Shown: positions 1-64,000 of the stretch, piece after piece | Numbering within the stretch: the first letter of the stretch is position 1 | How the letters are laid out: the number at the start of each line of letters is the position of its first letter | NCBI GenBank assembly: GCA_028716725.1 | Contig: JAQUPG010000007.1 | Location: forward strand, 10,205-74,204 | Length of the DNA stretch: 64,000 nucleotides | Reading direction: 5' to 3' | Source of the DNA: Patescibacteria group bacterium | GTDB taxonomy: Bacteria > Patescibacteriota > Patescibacteriia > Patescibacteriales > JAQTRU01 | Position numbers and translations under genes: made by a program | The notes under the pieces: model-generated | What the model was told of the DNA's origin: nothing | Seen by the model: only the letters and a program-made list of their open reading frames with translations | Databases searched by the model: none

Positions 1-445
1 TATCAATCTCGCTTTTGTCTATATCAATAAAACTGGCGCTTGTCCCGAATAAAAAAGCTTTTTTTAATTCATTGCCATAACTTACCTGTTCCTGCCCCAT
101 TATGCCCGCATAACCCTGGTTTATATTCGGCAGCTTATTGATGTCTTCCATATCCTTCAAAGTTAAAGTAGTTACCTGCACACCGGTCGCTAAATTGGCT
201 CCGGACTGGGCTTCTCCGGCCGTGCCTTTTTTTGTGCTGGGAACTTTTATTTCCGTTTCAATTATATCTGAACCGCCAAAAGATTCCACTTCTCCCAAAA
301 TCAGGTTATTTATGCCTTCGCCGGCGGAAAAAACAATAATCACGCTGGCAATGCCGATGACCATACCCAAAACCGTCAGGCCGGTCCTGACTTTATTGGC
401 ATGCATTGCCTGCCAAGAAATCTTAATTGTGCTTCTAATATTCAT
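1..445 (-). CDS. ABC transporter permease, MacB/FtsX family (C-terminal part lies beyond the window start)
   Basis: Absent from the ORF track because it runs off the edge. My minus-strand translation from the ATG at 445-443 gives MNIRSTIKISWQAMHANKVRTGLTVLGMVIGIASVIIVFSAGEG... This is the same N-terminal TM plus periplasmic-domain layout as the paralog at 510..1763. Confidence 0.75.
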   Translation of the reverse strand, partial: MNIRSTIKISWQAMHANKVRTGLTVLGMVIGIASVIIVFSAGEGINNLILGEVESFGGSDIIETEIKVPSTKKGTAGEAQSGANLATGVQVTTLTLKDMEDINKLPNINQGYAGIMGQEQVSYGNELKKAFLFGTSASFIDIDKSEID

Positions 446-464
446 AAACTTCTAAAGGTGAGTT

Positions 465-506
465 CGTTATGCGTTATGCGTTATGCGTTATGCGTTATGC
501 GTTATG
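465..506. repeat. Perfect tandem heptamer (CGTTATG)x6 between the two permease genes
   Basis: Read directly. Six perfect units end 3 nt before the TAG stop (510-512) of the upstream permease. Confidence 0.95.
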
Positions 507-509
507 CGA

Positions 510-1763
510 CTACTCGTAATGCAGCGCCTGCACCGGCTCTAGGTGGGAAGCCTTACGGGCCGGATACAGCCCAAAAACCAAACCGACCAAAGACGAGACT
601 CCCACGGCCAGAACAATGGAAATTAAGGAAACGGAAAATTCCCAGTCGTAGTCCAAAAAATTGGCGACGATTGATATTAAAAAGGAGACAACCGCCCCGA
701 TAACAATGCCGATTATTCCGCCGATTAAAGTTATGGCGACAGATTCAATTAAAAATTGGTTTGAAATATTAGAATTAGTGGCTCCGACCGCCTTGCGCAA
801 GCCGATTTCCCGCGTTCTTTCCGTCACGCTGACGAGCATTATGTTCATAATCCCGATACCGCCAACCAGCAGGGACAAAGCCGCCATGGCTGCCAAAAAA
901 TAGCGCAGGGCATCAGTAATAGTTTTTACCATATCCAAAGCCTGAGCCGCGCTCCGGATCGTAAAATCGTCGCCAGCGCCGCTTTGGTCAAGAATATCAT
1001 GCCTTTCCCGCAAAGTAATAGTTACTTCTTCCATGGCTTCGGCAATGTTCTCTTCATAATCAACTTTAGCCCTGATCATATTAACGTGGTTAACCCCGAG
1101 CATCAGCTTCTGCATAGTCCGGATGGGAAGAAATATTTTGTCATCATAATCCTGAAAAGCGACCGTCCCTCTTTTAGCCATGACTCCGATTACTTCAAAG
1201 GTATGCTTTTTAATTTTTATCCTTTGGCCAACCGCATCAGATTCGCCGAAAAGTTCCTCTTTAACCGTACTGCCCAAAACTACTACTTTAGCTAAATTTT
1301 TTTCTTCCTCCTCGGAGAAAAAACGCCCTTTGGCCACTTCTCCGCCTTCCACCTCCATCATATCAGCCATACAGCCGCTTAAATTAGTATCATAAGTACG
1401 GGAGTCCCAGCTGGCCGTGCCCACGCCGTTTGAATAAGCGACCACGGCTGCTAAATGGGGCGCGTTTTTTTTGTCCCGCAAAGCTACGGCATCATCATAA
1501 GTAAGAGTTGTGATAACAATACCCATAGCTGAAGCCGGCGGACCTTCGTTTTCCGCTTTACCCGGCAGGACCCCGATTAAATTTGTGCCCAGACTTTTAA
1601 CCTGCGCCAAAATCAAACTTTGGGCTCCGGCCCCGACTGACATAATAATAATAACTGCTCCCACACCAATCACAATCCCAAGCATCGTTAAAAAACTTCT
1701 AACCTTATTAGCTAGAAGCGAAGTGGTAGAATTGCGAATACATTGTCTAATAATAGTTATCAT
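510..1763 (-). CDS. ABC transporter permease, MacB/FtsX family
   Basis: N-terminal TM, large extracytoplasmic domain, and a C-terminal FtsX region with GIMNIMLVSVTERTREIGLRKAVGA, the conserved MacB-type motif. Confidence 0.9.
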   Translation of the reverse strand: MITIIRQCIRNSTTSLLANKVRSFLTMLGIVIGVGAVIIIMSVGAGAQSLILAQVKSLGTNLIGVLPGKAENEGPPASAMGIVITTLTYDDAVALRDKKNAPHLAAVVAYSNGVGTASWDSRTYDTNLSGCMADMMEVEGGEVAKGRFFSEEEEKNLAKVVVLGSTVKEELFGESDAVGQRIKIKKHTFEVIGVMAKRGTVAFQDYDDKIFLPIRTMQKLMLGVNHVNMIRAKVDYEENIAEAMEEVTITLRERHDILDQSGAGDDFTIRSAAQALDMVKTITDALRYFLAAMAALSLLVGGIGIMNIMLVSVTERTREIGLRKAVGATNSNISNQFLIESVAITLIGGIIGIVIGAVVSFLISIVANFLDYDWEFSVSLISIVLAVGVSSLVGLVFGLYPARKASHLEPVQALHYE

Positions 1764-1830
1764 TTAAGCGCTTAACTAATAATCTAAAATTAAATTAGTT
1801 TCATGATTAAATGTAAATATACCTAAAATA

Positions 1831-1859
1831 TTGACATTTTCAAATTTTTATGCTTATAT
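1831..1859 (+). promoter_or_regulatory. Sigma70-like promoter for the orphan gene at 1912
   Basis: TTGACA (1831-1836), 17-nt spacer, TTATAT (1854-1859). The SD aaaggagag precedes the ATG. Confidence 0.55.
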
Positions 1860-1911
1860 TTAATTAAGAAAATTGCTTTCAGTATTACAACGCCCATAAA
1901 AGGAGAGGCAC

Positions 1912-2478
1912 ATGAAAAAGCGAATCTTCTATGTGGCAGTTGCTCTGGTTGCCATAGTCGTCGGCCTCTTATATTTCCAGAAGCCGGCTGTCGAGCACGT
2001 AAATAGTTCCGGCGAAATTTCCCAGGTACCATCCGCGCCGGATACGATCAGGGCGGAAAAAATAAAACAGTTCTTTGGATTCGCGGCAGAATACCAAAAA
2101 CAGAATGGGAAACCGCTCTCACGTGACTCGCGGGCAAACGAAGTCGTGTGGTATCGGACTTATCTATGTTTTATGGAAATGGAGCGTTCATACTACTCCC
2201 TGAACGAAACAGAGAAATGTTCGATCTTCGCTACTGATCAAAAATTGCCAAAGGGTATAAAAATCAGTGAAGGCGAGCCGCTGATTGAAGTCGCGGGTGT
2301 TTCCCTGATAAGCGGAAATCCGCGGGAAGATTTCGAGTCTTTCCTCGAAAATAGCTACGTGGAGATCGACTACATGTCGGGATGGTCAATGTTTCAGGAC
2401 GGTAGCACCTGCACAAAAGTCACCAATGATTATTACGACGAGCTTGAGGCGAAGGGCCTCAAGGTTGTCCGAGATTAG
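1912..2478 (+). CDS. Hypothetical membrane-anchored protein (opposite-strand orphan inside the ABC operon)
   Basis: N-terminal hydrophobic helix RIFYVAVALVAIVVGLLYF. It has its own promoter, SD and terminator, and its G+C is visibly higher than its neighbours. I recognise no motif. Confidence 0.6.
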   Translation: MKKRIFYVAVALVAIVVGLLYFQKPAVEHVNSSGEISQVPSAPDTIRAEKIKQFFGFAAEYQKQNGKPLSRDSRANEVVWYRTYLCFMEMERSYYSLNETEKCSIFATDQKLPKGIKISEGEPLIEVAGVSLISGNPREDFESFLENSYVEIDYMSGWSMFQDGSTCTKVTNDYYDELEAKGLKVVRD

Positions 2479-2501
2479 CATCTCTTTTTAAAGGAATCAA
2501 G

Positions 2502-2531
2502 GAGCCTGTTGTCCGCGCAGGCTCTTCTTTT
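2502..2531 (+). terminator. Rho-independent terminator of the 1912 gene
   Basis: gagcctg-ttgtccgcg-caggctc followed by ttctttt. It overlaps the stop of the convergent ATPase gene. Confidence 0.7.
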
Positions 2532-3252
2532 ATTTCAATATTTCCCCATCTCTGGCTATTCTTCTGTTAGCCACTTTAAAGTCATCAAAAATCAACCCGT
2601 CTTTTATCTTTATTATTCTGTCCGCGTGTTCGGCCGTATAAGTTTCATGAGTGACTAAAATTATAGTATTGCCGGCATCATTAAGCTTCTGCAGAATTTC
2701 CATAACCTGCACGCCGGATTTGGAGTCCAGGTTCCCGGTCGGCTCATCGGCAAAAACCACGGAAGGATTATTGACCAAAGCCCGGGCGATCGCCACTCTC
2801 TGCTTTTCTCCGCCGGAAATCTGGTTGGTAAAATAATTTAACCGGTGCTTGAGGCCCACGCTTTCCAAAACTTCTCTGGCCCTCTTATCAGGGTCATTTT
2901 TATTTTCAGAATAAATCAGGGGCAGCTTTACATTATCTAAAACCGTTGTCCGGGGAAGCAAATTAAAAGCCTGAAAAACAAAACCGATTTTTTTATTGCG
3001 CAAACTTGCCAATTCGTCATCGCTTAAATCATTCACATTTTCCTTTTCCAGTTCATAGGTTCCGCTCGTTGCCCTGTCAAGCAAGCCCAAAATGTGCATT
3101 AGGGTAGATTTGCCGGATCCGGACGGCCCCATAATCGCCACAAAATCACCTTTGTCTATACTAAAAGAAAGGCCGTGCAAGACTTTAGTCACGACCTCTT
3201 CTGTCCGATATTCTTTTTTTAAATCTTTTACTTGAATTAATGGGGTTGACAT
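2530..3252 (-). CDS. ABC transporter ATP-binding protein (MacB/LolD-type)
   Basis: Walker A GPSGSGKST, signature ISGGEKQRVAIARAL, Walker B VVFADEPTGNLD. Confidence 0.95.
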   Translation of the reverse strand: MSTPLIQVKDLKKEYRTEEVVTKVLHGLSFSIDKGDFVAIMGPSGSGKSTLMHILGLLDRATSGTYELEKENVNDLSDDELASLRNKKIGFVFQAFNLLPRTTVLDNVKLPLIYSENKNDPDKRAREVLESVGLKHRLNYFTNQISGGEKQRVAIARALVNNPSVVFADEPTGNLDSKSGVQVMEILQKLNDAGNTIILVTHETYTAEHADRIIKIKDGLIFDDFKVANRRIARDGEILK

Positions 3253-3321
3253 TTATTTATATTTATGTTAATTTATTCTGTTGAACTTTCAAAACTAAAC
3301 CACAATTCCTAGGAGGAAGCC

Positions 3322-4149
3322 ATGAAAAAGCTGACATTCTTTTCGCTCGTCATTCTTTCCCTGTTTCAGTTCGGGAGTACAGTCTGGAGCATGGGGTTAA
3401 AACTCCCCGAGCTTCCGGAAACGGTGGCAGAGTTTTCTCTTCCCGAGAATAATATTTCCCTCACCGATTCTTCTTCGCCAAAATCTTTTCCTAATCTGGC
3501 TGAAGGCGGAGAAAGCCAATTTTCTTCTGGCTACTGGTCAAGCGACCTTTATCCAAAGGCAATTGCCAGGGATGGAGTCTGGGATAAAGTCAAGAGAACC
3601 TGGAACGGAGAGATAGCTTACGTTATTGAAAAAATAACTGGGAAAGGCAGAAGTAATATTTTTATCTGGACCGGTGTTCATTCTTTTTTTGATTCTATCA
3701 CCGATGCCAAGGCCCATTCTCGCGGGAAAATGAAATATTTTTCCGGCGACGATGATTGGCATATGTGGAAGAATTGTCGAGATTTTTCCCTCGTAATGCT
3801 GATGCTAAATGAGGGAAACCGAATATTCACAGAAAAATTAACAGCCAAGGGGGCAGCGGGAGATCTTGCGTGTATTGCTTTTTGGAGATTTGTAATCCAT
3901 AACTCTGTAATGAAAATTTCCAAGGGCGGATTTCCCGCCTATAATGACCCCTATTATAATCAACATGCTTTACCATACTGGGGGTTAGACGGGAAAGACC
4001 ATTATATCGCCACCGGCCGCTGGTCTACTCCGATCTGCGACATCATATCCGTAACAGCGGCGATTTACCTGCTGAAACAACCTGAAACTCCCATCTTGAA
4101 CAAAATCTCTGTTTCAGATGGAATGGTTGGTTTCAGAACGACGTGGTAA
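3322..4149 (+). CDS. Hypothetical secreted protein (opposite-strand orphan inside the ABC operon)
   Basis: Signal-peptide-like N-terminus MKKLTFFSLVILSLFQFGSTVWS. SD ctaggaggaagcc before the ATG, its own terminator, and higher G+C than its neighbours. Confidence 0.65.
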   Translation: MKKLTFFSLVILSLFQFGSTVWSMGLKLPELPETVAEFSLPENNISLTDSSSPKSFPNLAEGGESQFSSGYWSSDLYPKAIARDGVWDKVKRTWNGEIAYVIEKITGKGRSNIFIWTGVHSFFDSITDAKAHSRGKMKYFSGDDDWHMWKNCRDFSLVMLMLNEGNRIFTEKLTAKGAAGDLACIAFWRFVIHNSVMKISKGGFPAYNDPYYNQHALPYWGLDGKDHYIATGRWSTPICDIISVTAAIYLLKQPETPILNKISVSDGMVGFRTTW

Positions 4150-4170
4150 TGTCAAAGTCGACCATTACAA

Positions 4171-4199
4171 GGGCGGTTCAAGTGCGAGCCGCCTTTTTT
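4171..4199 (+). terminator. Rho-independent terminator of the 3322 gene
   Basis: An 8-bp stem (4172-4179 / 4186-4193), a 6-nt loop, then T6 (4194-4199). Confidence 0.75.
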
Positions 4200-4327
4200 A
4201 ATCCCGCACCTTTTAGGCGATTAAATATTTTGAATTTTGAAATATTTAGTTGTTATAATTAATTATTTTGGCAGCTAGTTATTTAGGTATTTAACGTGCA
4301 AGCGTTTCGCCTAAAAGGTGCGGGATT
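4200..4327. repeat. MITE-like element, copy 1: 21-bp perfect terminal inverted repeats around an 86-nt AT-rich core
   Basis: aatcccgcaccttttaggcga (4200-4220) is the exact reverse complement of tcgcctaaaaggtgcgggatt (4307-4327). The right arm abuts or overlaps the stop codon of the HlyD-like gene. A related copy lies at 38855-38956. Confidence 0.8.
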
Positions 4328-6239
4328 AATTCCCGTCTTTTACAAAAGTTATTGCCTGATCCCCTTCTTTAACTCCGGAAAGAACTTCAACCATGCCCTC
4401 GTCCCCCTGCAGGCCGATTTTTACCGGCATCTCAATGGCTTTTTGGCCGACCAAAATTCTTGCATATTTATCTCCGCCGTTTTTTTCCACGACCGCGCGG
4501 GAAGGCATTATTAAAACATTATCTCTGAAATTAGTGGTAATAATAACATTAGCGGTCATGCCTGATTTTATCCCGGCCATTTTTGTCTCATCTTTTTCCG
4601 TAAATTGGATTTTAACCTTATAGTAAGTCACGTCCTGGATAATTGTTTCTGCCGGCTCTATTGAATAGACTTTTCCAAAAAATTTCACCCCGTCGCCAAA
4701 AGCGTCCAAAGTAATTTCGACCGGGTTGTCCTTTTTTACCTTAGTAATATCAGCTTCCGAAATATCAACTTCAATTTCGAAATTATTTTCACCCAGGATG
4801 GCTATGGCTGGTTTGGCCGCCGTTGCCTGCTCCCCTAATTCATATTCAATCCTCACAACCGTCCCGTCTATCGGCGCTTTTATAATACTATCTCCAATTT
4901 GCTCTTTTGCCAAAGCCAAAGCGGCTTCGGCTTGTTTAACCTGGGCCCGATATAAAGACACGTCCTGAATCCTGGCTGGCGATTTAAGATTTTCTAGCTG
5001 GGCTTTTGCCACCTGCCAGGCTTCCAAGCTCGTATCAACCTTTGACTGAGCGGCCGCTACCTTCTGATCCCCGGCCAGCCGGACAGACGCTAAAGAATTT
5101 TTAGCTGACTTTATGGCATTAGCCAAATCTATTTTCGCTTTAGCCAAATCATCTTCAGCTCCGGTTACTTCTGTTTGGTAGGTTAAAACCGCATCCTCTA
5201 AATTGTGCTGCGCCGTTTGAACGGCGGAAATGGCCGTGCTAATAGCCGTAATCTGAGTGCTGATTGAGGTTTTGTAAACATCTAATTCGGTTTGGGTAAA
5301 AGCGGAGGAAACAACGCTGTTTTCCAAAGCCTTATAACAATAATCAAGGGCTTCAAAAACTTTATTTAGAGCCGTCAGGCAATTTTGGCTGGCGGTGATT
5401 ACCGCCGAATTGGTTTGAGCTGTTTTAGCCGTAGCTAAGCTGTTATTGGCCGCTGTCAGCAATTCTACGCCATCGGCGTAGGAACTTACCGTACTGGGGA
5501 GATAACTTCTATTTTTAGCCTTAAGCGGTTCTTCGGCATCGCTGTCTTCTAAAATCGTATTTATATTATCAAGAGCCGTATTGGCTATCACTAATTTATT
5601 ATCAACAGTTGTTAAAGCTACGCTTCTTTTGTTGTTAATTGACTGCTCGTAGGTGCTTTTAGCATTGGCTAAGTCCGTCTCCGCTAAAGTCACGGCTTGT
5701 TCATATGAAGTAATGTCGTCCGCCTGATTTGATTCTAAATCAGCCAGACTTTTTTCCGCCTGGGAAATATCTTCGGCTGTAGTTTTTTCAATTTTATCCA
5801 GTTCCGCCAAATTGGCTAAATAAGTGGCTTTAGCCTGGTCAACCTGGGCCTGGGAAACGGCAATTTCTTTAGAGGTGGCGCCGGCCAATAATTTATTCAA
5901 ATTAGCGTTAGCCACATCCAGATTAGCCTGCGCTTCCTGCTCTTTTATGGAAAACGAATTATAATCCAGCTCGGCCAGAACTTGGCCTTCCTTTACTTTA
6001 TCGCCCATTTGCACTGATATTTTTCCGACCTTCCCGCTTTGCAAAAAGCTTAATTCAATTTCCTGGGAAGATTTAACCGTACCCACTTCGCTTACGGTCT
6101 GGGTTAATTTACCCCTGGCCACCGTCACTGTCGTATATTCCGTTTTGTTTTTTTTGCCCATAATAAAAAATACGGACAAAGCCGCAATCGCCACTAAAAG
6201 TATCACTATAATTTTTATTCTTTTCCCGGTTATTTTCAT
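4326..6239 (-). CDS. HlyD/MacA-family membrane-fusion (periplasmic adaptor) protein with an unusually long coiled coil
   Basis: N-terminal TM. Lipoyl-like segment GKVGKISVQMGDKVKEGQVLAELD. About 350 aa of Ala/Gln/Leu-rich heptad-like sequence. C-terminal beta-barrel-like region ...GTVVRIEYELGEQA... It is adjacent to the MacB-type ATPase and permeases. Confidence 0.85.
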   Translation of the reverse strand: MKITGKRIKIIVILLVAIAALSVFFIMGKKNKTEYTTVTVARGKLTQTVSEVGTVKSSQEIELSFLQSGKVGKISVQMGDKVKEGQVLAELDYNSFSIKEQEAQANLDVANANLNKLLAGATSKEIAVSQAQVDQAKATYLANLAELDKIEKTTAEDISQAEKSLADLESNQADDITSYEQAVTLAETDLANAKSTYEQSINNKRSVALTTVDNKLVIANTALDNINTILEDSDAEEPLKAKNRSYLPSTVSSYADGVELLTAANNSLATAKTAQTNSAVITASQNCLTALNKVFEALDYCYKALENSVVSSAFTQTELDVYKTSISTQITAISTAISAVQTAQHNLEDAVLTYQTEVTGAEDDLAKAKIDLANAIKSAKNSLASVRLAGDQKVAAAQSKVDTSLEAWQVAKAQLENLKSPARIQDVSLYRAQVKQAEAALALAKEQIGDSIIKAPIDGTVVRIEYELGEQATAAKPAIAILGENNFEIEVDISEADITKVKKDNPVEITLDAFGDGVKFFGKVYSIEPAETIIQDVTYYKVKIQFTEKDETKMAGIKSGMTANVIITTNFRDNVLIMPSRAVVEKNGGDKYARILVGQKAIEMPVKIGLQGDEGMVEVLSGVKEGDQAITFVKDGN

Positions 6240-6252
6240 AATCCAAAAAGTT

Positions 6253-6648
6253 TTATTTTATTTTTTCTATATTAGCAATAATCTTTTTAAATTTAGAAAT
6301 GAATTCATCAATATTGAAATCGTTTTTTATAAAATAATGCTTTATTCCCAGGTCTAAGCTTCGGCTCCGGCTATCCTCGTCGCTCAAGTTAGTAAAGATA
6401 AATATCGGCAGGAGAGAAATTTCTTCGTCCGCTTTTATGGCTTTTATCACGTCAAAACCGTCCACGGCCGGCAGAATTAAATCTAGAATTATAAAATCAG
6501 GCTTAAATTTTTTTATTTCTCTAAGCAAATCGCCAACTTCTATGTTGCCGCTGCTTGTCCCCACTAAAAACCCCTCCAGGCTTAATTTCGCCTGCAGACT
6601 GGATAAAATATTGGCGTCATCTTCAGCTATATAAATCCTTTTTGGCAT
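6253..6648 (-). CDS. Response regulator, receiver domain only (CheY-like)
   Basis: 131 aa. Acidic pocket IAEDDANIL, phospho-acceptor context IILDLILPAVDGFDV, conserved ...IFIFTNLSD...K. No output domain. Confidence 0.85.
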   Translation of the reverse strand: MPKRIYIAEDDANILSSLQAKLSLEGFLVGTSSGNIEVGDLLREIKKFKPDFIILDLILPAVDGFDVIKAIKADEEISLLPIFIFTNLSDEDSRSRSLDLGIKHYFIKNDFNIDEFISKFKKIIANIEKIK

Positions 6649-6654
6649 ATTAAT

Positions 6655-6683
6655 ATTATAGCAATATTAAAAATATTTTTCAA
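6655..6683 (-). promoter_or_regulatory. Sigma70-like promoter of the RR-HlyD-ABC operon (near-leaderless geometry)
   Basis: On the minus strand: TTGAAA (6683-6678), 17-nt spacer, TATAAT (6660-6655). Only 6 nt (attaat) separate the -10 from the ATG at 6648. Confidence 0.55.
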
Positions 6684-6693
6684 ATTCAAGGTG

Positions 6694-6715
6694 GGGGCAA
6701 TTCGCGAATTGCCCC
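6694..6715. repeat. 22-bp perfect palindrome ggggcaattcgcgaattgcccc just upstream of the -35
   Basis: Read directly. It lies between the peptide-gene terminator and the RR promoter. Confidence 0.85.
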
Positions 6716-6734
6716 TACTTATTATTTTTTAGGT

Positions 6735-6773
6735 TTTTAAAAAATTAAAAGGGGGGTATCTGCTAGATACCCC
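6735..6773 (-). terminator. Rho-independent terminator of the small peptide gene
   Basis: ggggtatct-gct-agatacccc (6753-6773), followed on the minus strand by ccttttaatttttt. Confidence 0.8.
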
Positions 6774-6809
6774 GCTTTTGCCTTCCTTTGGAGGCATTTC
6801 TCCGCTTGA

Positions 6810-6953
6810 TTACTCGTTGTTCTGGACGTCCGCATTGACGAGGTTGTAGCCGCGACCGTTCACCACCTGGTTGAATCCACTGTTGTTGCTGTTGTTACCG
6901 TTGTCCTGAGGGCGCCCGCGATTGTCGAGGGCGCCGGAGAGAATGGATTGCAT
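6810..6953 (-). CDS. 47-aa Asn/Gly/Gln-rich small protein (MQSILSGALDNRGRPQDNGNNSNNSGFNQVVNGRGYNLVNADVQNNE)
   Basis: Internal ATG of ORF 6810..7082, preceded by the consensus SD ttaaggaggaaaag. It has its own promoter and terminator. By my count 81 of 144 nt (56%) are G+C, with AAC strongly preferred over AAT. Confidence 0.65.
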   Translation of the reverse strand: MQSILSGALDNRGRPQDNGNNSNNSGFNQVVNGRGYNLVNADVQNNE

Positions 6954-7053
6954 CTTTTCCTCCTTAAGGAAAAAGAGCGTGATTGTTGTTTGAGGGCTTA
7001 GTGCTCTCAGCCTCCTTCCCGAAAGCTGCTCACAGCTTTTTGGGGTTATTTTT

Positions 7054-7082
7054 ATTATATAATATCTACTTGATTTTGCCAA
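7054..7082 (-). promoter_or_regulatory. Near-consensus sigma70 promoter of the small peptide gene
   Basis: On the minus strand: TTGGCA (7082-7077), 17-nt spacer, TATAAT (7059-7054). It starts right after the TAG stop of the upstream gene. A ~95-nt leader contains the hairpin aaagctgtgagcagcttt. Confidence 0.7.
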
Positions 7083-7085
7083 TGA

Positions 7086-7856
7086 CTACCTGTTAATAAT
7101 TTTTTCTAAATATTTTTTCGCTTCTAATTGCTCTCTTAAAGGATTTTCCAACTCAATTGCGCAAATCGGCGGAAAATATTTTACATATTTTTTAACATAA
7201 TCCAACTCGGATAAATCATGCAACCAATGATTATTGTAATATTTCCTTTTCTCGCCGTTTTCAATTTCAAAAAAGGGTTTTGTTCGCATGGCAGATATGT
7301 GGCCGAAGCCAACTTTATATTTTTTTAAGACAGTGGGGAATTTTTTATAACTTTCCAGTTTCTGCATCTGGCTATAATCATGCCAATGGCTTACGTCCAG
7401 ACAAAAACCGGCAAAAATGTCCAAAAGATGAAGAGATTCATTTGAAAAATTAATATGATTTTCTAAATAAATTTTTTTTAGATACCCCTTACTTCTGGCT
7501 AAAAAATCTCTATTTACCTTGTTAAAATGAGTATTAAAAAATTTCGTCTTAAATCTCTTTGTTAAGTAAGCAAATTCCCATTTTTTAAAATCATGCCTTA
7601 CATGGACAACCGGAATTTCTTTTAAACCAGTTTTCTCCAATAGCTTATAGAGCTCTTCCCTTTCCTTAATTTCTAAGCAAGTGGGGAAAAGCGCGATTTC
7701 TTTTAGCCCTAATTTATCAATTTCTTTAACCTTACCTCGCCAATCTGATTTATAAGTAGTGGTCAATCCTAAAAGTATTTTTGGTTTCACCCCGTTAGAA
7801 ATTTTTTTTCTTTCTTTCTCCATAATATTTTTGCCCTTGAATATCTCTTCCCCCAT
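7086..7856 (-). CDS. Hypothetical protein (start could be the internal MEKERKK at 7823)
   Basis: Long ORF in the operon orientation. I recognise no diagnostic motif confidently. The N-terminal KKISNGVKPK is encoded by one arm of an inverted repeat. Confidence 0.6.
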   Translation of the reverse strand: MGEEIFKGKNIMEKERKKISNGVKPKILLGLTTTYKSDWRGKVKEIDKLGLKEIALFPTCLEIKEREELYKLLEKTGLKEIPVVHVRHDFKKWEFAYLTKRFKTKFFNTHFNKVNRDFLARSKGYLKKIYLENHINFSNESLHLLDIFAGFCLDVSHWHDYSQMQKLESYKKFPTVLKKYKVGFGHISAMRTKPFFEIENGEKRKYYNNHWLHDLSELDYVKKYVKYFPPICAIELENPLREQLEAKKYLEKIINR

Positions 7857-7902
7857 TAAAATTTTATTACTCTTCCTATCCGACCAAATTTCTAACGGGG
7901 TT
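7789..7902. repeat. Inverted repeat bracketing the start region of the 7086..7856 gene
   Basis: accccgttagaaattt (7789-7804) versus aaatttctaacggggtt (7886-7902). The same arms recur at 13078-13181. Confidence 0.8.
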
Positions 7903-7923
7903 CATAACAAAATAAAAAAACAC

Positions 7924-7958
7924 TATACGATACGCGATAGGCGTTATGCGATATGTGT
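7924..7958. repeat. Degenerate heptamer array of the CGTTATG family
   Basis: tatacga tacgcga taggcgt tatgcga tatgtgt, in the spacer between rfbB and the 7086 gene. Confidence 0.6.
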
Positions 7959-7967
7959 TAAGTAATT

Positions 7968-8978
7968 CTATTTTTTCACTTCCTTATAATTTTCCACAAA
8001 ACCCTTTCCCTTAAGCGGCCGCCACCATCCTTCGTTTTGTTTATACCACTCTACGACGCCGTCAAGGCCTTTCTCAAAATCAATTTCCGGCTCCCAGCCC
8101 AATTCATTTTTTATTTTGGCAATATCAAGCAGATACCGGCGGTCATGCCCGGGCCTGTCTTCTATATATTTCTTCATGGAATCATCCTTCCCTAATCTTT
8201 TTAAGACTGCCGCGGCGATTTCTTCAACGCTTTTTTCTAAGCCAGTACCAATATTATAGGCTTCGCCGATTTTGCCTTTCTTAATTATCATCTCAATCGC
8301 CCGGCAATGGTCATCAGTATGAATCCACTCCCTTTTGTTTAAACTGCTTTTAAATAACGGAATCGGCTCATTATCTATTAAATTAGAAATGAATCTGGGA
8401 ATTACTTTTTCCGGAAATTGGTACGGCCCATAGTTATTAGCGCAATGGCTTATGGTTATCGGCAGGCCAAAAGTATGGAAATAGCACATTACCTCATGGT
8501 TAGCTCCGGCTTTAGAAGCATTATAGGGGGTCTTGGGGGCGTACGGGTCGCTTTCTTTAAAAGCGCGGTTTTCATCCAAAGCCAAGTCTCCAAAAACCTC
8601 GCAAGTCGAAATGTGGTGGAATCTTATCAATCCGGCTTCCTTGGCTGCTTCCAAGAGCATCTGCGTGCCCAAAACATTGGTTTTAACGAAAATATCCGGT
8701 TCCACCATAGCCCGGCCGTTATGTGACTCGGCGGCAAAATTTACAATCACATCAACTTTTTCGGTTTTGAGTAAATTGATATTGTTTTTTAAATCTCCTA
8801 TATCGCCTTTGACAAATTTATAATTAGAATTATTTTCAATGTCCTTCAAGTTTTCCAAATTTCCGGCGTACGTCAAAATATCCAAATTGACAATTTTATC
8901 ATCCGGATATTTTTTAAACCAATAATGGATAAAATTACTTCCTATGAATCCGGCTCCGCCGGTTACTAATAGTTTCAT
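7968..8978 (-). CDS. rfbB: dTDP-glucose 4,6-dehydratase
   Basis: VTGGAGFIGSNF Rossmann motif, catalytic YNASKAG, extended-SDR length (336 aa), and a typical RmlB C-terminus ...RPGHDRRY. Confidence 0.9.
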   Translation of the reverse strand: MKLLVTGGAGFIGSNFIHYWFKKYPDDKIVNLDILTYAGNLENLKDIENNSNYKFVKGDIGDLKNNINLLKTEKVDVIVNFAAESHNGRAMVEPDIFVKTNVLGTQMLLEAAKEAGLIRFHHISTCEVFGDLALDENRAFKESDPYAPKTPYNASKAGANHEVMCYFHTFGLPITISHCANNYGPYQFPEKVIPRFISNLIDNEPIPLFKSSLNKREWIHTDDHCRAIEMIIKKGKIGEAYNIGTGLEKSVEEIAAAVLKRLGKDDSMKKYIEDRPGHDRRYLLDIAKIKNELGWEPEIDFEKGLDGVVEWYKQNEGWWRPLKGKGFVENYKEVKK

Positions 8979-9517
8979 ATTTTATTTTTTAGATAATTAG
9001 CCTTGAAATGACTAACAGCCATTTTAATGTCTTTTACTTGTTTTTTAATAACATTACCAGGTAATGAATCTATATTAAAATATTTACCTAAGGGGCAACT
9101 TCCTTTAGCAATAGCCCAATGCATTAGGGTCATCTCTTTACCTCGACCAAGATTACGAAAAACAGGTTTAACAAAAATTGGTCCAATTTCTATTTTAACA
9201 TTCTTCAATTCATCAGTTAGAATTCTTTTAATCGCGTCTTTAAAATTACCCTCTCTGTCTGTTTCTCTAACTACTGTGCCAGGAGCATGAAACATGTCCG
9301 GCCAATTGGAATCGTCCTTCTTCCTTTTTATTAAAAGTACCTGAAGAGAATTATTTTTCTCCAGGCGGATGGGAACTATCTCAATGGTCGAAAGCACACA
9401 CAATCTAGAAACCTCTAAAAATATAGGCAATGGCAAAATGCCCGGTTTTAACTGTGCCATTTTTTTTCTAATAATCTCTATATCGTCTTTATTGAGAACC
9501 CCTTTTATTTTCTTCAT
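8975..9517 (-). CDS. Hypothetical protein, possibly Nudix-fold with a degenerate Nudix box
   Basis: PGTVVRETDREGNFKDAIKRILTDELK only loosely resembles GX5EX7REUXEEXGU. A 4-nt overlap with rfbB suggests co-translation. Confidence 0.5.
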   Translation of the reverse strand: MKKIKGVLNKDDIEIIRKKMAQLKPGILPLPIFLEVSRLCVLSTIEIVPIRLEKNNSLQVLLIKRKKDDSNWPDMFHAPGTVVRETDREGNFKDAIKRILTDELKNVKIEIGPIFVKPVFRNLGRGKEMTLMHWAIAKGSCPLGKYFNIDSLPGNVIKKQVKDIKMAVSHFKANYLKNKI

Positions 9518-9523
9518 AAAATC

Positions 9524-9928
9524 TTAAATACCATTTTTTATTTTTTTCACGATTTCCTCCGCTTCTCCCTCCCCATACTTTTCCTGCGGCCAAAGTTTTA
9601 ACCCATCATCCTGTCTTCTCGGAATAACATGAAAATGAAGATGCGGAACAATTTGCCCGGCGACTGGGCCATTGTTCTCTGTTATATTATACCCTTCTGC
9701 CCCCAAACTATCTTTCACTGCTTTTCCTATCTTTTTAATAACTACTGTCAATTTGCATAACTCGGCTTCCAGAATCTCTTCCATATTCTCATAATGCTTT
9801 TTCGGCACTACCAAGGTATGCCCGGGATTTACCGGCGCGATATCCAGAAAAGCCAAAACGTTTTCATCTTCATAAACTTTAAAACTAGGAATTTCCCCGG
9901 CTATAATTTTACAAAAAATACAATCCAT
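9524..9928 (-). CDS. HIT-family (histidine triad) nucleotide hydrolase/transferase
   Basis: Histidine triad HLHFHVIPR, with an N-terminal CIFCKI zinc motif. Confidence 0.9.
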   Translation of the reverse strand: MDCIFCKIIAGEIPSFKVYEDENVLAFLDIAPVNPGHTLVVPKKHYENMEEILEAELCKLTVVIKKIGKAVKDSLGAEGYNITENNGPVAGQIVPHLHFHVIPRRQDDGLKLWPQEKYGEGEAEEIVKKIKNGI

Positions 9929-9938
9929 ATTTTTAAAC

Positions 9939-11642
9939 TTAACTAACTTTTTTCTTCTCTTTATGATAAGTAAGCGGGTCTAAGGGCAATTCTACATAAA
10001 AAGTCGTGCCCTTGTCCACTTCGCTCGTAAACCAAATCTTGCCCTCATGGTACTCGACAATATTTTTCGCCACAAACAAACCTAAGCCATTGCCTTCCGG
10101 CTGGAAACTTAAGGCATTAGCTCCCCGGAAAAACTTTGTAAAAATCTGGCTTTGCGATTCTTTGGATATGCCAATCCCGGTATCTTTTACCGCCAAGAGA
10201 ATCTTATCATCCTTCAGGCGACAGTCAACTGTAACCTCGCCCCCCTTATCCGTATAAATAACGGCATTCTCAATTAAACTGGCCAAGACCAATTTTACCT
10301 TATTAGGGTCAAGCTTTGCTTCCGGAAGATTTTTATCAATGTTTAAATTAAATTTAACGCCTTTTTCGGCCGCTGTTTCTTGATAGCGCTTGCTTACCTC
10401 TTCCAGGAGGCCGCCTAAATCGGTTTTCACGAACTGGTAATAATATTTTCCCTGTTCAATGGAAAAAATATCTAAGAGGTCATCTACCATTTTTATAAGC
10501 TTCTCGTTATAATCAAAACATTGCTCCAGAACTTTTTTCTGCTTCAATTCCATCTTGCCAAAGTTTCCCTTTAAAAGCAAATCAAAGGCCGACTTAATCG
10601 CCGAAAGCGGGGTTCTTAGCTGGTGCCCGGCGATCATTATAAATTCCGACTTCATCCGGTCAACAAATTTTTCCCGGGAAATGTCATGGATAATCTTAGC
10701 GGTTCCGATTAATTCGCCTTTCTCATCTATTATAGTAACGGTATAAATTCTTAAAACTTCCTCGCCCATGCCCGCCGGTTTTAATTCTCCCTTCTTTTTA
10801 TATTTATCCTTAAAAATTTCCAACAAATTAATATATCTTTTGTCTATATTTTTTGCTTTCTTGCCTAAAACTTCTTTAGCCGCAAAATCCAAGAATTTCT
10901 CCGCCTTTGCATTAACCGCCTCAATAATTCCTCTGCGGTTGACAAACACCAAGCCATCGGACAAATTAGCTAGGATCGCTCTTTCCTTGTCCCTTTCCTC
11001 CCTGATTTCCTCTTCCCTCGCCCTTAAGGCCCGGGCGATTAAACCGGCGAACATTCCCACGATATAGAAGCTTAAGATGATGGCAATCAGGTTAGTAATA
11101 ACCGCGGAATAATTAAAAGCCAAAGCGTATTCATAGGCTAAATTATAGCGGGAAAAGAAAGGAATAATTTCGAAATACTGCAACAGGATTAAACCGCCGT
11201 AAAAAATACTGGCCAGGCTGGAAATAATCAAAACTCCGGCGAAAGAATAAAAAAAGGCCGAGGCAATAATATTATAGAAAAAATAAAGGAAAGAAATGCT
11301 GGTCAGGCCGCCGGCGTAAAAAATTACCAAAATATAAAAAAGATAATCAATGATTAAATTGAAAAAACTTATAATTCTAACCCCGGCAAAGGAAATTCTT
11401 TCCGGTTTCCGGAAATAAAAGAAAAATATCAAATTCAGGCCGTAAGAGCATAAACCCATAAAAACCATTAAAAGCAAAGGGAAATTAGTGTTGGGCGAAT
11501 CGGCAATTCTTTCTGACAAATTCCCGGTAATTTTTGAAGCCAGGCCGATTAAAACAATGCCGCTGGTATAAAGCCAGCGTCCCTTCACTAAAATCCGGTT
11601 AACGGCTATTAATCTAAATTTTTCTCTGATAAATTTATCCAT
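9939..11642 (-). CDS. Membrane sensor histidine kinase with a PAS-like domain
   Basis: Multi-TM N-terminus. H-box IAGHQLRTPLSAI, N-box LIENAVIYT, G-boxes DTGIGI and GNGLGL. Confidence 0.9.
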   Translation of the reverse strand: MDKFIREKFRLIAVNRILVKGRWLYTSGIVLIGLASKITGNLSERIADSPNTNFPLLLMVFMGLCSYGLNLIFFFYFRKPERISFAGVRIISFFNLIIDYLFYILVIFYAGGLTSISFLYFFYNIIASAFFYSFAGVLIISSLASIFYGGLILLQYFEIIPFFSRYNLAYEYALAFNYSAVITNLIAIILSFYIVGMFAGLIARALRAREEEIREERDKERAILANLSDGLVFVNRRGIIEAVNAKAEKFLDFAAKEVLGKKAKNIDKRYINLLEIFKDKYKKKGELKPAGMGEEVLRIYTVTIIDEKGELIGTAKIIHDISREKFVDRMKSEFIMIAGHQLRTPLSAIKSAFDLLLKGNFGKMELKQKKVLEQCFDYNEKLIKMVDDLLDIFSIEQGKYYYQFVKTDLGGLLEEVSKRYQETAAEKGVKFNLNIDKNLPEAKLDPNKVKLVLASLIENAVIYTDKGGEVTVDCRLKDDKILLAVKDTGIGISKESQSQIFTKFFRGANALSFQPEGNGLGLFVAKNIVEYHEGKIWFTSEVDKGTTFYVELPLDPLTYHKEKKKVS

Positions 11643-11646
11643 AATG

Positions 11647-12099
11647 CTACCCGATTTTATAAGGCGAATCCTCTCTATCCTCCCATCTTATTTCGTCAAC
11701 CTCTTCTTTTTTATTTTCGCCTTTATATAATTTATCCGGTAAATTAATGCTCATTCCTCCCTCTCTGGAAACGCATTTATAGCCATGCACTACCCCGGGC
11801 GGCACAATCACTAAGGCGGGGTTTGACGTCCCCGCTTCTATTTTCATATTTTCGTCTTTGGTTTTGGAGTTTTCCCGCCTATCCCAAAGATAAAGTTCAA
11901 AGTCTCCCGGCCCGACAAAAACGAACCGGTCAGACTGCTTTACGTGCTCATGCGGACCGCGGATTATACCGGGCTTGGTGAGACTTACATAACTCATTAT
12001 TGGCGAAAAACCATCTTCATCCTGCCGAAAAATTTCCGTTAGCCAGCCCCGCTCGTCCTCGTATTTTTTTAATTTTTTTATTACTACCCCCTCAATCAT
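11647..12099 (-). CDS. RmlC-like cupin (dTDP-4-dehydrorhamnose 3,5-epimerase-related)
   Basis: YEDERGWLTEIFRQ and RGPHEH..Q motifs typical of the RmlC fold. Short form (150 aa), so the exact activity is uncertain. Confidence 0.6.
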   Translation of the reverse strand: MIEGVVIKKLKKYEDERGWLTEIFRQDEDGFSPIMSYVSLTKPGIIRGPHEHVKQSDRFVFVGPGDFELYLWDRRENSKTKDENMKIEAGTSNPALVIVPPGVVHGYKCVSREGGMSINLPDKLYKGENKKEEVDEIRWEDREDSPYKIG

Positions 12100-12103
12100 A
12101 AAA

Positions 12104-13111
12104 TTATAAATCTTTTTTAGTTAATAAGCCGTTCTGCGCTCCTTGTTCGGCTATAACCGAGGCGGTATTTCTTATGCCTAAATGCATGGCTTTGCCAATA
12201 TCGCCTTTATATAATTCCAAACCAGCCATAAAAGAAGAATTAAAAGCGTCGCCCACGCCCGTAGTATCAATCCGCTTTTTCTCTCTTATTATATTATGAT
12301 GATAAAATCTTTTGCCGTCATAAGCATCCGCCCCGTCTTTACCCCGGGTTAATACTACTGTCTCCGGTCCCCAAGATTTTATAATTTTTAGCAGTTCCTT
12401 TGGATTATTTAAAAATCCATAGTTTTTTTTCTTATATTTTGGGTCCGATACCACCAGTTCAATCGCCTCATCTTTGTTAACAAAAAAGATAGCGGTCTTA
12501 GCGATAAACTTCTTTAATCTTTTCGCTCCGGTATTAAGCTGGACATGCCCCGGGTTCCAGGCGACTTTTAAGCCCCTTACGGAAAACACTTTATTTAACA
12601 CTTCTTCCCATTTCCCCGACAAAGAAGCCACAAAAACCCATTTAGCATTTTTTAAACTCTCTAATTCCTTATTCCTAATTCCTAATTCAGAGTTCGCTGC
12701 CCGGTTGGAAAAAACGATTTTTTCCGGATTGATTAAGATAAAAGAAAACCCGGTTTCTACGCCTTTTATTTTCTGCGCCAATTTCGTATCCACCCTATGC
12801 TTTTTCAGATTAGCCAAAACTCTTTTCCCCCGTTCGTCATCGCCAATAGCAATTAAGCTCGCCACGCGAAAACCCAAACCGGCGAAATTTACGGCCGCAT
12901 TAGCCGCCCCGCCGCCGAAAGTGGAATAGGATTTATCAATTTTCATTTTGGCGCCGTATTCAAAAGCCAGCAATTTCTGTCTTAAAATATCCTTTTTATT
13001 GTCCATCAAGATTCCTTCGTGGGTATAAAAAGTTATATCCTCGGTGGCTCCGCCAATAGTGATCATGTCATATCTTGCCCCATTAGAAATTTTGTTATTT
13101 TTTTTCGTCAT
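12104..13111 (-). CDS. PfkB-family carbohydrate kinase
   Basis: PfkB signature DTTGVGDAFNSSF near the C-terminus, and GGGAANAAV near the N-terminus. Confidence 0.85.
   Translation of the reverse strand: MTKKNNKISNGARYDMITIGGATEDITFYTHEGILMDNKKDILRQKLLAFEYGAKMKIDKSYSTFGGGAANAAVNFAGLGFRVASLIAIGDDERGKRVLANLKKHRVDTKLAQKIKGVETGFSFILINPEKIVFSNRAANSELGIRNKELESLKNAKWVFVASLSGKWEEVLNKVFSVRGLKVAWNPGHVQLNTGAKRLKKFIAKTAIFFVNKDEAIELVVSDPKYKKKNYGFLNNPKELLKIIKSWGPETVVLTRGKDGADAYDGKRFYHHNIIREKKRIDTTGVGDAFNSSFMAGLELYKGDIGKAMHLGIRNTASVIAEQGAQNGLLTKKDL
12661..12688. repeat. In-frame heptamer array (CTAATTC)x4 inside the PfkB kinase gene
   Basis: ctaattc cttattc ctaattc ctaattc. It encodes ...SELGIRNKELE... on the minus strand. 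Confidence 0.8.
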
Positions 13112-13181
13112 ATAATTTATTTAAAAATATTTTTTATCTTATTAAAATTTGCTATACCCCCTAGTTAGATTTCTAACGGGG
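13078..13181. repeat. Inverted repeat bracketing the start region of the PfkB kinase gene
   Basis: ccccattagaaat (13078-13090) versus atttctaacgggg (13169-13181). Same arm sequence as 7789-7902. The inner arm encodes NNKISNG of the kinase N-terminus. Confidence 0.75.
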
Positions 13182-13219
13182 TTCATATTTTCTTCTTATG
13201 CCTCTCCAATTAACTGGAG

Positions 13220-13248
13220 TTGACAAAATATTTATTATATGCTAATAT
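13220..13248 (+). promoter_or_regulatory. Sigma70-like promoter of the orphan gene at 13313
   Basis: TTGACA (13220-13225), 17-nt spacer, TAATAT (13243-13248). Confidence 0.6.
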
Positions 13249-13312
13249 ATAATATTAGTAAAATTGCACATTATATCTCAATTTTAGCATATTTCCTTGA
13301 AAGGCGGAAAAG

Positions 13313-13975
13313 ATGGACCCGATAAGTATTGTGTACCTAGTAACCCATGCCGACAAAGAAGGACTAACTTGGTTGGGCTGGTTTTTAGAAAAGTGGGTTG
13401 GCAAGTTATATGACAGGTGGCCCAGGCTAACCGAATTTCGGTGGCTCAACAAGATGTTCTGGGTGGCTAACCCGGGTATGACATGGAGAGGGAAAAGGAG
13501 AATTAAAAAACTCCGACTCGTCCTTGAAAAACTTCTCCCCGATGGTCGTCCGAGCAAAGTCCTCTGCGGGACAGGAAGGCGACAAATTGAAGTCGCTCTA
13601 TGCCTCGGTTATAAGTTGAGTGATATCTTCTGTTCTGATATTTGGGGTGGGCCAGCCACCTTAGTAAAAGTCGGCAGTAAGAGAATGGTAATATTGGCGG
13701 ACGGGACTCTCGTCGATTATGATGAGAAATTCTTGTCCAGCAAAGACCTTGCCAGGACAGCTAAGGACACCCTGAGAGGTCTTCTCAACAATTCTGTCAT
13801 CCCCTCTGGCCGACCCGTTGCTATCAGGGCGCTGGGCCTAAAAGCAGAACAGTGCCAGAACGGCGCCATCTACCGTATCAAAATCTTTCCTGACGGAAGG
13901 ATTGAAGCGGAGGTGGCGGTTACGGGTGTTTTTCTGGAAGACGCAAAAACCAGGGAAGCAGCGGCCCATGTCTAA
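13313..13975 (+). CDS. Hypothetical protein (opposite-strand, G+C-richer orphan). Very weak resemblance to the histidine-phosphatase fold.
   Basis: Its own promoter and terminator. VYLVTHADKEG and VLCGTGRRQIEVA loosely recall the RHG...SP..RA.QTA layout of histidine phosphatases, but the Arg is replaced. Confidence 0.6.
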   Translation: MDPISIVYLVTHADKEGLTWLGWFLEKWVGKLYDRWPRLTEFRWLNKMFWVANPGMTWRGKRRIKKLRLVLEKLLPDGRPSKVLCGTGRRQIEVALCLGYKLSDIFCSDIWGGPATLVKVGSKRMVILADGTLVDYDEKFLSSKDLARTAKDTLRGLLNNSVIPSGRPVAIRALGLKAEQCQNGAIYRIKIFPDGRIEAEVAVTGVFLEDAKTREAAAHV

Positions 13976-13991
13976 CATCATTTTTTCTCAT

Positions 13992-14031
13992 ACGGCGATT
14001 GCTTTGCAACTTAGCAACCGCCGTTTTTTTA
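13992..14031 (+). terminator. Rho-independent terminator of the 13313 gene
   Basis: acggcgattgc...gcaaccgccgt hairpin followed by T7. It overlaps the stop of the convergent gene at 14029. Confidence 0.65.
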
Positions 14032-15561
14032 TTTTAAAACTTTTACTATTCCCTTATTAGCATCAACCTCTACTAATTGCCCATCGCGCAACACTTGTGT
14101 TGCAATTTTCGCGCCCACGACACAAGGAATCTTTAATTCCCGCGAAATAATAGCGGCATGGCAGGTTAAGCCGCCTTCATCGGTTACGATAGCTGCGACT
14201 TTTTTCAAACCGGTAATTAAATCCGGCTTAGTTATCGGCGCGACTAAGATGTCGCCCTTTTTTATTTTACCAATATCCTTAAAACTTTTTATAATTTTGG
14301 CCCGGCCACGAGCTTTACCTAAATTAGCAACCTGACCTTTTAATTCTCTTATTTCTTTACTCAGTTTAGCCAAAAATCCTTTTTCTTTTATTACCCGTTC
14401 AGCTTCTGCCCCAGCTAAAACTATTAACTCCCCTTTTCCCGGGCAAATAAGGGATAAACTCTGACGAGATTTAATTAAAGATCTTTTAGGTAAAATGTTT
14501 TTTGCTAAAAACTTTTTTGCTTCTAGCGGAGTTAAATACCGGAAATCCCTTACCGGCCAGCCCGCCCGGGAGGCAGCTTCGGCGAACAAAGGCCTGGCTT
14601 TAAAGCTGGTATAAGAAAAAACCGCCCCCAACTCTGTTTTAATAAAAGCAAAGGTTTCTGCATATTTAATTAATTTTTTTATCTGCGCTGGGGGATTTAA
14701 TTCTTTTATTATTTTTTTCTTCTGTCTTTTTACATCTGCCAGATAATTTGAAAGAACCCTATACTTTTTATTTAATTCATTTTTATTCTTTAACCAACTT
14801 TTAATTTCCTTAATATAAAATTCTTTTGGCCAATCCGGAGAATCAAAAAAAACAGGCAGCCAGCAAAATTTTTTATGAAGCTCATTAAACTCTCTATTAA
14901 TATCTGGATCCTCCTCTCTTAACCAAGCTAAAATAACCTCAACATCTTTTTTAAAGAAAAAATCATAGATTTTTTTCCTCTTTGAAATCTTTTTGGCGAT
15001 TTTTAAAATTCCCAGTTCATTTTTAATTTCGCTACTTAGACGAACCGGCGATACCAGAATACTTAAATAAGCAGCCGCTTTACCCCGGCCATTAATTTTC
15101 TCCAACAAATACTTTTCTAAATCAGCCGCTAAAGTAAGGTCAAACATCCGGCAGAGAGATGCATAAGGATGGTGAGCAAGAAAGGCCCGGCAATAATAAT
15201 CTAAAAGCCGGGTTGATTTCTTATTGGAGGCCCCGGCTAAATCTGTTTTGCTAATTAGTTCGGCTATTTTGCAAAAATCGTTACGAATATAGAAATAATT
15301 AGAAGCCAATCTGTCCAAAAATATTCTGTCTTTCTTCGCTCGACGGCCAAATATTTCCGCTAATTGATCAAACTGACCGGAAACAAGATAGGAAGTGGCT
15401 ACCTCGTCTTTTAAAATCGAACTGTAAGTAGATGCCCCCTGGCCTATAATTTTGGGCAAGCGGTAGACATAATTATAGTTACATAGATACCAAGGAAAAA
15501 GCGTAGAAAACCTAGCCAATTGCTTCTCCCAAATTATTTTTTTTGATTTTTTGGCTTTCAT
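14029..15561 (-). CDS. PEP-utilising-enzyme mobile (phosphohistidine swivel) domain protein, paralog 1 (510 aa)
   Basis: C-terminal ...[73 protein letters not shown]. The ~380-aa Lys-rich N-terminus has no motif I recognise. Confidence 0.8.
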   Translation of the reverse strand: [510 protein letters not shown]

Positions 15562-16553
15562 AATTTTGTCACTATCCCCTCATCAGCATTCATTTCTATC
15601 AAATCCCCATCTTTTAAAACCTGTGTCGCGGTTTTTGTCCCCACGATGCAGGGCTTTTTAAATTCACGGGATATAACGGCGGCATGGGAATTAATACCAC
15701 CGAAATCAGTAACCAAACCCAGAGCTTTTTTAATATAAGGCGTATATTCAATAATGGTTTCCCTGGCCACAATAATTTTACCTGCAGATTTCTTAACGTC
15801 AGATAAACTGCGCACTATTTTTACTTTGCCTCTAATTTTTCCTAAACAAGCTGCCAACCCTTTTACATCCCCGCTTTTATTATTTCTCAATTCTGCGAAA
15901 CCTTGTCTTTTTAAGAACGACGCAGCCGTTTCCCCCGTAAATATTTTCGTCCCCTTCTTGGTACCGAGAAAAACATAGAATTTTTTGCGCGCGTTAATCT
16001 CTTTACCGCCGACAGTCCCCGGCAATTCCTCAACAGTATAACGGTTAATCGGTTTCTTTTTATACTTTTTCCCCAAGAAGGAAAAAGCACGGTTATAAAG
16101 AGGGTAAATAATTTTTGCCCCCTTGTCGCGCAAGTCGCCGTTGCGCTCAATCAATTTGCTTAACCGCTTATTTTTCTTAAAATCAGCCAACCTTTCCGCA
16201 TAATACGAATAGATCAAAATCGGCCCGACATCTTTTATGGCATTTAGGCTCTTCTCGGCCAAATCCCGCCCGCGCAACTTATAATTTTTTATCAGCTTCT
16301 CATATCGGGCAAAAACTTTTTCCATTTCTTTATTCCGGTAATGCTTAACCGCTTGCCGGAAGTTTGCTTCATCTTCCTTTTTGTCTACGAATACATCCAT
16401 TTCCCCGTCATCGCCGATTGCCAGCAATTTGCTTAACTTAACGCCGTTTATTTTATCAATATCCAGATAAGTCCACTTCATAAAATCCCGTTTTAGGATA
16501 GAAGTCGGACGGCTCACAAAAAGTTTCCATTTTTTGCTTGTATAATTTATCAT
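15558..16553 (-). CDS. PEP-utilising-enzyme mobile domain protein, paralog 2 (331 aa)
   Basis: C-terminal ...GLVTDFGGINSHAAVISREFKKPCIVGTKTATQVLKDGDLIEMNADEGIV. ATGA overlap with paralog 1. Confidence 0.8.
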   Translation of the reverse strand: MINYTSKKWKLFVSRPTSILKRDFMKWTYLDIDKINGVKLSKLLAIGDDGEMDVFVDKKEDEANFRQAVKHYRNKEMEKVFARYEKLIKNYKLRGRDLAEKSLNAIKDVGPILIYSYYAERLADFKKNKRLSKLIERNGDLRDKGAKIIYPLYNRAFSFLGKKYKKKPINRYTVEELPGTVGGKEINARKKFYVFLGTKKGTKIFTGETAASFLKRQGFAELRNNKSGDVKGLAACLGKIRGKVKIVRSLSDVKKSAGKIIVARETIIEYTPYIKKALGLVTDFGGINSHAAVISREFKKPCIVGTKTATQVLKDGDLIEMNADEGIVTKL

Positions 16554-16564
16554 ATATTTAATTC

Positions 16565-17578
16565 TTATAATTTTATCACCTTACCTTTACCTGCGTCTAG
16601 CTTTATTTTATCCCCGGTTTTAAGGGAGTCCGTGCCGTTTTTGGTGCCGACAATGGTGGGAATTTTTAATTCGCGGGAAACAATCGAGGCGTGGGAAGTA
16701 ATCCCGCCCTGGTCAGCGACAATCCCCTTGACTCTTTTTAAATATGGTACAACGTCATACCTGGTGGTTGAGCAAACTAAAATTGCGCCTTGCGGAATAT
16801 TTTTAAAATCACTGGGCCGCAGAGCGACAAAAGCCGGCCCGGTTACTATTCCCGGATAAGCCGGATTACCGGTTAACTCAGAATTTTTTTCTTTCCTGAT
16901 ATTGCCGGCTTCTCTTTTAAAAAAATTATCAGCTTCTTTATTCCAGAAAACTTTTTCCTTCCCGTTAAAAAATAAGATAACCGCTCTTTTTCTTTTATAA
17001 AAATTCTTGGGCAATTTTCCTCCCCGGGCATAATTTAAAACCTCTTCAGGCAGAAGCATTAAAGCCTGCTTCTGCGACAAACCAAGTTTTTCACCCAGTC
17101 TTCCTCGCCAAATTTTTTCCGCGGCCAAAAGTTTTTTCACGGCCGCCTCTCTTGATAAGCCAAATCGCCTAAGTAATTTTTTATCCGCTTCCGGTATTAA
17201 ATTTTGGGCTAATTCAGGCAATTGAAAAACTGCCAACAAATCGCAAACACCTTTGAATAACTTGGGTAAATAGGGAATGAAATCGGCCTCTTTGCCAAAA
17301 CATTTTTTAGTCAGAGAAAGCATCTTTTCTGATCTCTGTTTAATTACTAAACTAAATTTTTGTACAAATCGGGTATTAAATCTTTTCTTATAATATTTTT
17401 TCAACAATTCCATATCCCGGGCCGACCGATAAGAATATTCAAGGCTATCAATATAATAAAAAAATACATTTTTAAAAGCCCAGCCAAAATCCCGTTTCAT
17501 TTCGTTCGTATAACCATGCCCCACCAGATAAACATCAAAAGGATAATATTCAACTTTGCGATTTAAAAACCAGCGCAT
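16565..17578 (-). CDS. PEP-utilising-enzyme mobile domain protein, paralog 3 (337 aa)
   Basis: C-terminal ...GIVADQGGITSHASIVSRELKIPTIVGTKNGTDSLKTGDKIKLDAGKGKV. Starts 12 nt after mreD. Confidence 0.8.
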   Translation of the reverse strand: MRWFLNRKVEYYPFDVYLVGHGYTNEMKRDFGWAFKNVFFYYIDSLEYSYRSARDMELLKKYYKKRFNTRFVQKFSLVIKQRSEKMLSLTKKCFGKEADFIPYLPKLFKGVCDLLAVFQLPELAQNLIPEADKKLLRRFGLSREAAVKKLLAAEKIWRGRLGEKLGLSQKQALMLLPEEVLNYARGGKLPKNFYKRKRAVILFFNGKEKVFWNKEADNFFKREAGNIRKEKNSELTGNPAYPGIVTGPAFVALRPSDFKNIPQGAILVCSTTRYDVVPYLKRVKGIVADQGGITSHASIVSRELKIPTIVGTKNGTDSLKTGDKIKLDAGKGKVIKL

Positions 17579-17590
17579 ATTTTTATTATT

Positions 17591-18130
17591 CTAAAATTTA
17601 TTGGAAGGCCGGTCTAAAAACACCGGCTTCAGCCTTTTGCTCGCGAAATTCACAATATAAAAAAGCAAAAATACAAATAATAAATTAAAAAATGATTGGT
17701 AGCCCAGAGCAAGCCAGAATTCCTTGCCGGCCAGGGTACTTATCTTTATCTCCGGAAAACTAAATAAAAAGGCAAGCAGAAAAAAAAGAAGGCTATAAAA
17801 AAGGGTAGAAAAAAAAGTTAAAGCTATGGAGGAATAAAGAGAGCGGTCGGTAAAAAAATTAGCGAGCAAAAAATTAGCGAGCAAAACCGTAAAAAATAGG
17901 GAAATTAAATAAACGCCAAAAGGGAAAAAGGAATATATGTCCAGTAAAAATCCGGCGCCCAGGGCCCACCATAAAGACAGCCTGAAACCGCTAAGCGTAA
18001 GAATAAAAATTATGGCCACCAATATCAGGTTAAAATAGCTCATCCCGAGAGGCAGAGCGGCGATAAAAGACACCTGGCAGACAGACAAAATATATATTAA
18101 GATTAAATTTAAAAAAATTCTTAGATACAT
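17591..18130 (-). CDS. mreD: Rod shape-determining protein MreD (polytopic membrane protein)
   Basis: A 179-aa, highly hydrophobic multi-TM protein immediately after mreC. The call is mostly positional. It contains a 15-nt direct duplication (LLANFLLANF). Confidence 0.6.
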   Translation of the reverse strand: MYLRIFLNLILIYILSVCQVSFIAALPLGMSYFNLILVAIIFILTLSGFRLSLWWALGAGFLLDIYSFFPFGVYLISLFFTVLLANFLLANFFTDRSLYSSIALTFFSTLFYSLLFFLLAFLFSFPEIKISTLAGKEFWLALGYQSFFNLLFVFLLFYIVNFASKRLKPVFLDRPSNKF

Positions 18131-18133
18131 AAT

Positions 18134-18976
18134 TTAATTTTTCGGCGGCCGCAAAACCGACACTATTGTCAACTCATCTAAATTAATTAAGGGTTCAATC
18201 GTCGCCCTTTGCCAGACTTCATTGCTGGTTTTGTCTACCTCGACTATCCGGCCTATAACTAAACCAGCCGGGATATCCTTTTCCAGGCCGGAGGTAACCG
18301 CCGTATCGCCGACTTTTATTTCTTCCGCCTGGGGGATAAAATTCATCCTTATGGTCAGACCCAGCTCACCCTCCGTAATGCCGGCGGTTTTATTCGGGCC
18401 GCCCGGCTGATCCTCTTCCTCCTGGATTGACGCGGCCAGTTTGCAATTGCTGTCGGTAGCAAGATAAATCTTGGCCGTGTTTTCCTTTGCTTCCGCTATC
18501 TTACCGACAATAATCCCTTCGCTATTTACCGCGACCAAACCGGAGGCCAAACCTTCTGCCAATCCCTTATCAACAATCAGGCTTTGCCGGCCACTGACCG
18601 GATCGGCGAATATCCCCCGGGAAACAACATTAGCCAAAATGTAATTATATTCATTTTTTGTGGAAAATTTTAGATATTGGCGCAATTTTTTATTTTCTTC
18701 TTCAATTGATTTAAGCCTGGCGTTTTCCGCCTTTATCTGGTTTACTTCCGCCTGCAGATCCTTTAGGGAGGCCAATAATTCTTCTTTGTCTGTCCGTTCG
18801 CTTAACGCCAGCCGCAGGGAAGAACTTACTGAATAAAGACGGCCGGCAACGGGGCTTATCGCCCGCCCCATAATATTTTCAAGAGGAGACAAAACCTTAA
18901 TAAAATGCAAAAAAATAAGCAGCCCAATAACTGCCATAAATACAAAAATATTATTTTTTGTTTTTATCTTCAACAT
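18134..18976 (-). CDS. mreC: Rod shape-determining protein MreC
   Basis: N-terminal TM, coiled coil (LQAEVNQIKAENARLKSIEEENKKLRQ), and a C-terminal beta-rich domain with ...PAGLVIGRIVEV... Confidence 0.85.
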   Translation of the reverse strand: MLKIKTKNNIFVFMAVIGLLIFLHFIKVLSPLENIMGRAISPVAGRLYSVSSSLRLALSERTDKEELLASLKDLQAEVNQIKAENARLKSIEEENKKLRQYLKFSTKNEYNYILANVVSRGIFADPVSGRQSLIVDKGLAEGLASGLVAVNSEGIIVGKIAEAKENTAKIYLATDSNCKLAASIQEEEDQPGGPNKTAGITEGELGLTIRMNFIPQAEEIKVGDTAVTSGLEKDIPAGLVIGRIVEVDKTSNEVWQRATIEPLINLDELTIVSVLRPPKN

Positions 18977-18990
18977 ACACTAAATAATAA

Positions 18991-19010
18991 CTTGCCTACC
19001 GGCAGGCAGG
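18991..19010. repeat. 20-bp near-palindrome cttgcctaccggcaggcagg (family copy 1)
   Basis: Read directly, 15 nt upstream of the mreC start. Relatives at 25912-25931 (perfect) and 45691-45710. Confidence 0.85.
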
Positions 19011-19037
19011 AATAACAAAATAATATAAAAAATAAAT

Positions 19038-19433
19038 TTAATTTCTGTATTTTAATTGCTGCTCTTTTAAAAACCCTATATAACCGTTAATGGCCCCTTC
19101 CACATCCCTGCCCTCGTTGTATAAATTATAAAATTTCTCTTGGTTTATATAATTTTCATCTAAAGCAACATGGAGCTGGTCTAAAATTTCCACAAGAGAG
19201 CCTCTGGCCATCCGGCAAAATTGTATATTTTCTTGGAAATTGTATCGGCCATAACCTTCGGCAATATTGGAAGGTATCGAGATGGCCGCTCTTCTCATCT
19301 GTGACGTCAGGCAATATAATTCTTCTCTGGGAAAAATTTTTGTAATTTTGTAAATATTCCTCCTGAAGTCCCTGGCTAATTGCCAGGCCTTTATATCCTC
19401 AAAACTATGCTGTTTTTGATTTGCCCCCTCCAT
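19038..19433 (-). CDS. Four-helix-bundle protein (23S rRNA intervening-sequence protein / Avd-like family)
   Basis: 131 aa. FEDIKAWQLARDFRRNIYKIT...LTSQMRRAAISIPSNIAEGYGR is the hallmark of this family. Confidence 0.85.
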   Translation of the reverse strand: MEGANQKQHSFEDIKAWQLARDFRRNIYKITKIFPREELYCLTSQMRRAAISIPSNIAEGYGRYNFQENIQFCRMARGSLVEILDQLHVALDENYINQEKFYNLYNEGRDVEGAINGYIGFLKEQQLKYRN

Positions 19434-19469
19434 TTTTTATGTTATTTTATTATTTTATTTTTATATTAT

Positions 19470-20513
19470 TTAAAGTTCCTCGCTCGAAGGCAGAACTACT
19501 TTGCTTAATAATTCCAGATCAGCCAGAAGTATCCCGGTTCCCCTGACCACGCAGGTTAAGGGATCGTCCGCCACGCGTACCGGGATTTTTGTGTTCTGGG
19601 CGATTTCTTTATCAAGCCCCCGCAGCAAGGCCCCGCCGCCGGTTAAAAATATTCCGTGCTCATAAATATCGGAAACCAATTCCGGCGGAGTTGTTTCTAG
19701 GGTTATTTTTATATTATCAATAATCTGCTTTATGGTCCGGCTCATCGCTTCCCTAGCCTGGGTGTCGCTTATGATCACCGCTTTCGGCAGGCCGTTTATT
19801 AGGTCCCGACCCCTTATTTCCATTTCCAAAGAACTTTTTAAGGGGACGGCCGAGCCGATTCTTATTTTTACCTCTTCGGCCAATTGCTCTCCGACTAAAA
19901 TACTAAATTCCTCCCTAATATATTCAATAATATTGTTATCTAGCTCGTTGCCGGCCAAGCGCAAGGATTTCCAGGTCACTACTCCGCCCAAAGAAATAAC
20001 GGCGATTTCCGTTGTGCCGCCGCCGATATCAACAACCATCGTCGCCGTCGGTTCAATCACCGGCAGCCGGGCGCCGATGGCCGCGGCCATGGATTCTTCT
20101 ATTAAAAAAACCTGGCGGGCGCCGGCGGATTTAGCCGCATCCTCCACGGCCTTCCTCTCCACTTCCGTAATATCCAAAGGAATCCCAATTACCACCCGGG
20201 GACGGGGGACCAAAGTGAAACTCTCGCCATGGGCTTTATCAATAAAATATTTAAGCATTTTCTCCGTCACTTCAAAATCGGAAATTACTCCGTCAATCAA
20301 AGGTTTTATAGTCTGGATATGAGCCGGAGTTTTTCCAACCATTTTTTTCGCTTCTTCGCCCACAGCTAAAACTTCGTCCGTGCGCATATTAACTGCTACC
20401 ACCGACGGCTCATTTATGACTATGCCTTTATCGCTAGAATAAACCAGGGTATTTTTTGTGCCCAGATCTATGCCCAAGTCCTTGCTAAATTTTCCTAAAA
20501 TTTTATTAAACAT
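19470..20513 (-). CDS. mreB: Rod shape-determining protein MreB
   Basis: Actin-fold motifs DLGIDLGTKNT and VVDIGGGTTEIAV. I prefer the ATG at 20513 (MFNKILGKFSKDLG) over the TTG at 20525 used by the ORF track. Confidence 0.95.
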   Translation of the reverse strand: MFNKILGKFSKDLGIDLGTKNTLVYSSDKGIVINEPSVVAVNMRTDEVLAVGEEAKKMVGKTPAHIQTIKPLIDGVISDFEVTEKMLKYFIDKAHGESFTLVPRPRVVIGIPLDITEVERKAVEDAAKSAGARQVFLIEESMAAAIGARLPVIEPTATMVVDIGGGTTEIAVISLGGVVTWKSLRLAGNELDNNIIEYIREEFSILVGEQLAEEVKIRIGSAVPLKSSLEMEIRGRDLINGLPKAVIISDTQAREAMSRTIKQIIDNIKITLETTPPELVSDIYEHGIFLTGGGALLRGLDKEIAQNTKIPVRVADDPLTCVVRGTGILLADLELLSKVVLPSSEEL

Positions 20514-20612
20514 ATTTTCGCGCAACGCATAACGCCCGGAAATTACAGCAATTTAGCAATAAAATAATTTAACAATTTCCAAAAGTTCTAAAAATATTAA
20601 GAATTTCGTGAT

Positions 20613-20640
20613 ACGTTATGCGTTATTCGTTATGCGTTTT
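20613..20640. repeat. Heptamer array of the CGTTATG family overlapping the proS stop codon
   Basis: cgttatg cgttatt cgttatg cgttttg. It encodes the last residues ...KRITNNA and the TAA stop of proS. Confidence 0.75.
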
Positions 20641-21869
20641 GCAACTTCACTAATTTTTACCATCTCCACTTCTTTTTTATCTCTCTTCTTCACTTCCACG
20701 CTGTCCTTAGCCAGAGTTTTCTCGCTCACTACCAGCCGATACGGGCAGCCGATTAAATCCGCTTCGGCAAATTTTTCTCCCGCGCTAATCTCATCCCGGT
20801 CGTCATATAAAACTTCAACCCCATTTTTTCTCAAATCATTATAAAGTTTTTCCGTTTCTTTTTTAACTTTTGCTTCTTTGCTTCTCACTTCAATCAGATG
20901 GACCCGGAACGGGGCGATTTCTTCCGGCCAAATCATGCCTTGCTCGTCATGGCAGACCTCTACAACCGTTCCCATCAGCCGGCTCGGTCCAAGGCCGTAG
21001 CAGCCCATAATTACGTCCTGCTTTCCTCCTTTTTCATCCATATAAGAAAAACCAAAAGGTTTGGAAAAACGGGTGCCTAGTTTAAAAATATTTCCCACTT
21101 CAACCGCCTTTTCCTCGACAAAATCTTTTTTCTTACACTGCGGGCAGACTTTTTGCTCTTCTATAATCTCTTTATTGACGGCTATTTTACACTTCTTGCA
21201 AAGATAAATGGTATCTTCCCCGGTTTTGGCTAAAGTCTGGAATTCGTGGGAATATTTGGAAAAAGTACCGCCCAAAGCATAAGTTAAATAAGTAAGGTCG
21301 CCCAGGCCGCAGCGGGAAAATATCTTAAAATAACTCTTGATTACTATTTCATAAAATTTATTAAGATCTTTCTCGTCCGCATGAAAAGAATACAAATCTT
21401 TCATGGAAAACTCCCGGCCCCTGATCAGGCCGGCTTTGGCCCGAAGTTCATTCCTGAACTTAGTCTGAATCTGGTAAACGGCGGCGGGCAGGTCTTTGTA
21501 GGAAAAAATAAATTTTTTTACCAAAGGCGTTACGACTTCCTCATGCGTCGCTCCTAATCCATACTCTTTTTTATCGCCTCCGATTAATCTGAACAAAGCG
21601 TCAAAATTTTCCCAGCGGTTGGTTGCCGCCCAGCTTTCTTTCGGGATTAAAGCCGGCATTAAAATTTCCTGCCCGCCGATGGCGTCCATCTCTTCCCTGA
21701 TGATCCGGCAGATTTTATCATGGACGAGAAGGCCTAGGGGCAAAAACGAATAAACGCCGGCCGCCAGCTTATCAATAAAGCCGGCCCGAATTAACTGCCT
21801 GGCGTTAAAACTAGTTTCGTCTTTCGGCAGCTCTTTTATGGTTTTAGTAAAAAGTTTTGATTGAAGCAT
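20616..21869 (-). CDS. proS: Prolyl-tRNA synthetase, short form lacking the INS editing domain
   Basis: The N-terminus LFTKTIKELPKDETSFNARQLIRAGFIDKLAAGVYSFLPLGL matches bacterial ProRS, with class II motifs and an anticodon-binding C-terminus. A C4 cluster (CKKC...CPQC) sits where INS would be. Confidence 0.85.
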   Translation of the reverse strand: MLQSKLFTKTIKELPKDETSFNARQLIRAGFIDKLAAGVYSFLPLGLLVHDKICRIIREEMDAIGGQEILMPALIPKESWAATNRWENFDALFRLIGGDKKEYGLGATHEEVVTPLVKKFIFSYKDLPAAVYQIQTKFRNELRAKAGLIRGREFSMKDLYSFHADEKDLNKFYEIVIKSYFKIFSRCGLGDLTYLTYALGGTFSKYSHEFQTLAKTGEDTIYLCKKCKIAVNKEIIEEQKVCPQCKKKDFVEEKAVEVGNIFKLGTRFSKPFGFSYMDEKGGKQDVIMGCYGLGPSRLMGTVVEVCHDEQGMIWPEEIAPFRVHLIEVRSKEAKVKKETEKLYNDLRKNGVEVLYDDRDEISAGEKFAEADLIGCPYRLVVSEKTLAKDSVEVKKRDKKEVEMVKISEVAKRITNNA

Positions 21870-21932
21870 ATGATTGATGTGTGTATAAAATTTTTATACA
21901 GCCTTATTTTTAAAGTCTGTTTATATATGATT

Positions 21933-21961
21933 ATTTTATCTTAAAATCGCCTTCTTGTCAA
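21933..21961 (-). promoter_or_regulatory. Sigma70-like promoter of proS
   Basis: On the minus strand: TTGACA (21961-21956), 17-nt spacer, TAAAAT (21938-21933). It is directly preceded by the hairpin atcggat-gt-atccgat. Confidence 0.55.
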
Positions 21962-22008
21962 AAATCGGATACATCCGATACAGCAAGCGTATGGCTTGTT
22001 TTAAAACT

Positions 22009-22620
22009 TTAAATTCCGTATCCCTTCATCTCGCCCCGCACCATTTCGCGGTGTGGGGGCAAAAAGAAAAACCATCGGATGAACCGATGGTTTTCAGAAG
22101 CTGAAGTCCCTGAGTTGATAAAATCGTTTTTCTTTAAAATAATAAAGTAACCACGCTTTTCTGTCACCGGCGGTAACTCTTCATAAGGGAACGTCCCCAT
22201 GATTGTTATGATCACATCGCCGAGCATATTTGTTTCCATTTCCACTTCTATTTCATTACCCCGAATAAAACAAGTGGCAACAAAATAACCGCTGCCCAAA
22301 AATTTACCGCTCTTCCTATTGAGGTAGCCGGTAGAATCTATCACGGCGTAAGGGCAGCTGGACGAAATTTCTTTGGCTAAACTGAAAAGGTACTGATTGC
22401 TTAAAAAATTTGACTCTACCCGGATTTCTCCGCCGCCGTCAACAATAAAATATTTGACGGCAAGGTAATAAGTAACAACCGCGCTGTTATAGCTATAATC
22501 CTCCCCGCCGATAATCGGGCCAAGGCCCGGCCTCATTGATTTCCCGAGATGGCCACAACCAGCCAGAACCATAACTGCCAAAAAGATAATGGCAACCGAA
22601 ACTACAAAATGCTTTTTCAT
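22009..22620 (-). CDS. Hypothetical lipoprotein
   Basis: The start at MKKHFVVSVAIIFLAVMVLAGCGH has a lipobox (LAGC) and the SD gggggaggaagcc. The C-terminal tail is encoded by a hairpin element. Confidence 0.65.
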   Translation of the reverse strand: MKKHFVVSVAIIFLAVMVLAGCGHLGKSMRPGLGPIIGGEDYSYNSAVVTYYLAVKYFIVDGGGEIRVESNFLSNQYLFSLAKEISSSCPYAVIDSTGYLNRKSGKFLGSGYFVATCFIRGNEIEVEMETNMLGDVIITIMGTFPYEELPPVTEKRGYFIILKKNDFINSGTSASENHRFIRWFFFLPPHREMVRGEMKGYGI

Positions 22621-22721
22621 GGCTTCCTCCCCCTTGAATGAAAAAATGAACAATCCGTTTATATTAAAATCCAATATCTATTTACTTATTCTAAAATCTT
22701 AAATCTTAAATCTAAAATTAT

Positions 22722-23303
22722 CTATCTTCCCATCTTTTTTAAGGCCTGCCTAATTCTTTCTCCGCTGTCTTTAATTTTTCCGTCCACCTGCCTTAAAGCT
22801 TCCCGCGCCTGAGGCATAGAGTAGCCCAAAGCCATCAAAGCGTCTATCTCTTCTCCGCTTATGGCGGCTCCATCGCCCCCTTTGGCCTTGCCGGCATAAG
22901 ATAGATGGTCAATTTTTTCCCTTAACTCAAGCACAACCCTTTCCGCGGTCTTCCGGCCAATGCCCGAAACTTTTGTTAAAAGAGAGGGGTCGCCGCGGGA
23001 AATCGATTCCTTAATATTGGCAACGCTGGCCGTGGCTAAAACCCCGGAAGCTGATTTCGGCCCGATTCCGGAAATGGAAAGCAATAACTCAAAAAATTCT
23101 AATTCCTCCGGCGATTTAAACCCGTATAAATCCAAGGCGTCTTCCCTGACGTATTGGTGCGTGTATAACTCCGCTTCTTTCCCGGTTTCCAGCTTAATCA
23201 AGGCGGTCGGATTAAGAAAAACTTTATAGCCGACATTGCCAACCTCCACGATGGCGAAGTTCTGCCCCTTATTTAAAATTTTTCCTTTTAAATATGAAAT
23301 CAT
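22722..23303 (-). CDS. ruvA: Holliday junction DNA helicase subunit RuvA
   Basis: MISYLKGKILNKGQNFAIVEVGNVGYKV, HhH motifs GIGPKSA and GIGRKTAERV. The ORF-track N-terminal extension is rejected. Confidence 0.9.
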   Translation of the reverse strand: MISYLKGKILNKGQNFAIVEVGNVGYKVFLNPTALIKLETGKEAELYTHQYVREDALDLYGFKSPEELEFFELLLSISGIGPKSASGVLATASVANIKESISRGDPSLLTKVSGIGRKTAERVVLELREKIDHLSYAGKAKGGDGAAISGEEIDALMALGYSMPQAREALRQVDGKIKDSGERIRQALKKMGR

Positions 23304-23307
23304 AAAT

Positions 23308-24606
23308 TTATAACTCTCTAATTTTAACCCGGCGGCGCAAAACGCTATACTCCGGCACATTTCCGCTAACTTCCAAAATAACCACGTCTTCACTGCCTCC
23401 GCCATGCGCTTCTTTTATTTTTTCCCCGGTTTTAGCGTCTGCCATTCTTTTCAGCCTCATCTTTATTATATCATAACTTGGCCTTAAAATCTCAAGTTCG
23501 TCTCCGACTTTCATTGTGTTATGCGCTTTTACAAAAATCTTGCCCTTGCCATATTTCCTGTTTTTTATCACCTGCCCGCAGAATTCCCACTCCGGAATTT
23601 TGTGCGAATTATCAAGATTTTGGGCGGCTTTTCCTTCCCTAAACATAAAACCTTCGGTATAGCCCCGGTGATATAATTTTTCTTCCAGCTCTTCATATAA
23701 AAACTTCAGCTCATTGTTTTTTTGTTTTTTTGCTTGCCCCGCAAAGCCTTGGCGTAGTGGGGTTTTTTTGCTTTCTTGAATAACATCTATCGCCTTTCTG
23801 TAGGCCCCGACGACATTGGCCAAATAATAAACGCTCTTGGCCCGGCCTTCAATTTTAAAAGCGCTTATGCCCGCCTCAATCATCTCGGGCACTCTCTTTA
23901 TCAGGCACAAATCTTTAGAGTTTAAAATATAACTGCCGTTTTTTTCCTCGACCAACTCCAAAGTTTCGTGATTTTCCGCGGATATAAAATAATCCCAGCG
24001 GCAGGGCTGCGAGCAGTCGCCCAAATTAGCGTTCCGGTCATTAAAATACTTGGAAAGAAAGCACCGCCCGGAATAAGCCATGCATAAAGCCCCATGGATA
24101 AAACATTCCAGTTCCAGTTTTGGCACTCTTTTTTTTATTTCTTTTATTTCGGAAAGTTCTAATTCCCGGCTTAAGATTATTCTTTTTGCTCCCTGCTTAA
24201 GCCAAAAAATAGCAGCCTGCCAATTAGTGCAGTTGGCTTGCGTGCTTAAAATTATTTTTGCTTTAGGCCAGATTCTTTTTACCTCTCCTAAAACTGCCGG
24301 GTCGGAAATAAACAAACCGTCAACTCCGATTTTCTTTAATTTTTCTATGTGCCCTGGCAGTTTCTTTAAATGCTTATTGTGGGCAAAAATATTCACGGTC
24401 GCGTAAACTTTTTTCCCGATCTTGTGGGCGTATTTAGTCGCTTCATCAATTCCGGCTAAGGTAAAATCATTAACCCGGACGCGCAAAGAAAAATCCGGTA
24501 TGCCTAAATAAACCGCGTCTGCTCCAAAAGCAAAAGCGGTTTTCATTTTTTCTAGATTGCCAGCGGGCGCAATTAGTTCAGGTTTTATTTTAGTATTATT
24601 TTTCAT
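23308..24606 (-). CDS. Peptidase U32 family protein
   Basis: ELIAPAGNLEKMKTAFAFGADAVYLG and the ...E.F.HGALC... pattern of U32. Start taken at MKNNTKIKPE. Confidence 0.85.
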   Translation of the reverse strand: MKNNTKIKPELIAPAGNLEKMKTAFAFGADAVYLGIPDFSLRVRVNDFTLAGIDEATKYAHKIGKKVYATVNIFAHNKHLKKLPGHIEKLKKIGVDGLFISDPAVLGEVKRIWPKAKIILSTQANCTNWQAAIFWLKQGAKRIILSRELELSEIKEIKKRVPKLELECFIHGALCMAYSGRCFLSKYFNDRNANLGDCSQPCRWDYFISAENHETLELVEEKNGSYILNSKDLCLIKRVPEMIEAGISAFKIEGRAKSVYYLANVVGAYRKAIDVIQESKKTPLRQGFAGQAKKQKNNELKFLYEELEEKLYHRGYTEGFMFREGKAAQNLDNSHKIPEWEFCGQVIKNRKYGKGKIFVKAHNTMKVGDELEILRPSYDIIKMRLKRMADAKTGEKIKEAHGGGSEDVVILEVSGNVPEYSVLRRRVKIREL

Positions 24607-24772
24607 TTTGTACTTAATATTAATTTGCACAGCAGGTGTCTCGCCGAAGTTTTAACGAAGGCGGATCGGAGCAATCAGTTCCGGCTTTTTTATTTTCAAA
24701 CTTTTCATTATATTTTTCAACTAAAACAGCCCGTTGTCCGAGCTGTTTTATTTTAAATACTAACGTCTAATA

Positions 24773-25717
24773 TTATTTTCTCTTCACCCTAATCAGTCCG
24801 GAAACTGGCACTACTTTTATCCCTTTCTTTTCCAGCTCGTCCAAAAATAAATTCAAGCCCAAGGAATCGGAAGCCATATGCCCGGCAATTACGACATTAA
24901 TATGGGCTTTCTCCGCTTCTTTCCGGTGCTCTTCACTCATATGCATGCCGATAACCGTGCCAATGCCGTATTGGGACATTTTTTCGTAAATATCCTTTGA
25001 GCCAGAAGTGCCGCCGGTAAATTCCGTTACCACAACCTTGCCGCATCTGTCATCCGGATTGCCGACAAACAACTTTGGGCCGGCCTTGCGGGCAGCCGCT
25101 TCCTTAAATTCCGGAATTTCTTTTAACAGTTTTAAAATATCTTCCACAAACTCCGGTTTCTTTTTGGTAAGCAATTTTTCTAAATAAGTCGCTCCCAAAT
25201 TATCGCAAGGAGTATGAACGCACATGAAATTCAAGCCCAAAATTTTTGCCATATCAACGCTGCGGTTATGGTTAGCCGAGGACACGCCGCGGCCGACTTC
25301 GGAAATCCGCGGTTTTATGACTGACTCGGCAATATTAATCGGCACGCCATATCCAGCCAAAACTTCGGATTGCAGGTCCATTACGCCGTGCAAGTCGGCC
25401 AAAGCCGGTCCTTCCGGATGATGGGCAATTACTAAGTCTATATCGCCCAATTTATCAGCCAGCAGCAATTCTTCTCCCTCCATATCAACTCCGATTAAAA
25501 CCTTTTTTATTTCTTTCTTCCCTCCGGAAAATAAAATTCTAGAGTCGCTGTAAGGATTGGTTAATTTTTCCTCATCAAATTCTTCCTTTTCTTCTTTATT
25601 CATTTTGTCATACTTAGCCTCTAGCCTGGCTAAATTTTTTCTGACATTTTTCTCGCCGCGAAGGTCAGCTTTAATGCCCATCTTCACCGCTAAATCGTAG
25701 ATTTGTTGGATAGTCAT
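24773..25717 (-). CDS. NIF3-like (dinuclear-metal-centre) family protein
   Basis: DLVIAHHPEG and C-terminal ...AGHMASD... resemble the NIF3 metal ligands. The insert is atypical, so confidence is moderate. Confidence 0.6.
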   Translation of the reverse strand: MTIQQIYDLAVKMGIKADLRGEKNVRKNLARLEAKYDKMNKEEKEEFDEEKLTNPYSDSRILFSGGKKEIKKVLIGVDMEGEELLLADKLGDIDLVIAHHPEGPALADLHGVMDLQSEVLAGYGVPINIAESVIKPRISEVGRGVSSANHNRSVDMAKILGLNFMCVHTPCDNLGATYLEKLLTKKKPEFVEDILKLLKEIPEFKEAAARKAGPKLFVGNPDDRCGKVVVTEFTGGTSGSKDIYEKMSQYGIGTVIGMHMSEEHRKEAEKAHINVVIAGHMASDSLGLNLFLDELEKKGIKVVPVSGLIRVKRK

Positions 25718-25816
25718 ATGTTTTCACGAAACATGCAGTATGAAACATGTAACACTATTAATTTTCAATTTTTAATTTTTAAACAATTTTTAATTTTTAA
25801 ATTCTTAAAAGTTTTG

Positions 25817-25957
25817 AAAATCACCATGGGGTTCGGGGGCCGAACTGAGCGCCAGGGCGAGCATATCTAAAGATTAATCAACGTGATAGCGAATTGAGGC
25901 CCCCGAAACTTCCTGCCTGCCGGCAGGCAGGTTGCCTACTTTTGGTTACAAAAGTAA
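25817..25957. repeat. Structured intergenic repeat, copy A (~95-nt core plus palindrome plus hairpin tail)
   Basis: aaaatcaccatggggttcgggggccgaactgagcgccagggcgagcatatctaaagattaatc...gcgaattgaggcccccgaaactt is near-identical to 29015-29109. ttcgggggcc pairs with ggcccccgaa 60 nt away. The tail hairpin acttttg-gtta-caaaagt is shared. Confidence 0.85.
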
Positions 25958-26028
25958 GTCTTAGCGAAGCGTCTATCTCATCTACCTAATCTTATAAATA
26001 ATACAGCAATATTAGTATTATGTCAATT

Positions 26029-26910
26029 TTACCATGAACCGGAAGAACCTCCACCACCAGATCCGCCTCCGCCAAATCCGCCGAAACCGCCTCCGCCAAA
26101 TCCTCCCCCGCCCCCGCGCCCTCCGCCAATCCACCAGGGAATTGTGCCGCTGGCTTTATGTTTGGCATAGTTCTTCGAAACGATAAAATCAAACAATAGG
26201 CCAAAAGGAATTAAAATTACCAAAGAAACCAAGCCGAAAATAACAAAACCCTTTATTATTCCGATGATCACGCCGATTACTCCCCCAACAACTCCACCGG
26301 CCCACCAGGACTTGCTTCGGCCTAAGATGCTGGCCAGCCATATAACCGCGAAAAGCCCAAACCAAAAAATATTCTCCCAGGCCTGCGAACTTAGGACCTT
26401 AGCCGGTTCGCTTTCCGGAAGGTACTCGCCCTGCGTTGCCGCCATTATTTTATCAACTGCCTGGTCTATGCCTTGATAATATTTTTCCTGCCGAAAAGCC
26501 GGCTTCATTATATCGTTAATAATCCAGAAACTCTGGGCGTCGGTTAAAGCCCCTTCCAGACCATAACCTACTTCAATCCGCATTTTTCTATCTTCTTTAG
26601 CAACTAAAACTAAAATGCCGTTATCGTTTTTAGCTTTACCGATTTTCCAGTCTTCAAAAAGCCGGACGGCAAAATTTTCAATCGTATCCCCATCTAAACT
26701 CGGAATGATCACGACCGCGATTTCATTGCTTGTCTGGCTTTCAAAATTAACCAGTTTCGCTTCCAGACTCTGCCGCTGGCTCTCGCTCATCATCCCTGCA
26801 TAATCATTAACAAATCCAGCCGGCGTTCCCGGATTATAATAAGCCAAAGCCGGCATTGCCACAAACAATAACAATATAACCAATATTATCTTTTTCAATA
26901 ATTTAAACAT
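26029..26910 (-). CDS. TPM-domain protein (YgcG-like) with TM segments and a Gly-rich tail
   Basis: GFVNDYAGMMSESQRQSLEAKL...IAVVIIPSLDG...ILVLVAKEDRKMRIEVGYGLEG is the TPM signature. Confidence 0.9.
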   Translation of the reverse strand: MFKLLKKIILVILLLFVAMPALAYYNPGTPAGFVNDYAGMMSESQRQSLEAKLVNFESQTSNEIAVVIIPSLDGDTIENFAVRLFEDWKIGKAKNDNGILVLVAKEDRKMRIEVGYGLEGALTDAQSFWIINDIMKPAFRQEKYYQGIDQAVDKIMAATQGEYLPESEPAKVLSSQAWENIFWFGLFAVIWLASILGRSKSWWAGGVVGGVIGVIIGIIKGFVIFGLVSLVILIPFGLLFDFIVSKNYAKHKASGTIPWWIGGGRGGGGGFGGGGFGGFGGGGSGGGGSSGSW

Positions 26911-27042
26911 TTTTCTCTAAAACTAAAAAGTTAAAACGAAAAACTTAAATCTGTATCTTAAATCTAAAAACTAATAAAATTGCCAAACTTTTAAGTTTTT
27001 AGATATGGCTTTTACTTTTTAGATTTTAGTTTTTAGCTTTCA

Positions 27043-27597
27043 TTAAAATTCAACTTTTGGCGCTGTTTCTGCTCCTTCAACCGATTCAAAATAAGTTTTT
27101 TCTCCGAACCCGAACATGGAAGCAAACCATTCGGCCGGAACGCGCTTAACCATAACGTTAAAGTCCCGGGCCATGTCATTATATCTTTTGCGCTCCACGC
27201 TGATCCGGTTTTCTGTGCCTTCCAATTGCACCATCAAAGTCTGGACATTCTCGGCTGATTTTAACTCCGGATAATTTTCCATAACAACCAATAAACGGGC
27301 TAAAGAGCTTTCCACCTGACTGGCTGCTTCCGCTTTTTCGTTAACGGTCGTAGCTCCGGCATATCTGGTTCTCGCTTCAGCGATGTTGCCGAACACTTCC
27401 TGCTCCTGCGACATCATGCCCTTAACTGATTCTACTAAATTAGGGATTAAATCAAAACGGCGTTGATACTGGGTTTCTACCTGCGCCCAGGCGTTATCAA
27501 CGTTTTCCGACCCGGTAACCATCTTGTTATAAAGGCTCCAAGCGTAACTGGCCACAATAACCACGACGATTACCAGTACAATCAAAAATTTTTTCAT
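27043..27597 (-). CDS. LemA family protein
   Basis: N-terminal TM plus VDNAWAQVETQYQRRFDLIPNLV. The usual LemA-TPM gene pair. Confidence 0.9.
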   Translation of the reverse strand: MKKFLIVLVIVVVIVASYAWSLYNKMVTGSENVDNAWAQVETQYQRRFDLIPNLVESVKGMMSQEQEVFGNIAEARTRYAGATTVNEKAEAASQVESSLARLLVVMENYPELKSAENVQTLMVQLEGTENRISVERKRYNDMARDFNVMVKRVPAEWFASMFGFGEKTYFESVEGAETAPKVEF

Positions 27598-27678
27598 AAG
27601 TTCCCCTTGTCATTCCGGCCTCTGAGCCGGAATCCAGAATATCGGACCCCGGTCTAAGCTCAGAATAACAAATTAAAT

Positions 27679-28725
27679 TTATATTATTTTAATATTTAAT
27701 TTCACAGTTTTCCCCCTTGCCTTGGTCGCATACCACCCCGTCAACAATCCCGCCATTTCCAAAATTTTTTCTTCATTTTTAATTTCATCCAGCTTCAATT
27801 CTCTAACATTAAACTTTTTCGGAATCTGTAATTCAAAATTTCGTAATTTGTAAATTTGTAAATTTGTAAATTTGTAAATTCTCACTATTGTGAGCGGCCC
27901 TATTACCTCTTCCAACTCCATTATTATATCACCCTTTTTAGCTAATTTCTCTAGCGTCTGGCACTCTTCTTTATTTCTGCCCATCACTATTAAAGTTTTT
28001 CCTCCTAGCCAAAAAATTCGGCCATGCTTTAATAACTCTATATCTTCCGGTCCGCATTCCGGCCAATTTTTTATCATCTCCCGAGCTCTTTGGCTAAAAA
28101 CCGGGTCAGTAAGTAAGCAGCCTCCGGCCGGAGAAGGATAGGTAAAACCGTACTTTTCCGCCAATTTCATCTGCTTTTCTCTTGTTCTGCCGCTTATATC
28201 TAATAATTTTTTTCTATTTACCAGTCTTTTTTTCTCAATTTCCGTTTCCGGCAAAGCTAAAGCTGATAAAGGCCGCAAAACTTCTATTCCAGCCAGCTTT
28301 TTAACTCTTTCTAAAGCTCCGCCATTTTGCGACATCGGCCTCTGCCCTAAAACTTCACCCGTGGCAATAAAGTCATAACCTCTCCCCCTTACTCCCCCTC
28401 TCCTAATTAGGAGAGGGGGCTGGGAGGTGAGGTATTCCCCGGCCCGCTTTATCATTAAGGCGTGGCAGTCAATGCAAGGATTTAAACATTTTCCATAACC
28501 CGAAGCCGGATTTTTTACCATCTCCAAATGCTCTTTTTTAAATTCTATTTTTTTAAATTCAATGCCTAATTGCTGCGCCGCTTTCTCGGCTTTGGCTGTT
28601 CCAAAAAAACAACTGGCAAAGCTAATCCCCGTCACTTCTATGCCCTGTTCCATTAAAATTTTTGCCGCCAGCATCGAGTCCAACCCGCCAGAAAGCAGCA
28701 CCAAAGCTTTTATCTTCTTCTTCAT
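27679..28725 (-). CDS. PP-loop ATP pyrophosphatase, ThiI/MnmA-like tRNA sulfurtransferase family
   Basis: PP-loop LLSGGLDSMLAA and NPCIDCH. It carries two in-frame repeat insertions (see repeats 27845 and 28394). Confidence 0.55.
   Translation of the reverse strand: MKKKIKALVLLSGGLDSMLAAKILMEQGIEVTGISFASCFFGTAKAEKAAQQLGIEFKKIEFKKEHLEMVKNPASGYGKCLNPCIDCHALMIKRAGEYLTSQPPLLIRRGGVRGRGYDFIATGEVLGQRPMSQNGGALERVKKLAGIEVLRPLSALALPETEIEKKRLVNRKKLLDISGRTREKQMKLAEKYGFTYPSPAGGCLLTDPVFSQRAREMIKNWPECGPEDIELLKHGRIFWLGGKTLIVMGRNKEECQTLEKLAKKGDIIMELEEVIGPLTIVRIYKFTNLQIYKLRNFELQIPKKFNVRELKLDEIKNEEKILEMAGLLTGWYATKARGKTVKLNIKII
27845..27879. repeat. In-frame heptamer array (AATTTGT)x5 inside the PP-loop ATPase gene
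   Basis: Read directly. It encodes ...IYKFTNLQIYKLRNFELQ... on the minus strand. Confidence 0.85.
28394..28419. repeat. 26-nt perfect G+C-rich palindrome embedded in-frame in the PP-loop ATPase gene
   Basis: ccccctctcctaattaggagaggggg. It encodes PPLLIRRGG within the Pro/Gly/Arg-rich stretch TSQPPLLIRRGGVRGRG. Confidence 0.9.
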
Positions 28726-28730
28726 AAATA

Positions 28731-28988
28731 TTAAAAACCAATAATCTGATAGCCATACTTATCAACTTCTTCTTTTGGCCAAAAATTCGTTTCTTTTACT
28801 TTTAAGATATATTTCACTTCCTTTTCCAAACTTCGGCCGGTATATTCTTTCTTTTTCGGATCCCATTCCTGCAAAACCAAAATATCGCCTTCGCCGATAT
28901 TAAAGTCCGCCAGCCGCAACTCAAAATTCTTTCTGCCGTCCAAAATCGCCTGAAAATATTCCGGCCAAATTTTTTTCTCAATTTTCAT
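28731..28988 (-). CDS. ASCH/DUF3850-like small protein
   Basis: KKIWPEYFQAILDGRKNFELRLADFNIGEGDILVLQEW resembles the DUF3850 (PUA/ASCH fold) signature. Start taken at MKIEKK. Confidence 0.65.
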   Translation of the reverse strand: MKIEKKIWPEYFQAILDGRKNFELRLADFNIGEGDILVLQEWDPKKKEYTGRSLEKEVKYILKVKETNFWPKEEVDKYGYQIIGF

Positions 28989-29014
28989 ATTAAAATTTTC
29001 CAATCAACTATTTT

Positions 29015-29135
29015 AAAATCACCATGGGGTTCGGGGGCCGAACTGAGCGCCAAGGCGAGCATATCCAAAGATTAATCCAGGGACTAGCGAATTGAGGCCC
29101 CCGAAACTTTTGGTTACTTTTGGTTACAAAAGTAA
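29015..29135. repeat. Structured intergenic repeat, copy B
   Basis: Same core as 25817-25911, with a few substitutions outside the 10-bp clamp. The tail has a duplicated acttttggtt before the shared hairpin. Confidence 0.85.
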
Positions 29136-29180
29136 CTCGCTGAAAGCGAAACTTTCCTGGCACCAACAACTCAAATATTT

Positions 29181-32105
29181 TTAACGTTTCTCTACGCGTA
29201 AAACAATTTCCTCTCCATTAATCTTCACCTTCTTGCCCTCACCGCCAGCGCGTATTTCATCAGCCAAAGTATCTTTCTTTATTTCTTCGCCAAATTTCTC
29301 AAAAACTTCTTTTATTTCTTTATTCTTCGTTTCGTAATAAATCACGGCTCTGTCTTGAATAGTCATCCCGGTTTCTTTGCGCAAATTATTTATCGCCCGC
29401 ACCAGTTCCCGTTTTACACCTTCTTGCACTAATTCCGGCGTCATTTTTGTATCCAGCTCAACTGTCAATTCTTTCCCTTCAACAAATTTCACTTCCTTCA
29501 CGTTTAGTTCATCTTTTATAAGTTCTCCATATTCTTTTGGTAATTCGTAATTCGTAATTCGTAATTCGCTAAGCGGTTGTCGCACTTTTATCCCGGATTG
29601 ATCCCGTTTACCTAACCCCATCTCCACAATCTTTCTCACCACTTCCATTTTCTCTAAAACCTTCTCATCAATCCATTCTTTCTTCACATCAGCCCATTCT
29701 TTAAGATGCACTGATTCAACATCTGCGCCCAATTCCTGATAAATATGTTCAGCCATAAAGGGCATAAACGGCGCCATAATCCGCGCCAAATGATACAAAG
29801 TCCGGCGCAAAATTTTTAACGCCCGCATTTTGTCAACTTCATCATCGCCTTTGAAGCGGTCTCTGGACCGGCGGACATACCAGGTTGATAAATCGTTTAT
29901 AAAAATCGGAATTTCGCGAATGGCCTGCAAATCATAATTATCCATTTTTTCCGTTACCACTTTTTTAGTCTCTTCCAAACGTGAAGTTATCCATTTATCT
30001 AGAATATTAACTAAATCTTTTTTCTCTAAATTTTCAATCTTTAAATCAGTGGCAAACATCTTATAGAAAGATAGAACATTGAGTAAAATATTAAAAAATC
30101 TGGTTTGCTCCGCCATATCTTTCTCGGAAAAATTTATGTTGTCGGCCTTCATTACCGGCGAAGCGCAAAGATAATAGCGCAAAGGATCAGCCCCGTACTT
30201 ATCCATTACTTCCATCGGGTCAGGATAATTCTTAAGCCGCTTAGACATCTTTTTTCCGTCTTCGGCCAAAACTATGCCGTTAACAATAACATTCTTAAAA
30301 GCGTGGCTTTTCTTTATTCCGGTGGCAATGGCGTGCAGATAATAAAACCAAGCCCTTGTCTGGTCAACGCCCTCGGCAATAAATTCGGCCGGAAAATTGG
30401 CTTCAAATTTTTTCTTATTCTCAAACGGATAATGCATTTGCGCGTAGGGCATTGACCCGGACTCAAACCAGCAATCTATCACATCCGGAATGCGTTTCAT
30501 AACTCCCCCGCATTTGCAGGCAAAAGTAATTTTATCTACCACATGCTTATGCAGATCCGTAATTTTTTGTTTGCTCAATTTTTCCAGTTCCTCAACCGAG
30601 CCAATCACTTTTCTTTCTCCGCAAGCACATTCCCAAATCGGAATAGCCGAAGCCCAATATCTCTGCCGCGAAATTGACCAGTCCCGCGCCCCTTCCAGCC
30701 AGTTGCCAAACCGGCCTTCTTTAATATGAGCCGGCACCCAGTTTATTTTCTTGGCCAATTTCAGCATTTTCGATTTTATTTTCGTAATCTTAACAAACCA
30801 GGAAGAAGTGGCGTAATTAAGAAGCGGGGTTTCGCAACGCCAGCAATGCGGATAGCTGTGCTCATATTTTTCCTTAGAAAATAAAAATCCCTTACCATCC
30901 AGATATTTCTTAATTTCCTCATCGGTTTTCATAACGTCCTCGGCTGGTTTAACATGTAGGCCGGCAAAATCCTTTGCTTCTTCTTTAATAATTCCGTCCA
31001 TGCCAACGTGCTGAACAAATGGTAAATTTTTCTCTTTGCCCAAATTCATATCATCCTCGCCAAAAGCCGGGGCAATATGAACTATGCCTGTTCCTTCTTC
31101 GGTTGTTACAAAATCCGCGGCATAAACTTTCCACCCGTTTTCTCTATTTCCTAATTTTTCATCAGAAGAATAATAACCAAATAATGGCCTATATTTTTTA
31201 CCGACTAAATTTTTTCCTTTTAGGGGTCTCGCTTTTTTAGTATAATCTTTTTCTGCAATTTCGGGATAAAATTTTAATGTATCTTGCACTCTATCTAAAG
31301 CTAAGATGTAAGATTCTCCACTCTTTTCTTCTCTAATTTTTATATAGTTAATATCTTCGCCCACTGCCAAAGCAACATTACCAATCAAAGTCCATGGGGT
31401 GGTAGTCCATGCCAAAAGATATGTTCCCGGTTCGTCTTCCAGTTCAAACTTAACGGTCACGGATAAATCTTTAACTATCTTATACCCTTCCGCCACTTCT
31501 GATTGCGATAAAGTGGTTTCGCATCTGGGGCAGATATGCATTGACCGATAATCTTTATAAATCAACTCCTTATCCCAAAGCTCTTTAAACACCCACCAAA
31601 CAGACTCCATATAATCTAAGTCCATGGTCTTATAAGCGTTTTCCATATCCACCCACCGGCCCATTCTTCTTACGGTTTTCTCCCATTCTTTGGCATAAAC
31701 CAAAACTTTGCTTCGGCATTGTTCGTTAAATTTTTCCACCCCGATTTCTTCAATATCTTTCTTGCTTTTAGTCTTCATCTCCTTTTCCACGATATTTTCA
31801 ATCGGCAAGCCATGGCAGTCCCAACCCCATCTGCGCTCTATCCGATAGCCCTTCATCGTCCAGTACCGCGGCACAATATCTTTCATTAAACTAGCCACAA
31901 TATGCCCATAATGCGGCGTACCGGTCGCAAACGGCGGCCCGTCATAGAAAACATAATCCTTTCTACCCCCTTGAAAAAGGGGGCTAGGGGGATTATTTAC
32001 GGATTTTTCAAAAATTTTATTTTTCTCCCAAAAATTCAAAACCTCCTCTTCCATAGCCGGCCAGGAGCTCTTTCTATCTATATTTTTATCCTTTTCTTTC
32101 ACCAT
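29181..32105 (-). CDS. ileS: Isoleucyl-tRNA synthetase
   Basis: HIGH motif PHYGH, KMSKS motif KMSKRL, CP1 editing region, 974 aa. Confidence 0.95.
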   Translation of the reverse strand: MVKEKDKNIDRKSSWPAMEEEVLNFWEKNKIFEKSVNNPPSPLFQGGRKDYVFYDGPPFATGTPHYGHIVASLMKDIVPRYWTMKGYRIERRWGWDCHGLPIENIVEKEMKTKSKKDIEEIGVEKFNEQCRSKVLVYAKEWEKTVRRMGRWVDMENAYKTMDLDYMESVWWVFKELWDKELIYKDYRSMHICPRCETTLSQSEVAEGYKIVKDLSVTVKFELEDEPGTYLLAWTTTPWTLIGNVALAVGEDINYIKIREEKSGESYILALDRVQDTLKFYPEIAEKDYTKKARPLKGKNLVGKKYRPLFGYYSSDEKLGNRENGWKVYAADFVTTEEGTGIVHIAPAFGEDDMNLGKEKNLPFVQHVGMDGIIKEEAKDFAGLHVKPAEDVMKTDEEIKKYLDGKGFLFSKEKYEHSYPHCWRCETPLLNYATSSWFVKITKIKSKMLKLAKKINWVPAHIKEGRFGNWLEGARDWSISRQRYWASAIPIWECACGERKVIGSVEELEKLSKQKITDLHKHVVDKITFACKCGGVMKRIPDVIDCWFESGSMPYAQMHYPFENKKKFEANFPAEFIAEGVDQTRAWFYYLHAIATGIKKSHAFKNVIVNGIVLAEDGKKMSKRLKNYPDPMEVMDKYGADPLRYYLCASPVMKADNINFSEKDMAEQTRFFNILLNVLSFYKMFATDLKIENLEKKDLVNILDKWITSRLEETKKVVTEKMDNYDLQAIREIPIFINDLSTWYVRRSRDRFKGDDEVDKMRALKILRRTLYHLARIMAPFMPFMAEHIYQELGADVESVHLKEWADVKKEWIDEKVLEKMEVVRKIVEMGLGKRDQSGIKVRQPLSELRITNYELPKEYGELIKDELNVKEVKFVEGKELTVELDTKMTPELVQEGVKRELVRAINNLRKETGMTIQDRAVIYYETKNKEIKEVFEKFGEEIKKDTLADEIRAGGEGKKVKINGEEIVLRVEKR
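29542..29569. repeat. In-frame heptamer array (TAATTCG)x4 inside ileS
   Basis: Read directly. It encodes ...SELRITNYELPKEY... on the minus strand. Confidence 0.9.
31966..31983. repeat. Perfect G+C-rich hairpin embedded in-frame near the ileS 5' end
   Basis: ccccctt-gaaa-aaggggg, followed by ctaggggg. It encodes part of NNPPSPLFQGGRKD just upstream of the HIGH region. Confidence 0.85.
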
Positions 32106-32226
32106 AATAAAGTTTTATTTTTATTCGCAAAATTCGTATTCATAATTCGTAGATTAGCATTCATTCGTAGATTAGTATCATACTTCTAAAATAACCTAAA
32201 AAATGATAAAAGTCAAAGAATAATTA

Positions 32227-32261
32227 TAAAAAATCAGCGCCCTCAAACGCTGATTTTTTTT
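32227..32261 (-). terminator. Bidirectional-looking terminator after the 32267 gene
   Basis: atcagcg-ccctcaaa-cgctgat flanked by an A-run and a T-run. Confidence 0.7.
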
Positions 32262-32266
32262 ATTAA

Positions 32267-32815
32267 CTATTGTAAAGACAAAAGACATTGCCTTGTTACG
32301 TCTGCCATGATGTCAAATCCTCTGGCCATAAAACGGCCAATATCCCCTCCTGTGTTCAAAAAGAAACTATAATATAATCCGGCTCCTATTTGTTTGTAAG
32401 CTTCGGGAGTCATATTGCGATGATTGCTTCTTTCCGGAAAAACCGAGCAGAAAAGAAAACAAATATCCGCTCCCTGTTTTATTAATATCGGGTTTCCCTC
32501 CTCTATGCCTTTGATAAAGTAGTCAACCGCAAACCAGCTTTCCGGCACGGAAAAAGAAATCTTTCGGAGTAAAACGGCAATATACCTACCGCAAATAAAG
32601 AAACCGGGAGCAAAAAGTCGGCGGGTAAGCAATATATCCGATATTACTCTTTCAAAAATGATTTCCAGCTTTTGCTCGTTAACTACGAGCATACCGTTGC
32701 CAATTTCTTCTACAAAGTCCTCTCTTAAATCAACTGCTCGAGCAATAAGTCCAGACAAATCCATTTGTTCAATTGCTCTTTGCCTGGCCTCATCAAAGTT
32801 AATTATATCTCCCAT
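32267..32815 (-). CDS. Hypothetical protein
   Basis: SD ataaggaggaaaat and a TTGACA-type promoter upstream. No motif recognised. Confidence 0.6.
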   Translation of the reverse strand: MGDIINFDEARQRAIEQMDLSGLIARAVDLREDFVEEIGNGMLVVNEQKLEIIFERVISDILLTRRLFAPGFFICGRYIAVLLRKISFSVPESWFAVDYFIKGIEEGNPILIKQGADICFLFCSVFPERSNHRNMTPEAYKQIGAGLYYSFFLNTGGDIGRFMARGFDIMADVTRQCLLSLQ

Positions 32816-32959
32816 CTATATTTTCCTCCTTATCAAATTTAAAGAACTCTTTTCTTTTATATTATAAAAAAATAATTATTTTGTCAAAATAAAAACCCGC
32901 GGCATCAATCCACCACGGGTTAACTTTGTTCCTTTCCTTTTTATAACCGAAGACTTTTC

Positions 32960-33124
32960 CTACGACCCATACTTTTTTTCACAAGCAAAGCATTCCCTTT
33001 TTCCTTCTTTAATCCTTTTTTTGCTCAAACCTTGCTTACATCTCCAGCAGATATGAGAAGAGCCTGATGATTTTTTGCCTCCTCGGGCAACCTTACGGAA
33101 TTTTACGTCGTGATTATGGGCCAT
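32960..33124 (-). CDS. 54-aa zinc-ribbon-like small protein (not in the ORF track)
   Basis: My translation: MAHNHDVKFRKVARGGKKSSGSSHICWRCKQGLSKKRIKEGKRECFACEKKYGS. It has CxxC...CxxC, the SD gggggagggtg 7 nt upstream, and a hairpin plus T-run downstream (about 32890-32925). Confidence 0.55.
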   Translation of the reverse strand: MAHNHDVKFRKVARGGKKSSGSSHICWRCKQGLSKKRIKEGKRECFACEKKYGS

Positions 33125-33227
33125 GAATTACACCCTCCCCCTTATAAGGTTAATGTGCTGTTATATTTAAAATAGCTTAATTCATTTTTTAAATTTAGTC
33201 AAATGTCTTTATTTGCCATAGCATTTT

Positions 33228-33800
33228 TTATTTTTCTTGAACTTCCAAAATAAGACGCTCGGTTAATCCTTTCGGCAGCCCAAGGCTGTTTCCTTCTTTG
33301 CCTTTGTATTTTTTAAGATAGGGCCGTAATAATTCATGCTCGGCCAAAAATCCGCCGGCCGAGTTTAAAATGTCTTCCATCTTTATAAGCTTATCAATAA
33401 CTTCTTCGGGAATTTCTTTAAAATAAGCTTTGGCAATATCAACCCCTTGCGCGCGCTTGCCGCTTCCGGTGTCAGTTACTACTACCGCGTTAATAACCTC
33501 GACCGGGTATTTTCCATAAGAACGCAAAAATTCCCGCGCTTGATATTTATCTTTCGGCTTTTCCCGCAATTCGCCGTGGCACAGAACGACTTGGTCAGCC
33601 GTAATTAACAGGACCGGCTCCTTAATTTTTTTCTTTATGGCCTCGGCTTTAGCGCCAGCTATTTTAATCGGCAAAGCGTAATAATCATTACTGCGGATCG
33701 CTTTTTCGTCAATATCAGCCGTTATGACCTTAAAATTATATCCCATTTTCTCAAGCATCGCTTTACGCCATTTTGACCCGGAGCCCAAAATTATTTTCAT
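33228..33800 (-). CDS. maf: Maf-like nucleoside triphosphate pyrophosphatase
   Basis: IILGSGSKWRKAML...VITADIDE...ITADQVV pattern of Maf/YhdE. Confidence 0.8.
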   Translation of the reverse strand: MKIILGSGSKWRKAMLEKMGYNFKVITADIDEKAIRSNDYYALPIKIAGAKAEAIKKKIKEPVLLITADQVVLCHGELREKPKDKYQAREFLRSYGKYPVEVINAVVVTDTGSGKRAQGVDIAKAYFKEIPEEVIDKLIKMEDILNSAGGFLAEHELLRPYLKKYKGKEGNSLGLPKGLTERLILEVQEK

Positions 33801-33804
33801 ACTT

Positions 33805-34197
33805 TTATTTCAAACAATTAATCAAATCCTCTGGTCTTTTTATAACCCCACTAAACAAAACTTTCCGGCAAATCTCGCCGTCGTTTTCTTCGTAGACATA
33901 AATCGGCTTATCAAGAGCGACCGCATAGCCGATTTCAATATTGGTGCTGACGCCGGCATAACCATCTTTATTATAAACATAAACTACATCAGCCATTCTG
34001 ATTTTATAAAAATGATCATGAGCCAATCCCAGAGCAACAAATTTTTTATCGAAATCTTTTATCTCATCCCAAACGCCTCCTGAAGCTCGATAAAGATGAG
34101 GTTCATAGACAACCACCCCTAAGTTTATTAATTTTTTAGCAAATTCCCGCATTTCCGAAGCAAAACGAGAACTGCCGCAAATAACAACTGATTTCAT
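33805..34197 (-). CDS. Hypothetical protein, nucleoside 2-deoxyribosyltransferase-like fold suspected
   Basis: VVICGSSRF... and ...GVSTNIEIGYAVALDKPIY resemble that family only loosely. Confidence 0.4.
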   Translation of the reverse strand: MKSVVICGSSRFASEMREFAKKLINLGVVVYEPHLYRASGGVWDEIKDFDKKFVALGLAHDHFYKIRMADVVYVYNKDGYAGVSTNIEIGYAVALDKPIYVYEENDGEICRKVLFSGVIKRPEDLINCLK

Positions 34198-34244
34198 ATA
34201 TCTTTATTAGTAAATTATTTTCCGCCATATTTTTTATTTTCTTA

Positions 34245-34631
34245 CTATTTCCTCAAAGCTACCGATTTGGTTGCTACTTCAATTATATAGCCATCCGGAT
34301 CTCTGAAATCTACCGTGTACGAACTTTTATTCTTGTAATGGGACTCAAGAGGACCACGGATAATATCACTCTTATTTTTAATCAAAAAATTTGCTACATC
34401 TTCCACTACTTTGCGGGAACTTGCCAAAAAACATATGTGGCGGGGGCCGATTGTTTTTTGTAATTTCACCTCCTGCTCAATGAAGTAAATTTTGGTTTGT
34501 CCATTGCTAAAAGCATTTTTTTCAATACAGTCCCATCCGATAAGCTTAAAGACGCCTTTATAAAACTTCATGGCGCGCTTCAGGCCGGAAACCCAAAATT
34601 CTATATGTTTTATGGCCGCTTTATTTCCCAT
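34245..34631 (-). CDS. VOC (glyoxalase/bleomycin-resistance) family protein
   Basis: IKHIEFWVSGLKRAMKFY...FRDPDGYIIEV pattern. Confidence 0.6.
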   Translation of the reverse strand: MGNKAAIKHIEFWVSGLKRAMKFYKGVFKLIGWDCIEKNAFSNGQTKIYFIEQEVKLQKTIGPRHICFLASSRKVVEDVANFLIKNKSDIIRGPLESHYKNKSSYTVDFRDPDGYIIEVATKSVALRK

Positions 34632-34668
34632 AACATTCTTTAAATTTATTCCTTAGTCCGCAATAATT

Positions 34669-35001
34669 TTAGAACATTTTCCCACCCTTTGGCACTTTCT
34701 TTGTCGGTACTAGTAATATTACATCTCCGTTTTCATCCGGCAATCCAAGAGTCAGGACTTCAGATGCGAACGGGCCAATCTGTTTGGGCGGAAAATTTAC
34801 TACTCCTATCACCTGTTTTCCTAGGAGCTCCTCTTTAGTATAGTGCTTCGTAATTTGAACCGAAGATTTTTTAATGCCAATTTTCGGACCAAAATCTATA
34901 GTCAGTTTGTAAGCCGGTTTTTTGGCTTCAGGAAAATCTTCCACTTTTATAATTTCTCCGACTCGTATATCAATTTTTTCAAAATCCTGATAATTAATCA
35001 T
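34669..35001 (-). CDS. tRNA-binding domain protein (CsaA/Trbp111-like)
   Basis: FEKIDIRVGEIIKVEDFPEAKKPAYKLTIDFG...SEVLTLG. Start at MINYQDF, giving an 8-nt overlap with the upstream gene. Confidence 0.8.
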   Translation of the reverse strand: MINYQDFEKIDIRVGEIIKVEDFPEAKKPAYKLTIDFGPKIGIKKSSVQITKHYTKEELLGKQVIGVVNFPPKQIGPFASEVLTLGLPDENGDVILLVPTKKVPKGGKMF

Positions 35002-35518
35002 AATCCTTAAAATATTTTTCAAATGTATCATCCGGCGTTTGCCCGGTTGTATCAATAAAATTATCCCTGCCCACTTCATTTCTGATGGCTTCAAATTCCG
35101 CCCGAACCGCTTCTATGCGTTCAATGCCCGTTGTCCAGCATTCGCGCTCCTTATCTCTTTTTATCATCTCTTCTTTAGTCGGAAATAAAACTTTAATTTC
35201 CAGACTATTTCCGAATTCTTTTTTAAACCTTTCGAAAAATTCTAAATAATGGCCAAAGATTATATAATCAAGAACAATATTATTCTCGCCCTGATTAAAG
35301 GCTTTTTTTACTTCGGCAAAAATTTTATCATGCGCTTGTTTTAATTTTTTAAAATTTTCCGGCAGCCAATGGCGCCCCTCGGGAAAAAATTCGCTGTCCA
35401 ATTTGTCGCCGTCAACTTTGATAAAACCGCGCCTCTTAACTAATAAATCAGCCATTGTGGTTTTGCCCGAACCCCCTGGCCCGGTTAGGATCAGTACTTT
35501 TTTTTTATCGTTTGCCAT
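34994..35518 (-). CDS. P-loop kinase-like ATPase (AAA_33 / chloramphenicol-phosphotransferase-like)
   Basis: Walker A LTGPGGSGKTT. Small 174-aa kinase-fold size. Confidence 0.6.
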   Translation of the reverse strand: MANDKKKVLILTGPGGSGKTTMADLLVKRRGFIKVDGDKLDSEFFPEGRHWLPENFKKLKQAHDKIFAEVKKAFNQGENNIVLDYIIFGHYLEFFERFKKEFGNSLEIKVLFPTKEEMIKRDKERECWTTGIERIEAVRAEFEAIRNEVGRDNFIDTTGQTPDDTFEKYFKDYD

Positions 35519-35575
35519 ATTAATTATCTCCTGCTTCTCACAACATTTTTTATATTTCTTCCCGCTCCCGCCTGG
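35519..35575 (-). other. Relic SEC-C zinc-motif coding segment in the 5' leader of the kinase gene
   Basis: In frame with the kinase ATG, it reads [22 protein letters not shown]. By my hand alignment it is about 78% identical over ~46 nt to the secA 3' end ([13 protein letters not shown], 35981-36027). Confidence 0.7.
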
Positions 35576-35582
35576 TCAGGAT

Positions 35583-35611
35583 TTGACAAATTTATATCAC
35601 TATGATATTAT
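35583..35611 (+). promoter_or_regulatory. Sigma70-like promoter of the orphan gene at 35653
   Basis: TTGACA (35583-35588), 17-nt spacer, TATTAT (35606-35611), followed by AAT. Confidence 0.6.
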
Positions 35612-35652
35612 AATGTAAAAAATTGAAACTTTGTCAAAAAAGGAGGTAAATC

Positions 35653-35937
35653 ATGAGTGCTCCTGTCTGGAAAGTCCTCTCCATACCATTGAAGGATGGT
35701 GAAGGAAAACTAGAAATTCTCGTCCAGCAATGGAAGAAACCAGATAAGACTAAATTAAAATTAATCAGACTTAATTCAGAATTACTTATAACCCACAGCT
35801 GCTTCGGATTAATGAAATTTATAGAGGTATCTAAGGATAAAAACATTCTTCACTGTGTAGTATGTAGCTTAAGAATCTCTCTGCCTTCATCGATCAAAAC
35901 ATTAGGAGAACTCGAAGAGTATCTCTTAAATGCCTAA
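35653..35937 (+). CDS. Hypothetical 94-aa protein (opposite-strand orphan)
   Basis: SD aaaaggaggtaaatc. Its own promoter and terminator. No motif recognised. Confidence 0.55.
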   Translation: MSAPVWKVLSIPLKDGEGKLEILVQQWKKPDKTKLKLIRLNSELLITHSCFGLMKFIEVSKDKNILHCVVCSLRISLPSSIKTLGELEEYLLNA

Positions 35938-35944
35938 GGCTTAT

Positions 35945-35976
35945 GCCTCTACCACTACGATAGAGGCTTTTTTTTA
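35945..35976 (+). terminator. Rho-independent terminator of the 35653 gene (shared with the convergent secA)
   Basis: gcctcta-ccactacga-tagaggc followed by T9. Confidence 0.8.
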
Positions 35977-38772
35977 TTTTCCGCAACACTTCTTATACTT
36001 CTTCCCGCTTCCGCACGGGCAAGGATCATTGCGGCCGATTTTTTCCCCGGCCGCATCTTTTAATTTCGGCTTAACCATATCAATGGTGCCGGAATTGCTC
36101 CCTTTATCCGCCTGCTTAAAACCGGAAAAATTTGAAGAAGTTTTTTCATCCATGGTTTTTGCCGGAGCGCTGAACTGTTTCGCTCTATCTACCAGACTCG
36201 GGGCTTTAACCTGATTGATATCTCCGACTTTAAAAACGGAATAAACCACTTCTTTCTGGATTAAACCGTTGAGTTCGTTAAAAAGATGATAAGCTTCTTT
36301 TTTATATTCCACTAAAGGGTCGTGCTGGCCGTAGCCGCGCAGGCCTATGCCCCGGCGCATGTAATCCATGGCGTCCAAGTGTTCAATCCATAAAGTGTCA
36401 ATGGAACGGATTAAAATCGCTTTTTCAATTTCGGAAAAATTAAAGCCGGTATTGATAGCTCTAAACTGCTCTTTCATCTTTTCATAATTTTCTTGAGCCA
36501 GTTTCGCCAGATGCTCAATAATCACGGTTCGGGCTTTGGCCTTATTTAATTTTCCCTCGTCTTCGGCAAAGGCGGATAAATCTTTTTTCAATCCTTTTTC
36601 TACCGGGAAAATAGTGGCCGCCACTTCATAAATTTCCGCCAGATTCCAATCTTTAATATTTTCCGAAGCCGTATGAAAACTCACCACCTGCTCAATTTCA
36701 TTTTCCACCATATCAAGAATTATATCAGACAGAGTTTTGCCTTTTTCGCCATCGTTTTCGTTACTTTGGTTATTGGAATTTTCCGCCAATTCCAAAATTT
36801 CCCTTCTCTTTCTATAAATCGATTCCCGATGCTTATTTATCACGTCATCATATTCAACCAAATGTTTGCGGACATCAAAGTTATTGCCTTCAACTTTCAT
36901 CTGAGCCGATTCGATTGACTTGGAAACTATCCGGTTTTCAATCGGCATATCTTCCGGCACGTGCAAAGTCTTCATTAATCCCTTCATCCGGTCCCCGCCG
37001 AAAATCCTCATTAAGTCGTCTTCGGTAGAAACATAAAACTGGGAAGAGCCCGGATCGCCCTGCCGGCCGGAACGCCCGCGCAGCTGGTTGTCAATTCTTC
37101 TCGCTTCATGCCTTTCCGTGCCAAGCACATGCAAACCGCCGGCTTCAATTACCTTTTTCTGCTCTTCTTTATCGGGCGGATTGCCGCCCAAAATTATATC
37201 AACGCCCCGGCCGGCCATATTGGTGGCCACGGTAATCGCGCCTAAACGGCCGGCTTGGGCGATAAATTGCGCTTCTTTTTCGTGGTTTTTGGCGTTTAAA
37301 ACCTGGGGGTGAAGCCCTTCCCTTTCCATCATTTCCGCCAATAACTCATTTTTCTCAATGGAAATCGTGCCGATTAAAACCGGCTGGCCCTTTTTATTTC
37401 TTTCTTTTACATTTTCAATCACGGCTTTGAATTTTCCTTCTTCGGTGCGGTAAATTAAATCATTCATGTCTTTTCTTATCATCGGCTTGTTCGTGGGGAT
37501 AACCACGGTTTCTAATTTATAGATTTTAGAAAATTCTTCGGCTTCGGTTACGGCCGTACCGGTCATGCCGGATAACTTTTTATACATACGGAAATAATTC
37601 TGGAAAGTTATAGTCGCCAAAGTCTGCGATTCTCTTTGGATCTCGACATTTTCTTTGGCTTCAATAGCCTGGTGTAAACCTTCGCTATAACGCCGGCCAA
37701 ACATCAAACGGCCGGTAAACTCGTCAACAATTATAACCTGGCCTTCTTTTATTACATAATCCCTATCTTTTTTAAACAACACCCGCGCTTTGAGAGCCTG
37801 CTCAATATGATGAACGTCGCGGATACCGCCAGCCACATAAATATTTTCTACTCCCAGCCAATTTTCCATTTTGGCGATGCCGGCCTCGGTTAAAGTCGCC
37901 GCCCGCATTTTTTCATCAATATTATAATCTTCATTCTCCTTCAGGCGTTCCACCAATTGGGAAAATTTATAATATTTGTCGGTTGATTCCTCGGCCGGGG
38001 CGGAAATTATCAAAGGCGTCCGGGCTTCGTCAATTAAAATGGAATCAATTTCATCAACAATCGTATAATAAAGCCCTCTTTGCACCATCGCCTTTAGAGA
38101 CGGCGCCATATTGTCGCGCAGATAATCAAAACCGAATTCGTTGTTCGTGCCGTAAGTTATGTCGCAATTATAAGCTTCTTTTCTTTCTATCTTTTTAAAA
38201 TGCTTTAATCTGTCATCATACTGGGAATCGTCCATAAATTCCGGGTCGTAAGCAAAGGCGGTGTCATGGACAATCACGCCGGTCGAAAGCCCCAAAAGAT
38301 AAAAAACCGGCGCCATCCAGCCCGCGCCTACGCGGGACAAATAATCATTAACCGTGACCAGATGCGCCCCTTGGCCGGCCAAAGCGTTTAAATACAAAGG
38401 CAGGGTCGCCACCAAAGTTTTGCCTTCGCCGGTTCTCATTTCCGCAATCTGTCCGTGATGAAGAACTATGCCGCCTACCAGCTGGACGTCATAATGCCTT
38501 TGCCCTAAAACCCTCTTGGCCGCTTCCCTAACCGCGGCAAACGCTTCCGGCAATATCTCATCCAGCTTCTTGTCTGCGCCATCCTGAAGGGGCCCAGTCT
38601 CTCCCGTTTTTACTCCCAATCTTTTCCTGAATTCGGCGGTCATCCCCTTTAATTCCTCATCGCTCATCTTCTCAAATTTCGGCTCTAAAGCATTTATCTT
38701 TCCAATAATCGGCTCCAGCGACTTTACTATTTTTTCATTCGGGTCTCCAAAAATTTTAGTTAAAATACTCAT
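35974..38772 (-). CDS. secA: Preprotein translocase ATPase SecA
   Basis: [14 protein letters not shown] start, DEAD-like [19 protein letters not shown]-terminal SEC-C motif [15 protein letters not shown]. The ORF-track extension to 38832 is rejected. Confidence 0.97.
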
Positions 38773-38854
38773 ATTAATTCGGATGTGCCGCATTCGTAGT
38801 TGCGGCTTTTTGCCGCTAGGCAAAAAAGACATTAAAAAGCACGCTTCCAGCGTG

Positions 38855-38956
38855 ATCCCGCACCTTTTTATTTTAAGCGATGTTTAACGCTTTGCCTAAA
38901 ATAAAATTTTATTAAATTAAAAACCTCATATAAGAGGGCTAAAAAAGGTGCGGGAT
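38855..38956. repeat. MITE-like element, copy 2 (15-bp terminal inverted repeats ATCCCGCACCTTTTT)
   Basis: atcccgcaccttttt (38855-38869) versus aaaaaggtgcgggat (38942-38956). The AT-rich core shares gcctaaaa / aagcg words with copy 1. It lies between the secA leader and the ParB-like gene. Confidence 0.75.
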
Positions 38957-39043
38957 AAACAAAATTATTATATAACCTTTTTCTAAAAAAAGCAATAATA
39001 AGAAAAACCCGCCGACATCAAGCCAACGGGTCTTTTTTTATCA

Positions 39044-40726
39044 CTATTCCTCGGTTCCTCCTCCCTCACCTGGCCTATCAGCTTCCCAAAGCTTTCTAAC
39101 ACTTTCCTGAACCACGTCTTTGATACTGCCCTCGTTGTAGACAGTTTCCCTCAGTTTCTTGAATTTTGCCATAATTCTGTCCAAACACTCAAGGACCTTT
39201 GCTTTGTCTTTTTTGTCCCGGCTATAAAACAGCATGATGATTTTTAGAGGACCCATCTCCAGGATTAGTTTAGCCCTATCCTCTGTAATACCCAGAGAAT
39301 TTTTGAAAACAACATAATCGTCAGATAGCTGTCTTTTTCTTCCCGGCTTCCTTACTTCTGGCCCGGCCTGATTTCTGATAAACTGCTTGGCTCGGTCAAC
39401 TGACATCCCCTCATTTTGAATCCTTTTTAATAACTGCCTCTGCTTTTGGTGATCGGGAATATACCTGCCTAATTCAACGGCCAAACCGGAAGGCACGCCT
39501 TTGTCTTTATCCCGCGAATGAAGGGATATTTGCTCTTGAATATCAGAAGCGACTTTAAGAAGGTCCAAATAGTTCAACATTGTTTGGACGGACATACATA
39601 ATGCTTCAGCAACCCTTTCGTTTATAACTCCTTTCTTTAGCGGTTTACCATTTTCTGCGACCTCTTCTAATTTGGCGATAAGCTTTGCTGCGGTTTTAGC
39701 ATACTCCATCGGAGTATGCCCTTCTCTGCCAAGGTTGGCAATTGCTGAAGCCTCAAAAATATCAATGTCCGGATTAGCAAGTATAATCGCAAAAATATAC
39801 TTAAAATGTTTTGCCTCAGCAACGCGCCATCTCCTTTCTCCGTCAACCAGCATATAACCCTTGTCTGTTTTTACGACAATAACGGGTTGTTGCTGATTTT
39901 TCCTTTTAAAATTCTTCGCCAGTTGATCAAGCTTTTCTGGATCAAAGAATTCTCTTGGTTGATCGGGGTTGGGGTAAACTTCACTAACCAAAAGCTTCTT
40001 TAAAACCGCTCCTTCCAAAATCGAAGGGGGAGTTTTCGTTGCTTCTTCCTCGCCCATCCCAGAATCGTCCTCGGAAGCAGAAACTGAAGTTTCAACCCTG
40101 TTAGTTTCTTCAATCCTCACACCTTCTGGTTCAGGTTCGGTTTCGGTTTTTTCCCCTTTCCCAGCCTTTTCGGCCCCCGAAACATCTTGGGCTGCCGCGG
40201 CTACGGCGGCATCTATTTCCGGGTTAGTTACTTCATCCCCGACATCTCCCCCATCCTCGGAAACAGGATCAAGAATTTCAGCCTCAATCTCCCCGATTCC
40301 TCCGAGCCCCATATCTGCCAGAGCTGCCGCGGCTGCATTCTCATCCTCTTCCACAACTTTTGGGGGATCTTCTACGTTTTTAGGTTTTGTTTTTTTACCC
40401 CCTTGCCTGACTCTGGTAATAAAAGCGGAATTTTTGGATTTTTTACGAGTTCTCCCGGCTCCTCTTGGTTTTTCACCCCCATCTTCTTCCTTGGGGCCGG
40501 AACCATTACCGCCGCTATATTTCAACCATATCGGGGTACAGGTACAGCCGGCTTTGTCGCAAACCAATATTCTGTTTGAGGGATCAGAACGAAGTTTTAA
40601 ACATTCATTTTTCAAAACTTCTCTGTTTCTAACAGGACAAAAATGCGGCAAAGTATCCAGCGTGAAATGTTGTAAGTGCCCGGCGGTGCGGGTATAAGAA
40701 TCCATATCAAGGCTGTCCATTTCCAA
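39044..40726 (-). CDS. ParB/Srx-domain protein with HTH, Cys-rich N-terminus and a long acidic low-complexity linker
   Basis: ParB box ...YMLVDGERRWRVAEA... (GxxRxxA arginine patch), the HTH-like ERVAEALCMSVQTMLNYLDLL, and an N-terminal HFCPV...CLK...VCDKAGCTC. G+C is visibly higher than the flanks. No parA nearby. Confidence 0.7.
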   Translation of the reverse strand: MEMDSLDMDSYTRTAGHLQHFTLDTLPHFCPVRNREVLKNECLKLRSDPSNRILVCDKAGCTCTPIWLKYSGGNGSGPKEEDGGEKPRGAGRTRKKSKNSAFITRVRQGGKKTKPKNVEDPPKVVEEDENAAAAALADMGLGGIGEIEAEILDPVSEDGGDVGDEVTNPEIDAAVAAAAQDVSGAEKAGKGEKTETEPEPEGVRIEETNRVETSVSASEDDSGMGEEEATKTPPSILEGAVLKKLLVSEVYPNPDQPREFFDPEKLDQLAKNFKRKNQQQPVIVVKTDKGYMLVDGERRWRVAEAKHFKYIFAIILANPDIDIFEASAIANLGREGHTPMEYAKTAAKLIAKLEEVAENGKPLKKGVINERVAEALCMSVQTMLNYLDLLKVASDIQEQISLHSRDKDKGVPSGLAVELGRYIPDHQKQRQLLKRIQNEGMSVDRAKQFIRNQAGPEVRKPGRKRQLSDDYVVFKNSLGITEDRAKLILEMGPLKIIMLFYSRDKKDKAKVLECLDRIMAKFKKLRETVYNEGSIKDVVQESVRKLWEADRPGEGGGTEE

Positions 40727-40826
40727 CCTCCCTGCTAATTTTTATGTTTTTTGTTGTTTTGTCAAAGTTCAAAAAATATCTAAAAAAGAAAGGGAGAATT
40801 TCCTCCCTTTCTTTTTATCTTAACTC

Positions 40827-41147
40827 TTATCTTCTTTTCTTGTCAATTCTCTTCTCCCGGTATTTTTTAATTATAATTTCTAAGTGGTCTTTGACTTTAT
40901 CAATGGCTTTAAATAATTCTTTCTCGGTTTTCTCCACCCGCAATAATTCCCCCGGCACCTCCAGGTTAACTTCCGCCCTATAAATCTGCCCGCTATTTTG
41001 CCCGCCGACTGACATTCCGACTTCGACGTCGCAATTCAAGACCTGGGTATTGCCTAAATATTTTTCAATCATATCCATTTTCTCCTGGATAAAATTCTTT
41101 ATTTCCGGAGTTAACTTAATCTTTGTCGCTCTAATTCTAATTTGCAT
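40827..41147 (-). CDS. hpf: Ribosome hibernation factor (HPF/RaiA family, short form)
   Basis: MQIRIRATKIKLTPEIKNFIQEKM... and ...AEVNLEVPGELLRVE... are typical of S30AE/HPF. Confidence 0.85.
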   Translation of the reverse strand: MQIRIRATKIKLTPEIKNFIQEKMDMIEKYLGNTQVLNCDVEVGMSVGGQNSGQIYRAEVNLEVPGELLRVEKTEKELFKAIDKVKDHLEIIIKKYREKRIDKKRR

Positions 41148-41149
41148 AA

Positions 41150-42475
41150 TTATAATTTATTAATAATCATTTCCCATAAAGCCCTAAAGCTATCCCCGAA
41201 CCTGGCCACGTCCCGAAAAGTTACGACTAAAACGAGTAGCATCAAAAGGGCAAAACCGATATTGTGGATAGCCGTTTCCAGTTCCCGCTTAACCGGCGAG
41301 CCCTTTATTTTTTCAATAATCAAAAACAGGACCCGGCCCCCATCCAAAGCCGGAAAAGGCAAAAAATTAATAATCGCCAGATTGATGGAAAGTAAAGCGG
41401 TAAACTGGAGAATATAAATAAGGCCCATATGCGCTACCTGGCCGGTTAAGGCCGCAATGCCGACCGGCCCGGCTATATCCACTGCCACTCCTCGCCCCAT
41501 AATTAAATTCTTTATTAACTCATAAAAAGCCACGATGATCGCCCAGGTTAAAAGCGCGGTTTCCTTTATTCCTTCCTCAATCGCCAGATACCAGGGGTAT
41601 TTTACCAAGCCGGTGGTGGCGATAGCTATGCCTATACCCCCTCTTCCTGTTTCCTCTCTTGTTTCCGGAACGGCCTTAAGAATCATTTCTTCCTGGCCCC
41701 GTTTTATTTTATAAGCCAGTTCTTTCCCGGTCTCGCTGTCCACAAAATTCTGCAATTCTTCCTCGGTGGCAAATTCTTCATTATTAATAGCTATGATGGT
41801 GTCGCCGGCCATAAACCCGGTCTGGGCGGCTGGGGAATCCGGGATAATCTGCGTTATCTGGATTTTCTTATCGGAAACTCGAGCCCGGGAATCTAGATTA
41901 TCCAAGGCCTGGGGAAAACCAATCATAAGCCCCAGAGAAATTAAAAACGCGGCCAAAATTACGTTCATGCCCACTCCGGCGGAAAGAATCGTTGCTCTCT
42001 GCCAAATTTTTCTGGAAGCAAAGCTATCAGGGTCGTTTTCCTCTTCTCCGTTTTCACCTTTAATTTTTACAAATCCGCCCAAAGGAATCCAATTGAGAGA
42101 ATAAATCGTGCTGGCTTGCATTTCCTCTTCGCCCGCTTTAATTTCCGGTTCCCCGCTGCCCGGGATAAACCGCCATTTTTTAACAGAAACCAGCTCATCG
42201 ATTTCCTGTTTGCTGTCCGTTATCGTTTCTTTTATTATTTCTTGCTCATCTATAGTTTCATATTCAGAAACTTCCACTTCCACTTTCTCCTTTTCGGCTA
42301 TCTTTACTAATTTTTTGCCTTTTAAAATCTGCGCTCCGAAAATTCTCGGGGGAAAGCCAAAACCGAATTCCTCGGCCCGGACCCCGAATCTCCGGGCAAA
42401 CCAAAAATGGCCCAGCTCATGGGCAAAAATCAAAAGCGAAAATACTATTAAAAAAGTAATTATTGTTAAAATCAT
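41150..42475 (-). CDS. rseP: RIP metalloprotease RseP (site-2 protease, M50)
   Basis: HELGHF zinc motif, PDZ-like segment, NFLPFPALDGG. Confidence 0.9.
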   Translation of the reverse strand: MILTIITFLIVFSLLIFAHELGHFWFARRFGVRAEEFGFGFPPRIFGAQILKGKKLVKIAEKEKVEVEVSEYETIDEQEIIKETITDSKQEIDELVSVKKWRFIPGSGEPEIKAGEEEMQASTIYSLNWIPLGGFVKIKGENGEEENDPDSFASRKIWQRATILSAGVGMNVILAAFLISLGLMIGFPQALDNLDSRARVSDKKIQITQIIPDSPAAQTGFMAGDTIIAINNEEFATEEELQNFVDSETGKELAYKIKRGQEEMILKAVPETREETGRGGIGIAIATTGLVKYPWYLAIEEGIKETALLTWAIIVAFYELIKNLIMGRGVAVDIAGPVGIAALTGQVAHMGLIYILQFTALLSINLAIINFLPFPALDGGRVLFLIIEKIKGSPVKRELETAIHNIGFALLMLLVLVVTFRDVARFGDSFRALWEMIINKL

Positions 42476-42679
42476 AGTTCAACACGGTTAGATTGATTAC
42501 TTAGCACATCAAACCTTTAATCCAAATTCTTTTGTGCCTATCTTCACGATATTGCCATAATGCGAATGCTACGAATTATTATTTGCGGCATTTGAATTAT
42601 GACAAGAAGATATAAGTCCGCAGGAAGAATTCGCATTAAAGGATTATTAAACGGTTTAAACCCGAACAAACTCTTCCCA

Positions 42680-43234
42680 CTATACCGTCATTATTTCCTC
42701 CTCTTTTTTATCTCTTATATTTTTTAACTCCTCGTTTCTTTCTCCCACTTCTTCGTCAAGCTCTTTCATAAATCTGAATTTGTCGTCTTCGTTGATTTCC
42801 TTTTCTTCTTCGCCTTTCTCAATCGCCTCTTTTATTTCATCCCGGGTCTGTCTGATAGTAATACGGGATTTTTCCATTTTTTCATTCAGCTTCTTTACCA
42901 ACTCCCGCCTATTTTCTTCGGTCATTGTCGGAACCGTTATTCTTATTTTATCCCCTTCATTAACCACACCCACGCCCAAATTAGCCGCCACAATGGCTTT
43001 TTCAATATCTTTCATAATATTTTTATCCCAGGGGGAAATTACTAGGCTTTTGGCGTCGCTGACGCTTATGCTGGCCAGTCCGTTAAGCGGAGTCTTGGCG
43101 CCATAAGCTTCGGCCATGATTCCCTCTAAAATCGCCGGGTTCGCCCGGCCCGTGCGCAGGCTGGTAATATCTTTTTTAAAAAAATCAATTGCTTTGGCAA
43201 ATTCTCCTTGTTTCTCTTTTAGATATGAATTCAT
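42680..43234 (-). CDS. frr: Ribosome recycling factor
   Basis: 185-aa RRF layout with ...SLRTGRANPAILEGIMAEAYG... Start at MNSYLKEKQ. Confidence 0.95.
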   Translation of the reverse strand: MNSYLKEKQGEFAKAIDFFKKDITSLRTGRANPAILEGIMAEAYGAKTPLNGLASISVSDAKSLVISPWDKNIMKDIEKAIVAANLGVGVVNEGDKIRITVPTMTEENRRELVKKLNEKMEKSRITIRQTRDEIKEAIEKGEEEKEINEDDKFRFMKELDEEVGERNEELKNIRDKKEEEIMTV

Positions 43235-43311
43235 AATAATTATAATTTGTCCCGCCACTTTATTATATTTATTGTGGGCGGGATCCCGCCGAAGCGGTGA
43301 TAAATTAGTAA

Positions 43312-44391
43312 TTAGAAACTCTTATTATCCTCTATTTTTCTTGCACCCAGGTAAATAATATTCGGATTCTCCGGATTAATCAGCAACTTCCAGCCGGCCC
43401 GCGTAGTCGGCAGTTTCTTCGTTGTCCAGTTTGCCCCCCCGTCAAGAGAACGATAAAAAGTCGTATTGGTAACATAATAAACTTCTTTGGAATTCTTCGG
43501 GCCAACGGCGATAGAATTGATGGTCGCTTCTTTTTCCGGCGTGATTAATTCAATCTTTGCCCAATTATCGCCGTTATCGGCTGACTTCAACAAACCGTAA
43601 TTTGTCGCCAAAAATATTAAGCCTTTATCGGCAGAAGCGACTGCTAAATCCTTAAAGCTAAGGGCGTTTTTAAAATCCTTTAATTTTTCTTCAAGGCTTA
43701 CCCAATTGGCTCCGCCGTCAGTTGAACGGAAAATTCCTTTCTTGGCCGTGGCGGCAAAAATTAAACGGCTGTCAGCCGGGCTGACGACAATTTTTTGCAC
43801 GCTGTTTTCAAAGCGGCCGATGGTTTTCCAGCTTCCTCCCCGGTCAGAGCTCTTTATAGCTTCGCCCCTGGAAGTGCCGATAAAGACATTAACGCTGTTA
43901 TAATGGTCTATGGCAATGGTGTTAACTATCGTATTGACATCGTTGTCATAATAAACCTGGGCCCAGGTCCGGTTGCAGTCGGTTGATTTATAAACCTTAT
44001 TTTCAATGCCGGCATAAATTATGCATTTTGAGACCGGGTCAACGGCGATAGCGTTAATCGTCACCTTTCCCAGGCCGTTAGCCAAAAACCAGCCTCCTGC
44101 CCCATTATAAGTATAAAGAAGGCCATTGTCTACGCTGCCGAAATAAATCGCTCCCGGGTCGCTTGGATCCATAGCTAAAGAAGAAGCGTTTAAATTGCCA
44201 AAGCTGCCCGGCTGGCCGCTGGTTGTCGGAATTAAAACTTTCTGGACCCAATTATTGCCCTGGTTGGCAGTTACGTAAATGCCGCCGTCATTACCGCCCC
44301 CTTCTCCGTTTTTAAAGCTGATGGAGCAACCGGAGACCATAATTGCTAGAACCATCATTATAATCAGTAAATTTAGTTTGTTTTTAAACAT
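43312..44391 (-). CDS. Lipoprotein with BNR/Asp-box beta-propeller repeats (Ycf48/sortilin-like)
   Basis: Lipobox VSGCS. Repeated SxDxGxxW: STDCNRTW, SSDRGGSW, STDGGANW, SADNGDNW, SLDGGANW. Confidence 0.65.
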   Translation of the reverse strand: MFKNKLNLLIIMMVLAIMVSGCSISFKNGEGGGNDGGIYVTANQGNNWVQKVLIPTTSGQPGSFGNLNASSLAMDPSDPGAIYFGSVDNGLLYTYNGAGGWFLANGLGKVTINAIAVDPVSKCIIYAGIENKVYKSTDCNRTWAQVYYDNDVNTIVNTIAIDHYNSVNVFIGTSRGEAIKSSDRGGSWKTIGRFENSVQKIVVSPADSRLIFAATAKKGIFRSTDGGANWVSLEEKLKDFKNALSFKDLAVASADKGLIFLATNYGLLKSADNGDNWAKIELITPEKEATINSIAVGPKNSKEVYYVTNTTFYRSLDGGANWTTKKLPTTRAGWKLLINPENPNIIYLGARKIEDNKSF

Positions 44392-44494
44392 ATGTTTGAT
44401 TAAAAAGTAAAAAGTTATAAAATTCATAAAGCTATAAAGTTATCTAACTGATGGCATTCCAAAAACTTTATAAACTTTACAACTTTACAAACTT

Positions 44495-45589
44495 TTAACT
44501 AATATTGATTGCTATATTTTCTAATACCAGCTTCGGACTAACATTAGCCCCTAAATATTCTTTGCCTATCTCCAGATTTTTTATTATTTTTATTAAAGTG
44601 GTAATTCCGGGATTAAATTTTCCCCCCGGACGGGCAAACTCTTCAATTATCGTATGATGCTGGATTAAATCTTTCTGCCCCAAATCTAAGAGCAATAAAT
44701 CACGGGCTACTCCCTGCCAAATTTCTAAAATTTTAAAAGCTTTCTTACTGCCTTCCTGTCCGGAAAAACCGGCGCCGATTGTTTTTTCTATACCGGCCAG
44801 CCGTTCGTTTATATCCTGTCTGACAAAATCCAAAAAAATTTTTGCTTTATCCGTGTAGTCTTTATAAAAATTCTTGTCTTTTAAAAATTTAACCGCCAGG
44901 GCCGGCCGGCCCAGAGAAATTTTAGATAAATTTTTCGCCAGGCTTCTTGAAACTTTATGCTCATCAACAAGATAATTATGGATAATATCAGTTTTAACCG
45001 GATAAAAATTCAGAACCTGGCTGCGGGAAACAATCGTGGCCGGGATTGACTCTAAATTAGCGGCAATTAATATAATAACCACCTTTTCTTTCGGCTCTTC
45101 CAAAGTCTTTAACAAAGCATTAGCAGCCTCAAGACTTAAACTATCCGCTTCCTTGATAATCCCCACTTTATATGATCCTAAAAATGAGCTTAAATTTAAG
45201 CCCTTTATAAATTCCCTGGCCTGCTCAATGGAAATGTTTTTTTTATCTTTTTCCCTTTCTATAAGATGGAAATCACCGTGGATTATGCCGGCTTCTTCTT
45301 CTTGGCTCTGGCCGGAATTGCTTTTCTTTATTCTAGAAAAAGCCAAGCAAGAAACGCACTCGCCGCAGGGTGAAACAATTTCGTCTCTCTTTAATTTAGC
45401 TTTGCTTTGGCAAAGTAAACATTTGGCAAAATAATTAGCGACCGTGGATTTGCCTAAATCCTGCGGACCGAAAAAAATATAAGCATTGGCTATCTTTTCA
45501 TTAGTAATGCTTTTGGATAAAAAATCAATAATATGGCTGTTACCGACCAAAGGCCAACTTAATTTTTCCTTCTTTTTGCTTTCCGGCAT
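44495..45589 (-). CDS. holB: DNA polymerase III delta-prime subunit
   Basis: AYIFFGPQDLGKST P-loop-like motif, zinc module CGECVSC, SRSQ sensor motif (VSRSQ). Confidence 0.8.
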   Translation of the reverse strand: MPESKKKEKLSWPLVGNSHIIDFLSKSITNEKIANAYIFFGPQDLGKSTVANYFAKCLLCQSKAKLKRDEIVSPCGECVSCLAFSRIKKSNSGQSQEEEAGIIHGDFHLIEREKDKKNISIEQAREFIKGLNLSSFLGSYKVGIIKEADSLSLEAANALLKTLEEPKEKVVIILIAANLESIPATIVSRSQVLNFYPVKTDIIHNYLVDEHKVSRSLAKNLSKISLGRPALAVKFLKDKNFYKDYTDKAKIFLDFVRQDINERLAGIEKTIGAGFSGQEGSKKAFKILEIWQGVARDLLLLDLGQKDLIQHHTIIEEFARPGGKFNPGITTLIKIIKNLEIGKEYLGANVSPKLVLENIAINIS

Positions 45590-45690
45590 GCTTAAATTAT
45601 AACATTCTGTTTTATAATTCGCAACAGCTATAGTCCGCTTGATTTTTCTATAAAAATCTGCTAAATTATGAATACCAAACAGTTAAAACC

Positions 45691-45710
45691 CCTGCCTACC
45701 GGCAGGCAGG
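45691..45710. repeat. 20-bp near-palindrome cctgcctaccggcaggcagg (family copy 3), abutting a TATAAT
   Basis: Read directly. It is followed immediately by tataat and lies 21 nt upstream of the sugar-transferase ATG. Confidence 0.85.
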
Positions 45711-45730
45711 TATAATCTAAAATTAAAAAA

Positions 45731-47095
45731 ATGGACAATAAACTTAAAAAAATTATCCTTTTGGCCGGCGATATCGGGATTCTTTATCTTTCCCTCTATT
45801 TAACCCTTTTAATCCGTTATTGGGACAAACCGACCAGCAGTCTTTGGCAGAGCCATGTCTGGCCTTTTACAATAATTTTTGCGGCCTGGATCCTGATCTT
45901 TTATATCTCTAATCTATACGACTTGAATCTGGCTGCCAACAACGCAAATTTTTTCCGTTTAACCGCCAAGGGCCTTCTCATAACCGGCCTGCTTTCTGTC
46001 GCCTTCTTTTATTTAACGCCGCAAATAAGCATCGCCCCGAAAAGGAATCTTTTAATTTACGTGGTCATCTTTGCCGTTTTGTTTTCTCTTTGGCGGCAAT
46101 TTTTCAATTGGTCGCTAAAATCATATCTGCCCAAGAATAATATCGCTTTTGTCGGTTTAAACAACCAGGTGCTGGAGTTAATAAAAGAATTAAAGCAGAA
46201 GCCGCATCTTGGCTACAGTGTCGCTTTCGTGGTTGATGATAAAAATACCGGCCGGGAAAGCATTGAGGGCATCCAAATTTTTAACGATGTTTCCCGCCTC
46301 TATTCCCTCATCAGCTCCAAAAAAATTACTAATATCATCCTTACTTCCGACCCCCATCAGTCGGAAGAATTGCGAACCGTTCTTTTCGGCTGCCTGCCCC
46401 TGAAAATAAGCTATACCAGCCTGCCTAATTTTTACGAGAATATTACCGGCCGGGTTCCGATTGAATCAATCAACCAAATGTGGTTTCTGGAAAATTTGAG
46501 CGAAGGCAGGAAATCTCTCTTTGGTTTCACAAAACGCCTTTATGATTTTACCCTGGCTTTATTAATTTTATTCGGAACGCTAATCTTCTGGCCAGTCATT
46601 GGAATAATAATAAAATTGGGAAGCAAGGGCCCGATATTTTTCAGGCAGACAAGAACCGGCAAGGGCAATAAACCTTTTAAAATAATTAAATTCCGCACCA
46701 TGACGGTTATGAATAATAATTTTTCCCCGACCGCCAAAGACGATAACCGAATTACTAAATTCGGTTCTTTCCTGCGCAAAACCAGAATTGACGAAATTCC
46801 CCAGGTAATCAATATCTTAAGCGGGGAAATGAGTTTTGTCGGCCCTCGACCGGAAAGGCCGGAACTGATAGAAGAGCTGGAAGGCAAAATTCCTTTTTAT
46901 AACGAAAGGCTGCTGGTCAAACCCGGAATAACCGGCTGGGACCAAATTTCCGGCGAGTATCATTCCCCCAGCCAGGAAGACACTTTAAAAAAACTTCAAT
47001 ATGATTTATTCTACATCAAAAATCGTTCGATCTATTTAGATATTTCAATTCTACTAAAAACAATAACAACAATAATCTCCCATAAAGGCGTATAA
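45731..47095 (+). CDS. Polyprenyl-phosphate hexose-1-phosphate transferase (WbaP/EpsB-like priming sugar transferase)
   Basis: N-terminal TMs, with the C-terminal bacterial sugar-transferase motifs SFVGPRPERPE and KPGITGWDQISG. Confidence 0.9.
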   Translation: MDNKLKKIILLAGDIGILYLSLYLTLLIRYWDKPTSSLWQSHVWPFTIIFAAWILIFYISNLYDLNLAANNANFFRLTAKGLLITGLLSVAFFYLTPQISIAPKRNLLIYVVIFAVLFSLWRQFFNWSLKSYLPKNNIAFVGLNNQVLELIKELKQKPHLGYSVAFVVDDKNTGRESIEGIQIFNDVSRLYSLISSKKITNIILTSDPHQSEELRTVLFGCLPLKISYTSLPNFYENITGRVPIESINQMWFLENLSEGRKSLFGFTKRLYDFTLALLILFGTLIFWPVIGIIIKLGSKGPIFFRQTRTGKGNKPFKIIKFRTMTVMNNNFSPTAKDDNRITKFGSFLRKTRIDEIPQVINILSGEMSFVGPRPERPELIEELEGKIPFYNERLLVKPGITGWDQISGEYHSPSQEDTLKKLQYDLFYIKNRSIYLDISILLKTITTIISHKGV

Positions 47096-47096
47096 A

Positions 47097-47136
47097 CCCC
47101 ACACCTAATATTTATATATAAATATTAGGTGTGGGG
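47097..47136. terminator. 40-nt perfect palindrome right after the sugar-transferase stop (putative terminator)
   Basis: ccccacacctaatatttata|tataaatattaggtgtgggg. Read directly. Confidence 0.7.
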
Positions 47137-47347
47137 GTAAAAACTATTGCTACGATTTTATCAAAAAGTGGGATATAAAAAAGGCGACTTGGTGAAAAGT
47201 CGCCTTTTACAAATATTCCTAAAAAAGAGTGAAGCTCCCTGATTCGAAACCGAAAGCATCTTCCTTTAATATGTCTAACCACTTCCTCCTAAACAATCGC
47301 GCGGGAAGAGAAGAAAAAGTCTCTTTCGACGAAAGGGACTTTTTCGT

Positions 47348-48097
47348 TTAAAAGGCTTTAATGATGGTTCTTAAGCTCAAAAGAACAATGAGAATTCCGA
47401 CAACTACCATCAGTTTCTTCGGCGAAATCCTTTTGCAGGCATAGGCGGCCAACGGCGCAGCCAAAACCCCGCCGACAAGCAGGCCGACAATTACTTGCCA
47501 ATACTGGGTTAGTAAGGAACCGATAGTGACAAAAAAAGTTATTGATTCGGCTACGGTGACGAAAAATTCGGCCGCATTAACCGAACCAATTACGAATCGA
47601 GGATGATTGCCGTTGGCCACCAAAGTAGTAGTGACTATCGGCCCCCAACCGCCGCCGCCAATGGCGTCAAAAAATCCGCCGACTAAACCCAGGGGAACAG
47701 CCCTTATCTTTTTTACCTCTTGCGATTTAGCTTTTCTGAATGCCTTCCAAATTATTCTTATCCCCATAAGAAGCAAATAAGCGGACACAAAAGGTTTTAT
47801 CCTGTCTCCGGGAAATTCCGTTAAGATATAGGCTCCGCTGGCCCCACCTATTACTCCGGGGATTAAGAGGCTAAAAAAAAGCTTTTTGTCCACGTTGCCG
47901 AACTTAAAATGGGATATGCCGGAAGCGAGGGTAGTAAAAATCTCCGAGGTGTGGACACAAGCACTGGCTACCATTGGTGATAAACCGAAAGTCAGCAATA
48001 AAGTATTGGCCGAAACTCCATAGGCCATACCCAGCGTGCCATCAATCATCTGGGCGATGAAGCCAAAGATGATGAAAAAAAAGATGGATTCGTTCAT
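47348..48097 (-). CDS. TauE/SafE-family anion permease (sulfite/sulfonate exporter family)
   Basis: A 249-aa polytopic protein with the duplicated Gly-rich TM pattern of DUF81/TauE (...GGASGAYIL..., ...GGFFDAIGGGGWGP...). Confidence 0.8.
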   Translation of the reverse strand: MNESIFFFIIFGFIAQMIDGTLGMAYGVSANTLLLTFGLSPMVASACVHTSEIFTTLASGISHFKFGNVDKKLFFSLLIPGVIGGASGAYILTEFPGDRIKPFVSAYLLLMGIRIIWKAFRKAKSQEVKKIRAVPLGLVGGFFDAIGGGGWGPIVTTTLVANGNHPRFVIGSVNAAEFFVTVAESITFFVTIGSLLTQYWQVIVGLLVGGVLAAPLAAYACKRISPKKLMVVVGILIVLLSLRTIIKAF

Positions 48098-48152
48098 CGT
48101 TTTTTCCTTTGTTTTTAAATGAACCAGGTTAATATGTAAAAAAATACCTCTG

Positions 48153-48554
48153 TTAAATCAACTCTTTTAGTGTTAAATTTTCCAATTTATCAGCAATATA
48201 ATCTCTGATTCCCCGCAAAACTTTTATAATTTTTTTTTCTTGGCTTAAGGGTGTTTTAGAAAAAAAATAATGGCTGACTGACTCGGTTGGTGCTAAAGCT
48301 CCATCCATCAACCTAATAATTTCAGCCACGGTAATTTTCCCAGACGGCTTCGCCAGGCAATAGCCGCCTTCGGCCCCTCTTTTAGTCTTAATATAACAAC
48401 TATTTTTCAGGATAAAAAAAAGCTGCTCTAAATACTTTTTAGATAAATTGTATTTCTCGCAGATATCTTCTATTTTAATAAAGCCATTCTTTTCATGACG
48501 AGCTATATATATTAGCGCCAGCAAAGCATATTCGCTTTTAGTAGTTAATTTCAT
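48153..48554 (-). CDS. Rrf2-family transcriptional regulator (IscR/CymR-like)
   Basis: MKLTTKSEYALLALIYIA... is the winged-HTH Rrf2 N-terminus. I see no 3-Cys cluster. Confidence 0.9.
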   Translation of the reverse strand: MKLTTKSEYALLALIYIARHEKNGFIKIEDICEKYNLSKKYLEQLFFILKNSCYIKTKRGAEGGYCLAKPSGKITVAEIIRLMDGALAPTESVSHYFFSKTPLSQEKKIIKVLRGIRDYIADKLENLTLKELI

Positions 48555-48587
48555 ATTTTTTGTTTATTATTTACTTTGTCTATAAAC

Positions 48588-48616
48588 ATTATAGACTTAT
48601 CAACTTCTTTCGTCAA
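48588..48616 (-). promoter_or_regulatory. Near-consensus promoter of the Rrf2 gene
   Basis: On the minus strand: TTGACG (48616-48611), 17-nt spacer, TATAAT (48593-48588). The inverted repeat tgtttat-N14-ataaaca (48561-48588) lies between the -10 and the ATG. Confidence 0.65.
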
Positions 48617-48630
48617 GAACCCTGCCTGTG

Positions 48631-48667
48631 GATAAAAAAGAGCGGTTTTTATTCCTAAAAACCGCTC
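48631..48667 (-). terminator. Rho-independent terminator after the HxHxQ orphan
   Basis: gagcggttttt-aggaa-taaaaaccgctc, followed by tttttt on the minus strand. Confidence 0.8.
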
Positions 48668-48689
48668 GATGTGTCTTAATTTGAGCGAA

Positions 48690-49397
48690 TTATTTCTTCG
48701 ACTTCTGCATGATACCGGCAAGAAGTGCCTGAGCCACTGCCTCGGGAAGGTTGAATTCCCTCTGGACTCCCGCGATAACTTCGGGGATATTGGCAACGAC
48801 CCGGGGCAAGGATTCCTCTTTCCCCGCCTGCATAATCTGGGCGTGAAAATGGTCGCGCGTGCTAGCTCCGCCGAAATTGACAACTGCACGGAAATCGGTT
48901 CCGAATATTTCTGCCGCCACTCTTATGGCTTGGGCAGTGAGAACGGCACGGGCTTCCACTTCTTTAGCGCCGACATGGCAGTTAATGACTGTAAAGATAT
49001 AATGTTTCTTTACACATTTCTTACCGCTCGGGATGACGATCCAGATATATTCTTTTCCTCCCTTACCCCCTATCATAACCGATCCGGAGGAAATAATTTC
49101 AACTTCCTGCCCAATCTGATCAAGGGTTTTATCTTTGAATTGTTCGCAACTCGGGCAACCGGTAACAAAACCTTCTGCCATCACTCTGAATCCTCCCTTA
49201 TCCAAAAATTTGCCACTAGTATTTATGTATACATCAGCTTTCTTTTCCGCTATTTTCCCAACCTTTATGCCAGCACTCCCGCAAGGCATAAATTTTTTTA
49301 TACCCAACTTTTCAGCCAATCTTATTTCCGTTTCAAGTAAATGAAATCGGCTAACAAGCATCTTTGCGTTTCCCAAATTAATTTTCAACGAAGCCAT
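48690..49397 (-). CDS. Hypothetical protein with an HxHxQ motif (possible GalT-branch HIT-like nucleotidyltransferase/phosphorylase)
   Basis: STRDHFHAQIMQ matches the HxHxQ-hydrophobic-hydrophobic pattern of the GalT branch of the HIT superfamily, and there is an upstream CPSC pair. G+C is clearly above its neighbours. 13-nt overlap with the sulfotransferase gene. Confidence 0.35.
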   Translation of the reverse strand: MASLKINLGNAKMLVSRFHLLETEIRLAEKLGIKKFMPCGSAGIKVGKIAEKKADVYINTSGKFLDKGGFRVMAEGFVTGCPSCEQFKDKTLDQIGQEVEIISSGSVMIGGKGGKEYIWIVIPSGKKCVKKHYIFTVINCHVGAKEVEARAVLTAQAIRVAAEIFGTDFRAVVNFGGASTRDHFHAQIMQAGKEESLPRVVANIPEVIAGVQREFNLPEAVAQALLAGIMQKSKK

Positions 49398-50347
49398 TTA
49401 TTAATTTTATAATATATTCTCTCGAAACAAAATTTGAGTAATCGTTTAAACAATCGTTTTAAGCGTCTTTTTAATGTTAATGGTTTATTATCAAATAACT
49501 GATAACCTTTATAACTTAAATATGCTTTTTTTAAACTAAGTGGAGAAAATTTCTCTAAAGCTTTTAGTTTATCAATGTCTCCCCTAATTTCGCTATCTTT
49601 AAAATCTTCATTAACCTGCTGATAATACTTATCAAATATTGGTAACAAAGAATCCCAAAAAGGATGAGAGTTAAGATTTGCTTCTATGTCTTTATTTTTA
49701 GGCTTGATTGTAGAAGAAGGATGACCTTGCCACCAATAAAGAGAAGACTTGGGATTATCTTCATTAATATTGCTGACTTTTTCCCACCATTTATCCAAAG
49801 ATGACATTTCCATATTTAAAAAACGTCCTAATTCCTCTATTGTTTTATCATTCTGATAAATCATGTCCACCATGCGGATATGTAGAATATTCGGCAATAA
49901 AAAACTCTCTAAAAAATAAATACAATAATCTATCGCCGTATATAAAATATCATCCTTAATGAAGAAAAAATCGTTGATGGAATCTTTACACAACCAGGTA
50001 CGAATATCTCTTATAGTAAAAATTACTCCGTAATCCCGTAATTTATTTAACAACCCCTTATTTATATCCGGAAACTTATCCCCTATAATCTTAAAATCAT
50101 ATCCTTTCTCCCTGAAAAATTTCAAAGCCCGAGAATATGATCTCCCAATATCATCCTCGTCTCTAAACAAATATCGCGCTTCAGGATATCTCCTTAAAAA
50201 TTTTCCCGCATATTTACTAATTTTGCTGCGATTAAGACATGTTTCATAAAATATAAAAATATTTGGGTGGCGGTTTAACATTCCCACTAAGGTGGAAGTT
50301 CCGGTTTTTGGCGCACCAACAATAAATAAAATATTTTTTTTCTCCAT
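49385..50347 (-). CDS. Sulfotransferase-family protein
   Basis: N-terminal PAPS 5'-phosphosulfate-binding-like loop FIVGAPKTGTSTLVGML. Located directly downstream of cysD and cysNC. Very low G+C. Confidence 0.7.
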   Translation of the reverse strand: MEKKNILFIVGAPKTGTSTLVGMLNRHPNIFIFYETCLNRSKISKYAGKFLRRYPEARYLFRDEDDIGRSYSRALKFFREKGYDFKIIGDKFPDINKGLLNKLRDYGVIFTIRDIRTWLCKDSINDFFFIKDDILYTAIDYCIYFLESFLLPNILHIRMVDMIYQNDKTIEELGRFLNMEMSSLDKWWEKVSNINEDNPKSSLYWWQGHPSSTIKPKNKDIEANLNSHPFWDSLLPIFDKYYQQVNEDFKDSEIRGDIDKLKALEKFSPLSLKKAYLSYKGYQLFDNKPLTLKRRLKRLFKRLLKFCFERIYYKINKWLR

Positions 50348-50414
50348 AGGTTTATTGGCTTATTACCATTAAATATTTGAATATTTTACTCTCCCCTTTT
50401 TCCTTCACCCTTGC

Positions 50415-52232
50415 TTATATTAATTTTTTATTCTCCAAATAAGCTAAAATTTTGTTAACACATTCATCAAGCGGTATTTTATCGGTTCTTAAATGGATAT
50501 CCGGCTTCTTTGGCTCTTCATAGGGATCAGTAATCCCGGTAAAATCTTTTACTTCATTTTGGCCAGCTTTCTTGTACAATCCCTTTGTATCTCTCCTCTG
50601 GCAAACTTCCAGGGGGGCATCCACAAATATTTCAATAAAATCGGATACTTGTTTTCTGACCATCTCTCTCTGCTTGCGGTAGGGAGAAATAAAAGTGGCT
50701 AAAACCAAAACCCCGTGTTTGCTTAAAAGATTTGCCACATATGAAACCCGGCTAATGTTAGAGTCCCTGTCCTGCCTGGAGAAACCCAGATCTTTAGTTA
50801 AAGATTGGCGGACAATGTCTCCGTCCAGTCTTTCGCAGTCAATATTCCTTTTCTCCAGTTTTTCCCTCACTTCATCGGCAATGGTACTTTTGCCCGAACC
50901 AGACAAACCGGTAAACCATAAGACTGCGCCCCTTTTTGTAAAATTTTTTTTCTTTTCGTTCTTGGCTTTCTTTTGCCCTTTATTTAAAATAATGCCGGCT
51001 CCGACTGTATTTTTCGTTATCTCATCAATAAGTATAAAACTGCCCATATTTCTATTCTTTATAAAGACATCAAACAAAAATTGATCATTGCTCTTAAGAA
51101 AAGCCCGGCCTATTTCATTTAATTCTAATCTATCCACTCTTTCCCGATGTAACGTATTTATATTCAGACGATAATTTATCGAATTAATAGCAACTCTACT
51201 GGTTTTGGTCGTCTGCTTTATTAAATAACTCTTACCTTGCCGTAACGGCTCATTGGTCAGACAACAAAGCATTACTTCCAACTCGCTACTTATTTCCGGT
51301 CGGTTATTCCCCCGGACAATCATATCGCCGCGGCTGACATCTATTTCATCAGTTAAACGCACAATAATCGATTGAGGAGAAAAAGCGTATTTAACTTTAT
51401 GGCCACTGACAATAATTGATTTTATTTTAGTCTTTTTCTCTGAAGGTAAAACCATAATTTCTTCCCCTTCTTTTATAACTCCACTTTCAATTTTGCCGGC
51501 ATAACCGCGCAATCTTTCCCCGAATTTTATAACCATTTGAACCGGTAAACGAAAATTTATTAAATTTCTGTCCGTAAAAGGAGTATTTTCCAAATAATAG
51601 AGAACGGTATCGCCGCCATACCAAGGCATATTCTCGCCCCGGTTCACAACCATATCGCCCTTAAGGGCTGAAACCGGAATAAATTCTAAATCTTTTATAT
51701 TCAATTTAGTGGCATAATTAATGAAATCATTTTTTATCTTCTCAAATACTTTTTGGCTATAATTGACTGCATCCATCTTGTTAATAACGACTATAATATG
51801 CGAAGCACCCAACAAAGAAGCCAGGAATAAATGACGCTTTGACTGATTTGTTAAACCAATGCTGGCATCAACTAAAATCAAAACGACATCGGCTTCCGAG
51901 GCTCCGGTTATCATATTGCGCGTATACTGTTCATGACCGGGCACATCAGCAATTATAATCCGTCTTTTAGAAGTGTTAAAATACCGATAAGCCACGTCAA
52001 TAGTAATCCCCTGCTCTCTTTCCGCTGCCAGCCCGTCTGTTAAAAGGGACAAATCAATCTCTTTAAAACCCTTTTTCTTGCTAACCTTTTTCATTCCCAA
52101 AAGCTGATCTTCGTAAATAGCATTGCAATCATAAAAAAGCCTTCCGATTAAAGTTGACTTTCCGTCATCAACGCTTCCGGCCGTAGCTAGCCGCAATAAT
52201 TCTCTATTTTTCTGATAATCAAAATTATCCAT
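50415..52232 (-). CDS. cysNC: Bifunctional sulfate adenylyltransferase subunit 1 / APS kinase (CysN-CysC fusion, NodQ-like)
   Basis: GTPase motifs GSVDDGKSTLIGRL, DVPGHEQY and NKMD. C-terminal APS-kinase P-loop GLSGSGKSTIA. Confidence 0.9.
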   Translation of the reverse strand: MDNFDYQKNRELLRLATAGSVDDGKSTLIGRLFYDCNAIYEDQLLGMKKVSKKKGFKEIDLSLLTDGLAAEREQGITIDVAYRYFNTSKRRIIIADVPGHEQYTRNMITGASEADVVLILVDASIGLTNQSKRHLFLASLLGASHIIVVINKMDAVNYSQKVFEKIKNDFINYATKLNIKDLEFIPVSALKGDMVVNRGENMPWYGGDTVLYYLENTPFTDRNLINFRLPVQMVIKFGERLRGYAGKIESGVIKEGEEIMVLPSEKKTKIKSIIVSGHKVKYAFSPQSIIVRLTDEIDVSRGDMIVRGNNRPEISSELEVMLCCLTNEPLRQGKSYLIKQTTKTSRVAINSINYRLNINTLHRERVDRLELNEIGRAFLKSNDQFLFDVFIKNRNMGSFILIDEITKNTVGAGIILNKGQKKAKNEKKKNFTKRGAVLWFTGLSGSGKSTIADEVREKLEKRNIDCERLDGDIVRQSLTKDLGFSRQDRDSNISRVSYVANLLSKHGVLVLATFISPYRKQREMVRKQVSDFIEIFVDAPLEVCQRRDTKGLYKKAGQNEVKDFTGITDPYEEPKKPDIHLRTDKIPLDECVNKILAYLENKKLI

Positions 52233-52254
52233 AACTTTTAATTAAATATCTTGG

Positions 52255-53163
52255 TTAAAAATATCCTTCCCTCTTTTTTTCTTCCATCGAATTGCTGTCA
52301 GAACCATGATCAATGGCTCTATTTTCCCGCTCTGAATTTTTTGCTTCCATTACTTCCATTATTATTTCTTCGATTGTTACCGCCCTGGAAACGATTGCTC
52401 CGGTTGAAGGAGAGCAGCCTAAGGTACGATAGCGAAACATACCTTCAATAACTTCTTCACTTTCCTGCGGCTGAACAAATTCATCAAGACGCAAATAAAC
52501 ACTATGTCTTTTAATTACTTTGGTTTTTTGGGCAAAATAAAGGGGGACAATTTCAATTTTTTCTTTTTTTATATATAGCCAAATGTCTAGCTCTGTCCAG
52601 TCCGACAAAGGAAAAACTCTTACCGTCTCCCCCTCATTAATTTTGGTATTATAAAGATGCCAAAGCTCGGGACGCTGATTTTTTGGATTCCAAACCCCAT
52701 TGGCATCCCGGAAAGAGAAAATCCTTTCTTTGGCCCGCGATTTTTCTTCTTCCCGTCTGGCTCCGCCAAAGGCAGCATCAAATTTATATTTCTTTATCGC
52801 TTCCAGCAATGGCTTTGTTTTTTTATAATATATGTATTCATCGGTATGGGCCTGATCCGGTCTCATCATTCTAGCTTTTTCTTCCTTATTTTTATGAACA
52901 ATTAATTTTACTCCGATTTTTTTTGTATAATAATCACGGAATTGTATCATTTCCCTAAATTTATAGCCAGTATCAATATGAAGCAAGGGGAAAGGAATTT
53001 TTCCCGGAGAAAAAGCTTTTTGCGCCAACCGTAAAAGTACCGAAGAATCTTTTCCGATAGAATACAGCATTACGGGATTTTTAAATTCCGCTGCCGTCTC
53101 CCTTATGATATAAATACTCTCGGCCTCCAGTTGTTCTAGATAACCTAAATTATATTTTTCCAT
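52255..53163 (-). CDS. cysD: Sulfate adenylyltransferase subunit 2
   Basis: [11 protein letters not shown]..., PP-loop-like [13 protein letters not shown], and the conserved C-terminus ...[11 protein letters not shown]...[10 protein letters not shown]. Confidence 0.95.
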
Positions 53164-53258
53164 AATTATTTTAACTTTTTAATATTAAAAACATCCCTTT
53201 ACCGCTAGTACATTCGCCTTATCTCCTTTTTTTATAATGTAGGATATAATTAACTTTA

Positions 53259-54362
53259 TTATTGAAAAAATCTGACTATTCTCTTCCCGGCCCTGCCGTC
53301 CCCGAATGGGTTATCCCATTCTTTTTTTGTTCCTGCCATTTTCCTAGAACAAGACAATATTTTCTTGGGATCTGTCCCGGCTAGAATATTTGCGCCTGAC
53401 TTTAAAGTTTCCGGCCTCTCCGTATTATCTCTTATAGTCACGCAGGGAATTTTTAAAATACAAGCTTCTTCCTGCAAACCGCCGGAATCCGTAATTATCA
53501 GATTTGCCTTGGATTCCAACTGTAAAAAATCCAGATAGCCTAGGGGCGGTATCGCCCTTACGCCCGCCGGAATTTCCAAACCGAATTTTTTTATATTATT
53601 CAGGGTCCGGGGATGAACCGGATATATTATTGGTAAATTAAAATCATTAGCCACAAAAGCTAACCCTTCCAAAATTCCTTCCAAACGCTCTTCTATGTCT
53701 ACATTTTCCGCCCGGTGAGCCGTAGCCAGAATATAATTTTTATCCTCTAAATTTAATGCCTTCAAAATATCGCTTTTCTTTTCAGCTAACTCAAGATTCT
53801 GAAAAACGGCATCAACTACGGTATTGCCGGTTAAAACCGCTTTACCGTCAGCGACCCCTTCATCTTTAAGATTTTGCAAAGCGTCGTCCGTGGGCGCGAA
53901 TAAAAAATCAGAAATATGGTCCGTTATGATCCGGTTGGTTTCCTCCAGCATAGTTAGATCATGGCTTCGCAATCCAGCTTCATGGTGTCCAATTTTAATC
54001 CCCAGCTTATTAGCCGCCAAAGCCCCGGCCAAAACACTATTGGTATCGCCTTGGACTAATATCGCTTCCGGTTTTTCTTGGGCTAAAACTTTCATAATTT
54101 CCCTGATCATAAGTCCGACCTGTTTTCGGTATTCATTGCCGCCGACATTTAGATTGTACTTCGGTTCTTTAATTTCCAAATCTTCAAAAATTTTTTTATC
54201 CATCTCATAGCTATAATGCTGACCGGTATGCAAAATAAAATAATCAAGCTTTCTTTTCTCGCAAGCCCTGACTATCGGCGACATTTTTATAATCTCCGGT
54301 CTGGTTCCTAAAATAATAGCGATTTTCCCACCTTTGATTGGAATATTTTTACCTAAATTCAT
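53259..54362 (-). CDS. wecB: UDP-N-acetylglucosamine 2-epimerase (non-hydrolysing)
   Basis: ILGTRPEIIKMSPI, HHEAGLRS, ITDSGGLQEEA. Confidence 0.9.
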   Translation of the reverse strand: MNLGKNIPIKGGKIAIILGTRPEIIKMSPIVRACEKRKLDYFILHTGQHYSYEMDKKIFEDLEIKEPKYNLNVGGNEYRKQVGLMIREIMKVLAQEKPEAILVQGDTNSVLAGALAANKLGIKIGHHEAGLRSHDLTMLEETNRIITDHISDFLFAPTDDALQNLKDEGVADGKAVLTGNTVVDAVFQNLELAEKKSDILKALNLEDKNYILATAHRAENVDIEERLEGILEGLAFVANDFNLPIIYPVHPRTLNNIKKFGLEIPAGVRAIPPLGYLDFLQLESKANLIITDSGGLQEEACILKIPCVTIRDNTERPETLKSGANILAGTDPKKILSCSRKMAGTKKEWDNPFGDGRAGKRIVRFFQ

Positions 54363-54372
54363 AATAATAACT

Positions 54373-55563
54373 TTAATTGGCTAACGCCTCATTAAATAAT
54401 TTAATCAGCTTAGCGGTAGTATTTCGCACATCATACTGCTCTAAATATTCTTTATTTATTTTTATTTCTCCGGAAATTAACCCTTCGAGATATTTAGCTA
54501 GTTCATAAATTTGATTGTAATTAAATGATGCGCAACCCAAACTTTCTAGAAACTGGGCCGTCGGGCTATTAGTCGGGGTTATCCCCAGGATAGCCCTTCC
54601 GCTTCCCGCATAATCAACGACTTTTGACGGTAAAAACGGGCTGCCAGGCATGTCGGCGTCAATCACGACTAAACAATCAGACAATTTCATATATTTCAAA
54701 CTCTCTTCATAACTGACGGGGGGGACAATTTCTATATTATCTTTTAAGCCATAAAGATCCGCCATCTTAGCTATACTTTCAGTACTATAACCGGCGTAAT
54801 CATTGGCCGCGCCAATCAATTTAATTTTAAATTTACGAGCAAAGTCAGGCCCCTTATTTATTATCTTCTGTAAGGCTTTAAACAGCAATTCCGGATTTCT
54901 TTGCTTATAAAAAGCGCCGATATAGCTTATGATAAATTTATCAGAATCTGTTTTGCTAACTTCCGGATAATCTTTAAGATTAAAACAGTGAGAAATTACT
55001 TCCGCTTTTTTAGCCCAAAACTCCGGATATTTTTCCATAACCAGATTCTTTGCTTCCTTAGTAACAAAAACTACTTTATCGCTATTTTCAATAACATATT
55101 TTTCTAGTTTTAAAACATTTTTTCTCTCAAGCCATGAATATTTTTTGTATGGATTATCAAACCAGGGATCGCTAAAATAGGCGACAAATTTAGCGCCTAA
55201 TTTTTCTTTCATCATCGCCCCCAATATATTGCTAGCCTGCGGATTTGAAAAAGAAAAAATAATATCTATTTTATAATTTTTCACTATATCTTCGGCAATT
55301 TTACACAACTTTTTATAATACCTCGTGGCGAAAAAATTACGAATTAAAAAATACTTATTAAAATATCTGTTTATTTTAAATTTAGGAATTTTATAAACCG
55401 GCGCATTTATTCCCCAGTCTCCGCACACGTCATAAGTAATAATAACCGGCTCAAGGCCCTGCTTAATCCATTCCGGAATCATTTTCCCAATTAAAATAGA
55501 CTGCGGACGAACTGCGGGGGGCGTCCAAAAACTTAGGCATAAAACTTTAATTTTTTCTTTCAT
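54373..55563 (-). CDS. Glycosyltransferase, GT4/GT-B-like
   Basis: GT-B size and layout, with a C-terminal ...FLPSKVVDYAGSGRAILG... resembling the EX7E region. ATG at 55563 preferred over the TTG at 55581. Confidence 0.65.
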   Translation of the reverse strand: MKEKIKVLCLSFWTPPAVRPQSILIGKMIPEWIKQGLEPVIITYDVCGDWGINAPVYKIPKFKINRYFNKYFLIRNFFATRYYKKLCKIAEDIVKNYKIDIIFSFSNPQASNILGAMMKEKLGAKFVAYFSDPWFDNPYKKYSWLERKNVLKLEKYVIENSDKVVFVTKEAKNLVMEKYPEFWAKKAEVISHCFNLKDYPEVSKTDSDKFIISYIGAFYKQRNPELLFKALQKIINKGPDFARKFKIKLIGAANDYAGYSTESIAKMADLYGLKDNIEIVPPVSYEESLKYMKLSDCLVVIDADMPGSPFLPSKVVDYAGSGRAILGITPTNSPTAQFLESLGCASFNYNQIYELAKYLEGLISGEIKINKEYLEQYDVRNTTAKLIKLFNEALAN

Positions 55564-55564
55564 A

Positions 55565-56611
55565 TTAATTAAATACTTCAAAATTTTTCATCGCTAAAGG
55601 AAAAAATTTGTTTGTCGTACCCAGGGAATATAAACTTATATTTTTTAGTATTAACTCCGGTTCAAAATCGGATTGCAAAAAACGGTATTGCAACGGTAAA
55701 TTTATATAATCACAAAAGTCCTCAAATTTCTTTTGGTAAGATATACTTATAAAAGGTACATCTAATAAAAAGGGTACTACTATTCCATGCAATTTTGTCG
55801 AGATGAAAAAATCACACCTTTTTATCTCTTCCGTAAAAGACTTCGAATCATTTACGTATGGTATAATTTCTAAGTTATCTAGAGAAATTTCTTTATAAAG
55901 CTTTTGGCAAAAATTTAATTCTATTTTTTGTTCATCATTCGAGAAACAAAATAATTTTATTTTTTCATATTTTTTCCCTAACTCTCTAAGTAACTCCACA
56001 TAATTGTTAAATACTTTTGTGTAATTACTTTTGTACGGTAATCTAACAGCAATGCCAATGTTATTGATTGTCCTAACTTTATTTCGCGGACAAATATTTT
56101 TAAATTTTAAATAGCTAGCCGCTAAATCAAATGACAAAATCGGTTTATAAGGAAGATTTAATTTTTGAGCAAACTTAAAGCTGTCCTCATCACGAAACGA
56201 ACAGGTATCCAGTATTTGCAATAATTTAACGCAAGCCCTTTCGTCTTCCTGAGAACCAAAAGGCCCAATGGACAACCCAACACCAACTACCCTTCCGTTT
56301 TTGTTATTCTTTTTTAAGTATTCAGCTCCCCTTCGTTTCCAATTTGAACTATTGGCGGAATGTAAAACTGAACCGCCGCCGATTATAAGTAAATCCGTTT
56401 TTCTTAATATCCGATTTTCCCACCATTTTCTCAAAAAACAAATTTTAATTTTAAACGGGTATATCCATTTATCGCCATGGGGTCTCTCCTCCGCCCAAAC
56501 CCAATAATTATACTCTTTATATTTTTGCCATAAAAAAATCTTTATGGCTTCAGCCATAACATCATCACCGTAATTTTTACTGCCTCGCCAGGCAATGTGG
56601 ACAATATTCAT
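55565..56611 (-). CDS. Polysaccharide pyruvyl transferase family protein
   Basis: N-terminal HIAWRGSKNYGDDVMAEAI (the GxxNxGD pattern of CsaB/WcaK-type enzymes), ...LIIGGGSVL... and ...FISTKLHG... Confidence 0.6.
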   Translation of the reverse strand: MNIVHIAWRGSKNYGDDVMAEAIKIFLWQKYKEYNYWVWAEERPHGDKWIYPFKIKICFLRKWWENRILRKTDLLIIGGGSVLHSANSSNWKRRGAEYLKKNNKNGRVVGVGLSIGPFGSQEDERACVKLLQILDTCSFRDEDSFKFAQKLNLPYKPILSFDLAASYLKFKNICPRNKVRTINNIGIAVRLPYKSNYTKVFNNYVELLRELGKKYEKIKLFCFSNDEQKIELNFCQKLYKEISLDNLEIIPYVNDSKSFTEEIKRCDFFISTKLHGIVVPFLLDVPFISISYQKKFEDFCDYINLPLQYRFLQSDFEPELILKNISLYSLGTTNKFFPLAMKNFEVFN

Positions 56612-56685
56612 AAAGCCCTTCACAATTAACTATTTTTTAACATGAAGTTCAATTCCGGTTCTAAAACTTTCGCTATCAATTTCTT

Positions 56686-57434
56686 TTAATCCCAATCTTT
56701 TAACAATTCATAAAAATCCTCTACTGTATAACCATGTACTGGATTTATTATTTTTGAATGAATAGTCACTAATATATCCAGAGATTTACATCTTTTAATA
56801 AACTCCCTCATTCCTTCTAGGCACTGCTTTTCAAATCCTTCCGCGTCTATTTTCACAACTACCCTCTTGAAGTCTTCGTGATTTAAAGAGTTAATTAAAG
56901 AATCAATTGTCATGCAAGGCAACATTATAAAGTTATTTTTAGTAGTAAATCTACCCTTGAGCCATTTTTCTGTATCTTAACCGGAACCAACTCATTGACA
57001 TCACCAGCTGCAGCTTGATACAAAAAGACATTATTCGTTTTATTTAATTCCATATTTTTATAAATGATACAAGCGCTAAGGGGGTTTGGTTCAAAAATAT
57101 GTACTTTAATATTCTTATTCATTTTTGAGGCCAACAAGCCAAATATTCCGTTATATCCCCCGATATCCAAAAAAAGCGTTGCGTCCTTTGCTAAATCAAT
57201 GCTTTTCTTCTCCTATTTACTTTTCGAAAAATTATCTTTGGCTCTATAATGAGCATAAAAATGTTGATACATTATATCTCCGTCAAATACCAAGGAGTTT
57301 AATAACACTTCCTCGCCCTTATATTTGATTCTAAAAATTTTTCTTCTCCTTAAAAAGGTTGCTACATAAGGCATAAAAACCTTAAGTATGTATTTTTTAA
57401 TGAAATTTTTATAAAATATTACGCTTAGTTTCAT
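56686..57434 (-). pseudogene. FkbM-family methyltransferase disrupted by an in-frame TAG and a frameshift
   Basis: Three ORF fragments (57434-57213, 57170-56925, 56925-56686). The TAG at 57215-57213 is in frame with ...EKKSIDLAKDATLFLDIGGYNG. FkbM motifs FLDIGGYNG, HIFEPNP and VVKIDAEGFE are split across frames near 56925-56975. Confidence 0.6.
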
Positions 57435-57448
57435 TTGATTTTAATTAA

Positions 57449-58954
57449 TTAATTTTTTTCTATTTCTTTTTTATATATCTGCCATAACGGATCCAATGCT
57501 TCATCTCCCTGTTCCCAAGCTTTAAAATAATTAAAATAGAATCCAGTGTCATAAACAGCTGCCACAAAATTCTCTAATCGCCTCTCATACTCATCAGTCT
57601 TTAAATTAATCTTTAAAATCTCTTTAATTTTAGCTGACAAGGTTGTCATATCTGTGTGATGAAAAACGTTAGGTAACTTCAGGGTTGTACCTAAATTGCC
57701 AAGTTGGATTGCCGGTTTATTTAAAAAAGCGGCTTCCGCTATAGTAGTGCTGTTTGGACTAATTATTAAGTCGGCCCTTTTTAAAACGTCCTCGCTTGAA
57801 ATTCTATAATCAATCAGTTTAATATTAACCGTTCTGGCAATTTTCTCAATGTAGGAGGGCGGCCGCAAACCGACCATAGCCGGATGCTCTTTTACCGCCA
57901 GAACATAATCATCGGGCATAGACATAGCCGCTAGCCTGGCTATCTCTATTTGATTACTAAAATACGGAGCGGTTACATCCATACTGGCTTCCGGCTGAAA
58001 TTGCAAAGGAAAATAAACAAATTTTTTTATCTTTTCAAAGGGATAATAATTAAAATTATCCATAAATTTTTTATATCTCTTGTTGCAATAATGATCTCTC
58101 AAAATAATTTTTGGCGGCCGGTAATCTACTGTTATGCCGGTACTTTCTAAAACATTTTTTGATGGTCCTTTAATATACCAAAGCAAAATATGATAAAAAG
58201 GAGACAACTCATGCCTAATTATTTGTTTTATTGATTGTTTGATGTTTGTCTCTTTGAGATAATCCGGTTTTTTAAAAGTTTCTCTAAACTCTTTTATATA
58301 TCTTTTAGCTTTATCACGGTTAACCGTTTCTTCTGAATTATTATTAAGCGCATCAACCCGATCATAAAAAGCGCCTTCATTGCCCTGATAACTATCTGAA
58401 AAAATATGATAACCTTTAATTTTAGAATCCATAAATTCTGTCATTCTTACTCCTCTTTTTTTAGCAAAAAGATTAAACATTATGTGGGGCAAAGAAACAA
58501 AATTCGGAGTAATAATTATTTCTGGATTAAATTTATCAAATATTTCATTAATATACTTATAAACTGCCATAACAAAATCTATAATTTCTTCATCAGGCAC
58601 ATTCTGCTTAAAAGAATAATAATATTTATCTTTATAACATTTAACGTGATTTCTTAAAGTACTTACTATCGGCCAAATAGAATCTATATCTAAAGCCTTA
58701 CATATTTCTTTAAGAGAATAATTATCGCCTCGCAGATAGTCTTTCGGTCGGCTCATTATTTCGTCGTTATTAATAACCAAGTCATACTTTACCTCTTTCT
58801 GATTCAAAATGAAATCATGTGTAGTCCTTTTTAGTGTTAACGCCGCCAGCCTGCATCCTTCGGCTTGTAATTTCTTGGCTAAAAAATGTCCGATATTTAT
58901 TCCCCAAGCACGCTGTTGGAAAATTAAGATTCTTCTATTCTTTAAATTATCCAT
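57449..58954 (-). CDS. Capsule-polysaccharide-biosynthesis-like protein (KpsC/KpsS Capsule_synth-like or related GT-B)
   Basis: 501 aa. ...DLIISPNSTTIAEAAFLNKPAIQLG... resembles the C-terminal Rossmann half of Capsule_synth proteins. The family assignment is tentative. Confidence 0.4.
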   Translation of the reverse strand: MDNLKNRRILIFQQRAWGINIGHFLAKKLQAEGCRLAALTLKRTTHDFILNQKEVKYDLVINNDEIMSRPKDYLRGDNYSLKEICKALDIDSIWPIVSTLRNHVKCYKDKYYYSFKQNVPDEEIIDFVMAVYKYINEIFDKFNPEIIITPNFVSLPHIMFNLFAKKRGVRMTEFMDSKIKGYHIFSDSYQGNEGAFYDRVDALNNNSEETVNRDKAKRYIKEFRETFKKPDYLKETNIKQSIKQIIRHELSPFYHILLWYIKGPSKNVLESTGITVDYRPPKIILRDHYCNKRYKKFMDNFNYYPFEKIKKFVYFPLQFQPEASMDVTAPYFSNQIEIARLAAMSMPDDYVLAVKEHPAMVGLRPPSYIEKIARTVNIKLIDYRISSEDVLKRADLIISPNSTTIAEAAFLNKPAIQLGNLGTTLKLPNVFHHTDMTTLSAKIKEILKINLKTDEYERRLENFVAAVYDTGFYFNYFKAWEQGDEALDPLWQIYKKEIEKN

Positions 58955-58961
58955 ATATTAA

Positions 58962-60275
58962 CTAAGTTAACCTTTTGAACCCGGCATGGGCAATTGGACC
59001 CCTTAATTGCCAACGAACTTGATTATTATCAATGGCTTTTTTTAACAATCCAAAGGTCTCGGCCACTGCCTTTAAAAATCTTTTTGCCTCCTTTTCTTTA
59101 AAACTATAAGTAAGGTAAATGCCGCCAGAGATTAGTATACCTCTTTTTAGCATCTCCTGGGTAAACAAGGTGCGGATGGCCTGGCTTTCTTCACCATAAT
59201 TGAAAGAGAAAGAAATTAAAGGCGGCGGTCCGGCTACCGTGATTTTTAAATTATTGTTTTCTGCCACCTGCTTCAATCCTTTTATAATAAATTTGCCAAT
59301 TTTATTAAGATGCTGAGGAACTTTTTTCTCAATCATTTTTTTAATTGTCGCCAGAGCCGCTGCCGGACCAATTCTTTCAGTCCAAGAGGAGCTACTAATA
59401 AAAGAAGTTTGGGCGGCCTGCATAACTTTTTCTCGGCCGATAATGGCGGCCATGGGAAAACCATTACTTATGCCTTTGGCAAAAACGGCTAGGTCGGGAT
59501 TAACCCCGTATTTAAGATGGACTCCACCGATATTAAGCCGCCAACCGATGGTGACCTCGTCAAAAATTAAGACCGCACCGATTTTATCGGCAATTTTTCT
59601 GACTTGTTTTAAAAAATTATTCTTTGGCTCTTCGTGCCTTAATGGCTCCATCACAATCACACCGATATCCTTGTTTTGGGAAACTATTTTTTCTAATTCT
59701 TCAATTTTATTGTAATGGAAAGGAATCGCCGTTCCCTTTAATTCTCTGGGCACGCCCCTTGGCTCTAACCCCGGGAGCAAATGCCCGTCTAAATTTTTAT
59801 CATTGGCTAAATTAGCCGCCAAATACCAATCTTGCCAGCCATGATAACCGCAAAAGGCAACCTTACCTTTCCCCGAATAGGCACGGGCAATTCTTACGGC
59901 TACAGCCATGGCTTCTCCGCCCCCTCTGGCATACCTTACCATCTTTGCCCAGGAATGTAATTTGCATAACAATTCTGCCAATTCTACTTCTTCCGGAGGA
60001 TTGAGCGTAGAATTTGAGCCGTTATCTATTGCTTTTTTAACTGCCCGGTTAACGTCGGGGTCAGCATACCCTAAAATACAAGCCCCAATACTGGCATTAA
60101 CGTCAATATATTTATTCCCGTCTAAATCCCAAATTTCCACTCCCTTGGCTTTTTTATAATATGAGGGCCATTGTTCGGGCAAAAACATTTCCGAGCGCTT
60201 GGATAACAATTGCGAGCCGCCGGGGATTATTTTTTTTGCTCTATTCCATAATTTAATGCCTTTATTTATGTCCAT
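58962..60275 (-). CDS. Class-III PLP aminotransferase (glutamate-1-semialdehyde aminomutase-like)
   Basis: GGSQLLSKR, FDEVTIGWR, PLP-lysine context AVFAKGISNGFP. Confidence 0.85.
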   Translation of the reverse strand: MDINKGIKLWNRAKKIIPGGSQLLSKRSEMFLPEQWPSYYKKAKGVEIWDLDGNKYIDVNASIGACILGYADPDVNRAVKKAIDNGSNSTLNPPEEVELAELLCKLHSWAKMVRYARGGGEAMAVAVRIARAYSGKGKVAFCGYHGWQDWYLAANLANDKNLDGHLLPGLEPRGVPRELKGTAIPFHYNKIEELEKIVSQNKDIGVIVMEPLRHEEPKNNFLKQVRKIADKIGAVLIFDEVTIGWRLNIGGVHLKYGVNPDLAVFAKGISNGFPMAAIIGREKVMQAAQTSFISSSSWTERIGPAAALATIKKMIEKKVPQHLNKIGKFIIKGLKQVAENNNLKITVAGPPPLISFSFNYGEESQAIRTLFTQEMLKRGILISGGIYLTYSFKEKEAKRFLKAVAETFGLLKKAIDNNQVRWQLRGPIAHAGFKRLT

Positions 60276-60307
60276 GTATTTAAAATTTTATCTTAGAAAA
60301 TTATTTT

Positions 60308-60904
60308 TTATTTCCTGTAATTAATAACTTTTGCCGGCACACCAACAGCTATTGCATTCTTTGGTATGTCCTTAGTTACCACTGCATTTGCTCCAATTAT
60401 GGCTCCATCACCTATGGTAACTCCGGCCAATATTTTTGCCCCGGAACCGATCCAGACGTCCCTGCCTATTTTTGTCGCTTTTATAATGGCTAATTGTTCA
60501 GACATTAATATTCCCTTCTTTGTACCATGATTATGATCCAGTATCTGGCAGAAGGGGGCTATCATGGTATGATCTCCTATTTCCATTTTACCTTTACAGC
60601 AAATTAGGGAATATCTTTCTATAGCTACTTTCTTACCCAGAATTAAATGAGGATGCGGCTTTGTTAATAAAAACTCACAGCCCCGGAACATACAACCATC
60701 CCCGATTTCCATCTTGGCATTATCCGTAAGATTAAACTTTACATCTTCCTTTATTACAATATTTCTGCCGGCTTTTATTCTTTTGTCATTCAATACTCTT
60801 TCCATCCTTTCTTTATCCTCTTTTGTTTGGTATCTTATGGAAGCGATATCAGGCGCTAAATCAGATGTTCTAATATTCTTTTTTACTCTATTTTTTTTAT
60901 TCAT
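60308..60904 (-). CDS. Hexapeptide-repeat (LbH) acetyltransferase
   Basis: [36 protein letters not shown]. Confidence 0.8.
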
Positions 60905-60925
60905 ACACTGAATATAATAAATTAA

Positions 60926-61684
60926 TTATAATTTATCAGCCTCCAGCGACTTAGCGTAACCTTCATCTCTTGCTTTTCCCTCCTGGACTTTATGCAAGGC
61001 AGGATTTTGGTCTAAAAAATTTAAAATATCACCCATGCTAAAAATTTTTCCTTTCCGGTAAAGACCAGCAAATATTTTTTTAATAAACTCAAAATCTGTG
61101 TTGTCGTCAACAGTCCAGCGTAGATGCGAATAATCCGTCTTTGATTCAAAATGCCCCACCCTGAATAAATGCGGATTCTTCCAAATATAGGGGCAGACAT
61201 GTTCCCTTTCGGATTTAAGTTTAGCTTCTTTCCACGCCCGCTCCAATGTCTTAAAGGGGAAAATCCAAAGGTCTAAACCGTCCGGAAAAGTAGGGGGATT
61301 CACATTACTTACATAGTCATATTTATTTTTATTTTTTAGATAAAAATCTATTAAATCATCCACTATTTTGGGATCATGCAAAGGGCAATCAGCCGTTACC
61401 CTGGCAATTATATCAGCCTTGTATTTTTTGGCAGCTTGGTAAATTCTATCCAAGACATCATCCTCGTCTCCGATAAAGTAAGGACAATTTATCTTTTTAG
61501 CTAAAGCGACGGTAGCGGCATCGGCCGGATTCTTAGTGGTAGCGATAATAATTTTGTCTATCTTCTGGCAATGCCGCAATCTTTCTACCAAGAGCTCTAA
61601 TATTGGTTTTCCCTTTATTTTTTTTAAGATCTTACCGGGCAATCTGGTTGAGTTCATTCTGGCTTGGATTATGGCTGTTATCAT
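60926..61684 (-). CDS. SpsF-like cytidylyltransferase (CMP-sugar synthetase family)
   Basis: ITAIIQARMNSTRLPGKILK N-terminus. ATGA overlap with the upstream gene. Confidence 0.75.
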   Translation of the reverse strand: MITAIIQARMNSTRLPGKILKKIKGKPILELLVERLRHCQKIDKIIIATTKNPADAATVALAKKINCPYFIGDEDDVLDRIYQAAKKYKADIIARVTADCPLHDPKIVDDLIDFYLKNKNKYDYVSNVNPPTFPDGLDLWIFPFKTLERAWKEAKLKSEREHVCPYIWKNPHLFRVGHFESKTDYSHLRWTVDDNTDFEFIKKIFAGLYRKGKIFSMGDILNFLDQNPALHKVQEGKARDEGYAKSLEADKL

Positions 61685-62331
61685 ATAATTTCCGGGGCAA
61701 GACCATAACAATTGCGGAGGGAAAGGTGTCTATGGACATTAAACCCATTTTTATTTATTTTTTTAGGATCAAGGTATCGCCCGGTATATATCCTGTCTCC
61801 GTTCCTGTCTTTATCGGAGCACCAAATAAAATCATACTTCCAGAGTATTTCTCCTTGAGTATGAAAATAATAAGCAAAAAACACAAAAGCGGTTAGGATA
61901 GCCGCCGGAAAATTTTCTCTTCCTTCTAATCGTTTCCCGATATTTTCTGGGTTTTTCCCGCGGCTGTTTTTATTAACAGTCTTTTTCACTAAATACCACT
62001 TAAAATTTAAAGCTTCGCTTTTGGCGAATTTTTCTTTTAAATACCAATCCTGGTTATAAAAACATGGTTCTTTTTTTTCCGGATTACAACCGAACCTTGA
62101 CCGCATTTTATTAATAGTCAATCTCTGACCGTCTTTATCTTTTGGTATCCCTAAAATCAAAATATAATCTTTATGAATCCTTTTTAAAAAATTCGGATCA
62201 AAATAAATATTGGGAATTTTAAACTTCATTTTATAAGGATCCGCGATTTTAAATCTTAAACTTATTCTTTTAAGTTCATTCGGTCCGATAAAATTTTTAC
62301 CCATTATTTTTTTCGCTTGCGCTATATTCAT
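61681..62331 (-). CDS. Hypothetical protein
   Basis: A 216-aa ORF translationally coupled to the cytidylyltransferase. No motif recognised. Confidence 0.5.
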   Translation of the reverse strand: MNIAQAKKIMGKNFIGPNELKRISLRFKIADPYKMKFKIPNIYFDPNFLKRIHKDYILILGIPKDKDGQRLTINKMRSRFGCNPEKKEPCFYNQDWYLKEKFAKSEALNFKWYLVKKTVNKNSRGKNPENIGKRLEGRENFPAAILTAFVFFAYYFHTQGEILWKYDFIWCSDKDRNGDRIYTGRYLDPKKINKNGFNVHRHLSLRNCYGLAPEII

Positions 62332-62335
62332 AAAA

Positions 62336-62929
62336 TTATTTTTGCTTTTCTTTCCATTTCTGATAATTAATGGCTTCTTCTGTGGTAGCTAAATATCCTT
62401 CAGCCGTATATTTATCTATCTTTTCAAATTCTTCTTCCAGTAGCTTCATTCTGGTTTTCCCTAAAGTAGTTTTTTCAAACCATAATAATTCTCTGGCCGG
62501 AGCGTTAAATATTTGGATTTTCAATTTAGCCTTCTCCATAGTTTTTAAAAATGTCAAATAAGCCCTGGGCTGGTGGAAATTAGAAGCAACCAGGATTATC
62601 TTTTTCCATTTTTTCTCTTTAGCTATCTTCATAACTTCCACGCCTTGCTCATAGGAATTTTGGGAATTTTCTTCTAAAATTATTTTCCGTCGCGAAATAC
62701 TGGCTGGTATTTTTTTTGCCATTATTTTAGCCGGAATGCTAAAGGGAGGAGAATTATATCCTCCGGAAATCAATAGCCTTTCTGCCAGCCCCTGCTTAAA
62801 AATTTTAACCGCTTTATCAAGGCGATGATAAACGTCTCCTTCTAAACAAACCACCGCTTCTGATTTCTTGATTTTGTCATTACTGACAATGGCCATTATT
62901 TTAACTTTTTCCAGTTCTTTGTTTTCCAT
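62336..62929 (-). CDS. DUF218 (YdcF/ElyC/SanA-like) domain protein
   Basis: AVVCLEGDVYHRLDKAVKIFKQGLAERLLISGG and ...ILVASNFHQPRA... patterns. Confidence 0.65.
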   Translation of the reverse strand: MENKELEKVKIMAIVSNDKIKKSEAVVCLEGDVYHRLDKAVKIFKQGLAERLLISGGYNSPPFSIPAKIMAKKIPASISRRKIILEENSQNSYEQGVEVMKIAKEKKWKKIILVASNFHQPRAYLTFLKTMEKAKLKIQIFNAPARELLWFEKTTLGKTRMKLLEEEFEKIDKYTAEGYLATTEEAINYQKWKEKQK

Positions 62930-62953
62930 AAATTTTTATAATTTATATAATTT

Positions 62954-64000
62954 CTAAATAATATCTTCAATATCTTCCCAACTCAATGGCTCGCCAGCTT
63001 CAATATTACGTCTGGCTTTACGCCCAACAATAGCTAGTTTAAATTTCGGCAAAATTCCCAAAGCCGGGCGCAGCTCAATAATATTGTTTAAAGTAATTTC
63101 TTCGCCTTTGGCAATTTTGGAGTTAGCATAAAGCGAACGACGCTGGACTATAACCGTTTCGGCTTCTTCCTCAACAATGTTTTTTTCACCTCCTCCCATA
63201 GCTGACTCCAACTGACGGATACGTTTTACCATCTGGGCAAATTCTTGCGGTTCCATAGAATGGGAATGATCAGGCCCTTTATCTTTTTTGTTTAAAGTGA
63301 AATGTTTCTCAATAACTTTAGCCCCAAGCGCCACTGCTCCCAGAGGAACTATGTCAGTAGGCGCATGATCGGAATAACCGGTTATGATATTATATCTGTC
63401 TTGATATGTTTTTAAAACATTAATATTGGCGCTCTCTATTTTTGACGGATAATTAGTGATACATTGCAATAAAATCAAATTTTTATTACCCGTTCTCTCA
63501 ATCACGGCAATCGCTTCATCAACTTCTTCTAAGGTGCTGGCCCCGGTGGCCAAAATCATTGGTTTATTCTTTTTGGCAATATATTCTAACATTTCATGCC
63601 AGGTAATATCGCCTGACCCGATTTTATAAAAATCTACGCCTAATTCATCCATTAAATCAACAGCGGCAAAATCATAAGGAGCAGATGAAGCCATAATGCC
63701 AATTTCTTTACAATATTCAAAAAATTCTTTATGCCATTCTCGCGGAAATTCAACTTCTTTAAATATTTCATCAACTGGCCGGCCCCAACTGCCGTGAACG
63801 CCTTTTAACTGCATAGAAGCAAAGCCCTTGCCAGAAACGATTTTGGGCGCCAAAAAACTTTGGATTTTAACGACATCGCCGCCAGCCTCTTTTATGGCCA
63901 AAGCTAATTTTTTAGCTTTCTCTAAATCGCCATCAAAATTAGCGCCAATATCAGCCATAATAAAAGCCGGCTGATTTTCTCCGATTAAACGCGGCCCAAT
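62954..64000 (-). CDS. neuB: N-acylneuraminate (nonulosonic acid) synthase, NeuB/SpsE family (N-terminus beyond the window end)
   Basis: ...IGENQPAFIMADIGANFDGDLEKAKKLA... reads in frame to the window edge. TIM-barrel NeuB motifs and a C-terminal SAF domain (...ELRPALGILP...). Confidence 0.9.
   Translation of the reverse strand: MGPRLIGENQPAFIMADIGANFDGDLEKAKKLALAIKEAGGDVVKIQSFLAPKIVSGKGFASMQLKGVHGSWGRPVDEIFKEVEFPREWHKEFFEYCKEIGIMASSAPYDFAAVDLMDELGVDFYKIGSGDITWHEMLEYIAKKNKPMILATGASTLEEVDEAIAVIERTGNKNLILLQCITNYPSKIESANINVLKTYQDRYNIITGYSDHAPTDIVPLGAVALGAKVIEKHFTLNKKDKGPDHSHSMEPQEFAQMVKRIRQLESAMGGGEKNIVEEEAETVIVQRRSLYANSKIAKGEEITLNNIIELRPALGILPKFKLAIVGRKARRNIEAGEPLSWEDIEDII

Follow-up and report, generated by a model that had tools for sequence, protein, structure and literature searches.

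A 47-codon Asn/Gly-rich gene with a predicted Shine-Dalgarno hairpin in a variable small-gene slot of Patescibacteria

In the SDP-YknWXYZ system of B. subtilis and in AS-48/As-48EFGH, a small peptide gene lies beside a HlyD/MacB-type module, and the peptides, which are hydrophobic or amphipathic, are exported by Sec or by dedicated machinery. Pumps of the MacB type do not carry substrates through the cytoplasmic membrane, and the peptides known to be their substrates, STII and SDP, are Sec-dependent (PMC5985334). Hydrophilins, hydrophilic small proteins induced by stress such as RMF and YciG of E. coli, are defined by a Gly content above 6% and a hydrophilicity index above 1.0 (PMC7448490). 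In fourU and ROSE RNA thermometers, a U/C-rich anti-Shine-Dalgarno (anti-SD) sequence directly upstream pairs with the Shine-Dalgarno sequence (SD) in a short hairpin. The N domain of yeast Sup35 is the reference for Asn-rich prion-like sequences of the low-complexity, sticker-spacer type. We compare with these systems a small gene found in a 64,000-nt stretch of DNA (the window) from the Patescibacteria assembly GCA_028716725.1 (contig JAQUPG010000007.1, positions 10,205-74,204 of the forward strand).

The small-gene cassette occupies positions 6735-7082 of the window on the minus strand and has the layout of its own transcription unit, with a promoter, a structured leader of ~94 nt, an SD, 47 codons, a 3' hairpin and a terminator. 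The promoter, SD and terminator are predicted, as consensus matches only. Its features are the following.

7054-7082, minus strand: predicted sigma-70-type promoter, with -35 TTGGCA at 7082-7077, a 17-nt spacer and -10 TATAAT at 7059-7054.
7022-7039, minus strand: 5' leader hairpin AAAGCUG-UGAG-CAGCUUU, near the predicted 5' end of the transcript.
7011-7017, minus strand: a second, upstream AAGGAGG in the leader, a direct repeat with no start codon after it.
6954-6974, minus strand: predicted SD-sequestering hairpin, in which UUUUUCCUU (6974-6966) pairs with GAGGAAAAG (6962-6954) around the loop AAG.
6965-6959, minus strand: predicted SD AAGGAGG, 5 nt ahead of the ATG at 6953.
6810-6953 (read 6953-6810), minus strand: ORF of 47 codons plus TAA, encoding MQSILSGALDNRGRPQDNGNNSNNSGFNQVVNGRGYNLVNADVQNNE.
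6911-6935, minus strand: GC-rich hairpin within the ORF (codons 7-15), an inverted repeat GGCGCCC-UCGACAAUCGC-GGGCGCC.
6779-6796, minus strand: 3'-UTR hairpin H1, UGCCUCC-AAA-GGAAGGCA, located past the stop codon and ahead of the terminator.
6735-6778, minus strand: predicted intrinsic terminator, stem GGGGUAUCU-AGC-AGAUACCCC at 6773-6753 (9 bp) followed by a T-run.

The promoter begins 4 nt past the stop codon of an upstream 256-aa gene, and transcription is predicted to start at ~7047. The preliminary description of this DNA had given the promoter as TTGGCA-17-TATAAT, and this was found again with a consensus score of 11/12, joint best with the promoter of the neighboring response regulator (RR) gene in a 5-kb scan where promoter-like matches as a whole were at chance level (14 versus 12.2 expected). 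It is kept in the two relatives that carry the cassette, L002 and L005, as TTGGCAAAATyAArTAGAT...TATAAT. The leader with a hairpin, estimated at ~95 nt before, is likewise present; the hairpin at 7039-7022 was seen in both minimum-free-energy and centroid folds and recurs at the equivalent position in L002 and L005, while most of the leader is not conserved. The second AAGGAGG, a possible rival of the true SD in binding the UUCCUU anti-SD, is specific to the window; neither L002 nor L005 retains it in this form. At the 3' end, both partners of the consensus-fold pairs of H1 have changed in L002 (GGCUCU/AGAGCC) and L005 (GGCUCUU/AAGAGCC), and the terminators of these relatives, at the equivalent place, show compensatory stem changes. 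The terminator had been called clean, with a 9-bp GC stem; the 9-bp stem and the T-run stand, but G-C pairs account for only 5 of the 9. The terminator hairpin is symmetric on both strands because an A-run and a U-run flank the stem.

The ORF lies at 6953-6810 with the peptide quoted in the preliminary description, and GenBank lists it as hypothetical protein PHZ04_03520 from a Patescibacteria metagenome-assembled genome (MAG). The G+C content was confirmed at 56.3% (81/144) against 39.7% for the window, and the values at the three codon positions (GC1/GC2/GC3 0.57/0.34/0.81) show codon periodicity. GC3 is 0.79-0.81 in the ORF, while the 57 genes of the window have a mean of 0.41 (sd 0.07) and a maximum of 0.55. 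The AAC bias reported earlier is strong, although the count is 10:2 over AAT and not 11:2; in the window genes the ratio is 235:664 (P = 6e-5). The same preference was found in the orthologues described below, with AAC:AAT of 10:2, 9:2 and 8:4 across the three ORFs (P = 6e-5, 2e-4 and 4e-3 against the window genes) and GC3 of 0.81, 0.73 and 0.57. Third positions show an equally strong bias whether they are paired or unpaired, both in the window and in L002. No ribosomal-protein or other known highly expressed gene is present in the window to calibrate the bias against; the SD-bearing or GC3-richer genes of the window encode LemA, MreB, SecA, ParB-like, TauE and Maf proteins or unknowns. Of the two origins proposed before, expression-linked selection and foreign DNA, selection fits better than recent foreign origin, because the bias persists in the orthologues and the synonymous divergence (dS) of the ORF equals that of the RR gene.

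Orthologous cassettes were found at the same place in two relatives, L002 (peptide P0122, 48 aa from the SD-proximal ATG) and L005/L006 (P0123, 44 aa). In the three lineages, the ATG lies 5-8 nt downstream of the conserved SD. A codon-unaware DNA aligner placed gaps of 6, 3, 6 and 6 nt inside the ORF, all multiples of 3, and gaps of arbitrary lengths in the untranslated regions; both diverged orthologues keep the reading frame, whose loss the preliminary description had named as a refutation. The alternative sense frames hold stops in at least one lineage. The three peptides keep frame, length, Asn/Gly richness, NG dipeptides and scattered Phe/Tyr/Val-Asn motifs, but little of the exact sequence, and the only well-conserved block is G-A-x-x-N-R-G-R-P. 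In the N-terminal block, 3 of the 13 differing codons are synonymous, at conserved residues. The dN/dS of the peptide is 0.53-0.62, below 1, versus 0.1 for the adjacent RR gene; this constraint is weak and, on ~45 poorly alignable codons, statistically indistinguishable from relaxed or near-neutral evolution. The dS of the ORF equals that of the neighboring RR gene (0.63 versus 0.58 and 1.22 versus 1.39), which supports vertical orthology. The ORF is most likely a real but fast-evolving protein-coding gene. An antisense gene was considered and rejected: the reverse frame, kept open by the AAC/GTT codons, lacks a start in the window and shows neither conserved signals nor a conserved antisense promoter.

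No other member of the family was found in 5.8 billion protein clusters searched with the peptide and a three-sequence profile, nor in 1.84 billion representatives searched with full HMMER. Two candidate homologues, P0124 and P0125, were judged spurious, being proteins of 3,000-3,900 aa with matches only in short internal repeats of the NTGNVTL type. Patterns back-translated from the peptide and the alignment had no match in the genome, metagenome and viral contigs scanned, and a DNA pattern joining the SD hairpin to the intra-ORF hairpin had none in the viral contigs. No extra copies or remnants of the transcript were detected by nhmmer, run with the transcript alignment, in 83 sequences (435 kb). 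Pfam, NCBIfam, PADLOC and PHROGs returned nothing credible for the peptides, for the upstream 256-aa protein or for a 68-aa ORF found at the same site in other relatives.

As the preliminary description had stated, the window peptide lacks a signal peptide, Cys and a double-glycine leader. It has no hydrophobic segment either (highest 9-residue Kyte-Doolittle mean 1.14; 0.21 and -0.06 in the orthologues). Neither a Sec signal nor a double-glycine leader was seen in any of the three peptides, and a GA dipeptide at residues 7-8 occurs in only two of them. The peptide looks intrinsically disordered, in line with the earlier reading, as its AlphaFold2 model had a pLDDT of 49 and no secondary structure. 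Asn takes up 12 of the 47 codons; across the three peptides Asn makes up 23-27% and Gly 13%, 19% and 14%. The mean Kyte-Doolittle hydropathy (GRAVY) is -1.09 in the window, -0.64 in L002 and -1.12 in L005. The net charge is not kept (-1.5 in the window versus +4.6 in L002 and L005), which makes a single binding function awkward. In their size class (45-60 aa), Gly content above 6%, lack of a predicted fold and, for the window and L005, GRAVY of about -1.1, the peptides resemble the hydrophilins RMF and YciG, and the stand-alone gene with predicted signals for strong conditional expression adds to this likeness. They differ from hydrophilins in that there is no sequence similarity, KGG motif or Pfam match, they are Asn-rich rather than Lys/Gly/Gln-rich, their charge is not conserved, and the L002 peptide falls below the hydrophilicity threshold. 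A likeness to the prion-like N domain of Sup35 is found in the polar Asn/Gly/Gln/Ser composition, in the aromatic or aliphatic GFN, GYN, VVN, VFN and RG motifs and in a composition that is kept while the sequence is not; in contrast to that domain, the cassette peptide is free-standing, bacterial and only 44-48 residues long.

The SD had been described as perfect and the gene as strongly signalled. AAGGAGG is indeed present at 6965-6959, but it is predicted to be base-paired in the hairpin at 6974-6954, so that the gene is less plainly strongly signalled for translation. The predicted dG of this hairpin is -18 kcal/mol at 10 C, -15.2 at 20 C, -9.9 at 37 C and -7.5 at 45 C. The hairpin UUCCUc-AAG-GAGGAA is also found in L002 (-11.2) and L005 (-9.6), UUCCUy-AAG-GAGGAA across the lineages, and seven of its pairs are kept in the consensus fold. 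With a predicted stability near -10 kcal/mol, it could mean that the ORF is rarely translated. An SD is present in only ~9 of 58 window genes. The hairpin resembles fourU and ROSE thermometers in its U/C-rich anti-SD directly upstream of the SD, its predicted weakening with rising temperature and its retention while the rest of the leader diverges. It differs from them in its perfect and considerably more stable stem, without the internal mismatches by which thermometers can melt at physiological temperatures, and in matching no Rfam family, and it is probably too stable for a simple thermometer.

The rest of the transcript is also predicted to be structured in all three lineages. Each of the three has a much more favorable fold than its dinucleotide shuffles (z = -3.84, -3.51 and -5.65), and they share the terminator, H1 and the hairpins at the SD and inside the ORF. 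The intra-ORF hairpin appears in every single-sequence fold as well as in the consensus fold; in L002 a CGC>CGU change still allows pairing as G-U, the L005 stem lies one pair further inward, and four-fold degenerate sites in the stem (GCC, GGG) are invariant. This hairpin overlaps the conserved block GA..NRGRP, so the conservation of the block may reflect RNA and not protein. In the consensus fold, 19 of the 61 pairs have changes on both sides, a covariation that carries no statistical weight with three sequences only. Rfam 15 gave no match at gathering scores over the whole window; at E<=10 there was none in the ORF or leader, with weak matches only on the terminator/palindrome region 6644-6803 (best 28.8 bits versus a gathering score of 100).

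The cassette sits between a conserved gene of 234-256 aa and an RR-HlyD operon that has its own promoter and is apparently leaderless. For the protein upstream, a PDB profile search gave no match and a single-sequence AlphaFold2 model had an unusable pLDDT of 40. Pfam confirmed the neighbors named before, a receiver-only RR (131 aa), a HlyD-type adaptor (637 aa), an ABC ATPase and a MacB_PCD/FtsX permease, but in the window two opposite-strand genes separate RR-HlyD from the ATPase and permease, so RR-HlyD-ABC does not form a single contiguous operon in this DNA. Every relative examined whose available sequence runs downstream of RR has RR-HlyD(-ABC). The cassette is carried by 3 of ~9 lineages with an RR identity of at least 73%, directly upstream of RR-HlyD in all three. 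Among relatives with an RR 73-85% identical, L016/L017, L079, L007 and L080 keep RR-HlyD without the peptide gene, and in L019 and L031/L020 the unrelated 68-aa ORF replaces it, in L031 behind a homologous TTGGCA promoter. The RR promoter is conserved with or without the cassette. The site between the upstream gene and RR-HlyD is a variable small-gene slot.

The preliminary description had likened this neighborhood to peptide-export or peptide-immunity modules, after which the product would be a toxin, signal or bacteriocin-like peptide exported or guarded against by RR-HlyD-MacB, on the models of SDP/YknWXYZ and AS-48. The position in all three carriers agrees with this, structural genes of bacteriocins tend to be short and strongly expressed, to evolve fast and to be patchily distributed, the organism is likely a monoderm, and monoderm MacB/HlyD systems protect against endogenous peptides (PMC5985334, PMC4887032). 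The peptide itself is polar, disordered and, in the window, anionic, and it lacks an export signal, Cys and any hydrophobic or amphipathic segment. Near the cassette there is no gene for maturation or dedicated export, and PADLOC, Pfam and NCBIfam gave no match. Without a signal peptide and with a pump type that does not translocate from the cytoplasm and whose known peptide substrates are Sec-dependent (PMC5985334), the export or immunity reading is not supported, and most close relatives keep the pump operon and its own promoter without the peptide gene, the slot holding an unrelated ORF or nothing. We therefore regard such a product as highly improbable. A type I toxin-antitoxin small toxin was rejected because the peptide is polar and there is no conserved antisense promoter or ORF; a lasso peptide, a microcin C, an RTX/type I secretion substrate and a leaderless class-II bacteriocin were rejected from sequence alone, there being no ring-forming Asp/Glu spacing, modifying enzymes, nonapeptide repeats or cationic amphipathic helix. 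The many Asn codons and the hairpin and terminator between the ORF and the operon could also be read as an attenuator, in which ribosomes stalling on Asn codons refold the 3' region and control read-through into RR-HlyD. This we find barely credible, since the folds show no alternative antiterminator pairing over the ORF end, 36 nt, including a separate hairpin, lie between the stop codon and the terminator stem, the downstream RR, HlyD and ABC genes are unrelated to Asn metabolism, and RR has its own promoter and apparently leaderless start whether or not the cassette is there.

The selected product might instead be the ~300-nt structured transcript, as a regulatory or dual-function RNA or a protein-binding platform, with the ORF tolerated or incidentally translated. 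The folding scores, the four recurrent hairpins, the buried SD, the weak constraint on the peptide and the exact coincidence of its best conserved block with the intra-ORF hairpin and its invariant four-fold sites all point that way. We nevertheless consider it unlikely that RNA is what is selected, since frame, start-codon spacing and ORF length are kept through a dS of 0.6-1.2, all intra-ORF gaps are multiples of 3, the codon positions are periodic and the GC3/AAC bias is as strong where third positions are unpaired; the terminator supplies part of the z-scores, and neither ORF nor leader matches an Rfam family, even at E<=10. Distinctly unlikely, in our view, is that the ORF is a young, nearly neutral low-complexity proto-gene that arose from 9-nt repeats behind an ancestral strong promoter, has no specific function and is freely lost or replaced. 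Repeats are visible in the window (AACAACAGC/AACAACAGT) and in L002 (GGTNTCAAC-type), the dN/dS is 0.5-0.6, six other lineages lost or replaced the ORF, no homologue was found among the billions of sequences searched, and the same promoter stands ahead of an unrelated ORF in L031. Neutral decay, however, should have erased a GC3 of 0.57-0.81 and an AAC preference that persist in a genome of ~40% G+C over about one substitution per synonymous site, and SD, anti-SD, start spacing and ORF length are maintained in the three lineages.

We hold with moderate confidence that the cassette is a genuine narrow-lineage small gene whose product is cytoplasmic, disordered, translationally gated and perhaps hydrophilin-like, and is not a partner of the pump. 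The composition of such a small protein would matter more than its sequence. The persistent bias toward C-ending codons and the strong promoter suggest that synthesis of the protein, whenever it occurs, is abundant, and the conserved hairpin burying the SD suggests that translation is off by default, to be released by a condition or factor that would open the hairpin. The likeliest role would be that of a condition-induced hydrophilic protectant or modulator like RMF and YciG. The product would be neither cargo nor partner of the adjacent MacB/HlyD pump, whose place next to the peptide gene would then be a positional coincidence. A more speculative form, which we think quite improbable, is a Patescibacteria-specific dual-layer element in which a very stable, strongly structured mRNA, silent because of its locked SD, would release in a burst, upon a cue, an Asn/Gly-rich, prion-like, NG-turn-rich peptide acting by its material properties. 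Selection would then fall on peptide composition and not on sequence, the peptide might form condensates or gels, protect during desiccation or dormancy or modulate the interface between epibiont and host, and the slot behind the TTGGCA promoter would be an exchange hotspot that swaps small effectors.

Annotation of bacterial genomes is poorest for small proteins, and Patescibacteria have reduced genomes with little room for dispensable genes; to our knowledge, almost nothing is known about small proteins in this group. A 47-codon ORF flagged from raw sequence is here most likely a real gene, conserved in three lineages, and its orphan status holds against billions of proteins. If translation is gated as we propose, the locus would offer a compact model for SD-hairpin control in an organism where most genes use no SD, and the cassette is a modest lead for work on the small proteins of Patescibacteria.

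The minus-strand sequence from 7110 to 6640, read for the order of the cassette elements, holds a real small gene with its own promoter and terminator, and its frame is conserved in three lineages. The layout given in the preliminary description (promoter, leader hairpin, Shine-Dalgarno (SD) sequence, 47-codon ORF and terminator) was accurate except for three details. The 9-bp terminator stem and T-run are there, but the stem is not all GC; AAC occurs 10 times in the ORF, not 11; and the genome, called AT-rich, is only moderately so (window G+C 39.7%). The elements are as follows.

7082-7077, minus strand: promoter -35 box TTGGCA, 17-nt spacer to the -10 box
7059-7054, minus strand: -10 box TATAAT; promoter match 11/12 in a 5-kb scan
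7039-7022, minus strand: 5' hairpin within the ~94-nt leader
7017-7011, minus strand: extra AAGGAGG copy in the leader, read from the sequence
6965-6959, minus strand: SD AAGGAGG; the ATG begins 5 nt further on
6953 (ATG) to TAA at 6812-6810, minus strand: 47-codon ORF, product MQSILSGALDNRGRPQDNGNNSNNSGFNQVVNGRGYNLVNADVQNNE
6935-6911, minus strand: hairpin within the ORF (codons 7-15), GC-rich stem, in single-sequence and consensus folds
6796-6779, minus strand: small 3' hairpin between ORF and terminator
6773-6753, minus strand: terminator, 9-bp stem (5/9 G-C pairs) and U-run

The cassette promoter shares the best score in that scan (11/12) with the promoter of the adjoining receiver-only response regulator (RR). 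Rfam gave nothing at gathering thresholds over the whole window, the sub-threshold matches of a permissive local scan being confined to the terminator region, and the window has no tRNA genes.

The compositional anomaly of the small ORF is real. At 0.79-0.81 its GC3 lies above the highest value among 57 window genes (maximum 0.55, mean 0.41, sd 0.07), and its AAC:AAT ratio is 10:2 where those genes have 235:664 (P = 6e-5); the GC1/GC2/GC3 values, 0.57/0.34/0.81, show the periodicity of coding sequence.

An annotated hypothetical protein, PHZ04_03520, in a Patescibacteria metagenome-assembled genome (GCA_028712785.1) has exactly the sequence of the peptide. Since a search with the peptide alone matched only itself, and scans of genome and metagenome contigs with the back-translated peptide matched nothing, the 131-aa RR was used as an anchor, going from its close homologues to their contigs and to syntenic loci. 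A cassette was found at the same position in L002/L003/L004/L018/L049 (RR 87-88% identical; peptide MNMTLPGAHGNRGRPSFNGFNAVNGGNGVNRGFNQANSLNVKGVYNKV) and in L005/L006/L050 (RR 74-76% identical; peptide MVINRNARNNNGRRINGFEKVFNGGNSRLHDLQVNPRGGNNNVS). A profile of the three peptides, run against 5.8 billion clusters and, exhaustively, against 1.84 billion representatives, recovered the same three orthologues alone; two further matches, to short internal-repeat stretches in proteins of 3,000-3,900 aa, were judged spurious. Searches of Pfam, NCBIfam, PADLOC, PHROGs and viral contigs yielded nothing, and nhmmer over 435 kb of collected sequence found no cassette remnants elsewhere. With three members known, the family is a genuine orphan.

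A broken frame in relatives had been proposed as the refuting observation, yet the frame is intact in all three lineages, whose ORFs have 44-48 codons and begin 5-8 nt past an identical AAGGAGGAA. The dS of the small ORF (0.63 and 1.22) matches that of the neighbouring RR gene (0.58 and 1.39), and the cassettes are therefore orthologues inherited vertically. The gene evolves fast while composition and codon bias are conserved: AAC:AAT is 10:2, 9:2 and 8:4, and GC3 is 0.81, 0.73 and 0.57. The preliminary description had offered expression-linked bias or foreign origin. The C-ending bias survives about one substitution per synonymous site in all three lineages, which counts against recent foreign origin and neutrality and fits translational selection, the window having no ribosomal-protein genes to calibrate it.

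The three peptides are rich in Asn (23-27%) and Gly (13-19%), with 2-3 NG dipeptides, RG motifs and 2-4 aromatics in hydrophobic-Asn motifs (e.g. GFN, GYN, VVN, VFN). GRAVY (mean Kyte-Doolittle hydropathy) is -1.09 (window), -0.64 (L002) and -1.12 (L005); pI is 4.9, 11.7 and 12.0, respectively, so net charge is not conserved. AlphaFold2, on a very shallow 3-sequence alignment, gave pLDDT 49 and no secondary structure, which fits the intrinsic disorder suggested earlier. Asn at every third residue of the L002 peptide comes from 9-nt repeat units, and the window ORF carries the repeats AACAACAGC/AACAACAGT, a pattern suggestive of evolution through slippage of repeats.

Many close relatives that retain the RR and the HlyD-type adaptor gene lack the cassette.

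L016/L017 (RR 85% identical to window): terminator remnant only
L079 (RR 81%): 30-nt gap
L007 (RR 75%): 85-nt gap
L080 (RR 74%): 40-nt gap
L019 (RR 84%): unrelated 68-aa ORF
L031/L020 (RR 73-74%): unrelated 68-aa ORF

The 68-aa ORF MKSKKGLKPGMQVKNLKTGNIAELRADSDHPRRLCPSADFGVFIRRRLPSGKWTYSFWVLKNIELVKE lies at 796-1002 in L031, where a homologous TTGGCA promoter precedes it, and at 1-131 (3' part) in L019, where a terminator homologous to that of the L002 cassette follows; L020 retains the terminator only. Nothing in Pfam, PADLOC or PHROG matches this ORF. In a neighbour-joining tree of the RR, the three carriers, L016 and L019 form one clade. With the site empty or holding an unrelated ORF in relatives, it is therefore a variable small-gene slot, and it looks like a hotspot at which small genes are exchanged.

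Pfam confirmed the neighbours as a receiver-only RR, a HlyD-type adaptor, an ABC ATPase and a MacB_PCD/FtsX permease, but they are not the single operon described: two opposite-strand genes split RR-HlyD from ATPase and permease, unlike in L005, where the five genes are contiguous. These plus-strand genes, 1912-2478 (188 aa) and 3322-4149 (275 aa), break the HlyD/ABC ATPase/MacB-permease series and are absent from L005; both have strong SDs, and the 275-aa protein has a signal-peptide-like N-terminal hydrophobic segment. The RR promoter (TTGAAA-17-TGcTATAAT; 6648-6683, minus strand) has an extended -10 ending 6 nt before the ATG, without SD, and this distance suggests a leaderless mRNA. Relatives keep this layout whether or not they carry the cassette (L002 4975-5003, L007 4985-5003, L016 1060-1101, L079 785-822). 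A perfect 22-bp palindrome, GGGGCAATTCGCGAATTGCCCC (6694-6715), sits in the stretch between the terminator of the small gene and the -35 box of the RR. It has no second copy in the window and no counterpart in L002 or L005. Its plus-strand reading is that of a terminator followed by a T-run, and it may act as an operator, or as a terminator that is either additional or bidirectional. Just upstream of the cassette is a 256-aa gene (7086-7856, minus strand; stop codon 7088-7086). Its product (234-256 aa) is 71-81% identical among six relatives, with invariant His/Asp/Cys/Glu positions, matches nothing in Pfam, NCBIfam, PADLOC, PHROG or the PDB sequences, and gave an unusable single-sequence AlphaFold2 model (pLDDT 40).

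The gene had been called strongly signalled; its SD is perfect, but it is buried in a conserved predicted hairpin. Its two arms are the anti-SD UUUCCUy and GAGGAAA, closing a loop of AAG, and its predicted dG lies between -9.6 and -11.2 kcal/mol at 37°C and near -15 at 20°C; all three lineages keep this hairpin unchanged while the remaining leader has diverged. Translation is thus probably off by default, requiring hairpin opening. Only ~9/58 window genes show an SD that can be recognised at 20 nt or less from the start, and A/T-rich sequence precedes most start codons; initiation in this organism seems mostly SD-independent, so that perfect SDs, the small gene's included, stand out. The 275-aa gene has UUCCU-A-GGAGGAA around its SD (3300-3321), similar to the anti-SD/SD hairpin of the small gene, so such a motif may be repeated at other genes of the genome that have an SD.

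The main rival explanation is that selection acts on the structured RNA rather than on the peptide. The three transcripts fold much more stably than dinucleotide shuffles (z = -3.84, -3.51, -5.65), and four elements are common to single-sequence and consensus folds: the SD, intra-ORF and 3'-UTR hairpins and the terminator. The 3'-UTR hairpin shows pair changes on both sides and the terminator stem compensatory changes, three sequences being too few for covariation statistics. The intra-ORF hairpin overlaps the sole well-conserved peptide block, G-A-x-x-N-R-G-R-P. Pairwise dN/dS is 0.53-0.62, against 0.10-0.12 for the RR gene, so protein-level constraint is much weaker than on a normal gene. 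On the peptide's side, the frame stays open after mononucleotide shuffling with a probability of 0.21, 0.16 and 0.11 in the three sequences, MAFFT, aligning the transcripts without regard to codons, puts gaps of 6, 3, 6 and 6 nt inside the ORF while UTR gaps are of arbitrary length, the conserved Leu, Arg and Pro of the alignable N-terminal block differ only synonymously, and the C-ending bias at predicted unpaired third positions (19/24 in the window, 13/19 in L002) equals that at paired ones.

A proto-gene and an exported peptide rank after the RNA explanation. An exported peptide continues the export or immunity module proposed from the neighbouring pump genes, which keeps a low probability but is not supported: the peptide lacks both a hydrophobic segment and a leader, in line with the signal peptide and double-glycine leader reported missing, and transporters of the MacB type do not move their substrates through the cytoplasmic membrane, the peptide substrates STII and SDP reaching them through Sec (PMC5985334). 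The pump occurs without the cassette in relatives, and adjacency to it is, by synteny, positional, with no conserved linkage. Attenuation through the Asn codons, abundant as they are ahead of a terminator, is unlikely.

Our preferred reading, at moderate to low confidence, is that the product would be a small disordered protein of the cytoplasm, made conditionally and in quantity. With similar confidence, its action would by analogy be nearest that of hydrophilin-type small stress proteins. Hydrophilins are defined by Gly >6% and a hydrophilicity index >1 (PMC7448490); all three peptides exceed the Gly value, two of the three the hydrophilicity value. The gene would be a new orphan example, of modest novelty, in a familiar category, that of small hydrophilic proteins which are specific to a lineage and have a regulated leader, and the predicted RNA architecture of its cassette is of interest.

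Follow-up and report, generated by a model that had tools for sequence, protein, structure and literature searches.

Bacterial MITEs are non-autonomous IS derivatives (PMC10969869, PMC3184786). The Correia elements, or NEMIS, of Neisseria are MITEs of ~100-150 bp that are co-transcribed with neighbouring genes, and whose terminal inverted repeats (TIRs) pair in the mRNA to form a stem that RNase III cuts, altering the fate of the transcript (PMC10969869). Also mobile are the Rickettsia palindromic elements (RPE), which are tolerated inside coding genes and, being translated with the rest of the host protein, give unrelated proteins a conserved peptide (PMC10969869). We describe here a family of repeats with two copies in the window (the whole 64-kb stretch of DNA that was analysed). 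These resemble bacterial MITEs in their small size, the lack of an ORF of their own, TIRs and a short target-site duplication (TSD), and also in their many copies with different flanks, subfamilies with conserved interiors, and presence/absence polymorphism. Unlike bacterial MITEs, the same 13-bp ends span several phyla, and copies of the CPR type rebuild a start codon at the junction. We consider it very probable that the two window sites represent two copies of a non-autonomous, MITE-like DNA transposon, each inserted in the ATGAA start of a gene. The family is common in ultra-small (CPR) bacteria, is also met with in some other phyla, and is apparently new to the literature: no description of such elements emerged from a survey covering the arm sequence, its peptides, and MITEs of CPR or of start codons. 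The term "start codon" is absent from a 2024 review of prokaryotic MITEs, which thus does not describe a start-codon-resident type (PMC10969869).

Each of the better known systems differs from the elements described here. Like RPE, these are palindromic elements that add a conserved peptide to unrelated proteins; RPE, however, enter ORFs in frame and are translated from end to end, whereas read-through from the original ATG is found here in only 21/111 copies, the remainder making uORFs of 6-41 codons (ATG counted). A uORF combined with a start, regenerated or internal, at the very N-terminus is the usual outcome, and the elements here have clear TIRs and a TSD. Correia elements have 26-bp TIRs and a TA duplication and are confined to Neisseria, whereas the TIR here is 13 bp long, of different sequence, and accompanied by a 4-bp TRAA duplication. 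REP/REPIN sequences, which are extragenic, lack a TSD and go with a RAYT (IS200/IS605-like) gene, also fit poorly, given the clear 4-bp duplication, the location of copies inside gene starts, and the lack of a RAYT-like gene in the window. ISEcp1 (IS1380 family) is similar in being a mobile element that gives expression signals to an adjacent gene, but IS of this type supply promoters, while the element here supplies a start codon and leader, with no promoter evident. The ISEcp1 end, CCTAGATTCTACGT, has no meaningful similarity to the element end; only the CCCC ends and the 4-bp TSD resemble IS1380, and a link to that family is only a lead. In the IS1380 family the ends are of the "CC" type and the duplications 4-5 bp long.

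Both window copies (Table 1) are bounded by 13-bp inverted arms, CCCCGTTAGAAAT and ATTTCTAAYGGGG, spaced 78-85 nt apart and flanking the starts of two unrelated genes, the second of which encodes a PfkB kinase, in agreement with the preliminary description of this DNA. The arm 13-mer (≤1 mismatch) is found at only four places in the 64 kb, compared with a mean of 0.49 in shuffled sequence and none of 100 shuffles reaching four, while the 18-mer ATTTCTAACGGGGTTCAT occurs exactly twice in the window versus 0.05 expected. The upstream arm, previously noted as shared, lies at both sites within an identical 19-mer, TATGAACCCCGTTAGAAAT, and alignment of the two units spans their entire length, beyond the arms. 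Both upstream arms are preceded by the ATG at which the gene originally started, and in both units a further ATG lies 21 nt 5' of the 3' arm. At site 1 this is the second internal ATG (7823), which yields MEKERKK-ISNGV and is equivalent to the site 2 start; the start at 7856, called by the ORF-caller and adopted earlier, needs correction in this respect, and the original ATG precedes the upstream arm. The downstream arm is translated as ISNG at both sites (translated readings MGEEIFKGKNIMEKERKKISNGVKPK at site 1 and MTKKNNKISNGARYD at site 2), upholding the proposal that it gives rise to the KISNG peptide. This peptide is arm-encoded, with ISNG read from the 3' arm, while the ATG and the MxKKNNK leader are carried by an element subfamily: MxKKNNK-ISNG is found on unrelated genes at L021, L027 and L088 as well as in the window.

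Table 1. Positions of the two elements and associated features in the window (TIR, terminal inverted repeat; TSD, target-site duplication).
Feature	Position	Strand	Details
Site 1 element	7790..7900	-	111 bp; 5' TIR CCCCGTTAGAAAT 7900..7888; 3' TIR ATTTCTAACGGGG 7802..7790
Degenerate third arm copy inside site 1	7861..7850	-	TTTTAATGGGGG
Original start of site 1 gene	7901..7905	-	ATG 7905..7903, overlapping 5' TSD copy TGAA 7904..7901
Site 1 uORF	7905..7876	-	MNPVRNLVG, then stop; 9 codons, opened by the original ATG
Site 1 3' junction	7786..7790	-	terminal TIR base G (7790) and 3' TSD copy TGAA (7789..7786)
Two element-borne in-frame ATGs, site 1	7821..7856	-	7856..7854 and 7823..7821
Site 2 element	13078..13181	-	104 bp; 5' TIR 13181..13169; 3' TIR ATTTCTAATGGGG 13090..13078
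Degenerate third arm copy, site 2	13168..13157	-	CTAACTAGGGGG
Present PfkB start (internal ATG)	13111..13109	-	MTKKNNK-ISNG-ARYD
Original PfkB start	13182..13186	-	ATG 13186..13184, overlapping 5' TSD copy TGAA 13185..13182
Site 2 uORF	13186..13142	-	MNPVRNLTRGYSKF, then stop; 14 codons, opened by the original PfkB ATG
Site 2 3' TSD copy, decayed	13074..13077	-	CAAG in place of TGAA

Comparison with relatives identified both sites in their empty state. At site 1, where a direct repeat of TGAA lies outside the arms at both ends, the element is missing from the syntenic contigs L242 and L243, which read ATGAAACGAAAAATAC (syntenic contig with the empty site, ATGAAACGAAAA). In a pairwise alignment, the window sequence excised in silico matches the empty site of L242, ttattATGAAACGAAAAATACTTTTGGG, gap-free across the junction. 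The junction itself reads GTG AAA CCA AAA, placing an in-frame GTG at the former ATG position, and the product counted from this GTG (234 aa) is equal in length to the L242 orthologue. Site 1 appears to be a young, intact copy. The site 2 element is present in L242, L243 and L027 and absent in L239, L240 and L241, where the empty site reads AAAATATGAA followed directly by ATATGAC; orthologues with the empty site read AGAAAATATGAAATATGACATG. An N-terminus of MKYD or similar is shared by 118/120 PfkB homologues and is that predicted by deleting the element in silico, while KKNNKISNGARYD is carried only by the two closest of the 120. The preliminary description had named orthologues with the same N-terminus but no upstream arm as an outcome against it; here the opposite is seen, the PfkB orthologues other than these two lacking the KISNG extension. 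At site 2 the 3' TIR has one C>T change, with one G.U position in the arm pairing, and the L027 orthologue has CGAG at the position of the decayed TSD copy. The regenerated GTG-AAA has turned into GCA-AGA (Ala-Arg), suggesting an older copy now reliant on its internal ATG.

Inverted repeats of 13-16 bp around a start-containing segment might also be read as an inverton, with the arms as recombinase sites and flipping of the segment switching the start region on or off. The direct 4-nt repeats outside the arms and the existence of empty sites make this scarcely credible. Furthermore, forms with a 3-nt spacer cannot invert meaningfully, inverted site 2 ends in a stop (TAG) and inverted site 1 is out of frame (both by eye), and a recombinase gene is found beside neither window site. 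A promoter-like TGnTATAAT lies upstream of the site 2 element and is conserved in the empty-site relatives, and no convincing promoter consensus was found inside the element. Of the small mobile 5' cassette envisaged in the preliminary description, mobility and the supply of a start and N-terminus are thus retained; the supply of a promoter is not, and the elements have landed inside the ATGAA start rather than in front of genes.

Beyond the window, the 18-mer was matched in at least 115 species genomes, chiefly of Patescibacteria, upstream of unrelated genes. The copies considered here comprise at least 115 genome loci, from a scan whose pattern included ATG, and at least 120 metagenome loci, from a scan with 12 nt fixed per arm and a gap of 40-70 nt, in which a few contigs duplicate one locus. 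Among the matches listed, and by record titles, the same 13-bp ends occur in Patescibacteria classes, Omnitrophota, Planctomycetota, Desulfobacterota, Nitrospirota, Elusimicrobia and Ignavibacteria. The presence of near-identical ends in distant phyla sharing groundwater and sediment habitats points to a horizontally mobile transposase. The consensus element has a 13-bp TIR, (C/T)CCCGTTAGAAAT, a 4-bp TSD with TRAA as favoured target, and a variable interior of ~30-140 bp; its paired ends read (C/T)CCCGTTAGAAAT ... ATTTCTAACGGG(G/A), and the outermost TIR bases co-vary (C..G 95, T..A 21, A..T 3). Also identified were a 95-nt subfamily whose interior is conserved while its flanks differ at almost all loci, nested insertions (flanking 4-mer CTAA), and minimal forms of 29 bp. 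The family therefore has the features by which MITEs are recognized: inverted repeats at both termini (13 bp), a TSD of fixed length (4 bp), small size without transposase-coding capacity (29-139 bp; window copies 111 and 104 bp), and occurrence at many unrelated sites (>235 loci) with presence/absence among relatives, both window sites being empty in some of these.

The TSD was examined across the metagenome scan, which was unbiased for flanks. Among the matches listed, 4-nt flanks were identical in 84/124 elements, versus 15.8 +/- 3.5 identical pairs expected from flank permutation (maximum 28 in 5000 runs). This identity was specific to 4 nt, with counts of 3, 4 and 0 for 3-, 5- and 6-nt flanks, and extended to the co-varying 4-mers TGAA, TAAA, TCAA, TGAG, TGGA, CAAG, AGAA, CGTG and TGTG; the window copies have TGAA/TGAA (site 1) and TGAA/CAAG (site 2, decayed). 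A 5-bp TSD with a 12-bp TIR was also considered; it suits the T..A copies (ATGAA/ATGAA) but fails for many C..G copies (ATGAA vs GTGAA). TSD type tracks subfamily, the 95-nt family having mostly TAAA preceded by G, and CPR-type copies TGAA preceded by A, a pattern that a core-matching site-specific recombinase could give.

That correspondence between flank and subfamily is one of three observations consistent with a site-specific recombination element, in which the 4-nt "duplication" would be a crossover core common to donor and target, and a tyrosine, serine or DEDD recombinase, or else an enzyme that recognises single-strand hairpins, would act in place of a DDE transposase. The others are the extensive compensatory variation that maintains arm complementarity (e.g. 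AGAGAT/ATCTCT and AGACCT/AGGTCT in different subfamilies) and the lack of a DDE partner: no autonomous copy, with a transposase between the same TIRs, was found in 243 loci (arm pairs 0.4-6 kb apart and solo arms). A Pfam scan of 40 ORFs in the window, all 220 aa or longer, likewise gave no transposase. Nevertheless, at least 10 different 4-mers occur as perfect flanking repeats, nested copies have yet another (CTAA), and the 95-nt subfamily is found with perfect repeats of both TAAA and TGAA; staggered-cut duplication fits such variable 4-mers better than a fixed core, and we regard the recombination element as improbable. Integron attC sites were also rejected. These have the order R'' (RYYYAAC) ... 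R' (GTTRRRY) and lie 3' of gene cassettes in arrays, whereas here the box order is reversed (GTTAGAA...TTCTAAC) and single copies stand at gene 5' ends between TSDs. For the favoured MITE-like transposon, compensatory arm changes are expected more of a hairpin under selection than of simple transposase-binding sites, so its mobilisation may differ from standard DDE cut-and-paste.

Further copies that straddle a start codon, whose lack the preliminary description had named as its refuting outcome, were instead found at many loci. CPR-type copies lie almost exclusively in ATGAA start codons. Sites resembling gene starts account for 26/36 (~72%), compared with 11.5% of 2266 other ATGAA sites (p = 3e-17). 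In all 34 elements flanked by TGAA, the preceding base is A (30), G (3) or T (1) and never C, giving ATG, GTG or TTG, and the base before TGAG is A in 3/3. Elsewhere than in the window, 64/71 and 30/35 elements have a junction codon from which an ORF of 60 codons or more runs. Interior ATGs are ~3-fold enriched in frame (61, vs 20 and 16 in the other frames), and an internal in-frame ATG is found in 51/78 copies with a G-type (GTG) junction versus 1/16 with an A-type (ATG) junction (Fisher p = 1e-5).

These statistics are consistent with a mechanism of insertion and repair. Upon insertion into ATGAA (ATG AAA ...), the TSD leaves the old ATG upstream, now heading a short uORF (MNPVRN...), and places a second TGAA directly after the 3' arm. 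As the terminal arm base is G (A in the T..A variant), the 3' junction then reads GTG AAn or ATG AAn, in frame, at the original first codon. Many G-type copies have, in addition, an in-frame ATG situated a few codons upstream of the 3' arm; translation from it would read the arm as I-S-N-G-V and give the shared KISNG N-terminus. Judging from the sequence statistics, a rebuilt start that keeps the coding sequence intact is the most likely reason why start-codon insertions survive in gene-dense genomes. The other two arm frames hold stops (TAA, TGA), leaving ISNGV as the sole frame open to read-through; in-frame restoration follows automatically from these stops and is not counted as independent evidence.

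The pattern M-x(1-12)-ISNGV(K/N) opens dozens of predicted proteins that are unrelated, which might suggest that the N-terminal motif (MNPVRN... or ...ISNGV) is kept for a function of the peptide, for example as a targeting signal. Several features make this account barely tenable. Variation in the 3' arm is non-synonymous as often as synonymous (ISNRV, ISNGM, ISNGA, VSNGV, TSNGV, IPNGV), the codons are invariant at the nucleotide level, and ISNGV is the only arm frame without stops. In T..A-type copies, moreover, the start lies beyond the arm and the peptide is missing, as it is from 118/120 PfkB orthologues.

The preliminary description had further proposed that the arms pair into a stem-loop enclosing the start. 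Minimum-free-energy folding of the RNA does pair them, with energies better than shuffled sequence (z = -3.98 at site 1 and z = -2.56 at site 2). In the mRNA the paired arms would enclose the new start in a stem of 13-14 bp that may lower or condition translation, and ribosomes on the uORF would open this stem. We infer these effects on expression, as well as those on gene survival, from sequence features; by analogy, the Correia elements may be the best model for a role of the stem. Such folding also invites the view that the repeats are cis-regulatory RNAs (riboswitch, thermometer or protein-binding leader), in which a long-range stem over the ribosome-binding region and start controls the translation of a regulon. 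In keeping with this, the arm sequence is strongly conserved across phyla, its compensatory changes preserve pairing, and a third partial arm copy, present in 54/111 elements, could pair with the 5' arm as an alternative hairpin. The interior, however, is unconserved in sequence and length (3 to ~140 nt) and offers no conserved core. Downstream genes form no coherent functional set: at other loci their N-terminal sequences suggest that they encode, among others, ATP synthase beta, prepilins, family-2 glycosyltransferases, RpiB and epimerases. Many copies, especially of the TAAA class, lie away from gene starts. The 4-nt TSDs and precise empty sites in close relatives show insertion and not an ancestral leader. 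Rfam searches returned only tRNA, 5S and noise (the window at gathering threshold, 13 loci at E <= 1). A tRNA-like (T-arm) reading of GGGGTTCA was also set aside, as ARAGORN gave no tRNA in the window and a complementary stem is lacking. We consider a cis-regulatory RNA very improbable, and as the origin of the element it is largely refuted. The more specific proposal that two sugar-related genes share a device for translational control is not supported, given the >200 other loci with unrelated genes, the unconserved loop, the negative Rfam result, and close relatives without the element.

A further possibility, which we put forward tentatively and regard as less likely true than not, is that the MITE-like family belongs to a transposon lineage adapted to start codons. 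Such a lineage would combine a preference for (A/G)T(G/A)AA, an end that together with the TSD rebuilds an in-frame GTG or ATG, and a spare ATG and leader in GTG-only subfamilies. The target preference would then belong to the transposase or to a hairpin-recognising enzyme, and the compensatory arm changes could mean mobilisation via a folded single strand rather than classical DDE chemistry. If true, insertion would be nearly neutral in genomes almost without intergenic DNA, which would explain the spread of the 13-bp end across CPR classes and several other phyla, and a portable uORF and stem-loop leader would rewire the translation of housekeeping genes.

Recognition of the element has practical consequences for annotation. 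Recurring arm-encoded "ISNGV" N-termini and "MNPVRN" mini-ORFs can be expected to be called wrongly in metagenome-assembled genomes, of CPR and others, by the thousand. The gene at such a locus may be annotated from the original ATG, from an internal ATG or from the junction GTG/ATG, an ambiguity that recognising the element resolves. The elements are also natural markers, scored as present or absent, for the population genetics of uncultured lineages at strain level, and provide a testable case of a mobile uORF and hairpin leader imposed on housekeeping genes. Finally, they show how a transposon can persist in gene-dense, streamlined genomes, by occupying the one coding position that its own insertion geometry can repair.

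The inverted repeats that the preliminary description saw bracketing two gene starts are present as described: allowing at most one mismatch, the arm 13-mer occurs in the 64 kb only at the four positions tabulated below (0.49 in shuffles), and the window has exactly two copies of the 18-mer that takes in GTTCAT, against 0.05 expected. The units at the hypothetical gene (site 1, 111 bp) and at the PfkB kinase (site 2, 104 bp) can be aligned over their entire length, sharing an identical 19-mer (TATGAACCCCGTTAGAAAT), AAATTTTAAT, and an ATG 21 nt ahead of the 3' arm; their translations read ...MEKERKKISNGVKPK and MTKKNNKISNGARYD, respectively. In minimum-free-energy RNA folds the arms pair (z = -3.98 for site 1, -2.56 for site 2).

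Positions of the arms and of further features in the window and in compared loci (L numbers)
Feature	Locus	Position	Strand	Description
Site 1, 5' arm	window	7900..7888	minus	CCCCGTTAGAAAT
Site 1, 3' arm	window	7802..7790	minus	ATTTCTAACGGGG
Site 2, 5' arm	window	13181..13169	minus	identical to site 1 5' arm
Site 2, 3' arm	window	13090..13078	minus	ATTTCTAATGGGG
Element copies on viral contigs (IMG/VR)	L236; L237; L238	3127-3203; 3246-3323; 4676-4756		
Element beside apparent tRNA gene	L106	~2817	minus	...GGGTTCAAATCCCACCGTCCGCACC followed by ATGAACCCCGTTAGAAAT
Second inverted-repeat family, copy one	window	4198-4329		arms TTAATCCCGCACCTTTTAGGCGA / TCGCCTAAAAGGTGCGGGATTAA, 23 bp, perfect; 86-nt loop; between two convergent genes
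Second family, other copy	window	38855-38956		15-bp arms; 72-nt loop; 5' of SecA gene
Second family, copy one in relative	L242	18151-18271		
Tandem heptamers	window	458-525; 7914-7967; 20607-20646; 29539-29578		GCGTTAT / CGCATAA-like; 3-6 units; intergenic
Heptamers, orthologous position	L242	14670-14700		same kind of repeat
Direct repeat, 99 nt	window	25813-25911; 29011-29109		GC-rich; 3.2 kb apart; 92% identity; both intergenic, downstream of minus-strand genes
Palindromic repeat, 29 nt	window	25932-25960; 29110-29138		TTGGTTACTTTTGGTTACAAAAGTAAC, after each 99-nt copy
Zero-spacer palindrome, 40 bp	window	47097-47136		perfect; CCCCACACCTAATATTTATA joined to TATAAATATTAGGTGTGGGG
Zero-spacer palindrome, 26 bp	window	28394-28419		perfect; CCCCCTCTCCTAA joined to TTAGGAGAGGGGG
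PEP-utilising-enzyme genes	window	14029-17578		three successive paralogues (510, 331, 337 aa), each ending in the mobile domain

Both element ends carry a direct repeat, in the order A-TGAA-CCCC...GGGG-TGAA. Because the first scan pattern had ATG fixed, metagenome contigs were also scanned without flank bias (CCCGTTAGAAAT-N40-70-ATTTCTAACGGG), giving 124 elements among the matches listed. The 4 nt just outside the 13-bp arms were identical in 84 of these, compared with 3, 4 and 0 when 3, 5 or 6 nt were considered, and with 15.8 +/- 3.5 (maximum 28 in 5000 runs) when partner flanks were permuted. Among the matches listed, the flanking repeats co-vary across many 4-mers, namely TAAA (35), TGAA (34), TCAA (6), TGAG (3), and TGGA, TAGA, CAAG, TGTA and CAGG (1 each), with AGAA, CGTG and TGTG present in additional copies from genome loci; the outermost arm bases of the listed metagenome elements also co-vary (C..G 95, T..A 21, A..T 3). 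Also identified were a 95-nt subfamily whose interior is conserved but whose flanks differ at almost every locus, nested copies in two loci (L074, L102) in which a mini-element with its own CTAA duplication lies within another element's arm, and minimal 29-bp forms (arm, 3 nt, arm), which repeats flank too. Together, flank repeats, inverted arms, varied flanks, and nested and minimal copies are the signature of a transposon, and on this sequence evidence the element is one, with terminal inverted repeats, a 4-bp target-site duplication and TRAA targets.

The element is of a known kind, a MITE. Scans of 243 loci and of 40 window ORFs turned up neither an autonomous element nor a transposase. 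The CC-type ends and 4-bp duplication are reminiscent of the IS1380 family. Many compensatory arm variants, together with a flank preference specific to subfamilies (TAAA after G versus TGAA after A), leave room for mobilisation that depends on the hairpin or on core matching. The 95-nt subfamily (L129, L135, L146, L152, L154, L167, L183, L188, L204, L214, L215 and other metagenome contigs) occurs on GC-richer contigs, nearly always at TAAA preceded by (A/G)G; its interior has two hairpins predicted by eye (TTCCAGCGGGG..CCCCGCCGGAA and CCCCGCTGC..GCAGCGGGG), a 68-nt deletion derivative exists, and genome matches to its interior come from Deltaproteobacteria and Thermodesulfobacteriota MAGs (L005, L071, L098).

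Since relatives retain empty sites, sequence comparison proves insertion at both window loci. In-silico excision of the element plus 4 nt predicts ATG AAA TAT GAC ATG ATC (MKYDMITIGGA...) for the kinase and ATG AAA CCA AAA ATA CTT (MKPKILLG...) for the site 1 gene. In a protein search, MKYD or a close variant opens 118 of the best 120 kinase homologues, and KKNNKISNGARYD is found only in the two closest of these (87-88% identity). Syntenic DNA in three relatives (L239, L240, L241; orthologues 84-87% identical) has site 2 empty (...AGAAAATATGAA joined to ATATGACATGAT...) with a homologous upstream region, from which the window differs by exactly the element and four bases. A further contig (L242/L243) shares the site 2 insertion and has site 1 empty (ttattATGAAACGAAAAATACTTTTGGG); its site 1 gene product, 234 aa, equals the window length if started at the junction codon. 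At site 1 both the arms and the TGAA/TGAA duplication are perfect, which makes it the younger insertion. Site 2, where an arm carries a single substitution and the duplication has decayed to CAAG, is the older, and three sampled relatives share this insertion.

An exact search for ATGAACCCCGTTAGAAAT, with one genome per species, returned more than 115 loci, whereas a random 18-mer would be estimated to match about 17 times by chance in so large a collection. By record title, the carriers listed are mostly Patescibacteria of many classes, joined by Omnitrophota, Planctomycetota, Desulfobacterota, Nitrospirota, Elusimicrobia and Ignavibacteria. In nearly all loci listed ATTTCTAACGGGGTGAA follows 20-130 nt 3', and the interior is unconserved. 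The genes downstream of the listed loci are unrelated to one another, apparently including, by N-terminal sequence, ATP synthase beta, prepilins, family-2 glycosyltransferases, RpiB and Rossmann-fold epimerases. These unrelated genes and the empty sites overturn the earlier proposal of a shared regulator of sugar genes. The alternative proposal, a mobile 5' cassette, was essentially right but for two points: the insertion lies within the start codon itself, and there is no sign of a promoter supplied by the element. Another subfamily, recurring in L017, L019, L040, L096, L100 and L106, also conserves its interior (CTTGGC..AAAAAATTT..ACGGGGTAT..GTCTGAAATTAGC), and in L106 one element starts, judged by eye, directly after the 3' end of an apparent tRNA gene.

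Among the matches listed in the unbiased sample, 5' TGAA was preceded 30 times by A, 3 times by G, once by T and never by C, and TGAG by A in 3/3 cases, so that every such flank with its preceding base forms ATG, GTG or TTG. Excision in silico opened a reading frame of 60 codons or more at 32 of these listed sites, with the frame closed within 20 codons upstream in 26. Gene starts thus account for 26/36 listed element sites versus 11.5% of 2266 other ATGAA sites on the same contigs (p = 3e-17), a bias that may arise from targeting or from survivorship.

The last arm base and the duplicated TGAA form GTG AAn (C..G arms) or ATG AAn (T..A arms), in the gene's frame at the original first-codon position, and among the matches listed this junction codon heads a reading frame of 60 codons or more in 64/71 and 30/35 elements. 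An in-frame, stop-free ATG lies upstream within the element in 51/78 listed GTG junctions but in only 1/16 ATG junctions (Fisher p = 1e-5), 5/16 of the latter having a stop within 5 codons upstream; of the listed interior ATGs, 61 are in frame, while the two remaining frames have 20 and 16. ISNGV is the sole way through the 3' arm, because its other frames hold TAA and TGA. Arm variation is non-synonymous as often as synonymous, so that selection acts at the nucleotide level rather than on the peptide. The MxKKNNK-ISNG leader recurs on unrelated genes (L021, L027, L088 and the window), and thus the ATG and first codons travel with an element subfamily. Across listed loci 21/111 copies instead resemble Rickettsia palindromic elements in that the frame opened by the old ATG runs straight through them.

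In the window, the old ATGs now open uORFs (7905, MNPVRNLVG*; 13186, MNPVRNLTRGYSKF*). At 7790 site 1 keeps a GTG in frame, from which the ancestral protein would be made, beside element-borne ATGs at 7856 and 7823. The site 2 junction start is lost (now GCA AGA); judging from sequence, the kinase would have to use the internal ATG at 13111, which would make the arm-encoded ISNG part of its protein. Promoter-like sequences lie upstream of the site 2 element and in empty-site relatives, suggesting that the element is transcribed as a leader. In the mRNA a 13-14 bp stem would enclose the working start, where it may lower translation or become a target for RNase III; the documented RNase III effect of Correia elements (PMC10969869) serves as model for this predicted role. 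Translation of the uORF would open up the 5' arm, and its ribosomes could be coupled to the start further downstream.

Other repeats were observed in the window. Copy one of a second inverted-repeat family is kept in syntenic L242 with a compensatory change (TTTTAGGCGA to TTTTGGGCGA with TCGCCTAAAA to TCGCCCAAAA) and, if its arms are read as TCCCGCACC..., has TTAA/TTAA flanks; possible identities are a structured RNA, a terminator, and a related MITE sharing the TCCCG end. One heptamer array lies immediately ahead of the site 1 element and, being present in L242, is older than that insertion. The 99-nt repeat has no Rfam match at the gathering threshold, and both zero-spacer palindromes have CCCC...GGGG ends like the transposon's minimal forms, but a different sequence. 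L242 has a single PEP-utilising-enzyme mobile domain gene of the type present three times in the window, which therefore reflects local expansion.

No Rfam family matches the element, and its arm strings do not occur in the literature searched. Two contigs classified as viral carry three copies between them, one 30-kb UViG having two, which makes phages a possible vehicle for spread between hosts. The element apparently represents a cross-phylum family, undescribed so far, with a distinctive geometry that regenerates the start codon.

Follow-up and report, generated by a model that had tools for sequence, protein, structure and literature searches.

The window analysed here, a stretch of 64,000 nucleotides from a Patescibacteria genome, contains two copies of an intergenic repeat flanked by TPM, NIF3-like, IleS and DUF3850 genes. 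Copy A lies between the TPM and NIF3-like genes and copy B between those for IleS and DUF3850, all of them on the minus strand, an arrangement given in the initial annotation of this DNA and confirmed here. The two copies are direct repeats in the same orientation, 3,198 bp apart, and their description as nearly identical holds at 92% identity across 99 nt (25813-25911 and 29011-29109). Within the 64-kb window the sequence GGGGTTCGGGGGCCGAAC occurs exactly twice, compared with 0.06 expected occurrences. The repeat had been given an extent of about 95 nt; that stretch proved to be the core of a longer element of about 155 nt, which spans 25817-25973 in copy A and 29015-29149 in copy B. A perfectly paired 10-bp G+C clamp had been proposed and was found as described: the arm TTCGGGGGCC and its partner GGCCCCCGAA are exact complements 56 nt apart, and every difference between copies A and B lies outside them. 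The small hairpin TACTTTTGGTTACAAAAGTA, also noted earlier, is present in both copies (25937-56 and 29115-34; 0.01 expected). The element is a G+C-rich island within an AT-rich spacer, with a G+C content of 48-52% compared with about 30% for typical spacers, and its fold energy against shuffled sequences gave a z of about -3 on either strand.

Read 5' to 3' on the minus, gene-sense strand, the element comprises a 5' module (M1), a hairpin (hp2), an A-rich linker, a rod of about 76 nt and a conserved CCCC-UGGUGAUUUU tail (Table 1). In the rod the G+C clamp, P1, forms the closing helix and P2 continues it, and together they enclose P3, a hairpin whose sequence varies, and a 22-nt U-rich joiner in which no consistent fold was found. 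The conserved unit extends from the AAAATCACC motif at one end, through the hairpin, to the GCGAAGCG motif at the other. Across the family hp2 is an AU-rich hairpin of 10-12 bp, with an outer pair that is G-C in copy B and C-G in copy A, and the tail is kept in most members at a fixed distance from P1. The clustered differences between A and B, previously regarded as a 'variable patch', are the 5' arm and loop of P3, which differ between subfamilies. The 20-bp palindrome reported in copy A has been inserted there relative to copy B. Neither copy B nor any homologue contains it, and it represents a separate repeat family with related copies at 18991-19010 and 45691-45710. The left clamp arm had also been proposed to fold locally (gttcgg-ggg-ccgaac), to the exclusion of the long-range pairing. 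This fold is possible in both copies, but the alignment, read by eye, shows mismatches with no compensating changes in three homologous copies (L018, L020 and L021; sequences from relatives are numbered with an L throughout).

Table 1 Features of copies A and B and of the adjoining spacer sequence, in window positions.
Feature	Position	Strand	Description
AT-rich rest of NIF3 leader, downstream of copy A	25718..25816	-	18-nt tandem repeat and CATGTTTC repeats
Copy A 3' tail	25817..25831	-	CCCCAUGGUGAUUUU (plus strand AAAATCACCATGGGG); conserved end of the element
Copy A rod	25832..25907	-	P1 arms 25832-41 (TTCGGGGGCC) and 25898-907 (GGCCCCCGAA); P2 strands 25842-54 and 25888-95
Copy A U-rich joiner	25855-76	-	
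Copy A P3 small hairpin	25877-87	-	Includes the 'variable patch'
20-bp palindrome	25912..25931		CCTGCCTGCCGGCAGGCAGG; inserted in the copy A linker, not part of the element
Copy A hp2	25935..25958	-	10-bp AU-rich stem, UAAC loop
Copy A M1 (5' module)	25959..25973	-	GACGCUUCGCUAAGA; conserved sequence, weakly structured
Sigma-70-like promoter	25998..26026	-	TTGACA-17-TATTAT; matches 11/12 consensus positions
Copy B 3' tail	29015..29029	-	CCCCAUGGUGAUUUU
Copy B rod	29030..29105	-	P1 arms 29030-39 (TTCGGGGGCC) and 29096-105 (GGCCCCCGAA); P2 29040-52 and 29086-93
Copy B P3	29074-85	-	AGUC-CCUG-GAUU type, common to L016 and L020
Copy B hp2	29113..29136	-	GUUACUUUUG-UAAC-CAAAAGUAAC
Copy B M1 equivalent	29137..29149	-	Small hairpin UCGCU-UUC-AGCGA, about 30 nt past the IleS stop codon

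A covariance-model search of the window with filters off returned a copy number of two. This low number (2 in 64 kb) is unlike classical REP or ERIC families and counts against reading the element as a repeat. A weak model match at 6674-6776 (19.5 bits) was considered as a third copy and rejected, because GGGGCAATTCGCGAATTGCCCC is a simple palindrome with the look of a collapsed P1/P2 and not a full copy. A small ORF was also rejected: frames starting at the ATG in the tail vary in length, the ATG is missing in L009, L015 and L022, and no ORF is common to copies A and B.

Pattern and covariance-model searches recovered 12 further full copies in uncultured Patescibacteria, all within a narrow clade near Falkowbacteria. 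Over the resulting 14 copies and 33 proposed base pairs, 95.3% of cells pair, while slid controls pair at just 32-57%. Compensatory changes affecting both sides were found at 11 pairs, against 6.1 +/- 1.4 in shuffles, none of which (0/500) reached 11. Such changes occur at 5/10 pairs of P1 and at 4/11 pairs of hp2, in which 98.5% of cells are paired across the 14 copies; P2 is retained, with compensated variants in L017b and L032c, and in P3 A-U is replaced by G-C. One relative carries three diverged paralogues within 22 kb, intermixed with repeats of another family in which the 5' module recurs, and each paralogue retains P1 through different compensated pairs. Evolution preserves the fold of the element. 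The alignment of homologues bears out the annotation of the locus as structured, in that substitutions preserve structure, and the random decay of copies, which had been set against that view, was not seen. Unpaired nucleotides are also very strongly conserved across species, a pattern that characterises RNAs with a specific protein or ligand partner more than it does generic hairpins.

The element had not been recognised as any known RNA class, and the Rfam scan agrees. With Rfam 15 the window gave no match at gathering thresholds and only noise of 10-22 bits over both copies at E<=10, and nine homologous loci gave tRNAs only. In the window ARAGORN detected neither a tRNA nor a tmRNA. Searches with a 16-mer against viral collections gave chance matches only, in G+C-rich viral contigs; the interior and hairpin patterns had no match in viral, phage or plasmid collections, and blastn found none in phages and plasmids. 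A limited literature search (by sequence and for CPR RNA motifs) gave no described non-coding RNA or intergenic repeat of the group that resembles the element. Inspection by eye for a C/D-box, kink-turn, hammerhead core, SRP domain IV, parS, DnaA box and attC core sites yielded none that fits. An integron attC or integrase att site was likewise rejected: the arms GTTCGGGGGCC...GGCCCCCGAAAC do not fit RYYYAAC...GTTRRRY, there is no recombinase nearby, and between the copies lie housekeeping genes that are syntenic in relatives.

The repeat was originally described on the plus strand, and the evidence now favours the minus strand. There are 30 G-U cells on the minus-sense strand compared with 3 on the plus strand, and 7 compared with 2 in the variable helices alone, with the two G-U pairs that dominate this argument lying in segments fixed by the metagenome search pattern. 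Plus- and minus-sense models scored equally on held-out copies. All copies are intergenic and co-oriented with genes, the minus-sense form being co-directional with an adjacent gene in 12-13/15 copies. Upstream of copy A a promoter, beginning 3 nt past the stop codon of TPM, points into the element and beyond it to the NIF3-like gene. L023 and L026 have kept this promoter, and the sequence of L025, which is without the element, reads TTGACA-17-TATAAT. Canonical terminator hairpins, likewise read from the sequences, follow the minus-sense element directly in L017b and L018. On the strength of the G-U pairs, the gene orientation and the promoter upstream of copy A, we favour the minus, gene-sense strand as the one that is folded and transcribed, and the element is most likely read as RNA together with its neighbouring genes. 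Candidates for a promoter of its own were rejected, since minus-strand promoter-like sites occur at some loci only and a TAAAAT -10-like box on the plus strand of the tail is without a -35 box in every copy.

That box, 6-7 nt before GGGG, could serve as the -10 of a plus-strand unit terminated by the rod and ACUUUUUG, giving a hairpin RNA of about 85 nt antisense to host transcripts, or the rod could act as a terminator against antisense transcription. In nearly all copies the spacing of the -10-like box is fixed, in all of them P1 runs directly into a U-rich tract, and a plus-strand promoter-like site in copy B matches 9/12 consensus positions. Besides the missing -35 element, however, the G-U pairs favour the opposite strand, the conserved hp2 and M1 would be left unexplained beyond the supposed terminator, and the unit would almost always be antisense to the neighbouring genes, whereas use of the sense strand fits better. 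We regard a plus-strand unit as improbable. A terminator-insulator had been one of three initial options for the element. A terminator scan found no canonical intrinsic terminator in the rod on the minus strand, where P1 and the U-run are about 11 nt apart; read on the plus strand, P1 does precede a U-rich tract, but its 'loop' would span 56 nt. A canonical terminator does not fit because there is no U-tract after the stems on the gene strand.

Comparison with relatives showed that purifying selection acts on the element. Between the window and L023, identity is 90.3% in the TPM-NIF3 spacer, compared with 62-72% at third codon positions and 70% in another spacer, and the rest of the NIF3 leader is likewise almost unchanged in L023 despite the divergence at third codon positions. 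Since identity is about 90-95% where silent sites are nearly saturated, in the very small genomes of Patescibacteria (CPR) with their short spacers, the element pays its way. It is also gained and lost. Copy B is a lineage-specific insertion, its site being empty in L023, L025, L026, L027 and L031; L025 is also empty at the copy A site, and at the TyrRS-ArgRS junction L020 has the element and L034 does not. No copy was found in L025, L028 or L031, several relatives have none in 15-23 kb, and copy number ranges from 0 to at least 3 per 22 kb. Absence from close relatives at both sites, together with the bad rearrangement of the element in L026, indicates that it is dispensable. In L032 a module of M1, hairpin and linker also heads a different repeat, F2, in which an hp2-like hairpin accompanies M1. 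Both kinds of repeat cluster in L017 and L032, and L017 contains an internally deleted copy with its two ends joined.

Variable presence among close relatives, the recent insertion of copy B, the clustering and nesting with another repeat family and the deleted L017 copy would all be consistent with selfish non-autonomous mobile DNA, either a MITE or an element of REP or IS200/IS605-derived PATE type, moved by a Y1 (RAYT/TnpA) transposase acting on single-stranded DNA. On this view the hairpins would be recognised as DNA, and the bias in orientation would stem from the strand of replication; strand-asymmetric G-T pairing is compatible with single-stranded DNA folding as well, and copy B is flanked by an imperfect direct repeat of 9-10 nt, AGTTGTTGG / AGTTGATTGG (rough chance about 0.05), a possible target-site duplication. 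At the other copies, however, inspection by eye showed nothing consistent or convincing of this kind, and the genes examined beside the copies, in the 64-kb window and fragments of relatives, include no transposase except a transposase-like ORF near L021, assigned by eye. The 90% conservation of an orthologous copy over a distance that all but saturates silent sites, and the compensatory changes by which old paralogues keep their helices, are unexpected for decaying selfish copies. A MITE in the strict sense, another of the initial options, shares with the element the presence/absence differences at orthologous sites, but would have to end in inverted repeats, which the element does not: the conserved ends AAAATCACC... 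and ...GCGAAGCGTC are not complementary, and the inverted repeat, P1, is internal. Mobile DNA is an unlikely explanation for the element. It is far less credible still that the two direct copies are att-like scars from an event that integrated or duplicated the intervening 3.2 kb, a reading contradicted by gene order, since DUF3850, PP-loop ATPase, LemA and TPM follow in the same order in relatives without one or both copies; single homologous elements also occur in unrelated contexts, and there is no recombinase close by.

The genes next to the copies are heterogeneous, with NIF3, DUF3850, glycosyltransferase, ArgRS (twice), RecG, tRNA-Arg or a terminator alone downstream. This lack of a common theme argues against a cis-regulatory leader (a riboswitch, a T-box-like leader or a protein-binding attenuator) controlling the downstream gene, in which pairing of the 3' arm of P1 with the tail UGG, ahead of the U-run, would yield a small hairpin in competition with P1. 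Such a leader would suit the conserved core with a variable peripheral hairpin, the co-directional gene always within about 160 nt downstream where data exist, the position of copy A between a conserved promoter and its gene, the two copies preceding ArgRS, and the complementarity of the tail UGGU to the ACCA end of neighbouring tRNA-Arg genes. The competing hairpin, however, has just 3-5 bp against the 10-bp G+C clamp, shows no covariation and precedes GAUUUU; some copies are followed by terminators alone, and orthologous genes in L025 and L034-L036 are without the element. A riboswitch or T-box leader does not fit the downstream genes, which are not functionally coherent. For a T-box in particular, UGGU could pair with ACCA and some P3 loops hold Arg codons, but their position in P3 is not fixed, none occurs in B or L016, and there is neither a T-box architecture nor an Rfam T-box or riboswitch match even at E<=10. 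An SD-like role of GGUGAU was rejected as well: most genes here are without an SD sequence, and 14-28 nt or more lie between GGUGAU and the start codons. A role as leader is hard to credit.

Four of about 13 loci are arginine-related. The element lies just upstream of ArgRS in L020 and L032, 29 nt upstream of tRNA-Arg genes and behind its own promoter-like site in L013, and 140 nt past a tRNA-Arg in L022. These loci are unexplained by a generic punctuation role. They bear on the main rival to the explanation preferred below, a portable family of small RNA genes, in which a minus-sense RNA of about 150 nt would be cut from the host transcript and act in trans, with a conserved scaffold and with P3 and the joiner giving specificity, and which may be tied to tRNA-Arg or ArgRS. 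The purifying selection and the strongly conserved unpaired nucleotides point in this direction, as do the terminators directly after the element in L017b and L018. The scaffolds of A and B are identical and their P3 subfamilies different, with the P3 of B like that of the otherwise distant L016 and L020, so that the two look like paralogues of different specificity kept alike by gene conversion. Set against a small RNA are the lack of a consistent promoter or terminator of its own, the loss or rearrangement of copies in close relatives, the varying copy number, the ArgRS loci of L034, L035 and L036, which are without the element, and the lack of an identified target or partner. We consider a processed small RNA possible, though doubtful. 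That it represents a new class of functional RNA tied to arginine decoding, about 150 nt long and released from host transcripts, is unlikely on present evidence; in that event gene conversion would keep a genome-specific scaffold uniform, the exchangeable P3 and joiner would set specificity, and the RNA might be a regulator binding tRNA-Arg or ArgRS.

The modular family of about 155 nt combines structure, purifying selection, orientation bias, and gain and loss. Our preferred, still tentative, explanation is a new family of mosaic RNA-structured intergenic repeats that are co-transcribed with host genes and probably act in cis on mRNA processing or stability. A structured repeat of REP type co-transcribed with genes and a small RNA are what remain of the three initial options, the strict MITE and the canonical terminator having fallen away. 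As a rule the element has no promoter of its own and would be transcribed inside host transcripts: copy A belongs to the NIF3-like mRNA, in its 5' leader, copy B lies between IleS and DUF3850, and other copies lie in 3' UTRs and tRNA-Arg operons. Copies are now and then gained and lost, and may be patched by gene conversion. Once folded, the RNA could serve as a cis punctuation element, its stable hairpins providing exonuclease-resistant ends or a site for double-strand-specific (RNase III-type) processing, and processing at the element would uncouple the fates of the upstream and downstream parts of the transcript. The role in mRNA processing or stability is proposed purely by analogy with the functions reported for REP/BIME, ERIC and Correia repeats.

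The family is previously undescribed and comes with two working covariance models and a covariation-supported structure. The models can be used for a census of CPR genomes, to mark transcript boundaries and to test the processing and stabilisation of polycistronic RNA. An association with tRNA-Arg and ArgRS, if it held true in a full census, would indicate a new riboregulator.

Among known systems, the REP/BIME elements of enterobacteria are extragenic yet transcribed, often lie just past stop codons, and have reported roles in mRNA stabilisation and attenuation. The element resembles them in its RNA hairpins, its extragenic but transcribed location, its orientation bias and its recombining, clustered mosaics with other extragenic motifs, as in L032. 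REP/BIME, however, are simple palindromes of about 35-40 nt that number in the hundreds and are associated with RAYT transposases. The element is not a short high-copy palindrome; it is about 155 nt long, with a 76-nt rod around conserved unpaired sequence, occurs in low copy number and has no sequence similarity to them. ERIC/IRU, Correia (CREE), RUP and BOX elements are closer in size (100-150 nt), and are likewise intergenic, co-transcribed and variably present between strains; they form long imperfect RNA stem-loops that are reportedly cut by RNase III or RNase E, which alters the stability of flanking mRNA. They differ in that inverted repeats form their termini, usually with a duplicated TA or other short target, whereas in the element P1 is internal, the termini are unrelated and conservation at an orthologous site is far above neutral. 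With orphan structured RNA motifs of the kind collected in Rfam, which come from comparative genomics of G+C-rich intergenic regions, the element shares its G+C-rich setting, multi-helix covariation, invariant junction nucleotides and a narrow phylogenetic range. It differs from them in having no Rfam 15 match, in being gained, lost and duplicated like a repeat, and in lacking the coherent gene set of most cis-regulatory motifs. In the paralogous small RNAs OmrA and OmrB the ends are conserved and the centre diverges; copies A and B are similarly nearby, on the same strand, and built on near-identical scaffolds with one short divergent block. In contrast to OmrA/OmrB, the element has no promoter or terminator of its own and no known target, and is dispensable in close relatives; the block in which A and B differ is not random, since the same block is found in distant relatives.

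The near-identical pair of repeats reported in the initial annotation was recovered: positions 25813-25911 and 29011-29109 share 92% identity over 99 nt, and the window contains precisely two occurrences of the 18-mer GGGGTTCGGGGGCCGAAC, where 0.06 would be expected. The perfect clamp it described is present in both copies, TTCGGGGGCC being exactly complementary to GGCCCCCGAA 56 nt downstream, and the shared small hairpin TACTTTTGGTTACAAAAGTA follows each. The 20-bp palindrome is, as described, confined to copy A, where, in comparison with copy B, it has been inserted, and the minus-strand orientation of the flanking genes extends to all neighbours (Peptidase U32, NIF3-like, TPM, LemA, PP-loop ATPase, DUF3850 and IleS). 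The observation was thus confirmed and extended, and its interpretation was partly supported; the proposed extent of about 95 nt was too short, the conserved unit measuring about 155 nt. Folding energy was better than that of shuffled sequences on either strand (z ~ -3).

The Rfam scan suggested earlier matched no family at gathering scores, and lowering the bar to E<=10 over the two copies added none; neither tRNA nor tmRNA was found in the window. A covariance model run on the window with filters off returned only the two copies and a weak resemblance (19.5 bits), which contains a perfect palindrome like a collapsed rod of helices P1 and P2 (GGGGGCC-UC-AAUUCGC...), followed by sequence faintly resembling the element tail. 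This palindrome could be a deleted derivative or an ancestral simple hairpin of the element.

Homologues were sought in relatives. A first, clamp-based scan of one genome per species turned up a single true match, from a Patescibacteria MAG (L009), along with three chance matches in G+C-rich genomes. Metagenome contigs were then scanned with two interior segments as the pattern, leaving the clamp free; of the resulting matches, eight (L013, L015-L018, L020-L022) were true homologues and two were due to chance. A covariance model built on these homologues (R1) was run on contigs fetched around IleS and ArgRS homologues. It matched L023/L024 and a badly rearranged L026, all at the site orthologous to copy A, and a single contig, L032 (of which L017 is part), where three full, mutually diverged copies lie within 22 kb; it found no copies in L025, L027, L028-L031 or L034-L037. 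Judging from IleS homologues, the organism belongs to the Patescibacteria and is close to Falkowbacteria. Together the copies define a previously undescribed family, narrow in range, of modular structured elements.

Features of the element, its companions and the surrounding sequence (window coordinates unless a contig is named)
Feature	Position	Strand	Description
M1 (5' module)	minus-strand 5' end of element	minus	GACGCUUCGCUAGGA
hp2	3' of M1	minus	10-12-bp AU-rich stem, UAAC loop
Linker	between hp2 and P1	minus	CAAAAAG
P1	after linker	minus	clamp
P2	after P1	minus	AAUU/AGUU and CGCU/GGCG, CUC bulge
P3	after P2	minus	4-bp hairpin
Joiner	after P3	minus	U-rich, 22 nt
Tail	minus-strand 3' end of element		CCCC-WUGGUGAUUUU
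Copy A promoter	26026-25998	minus	TTGACA-17-TATTAT, 11/12 consensus positions; 3 nt past TPM stop, reads into copy A
Remaining NIF3 leader	25718-25812		18-nt tandem repeat CAATTTTTAATTTTTAAA x2; two CATGTTTC repeats right before start codon
TPM gene 3' end	26040-26135	minus	long Gly-rich low-complexity tail; degenerate 15-nt repeat CCAAATCCGCCTCCG x4
20-bp G+C palindrome (separate family)	18991-19010, 25912-25931, 45691-45710		CCTGCCTRCCGGCAGGCAGG; in spacers, 25912-25931 inside copy A
22-nt perfect palindrome	6690-6711, within the weak resemblance 6674-6776		GGGGCAATTCGCGAATTGCCCC
23-bp perfect inverted repeat	4198-4220 / 4307-4329		TTAATCCCGCACCTTTTAGGCGA around an AT-rich stretch of 86 nt that includes TTGTTATAAT; flanked by two genes that are convergent or adjacent
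7-nt tandem repeats	465-508, 20614-20642, 7914-7967, 29540-29568 (inside IleS)		perfect or near-perfect
F2 (second repeat family)	L032 11717-11827, 14557-14654, 19336-19530; L017 1187-1400		M1 + hairpin + CAAAAAG head, then TCGCTCGCTGGAGAAAATTTAGGGAATTT...AAAAATTCCACTAAATTTTCTAGGCTCGC
tRNA-like fragments	L013 2405-2965, L022 1300-1480		GCCCATAGTT 5' pieces; one copy with insertions in D and T regions

The fold is conserved through compensatory change. When 14 full copies were aligned to a model of the proposed structure, a procedure biased towards that structure, 95.3% of cells were paired and both sides had changed in 11 of 33 pairs; shuffles had 6.1 +/- 1.4 such pairs, none of the 500 reaching 11, and pairing fell to 32-57% with partners slid. 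A plain MAFFT alignment of 12 copies gave the same picture (94.3% paired, nine pairs with double changes), and covariation in these alignments supports the predicted structure. P1 occurs as CC:GG, UC:GA, UUC:GAA, UCU:AGA and UU:AA, its eighth pair alternating C-G and U-A, and hp2 has four covarying pairs. The lack of variation in P2 among the copies selected by pattern follows from the search, since its pattern required those segments; in L017b and L032c, which the model found, P2 is present in compensated form (AAUUGGC/GCCAAUU). What had been taken for a variable patch corresponds to the 5' arm and loop of P3, of which three types exist: AUCA-CGU-UGAU (copy A), AUCG-CNU-CGAU and A(G/A)UC-NNNN-GAUU (copy B). 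For the alternative local hairpin proposed initially, inspection of the alignment by eye showed no compensating changes that would preserve it in relatives, and no consistent fold was found for the interior joiner.

Several lines of evidence indicate that the minus strand is probably the one that is transcribed and folded. G-U cells number 30 on the minus-sense strand versus 3 on the plus strand (7 versus 2 in the variable helices alone). A sense-orientation bias exists: in 12-13 of 15 copies the minus-sense form points the same way as a gene next to it, and for the other two only one neighbour is known. The copy A promoter is conserved in L023 and L026; as read from the sequence, it also occurs in the element-less L025, directly preceding the NIF3 leader. 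With about 30 nt between it and the preceding IleS stop, and 27 nt to the following DUF3850 start, copy B leaves no room for a promoter, and canonical terminators were read 3' of the minus-sense element in L017b and L018. Against this, the plus strand has a -10-like TAAAAT box at fixed distance before GGGG, never with a -35 box, and a U-rich tract after P1; a small RNA made from that strand is very unlikely. We infer that the element works as RNA inside host transcripts, and tentatively propose, by analogy with small structured intergenic repeats, that it might act as punctuation separating the parts of a transcript in their processing or stability.

Neighbours are heterogeneous across loci: TPM and NIF3, IleS and DUF3850, ParB and a glycosyltransferase, CysRS and a terminator, UvrA and repeats, TyrRS and ArgRS, MurI and ArgRS, tRNA-Arg(GCG) and RecG, and a promoter-like site upstream with tRNA-Arg(UCU) twice downstream. 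The G+C content of the element is 48-52%, that of spacers about 30% on average. A role as a regulatory leader is given little credence. About 13 loci include four that are arginine-related, and four touch an aaRS gene; the association exceeds a rough chance estimate in a post hoc test, and three other ArgRS loci lack the element. The main rival explanation, a processed small RNA with P3-based specificity and possibly linked to tRNA-Arg and ArgRS, is considered rather unlikely. Taken as it is, the element is of moderate interest, and it would gain greatly in interest should either the arginine link or a discrete RNA product be confirmed. The tRNA-like fragments accompany element-adjoining tRNA-Arg genes and could be decayed duplicates or interrupted tRNA genes.

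Purifying selection acts at the site orthologous to copy A. Third codon positions of the window and L023 are only 62-72% identical and the LemA-TPM spacer 70%, versus 90.3% for the TPM-NIF3 spacer, in which the ~100-nt element core differs by one substitution and a changed junction; the element is accordingly under purifying selection, and so is the rest of the NIF3 leader. P1 is kept in each of the three old L032 paralogues through different compensated pairs. Although silent sites are saturated, the remaining NIF3 leader is nearly the same in L023, which suggests that a further regulatory feature is conserved there. The TPM orthologue of L025 is 21 residues shorter.

The element also undergoes occasional gain, loss and patchwise homogenisation, and can be dispensed with. 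It is missing from both sites in L025; where copy B would stand, the closest relative, L027 (IleS identity 82%), has a 24-nt spacer, and the site is empty also in L023, L025, L026 and L031. G+C hairpins replace the interior of the L026 copy, and a palindrome replaces half of hp2 in L023. The rods of copies A and B are identical except for P3 and two further substitutions; the copies differ in M1 and the hp2 closing base pair, where B resembles L017b and L021, and the P3 of B resembles that of L016. This mosaic suggests that paralogues have exchanged sequence by gene conversion, and not that one was simply copied recently. Selfish mobile DNA is improbable as an explanation. Nothing similar was found in viral, phage and plasmid collections. 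An att-scar origin is contradicted by gene order conserved in relatives.

In L032, the module of M1, hairpin and linker also heads the different ~200-nt repeat F2, whose copies cluster with those of the element, one internally deleted copy being present. F2 often lies directly past stop codons, adjoining element copies, and was absent from the window when searched. Other G+C palindromes invaded the orthologous elements of L023 (TCCCGCCTAGGCGGGA) and L026; such palindromes look like small mobile or terminator-type hairpins. The 23-bp inverted repeat could fold into a long hairpin or bracket a promoter. Tandem CGTTATG repeats (x6.3 and x4.1) occupy spacers just upstream of gene starts, GTAATTC x4.1 lies within the IleS coding region, and relatives carry similar 7-8-nt repeats in the IleS-DUF3850 spacer (e.g. 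GGATTCTT in L025). The organism seems to rely mainly on SD-independent initiation, because only a handful of the 48 gene starts in the window have a GGAGG-type Shine-Dalgarno sequence, most being preceded by plain AT-rich sequence.

Membership of the REP/BIME, ERIC or Correia families was rejected, the element being low in copy number and without terminal inverted repeats, clear target duplication or sequence similarity to those families. Of the known kinds, it comes nearest to the small structured intergenic repeats: it is like REP/BIME in mosaic build and extragenic transcribed position, and like ERIC and Correia elements in size and in its long RNA stem-loop.
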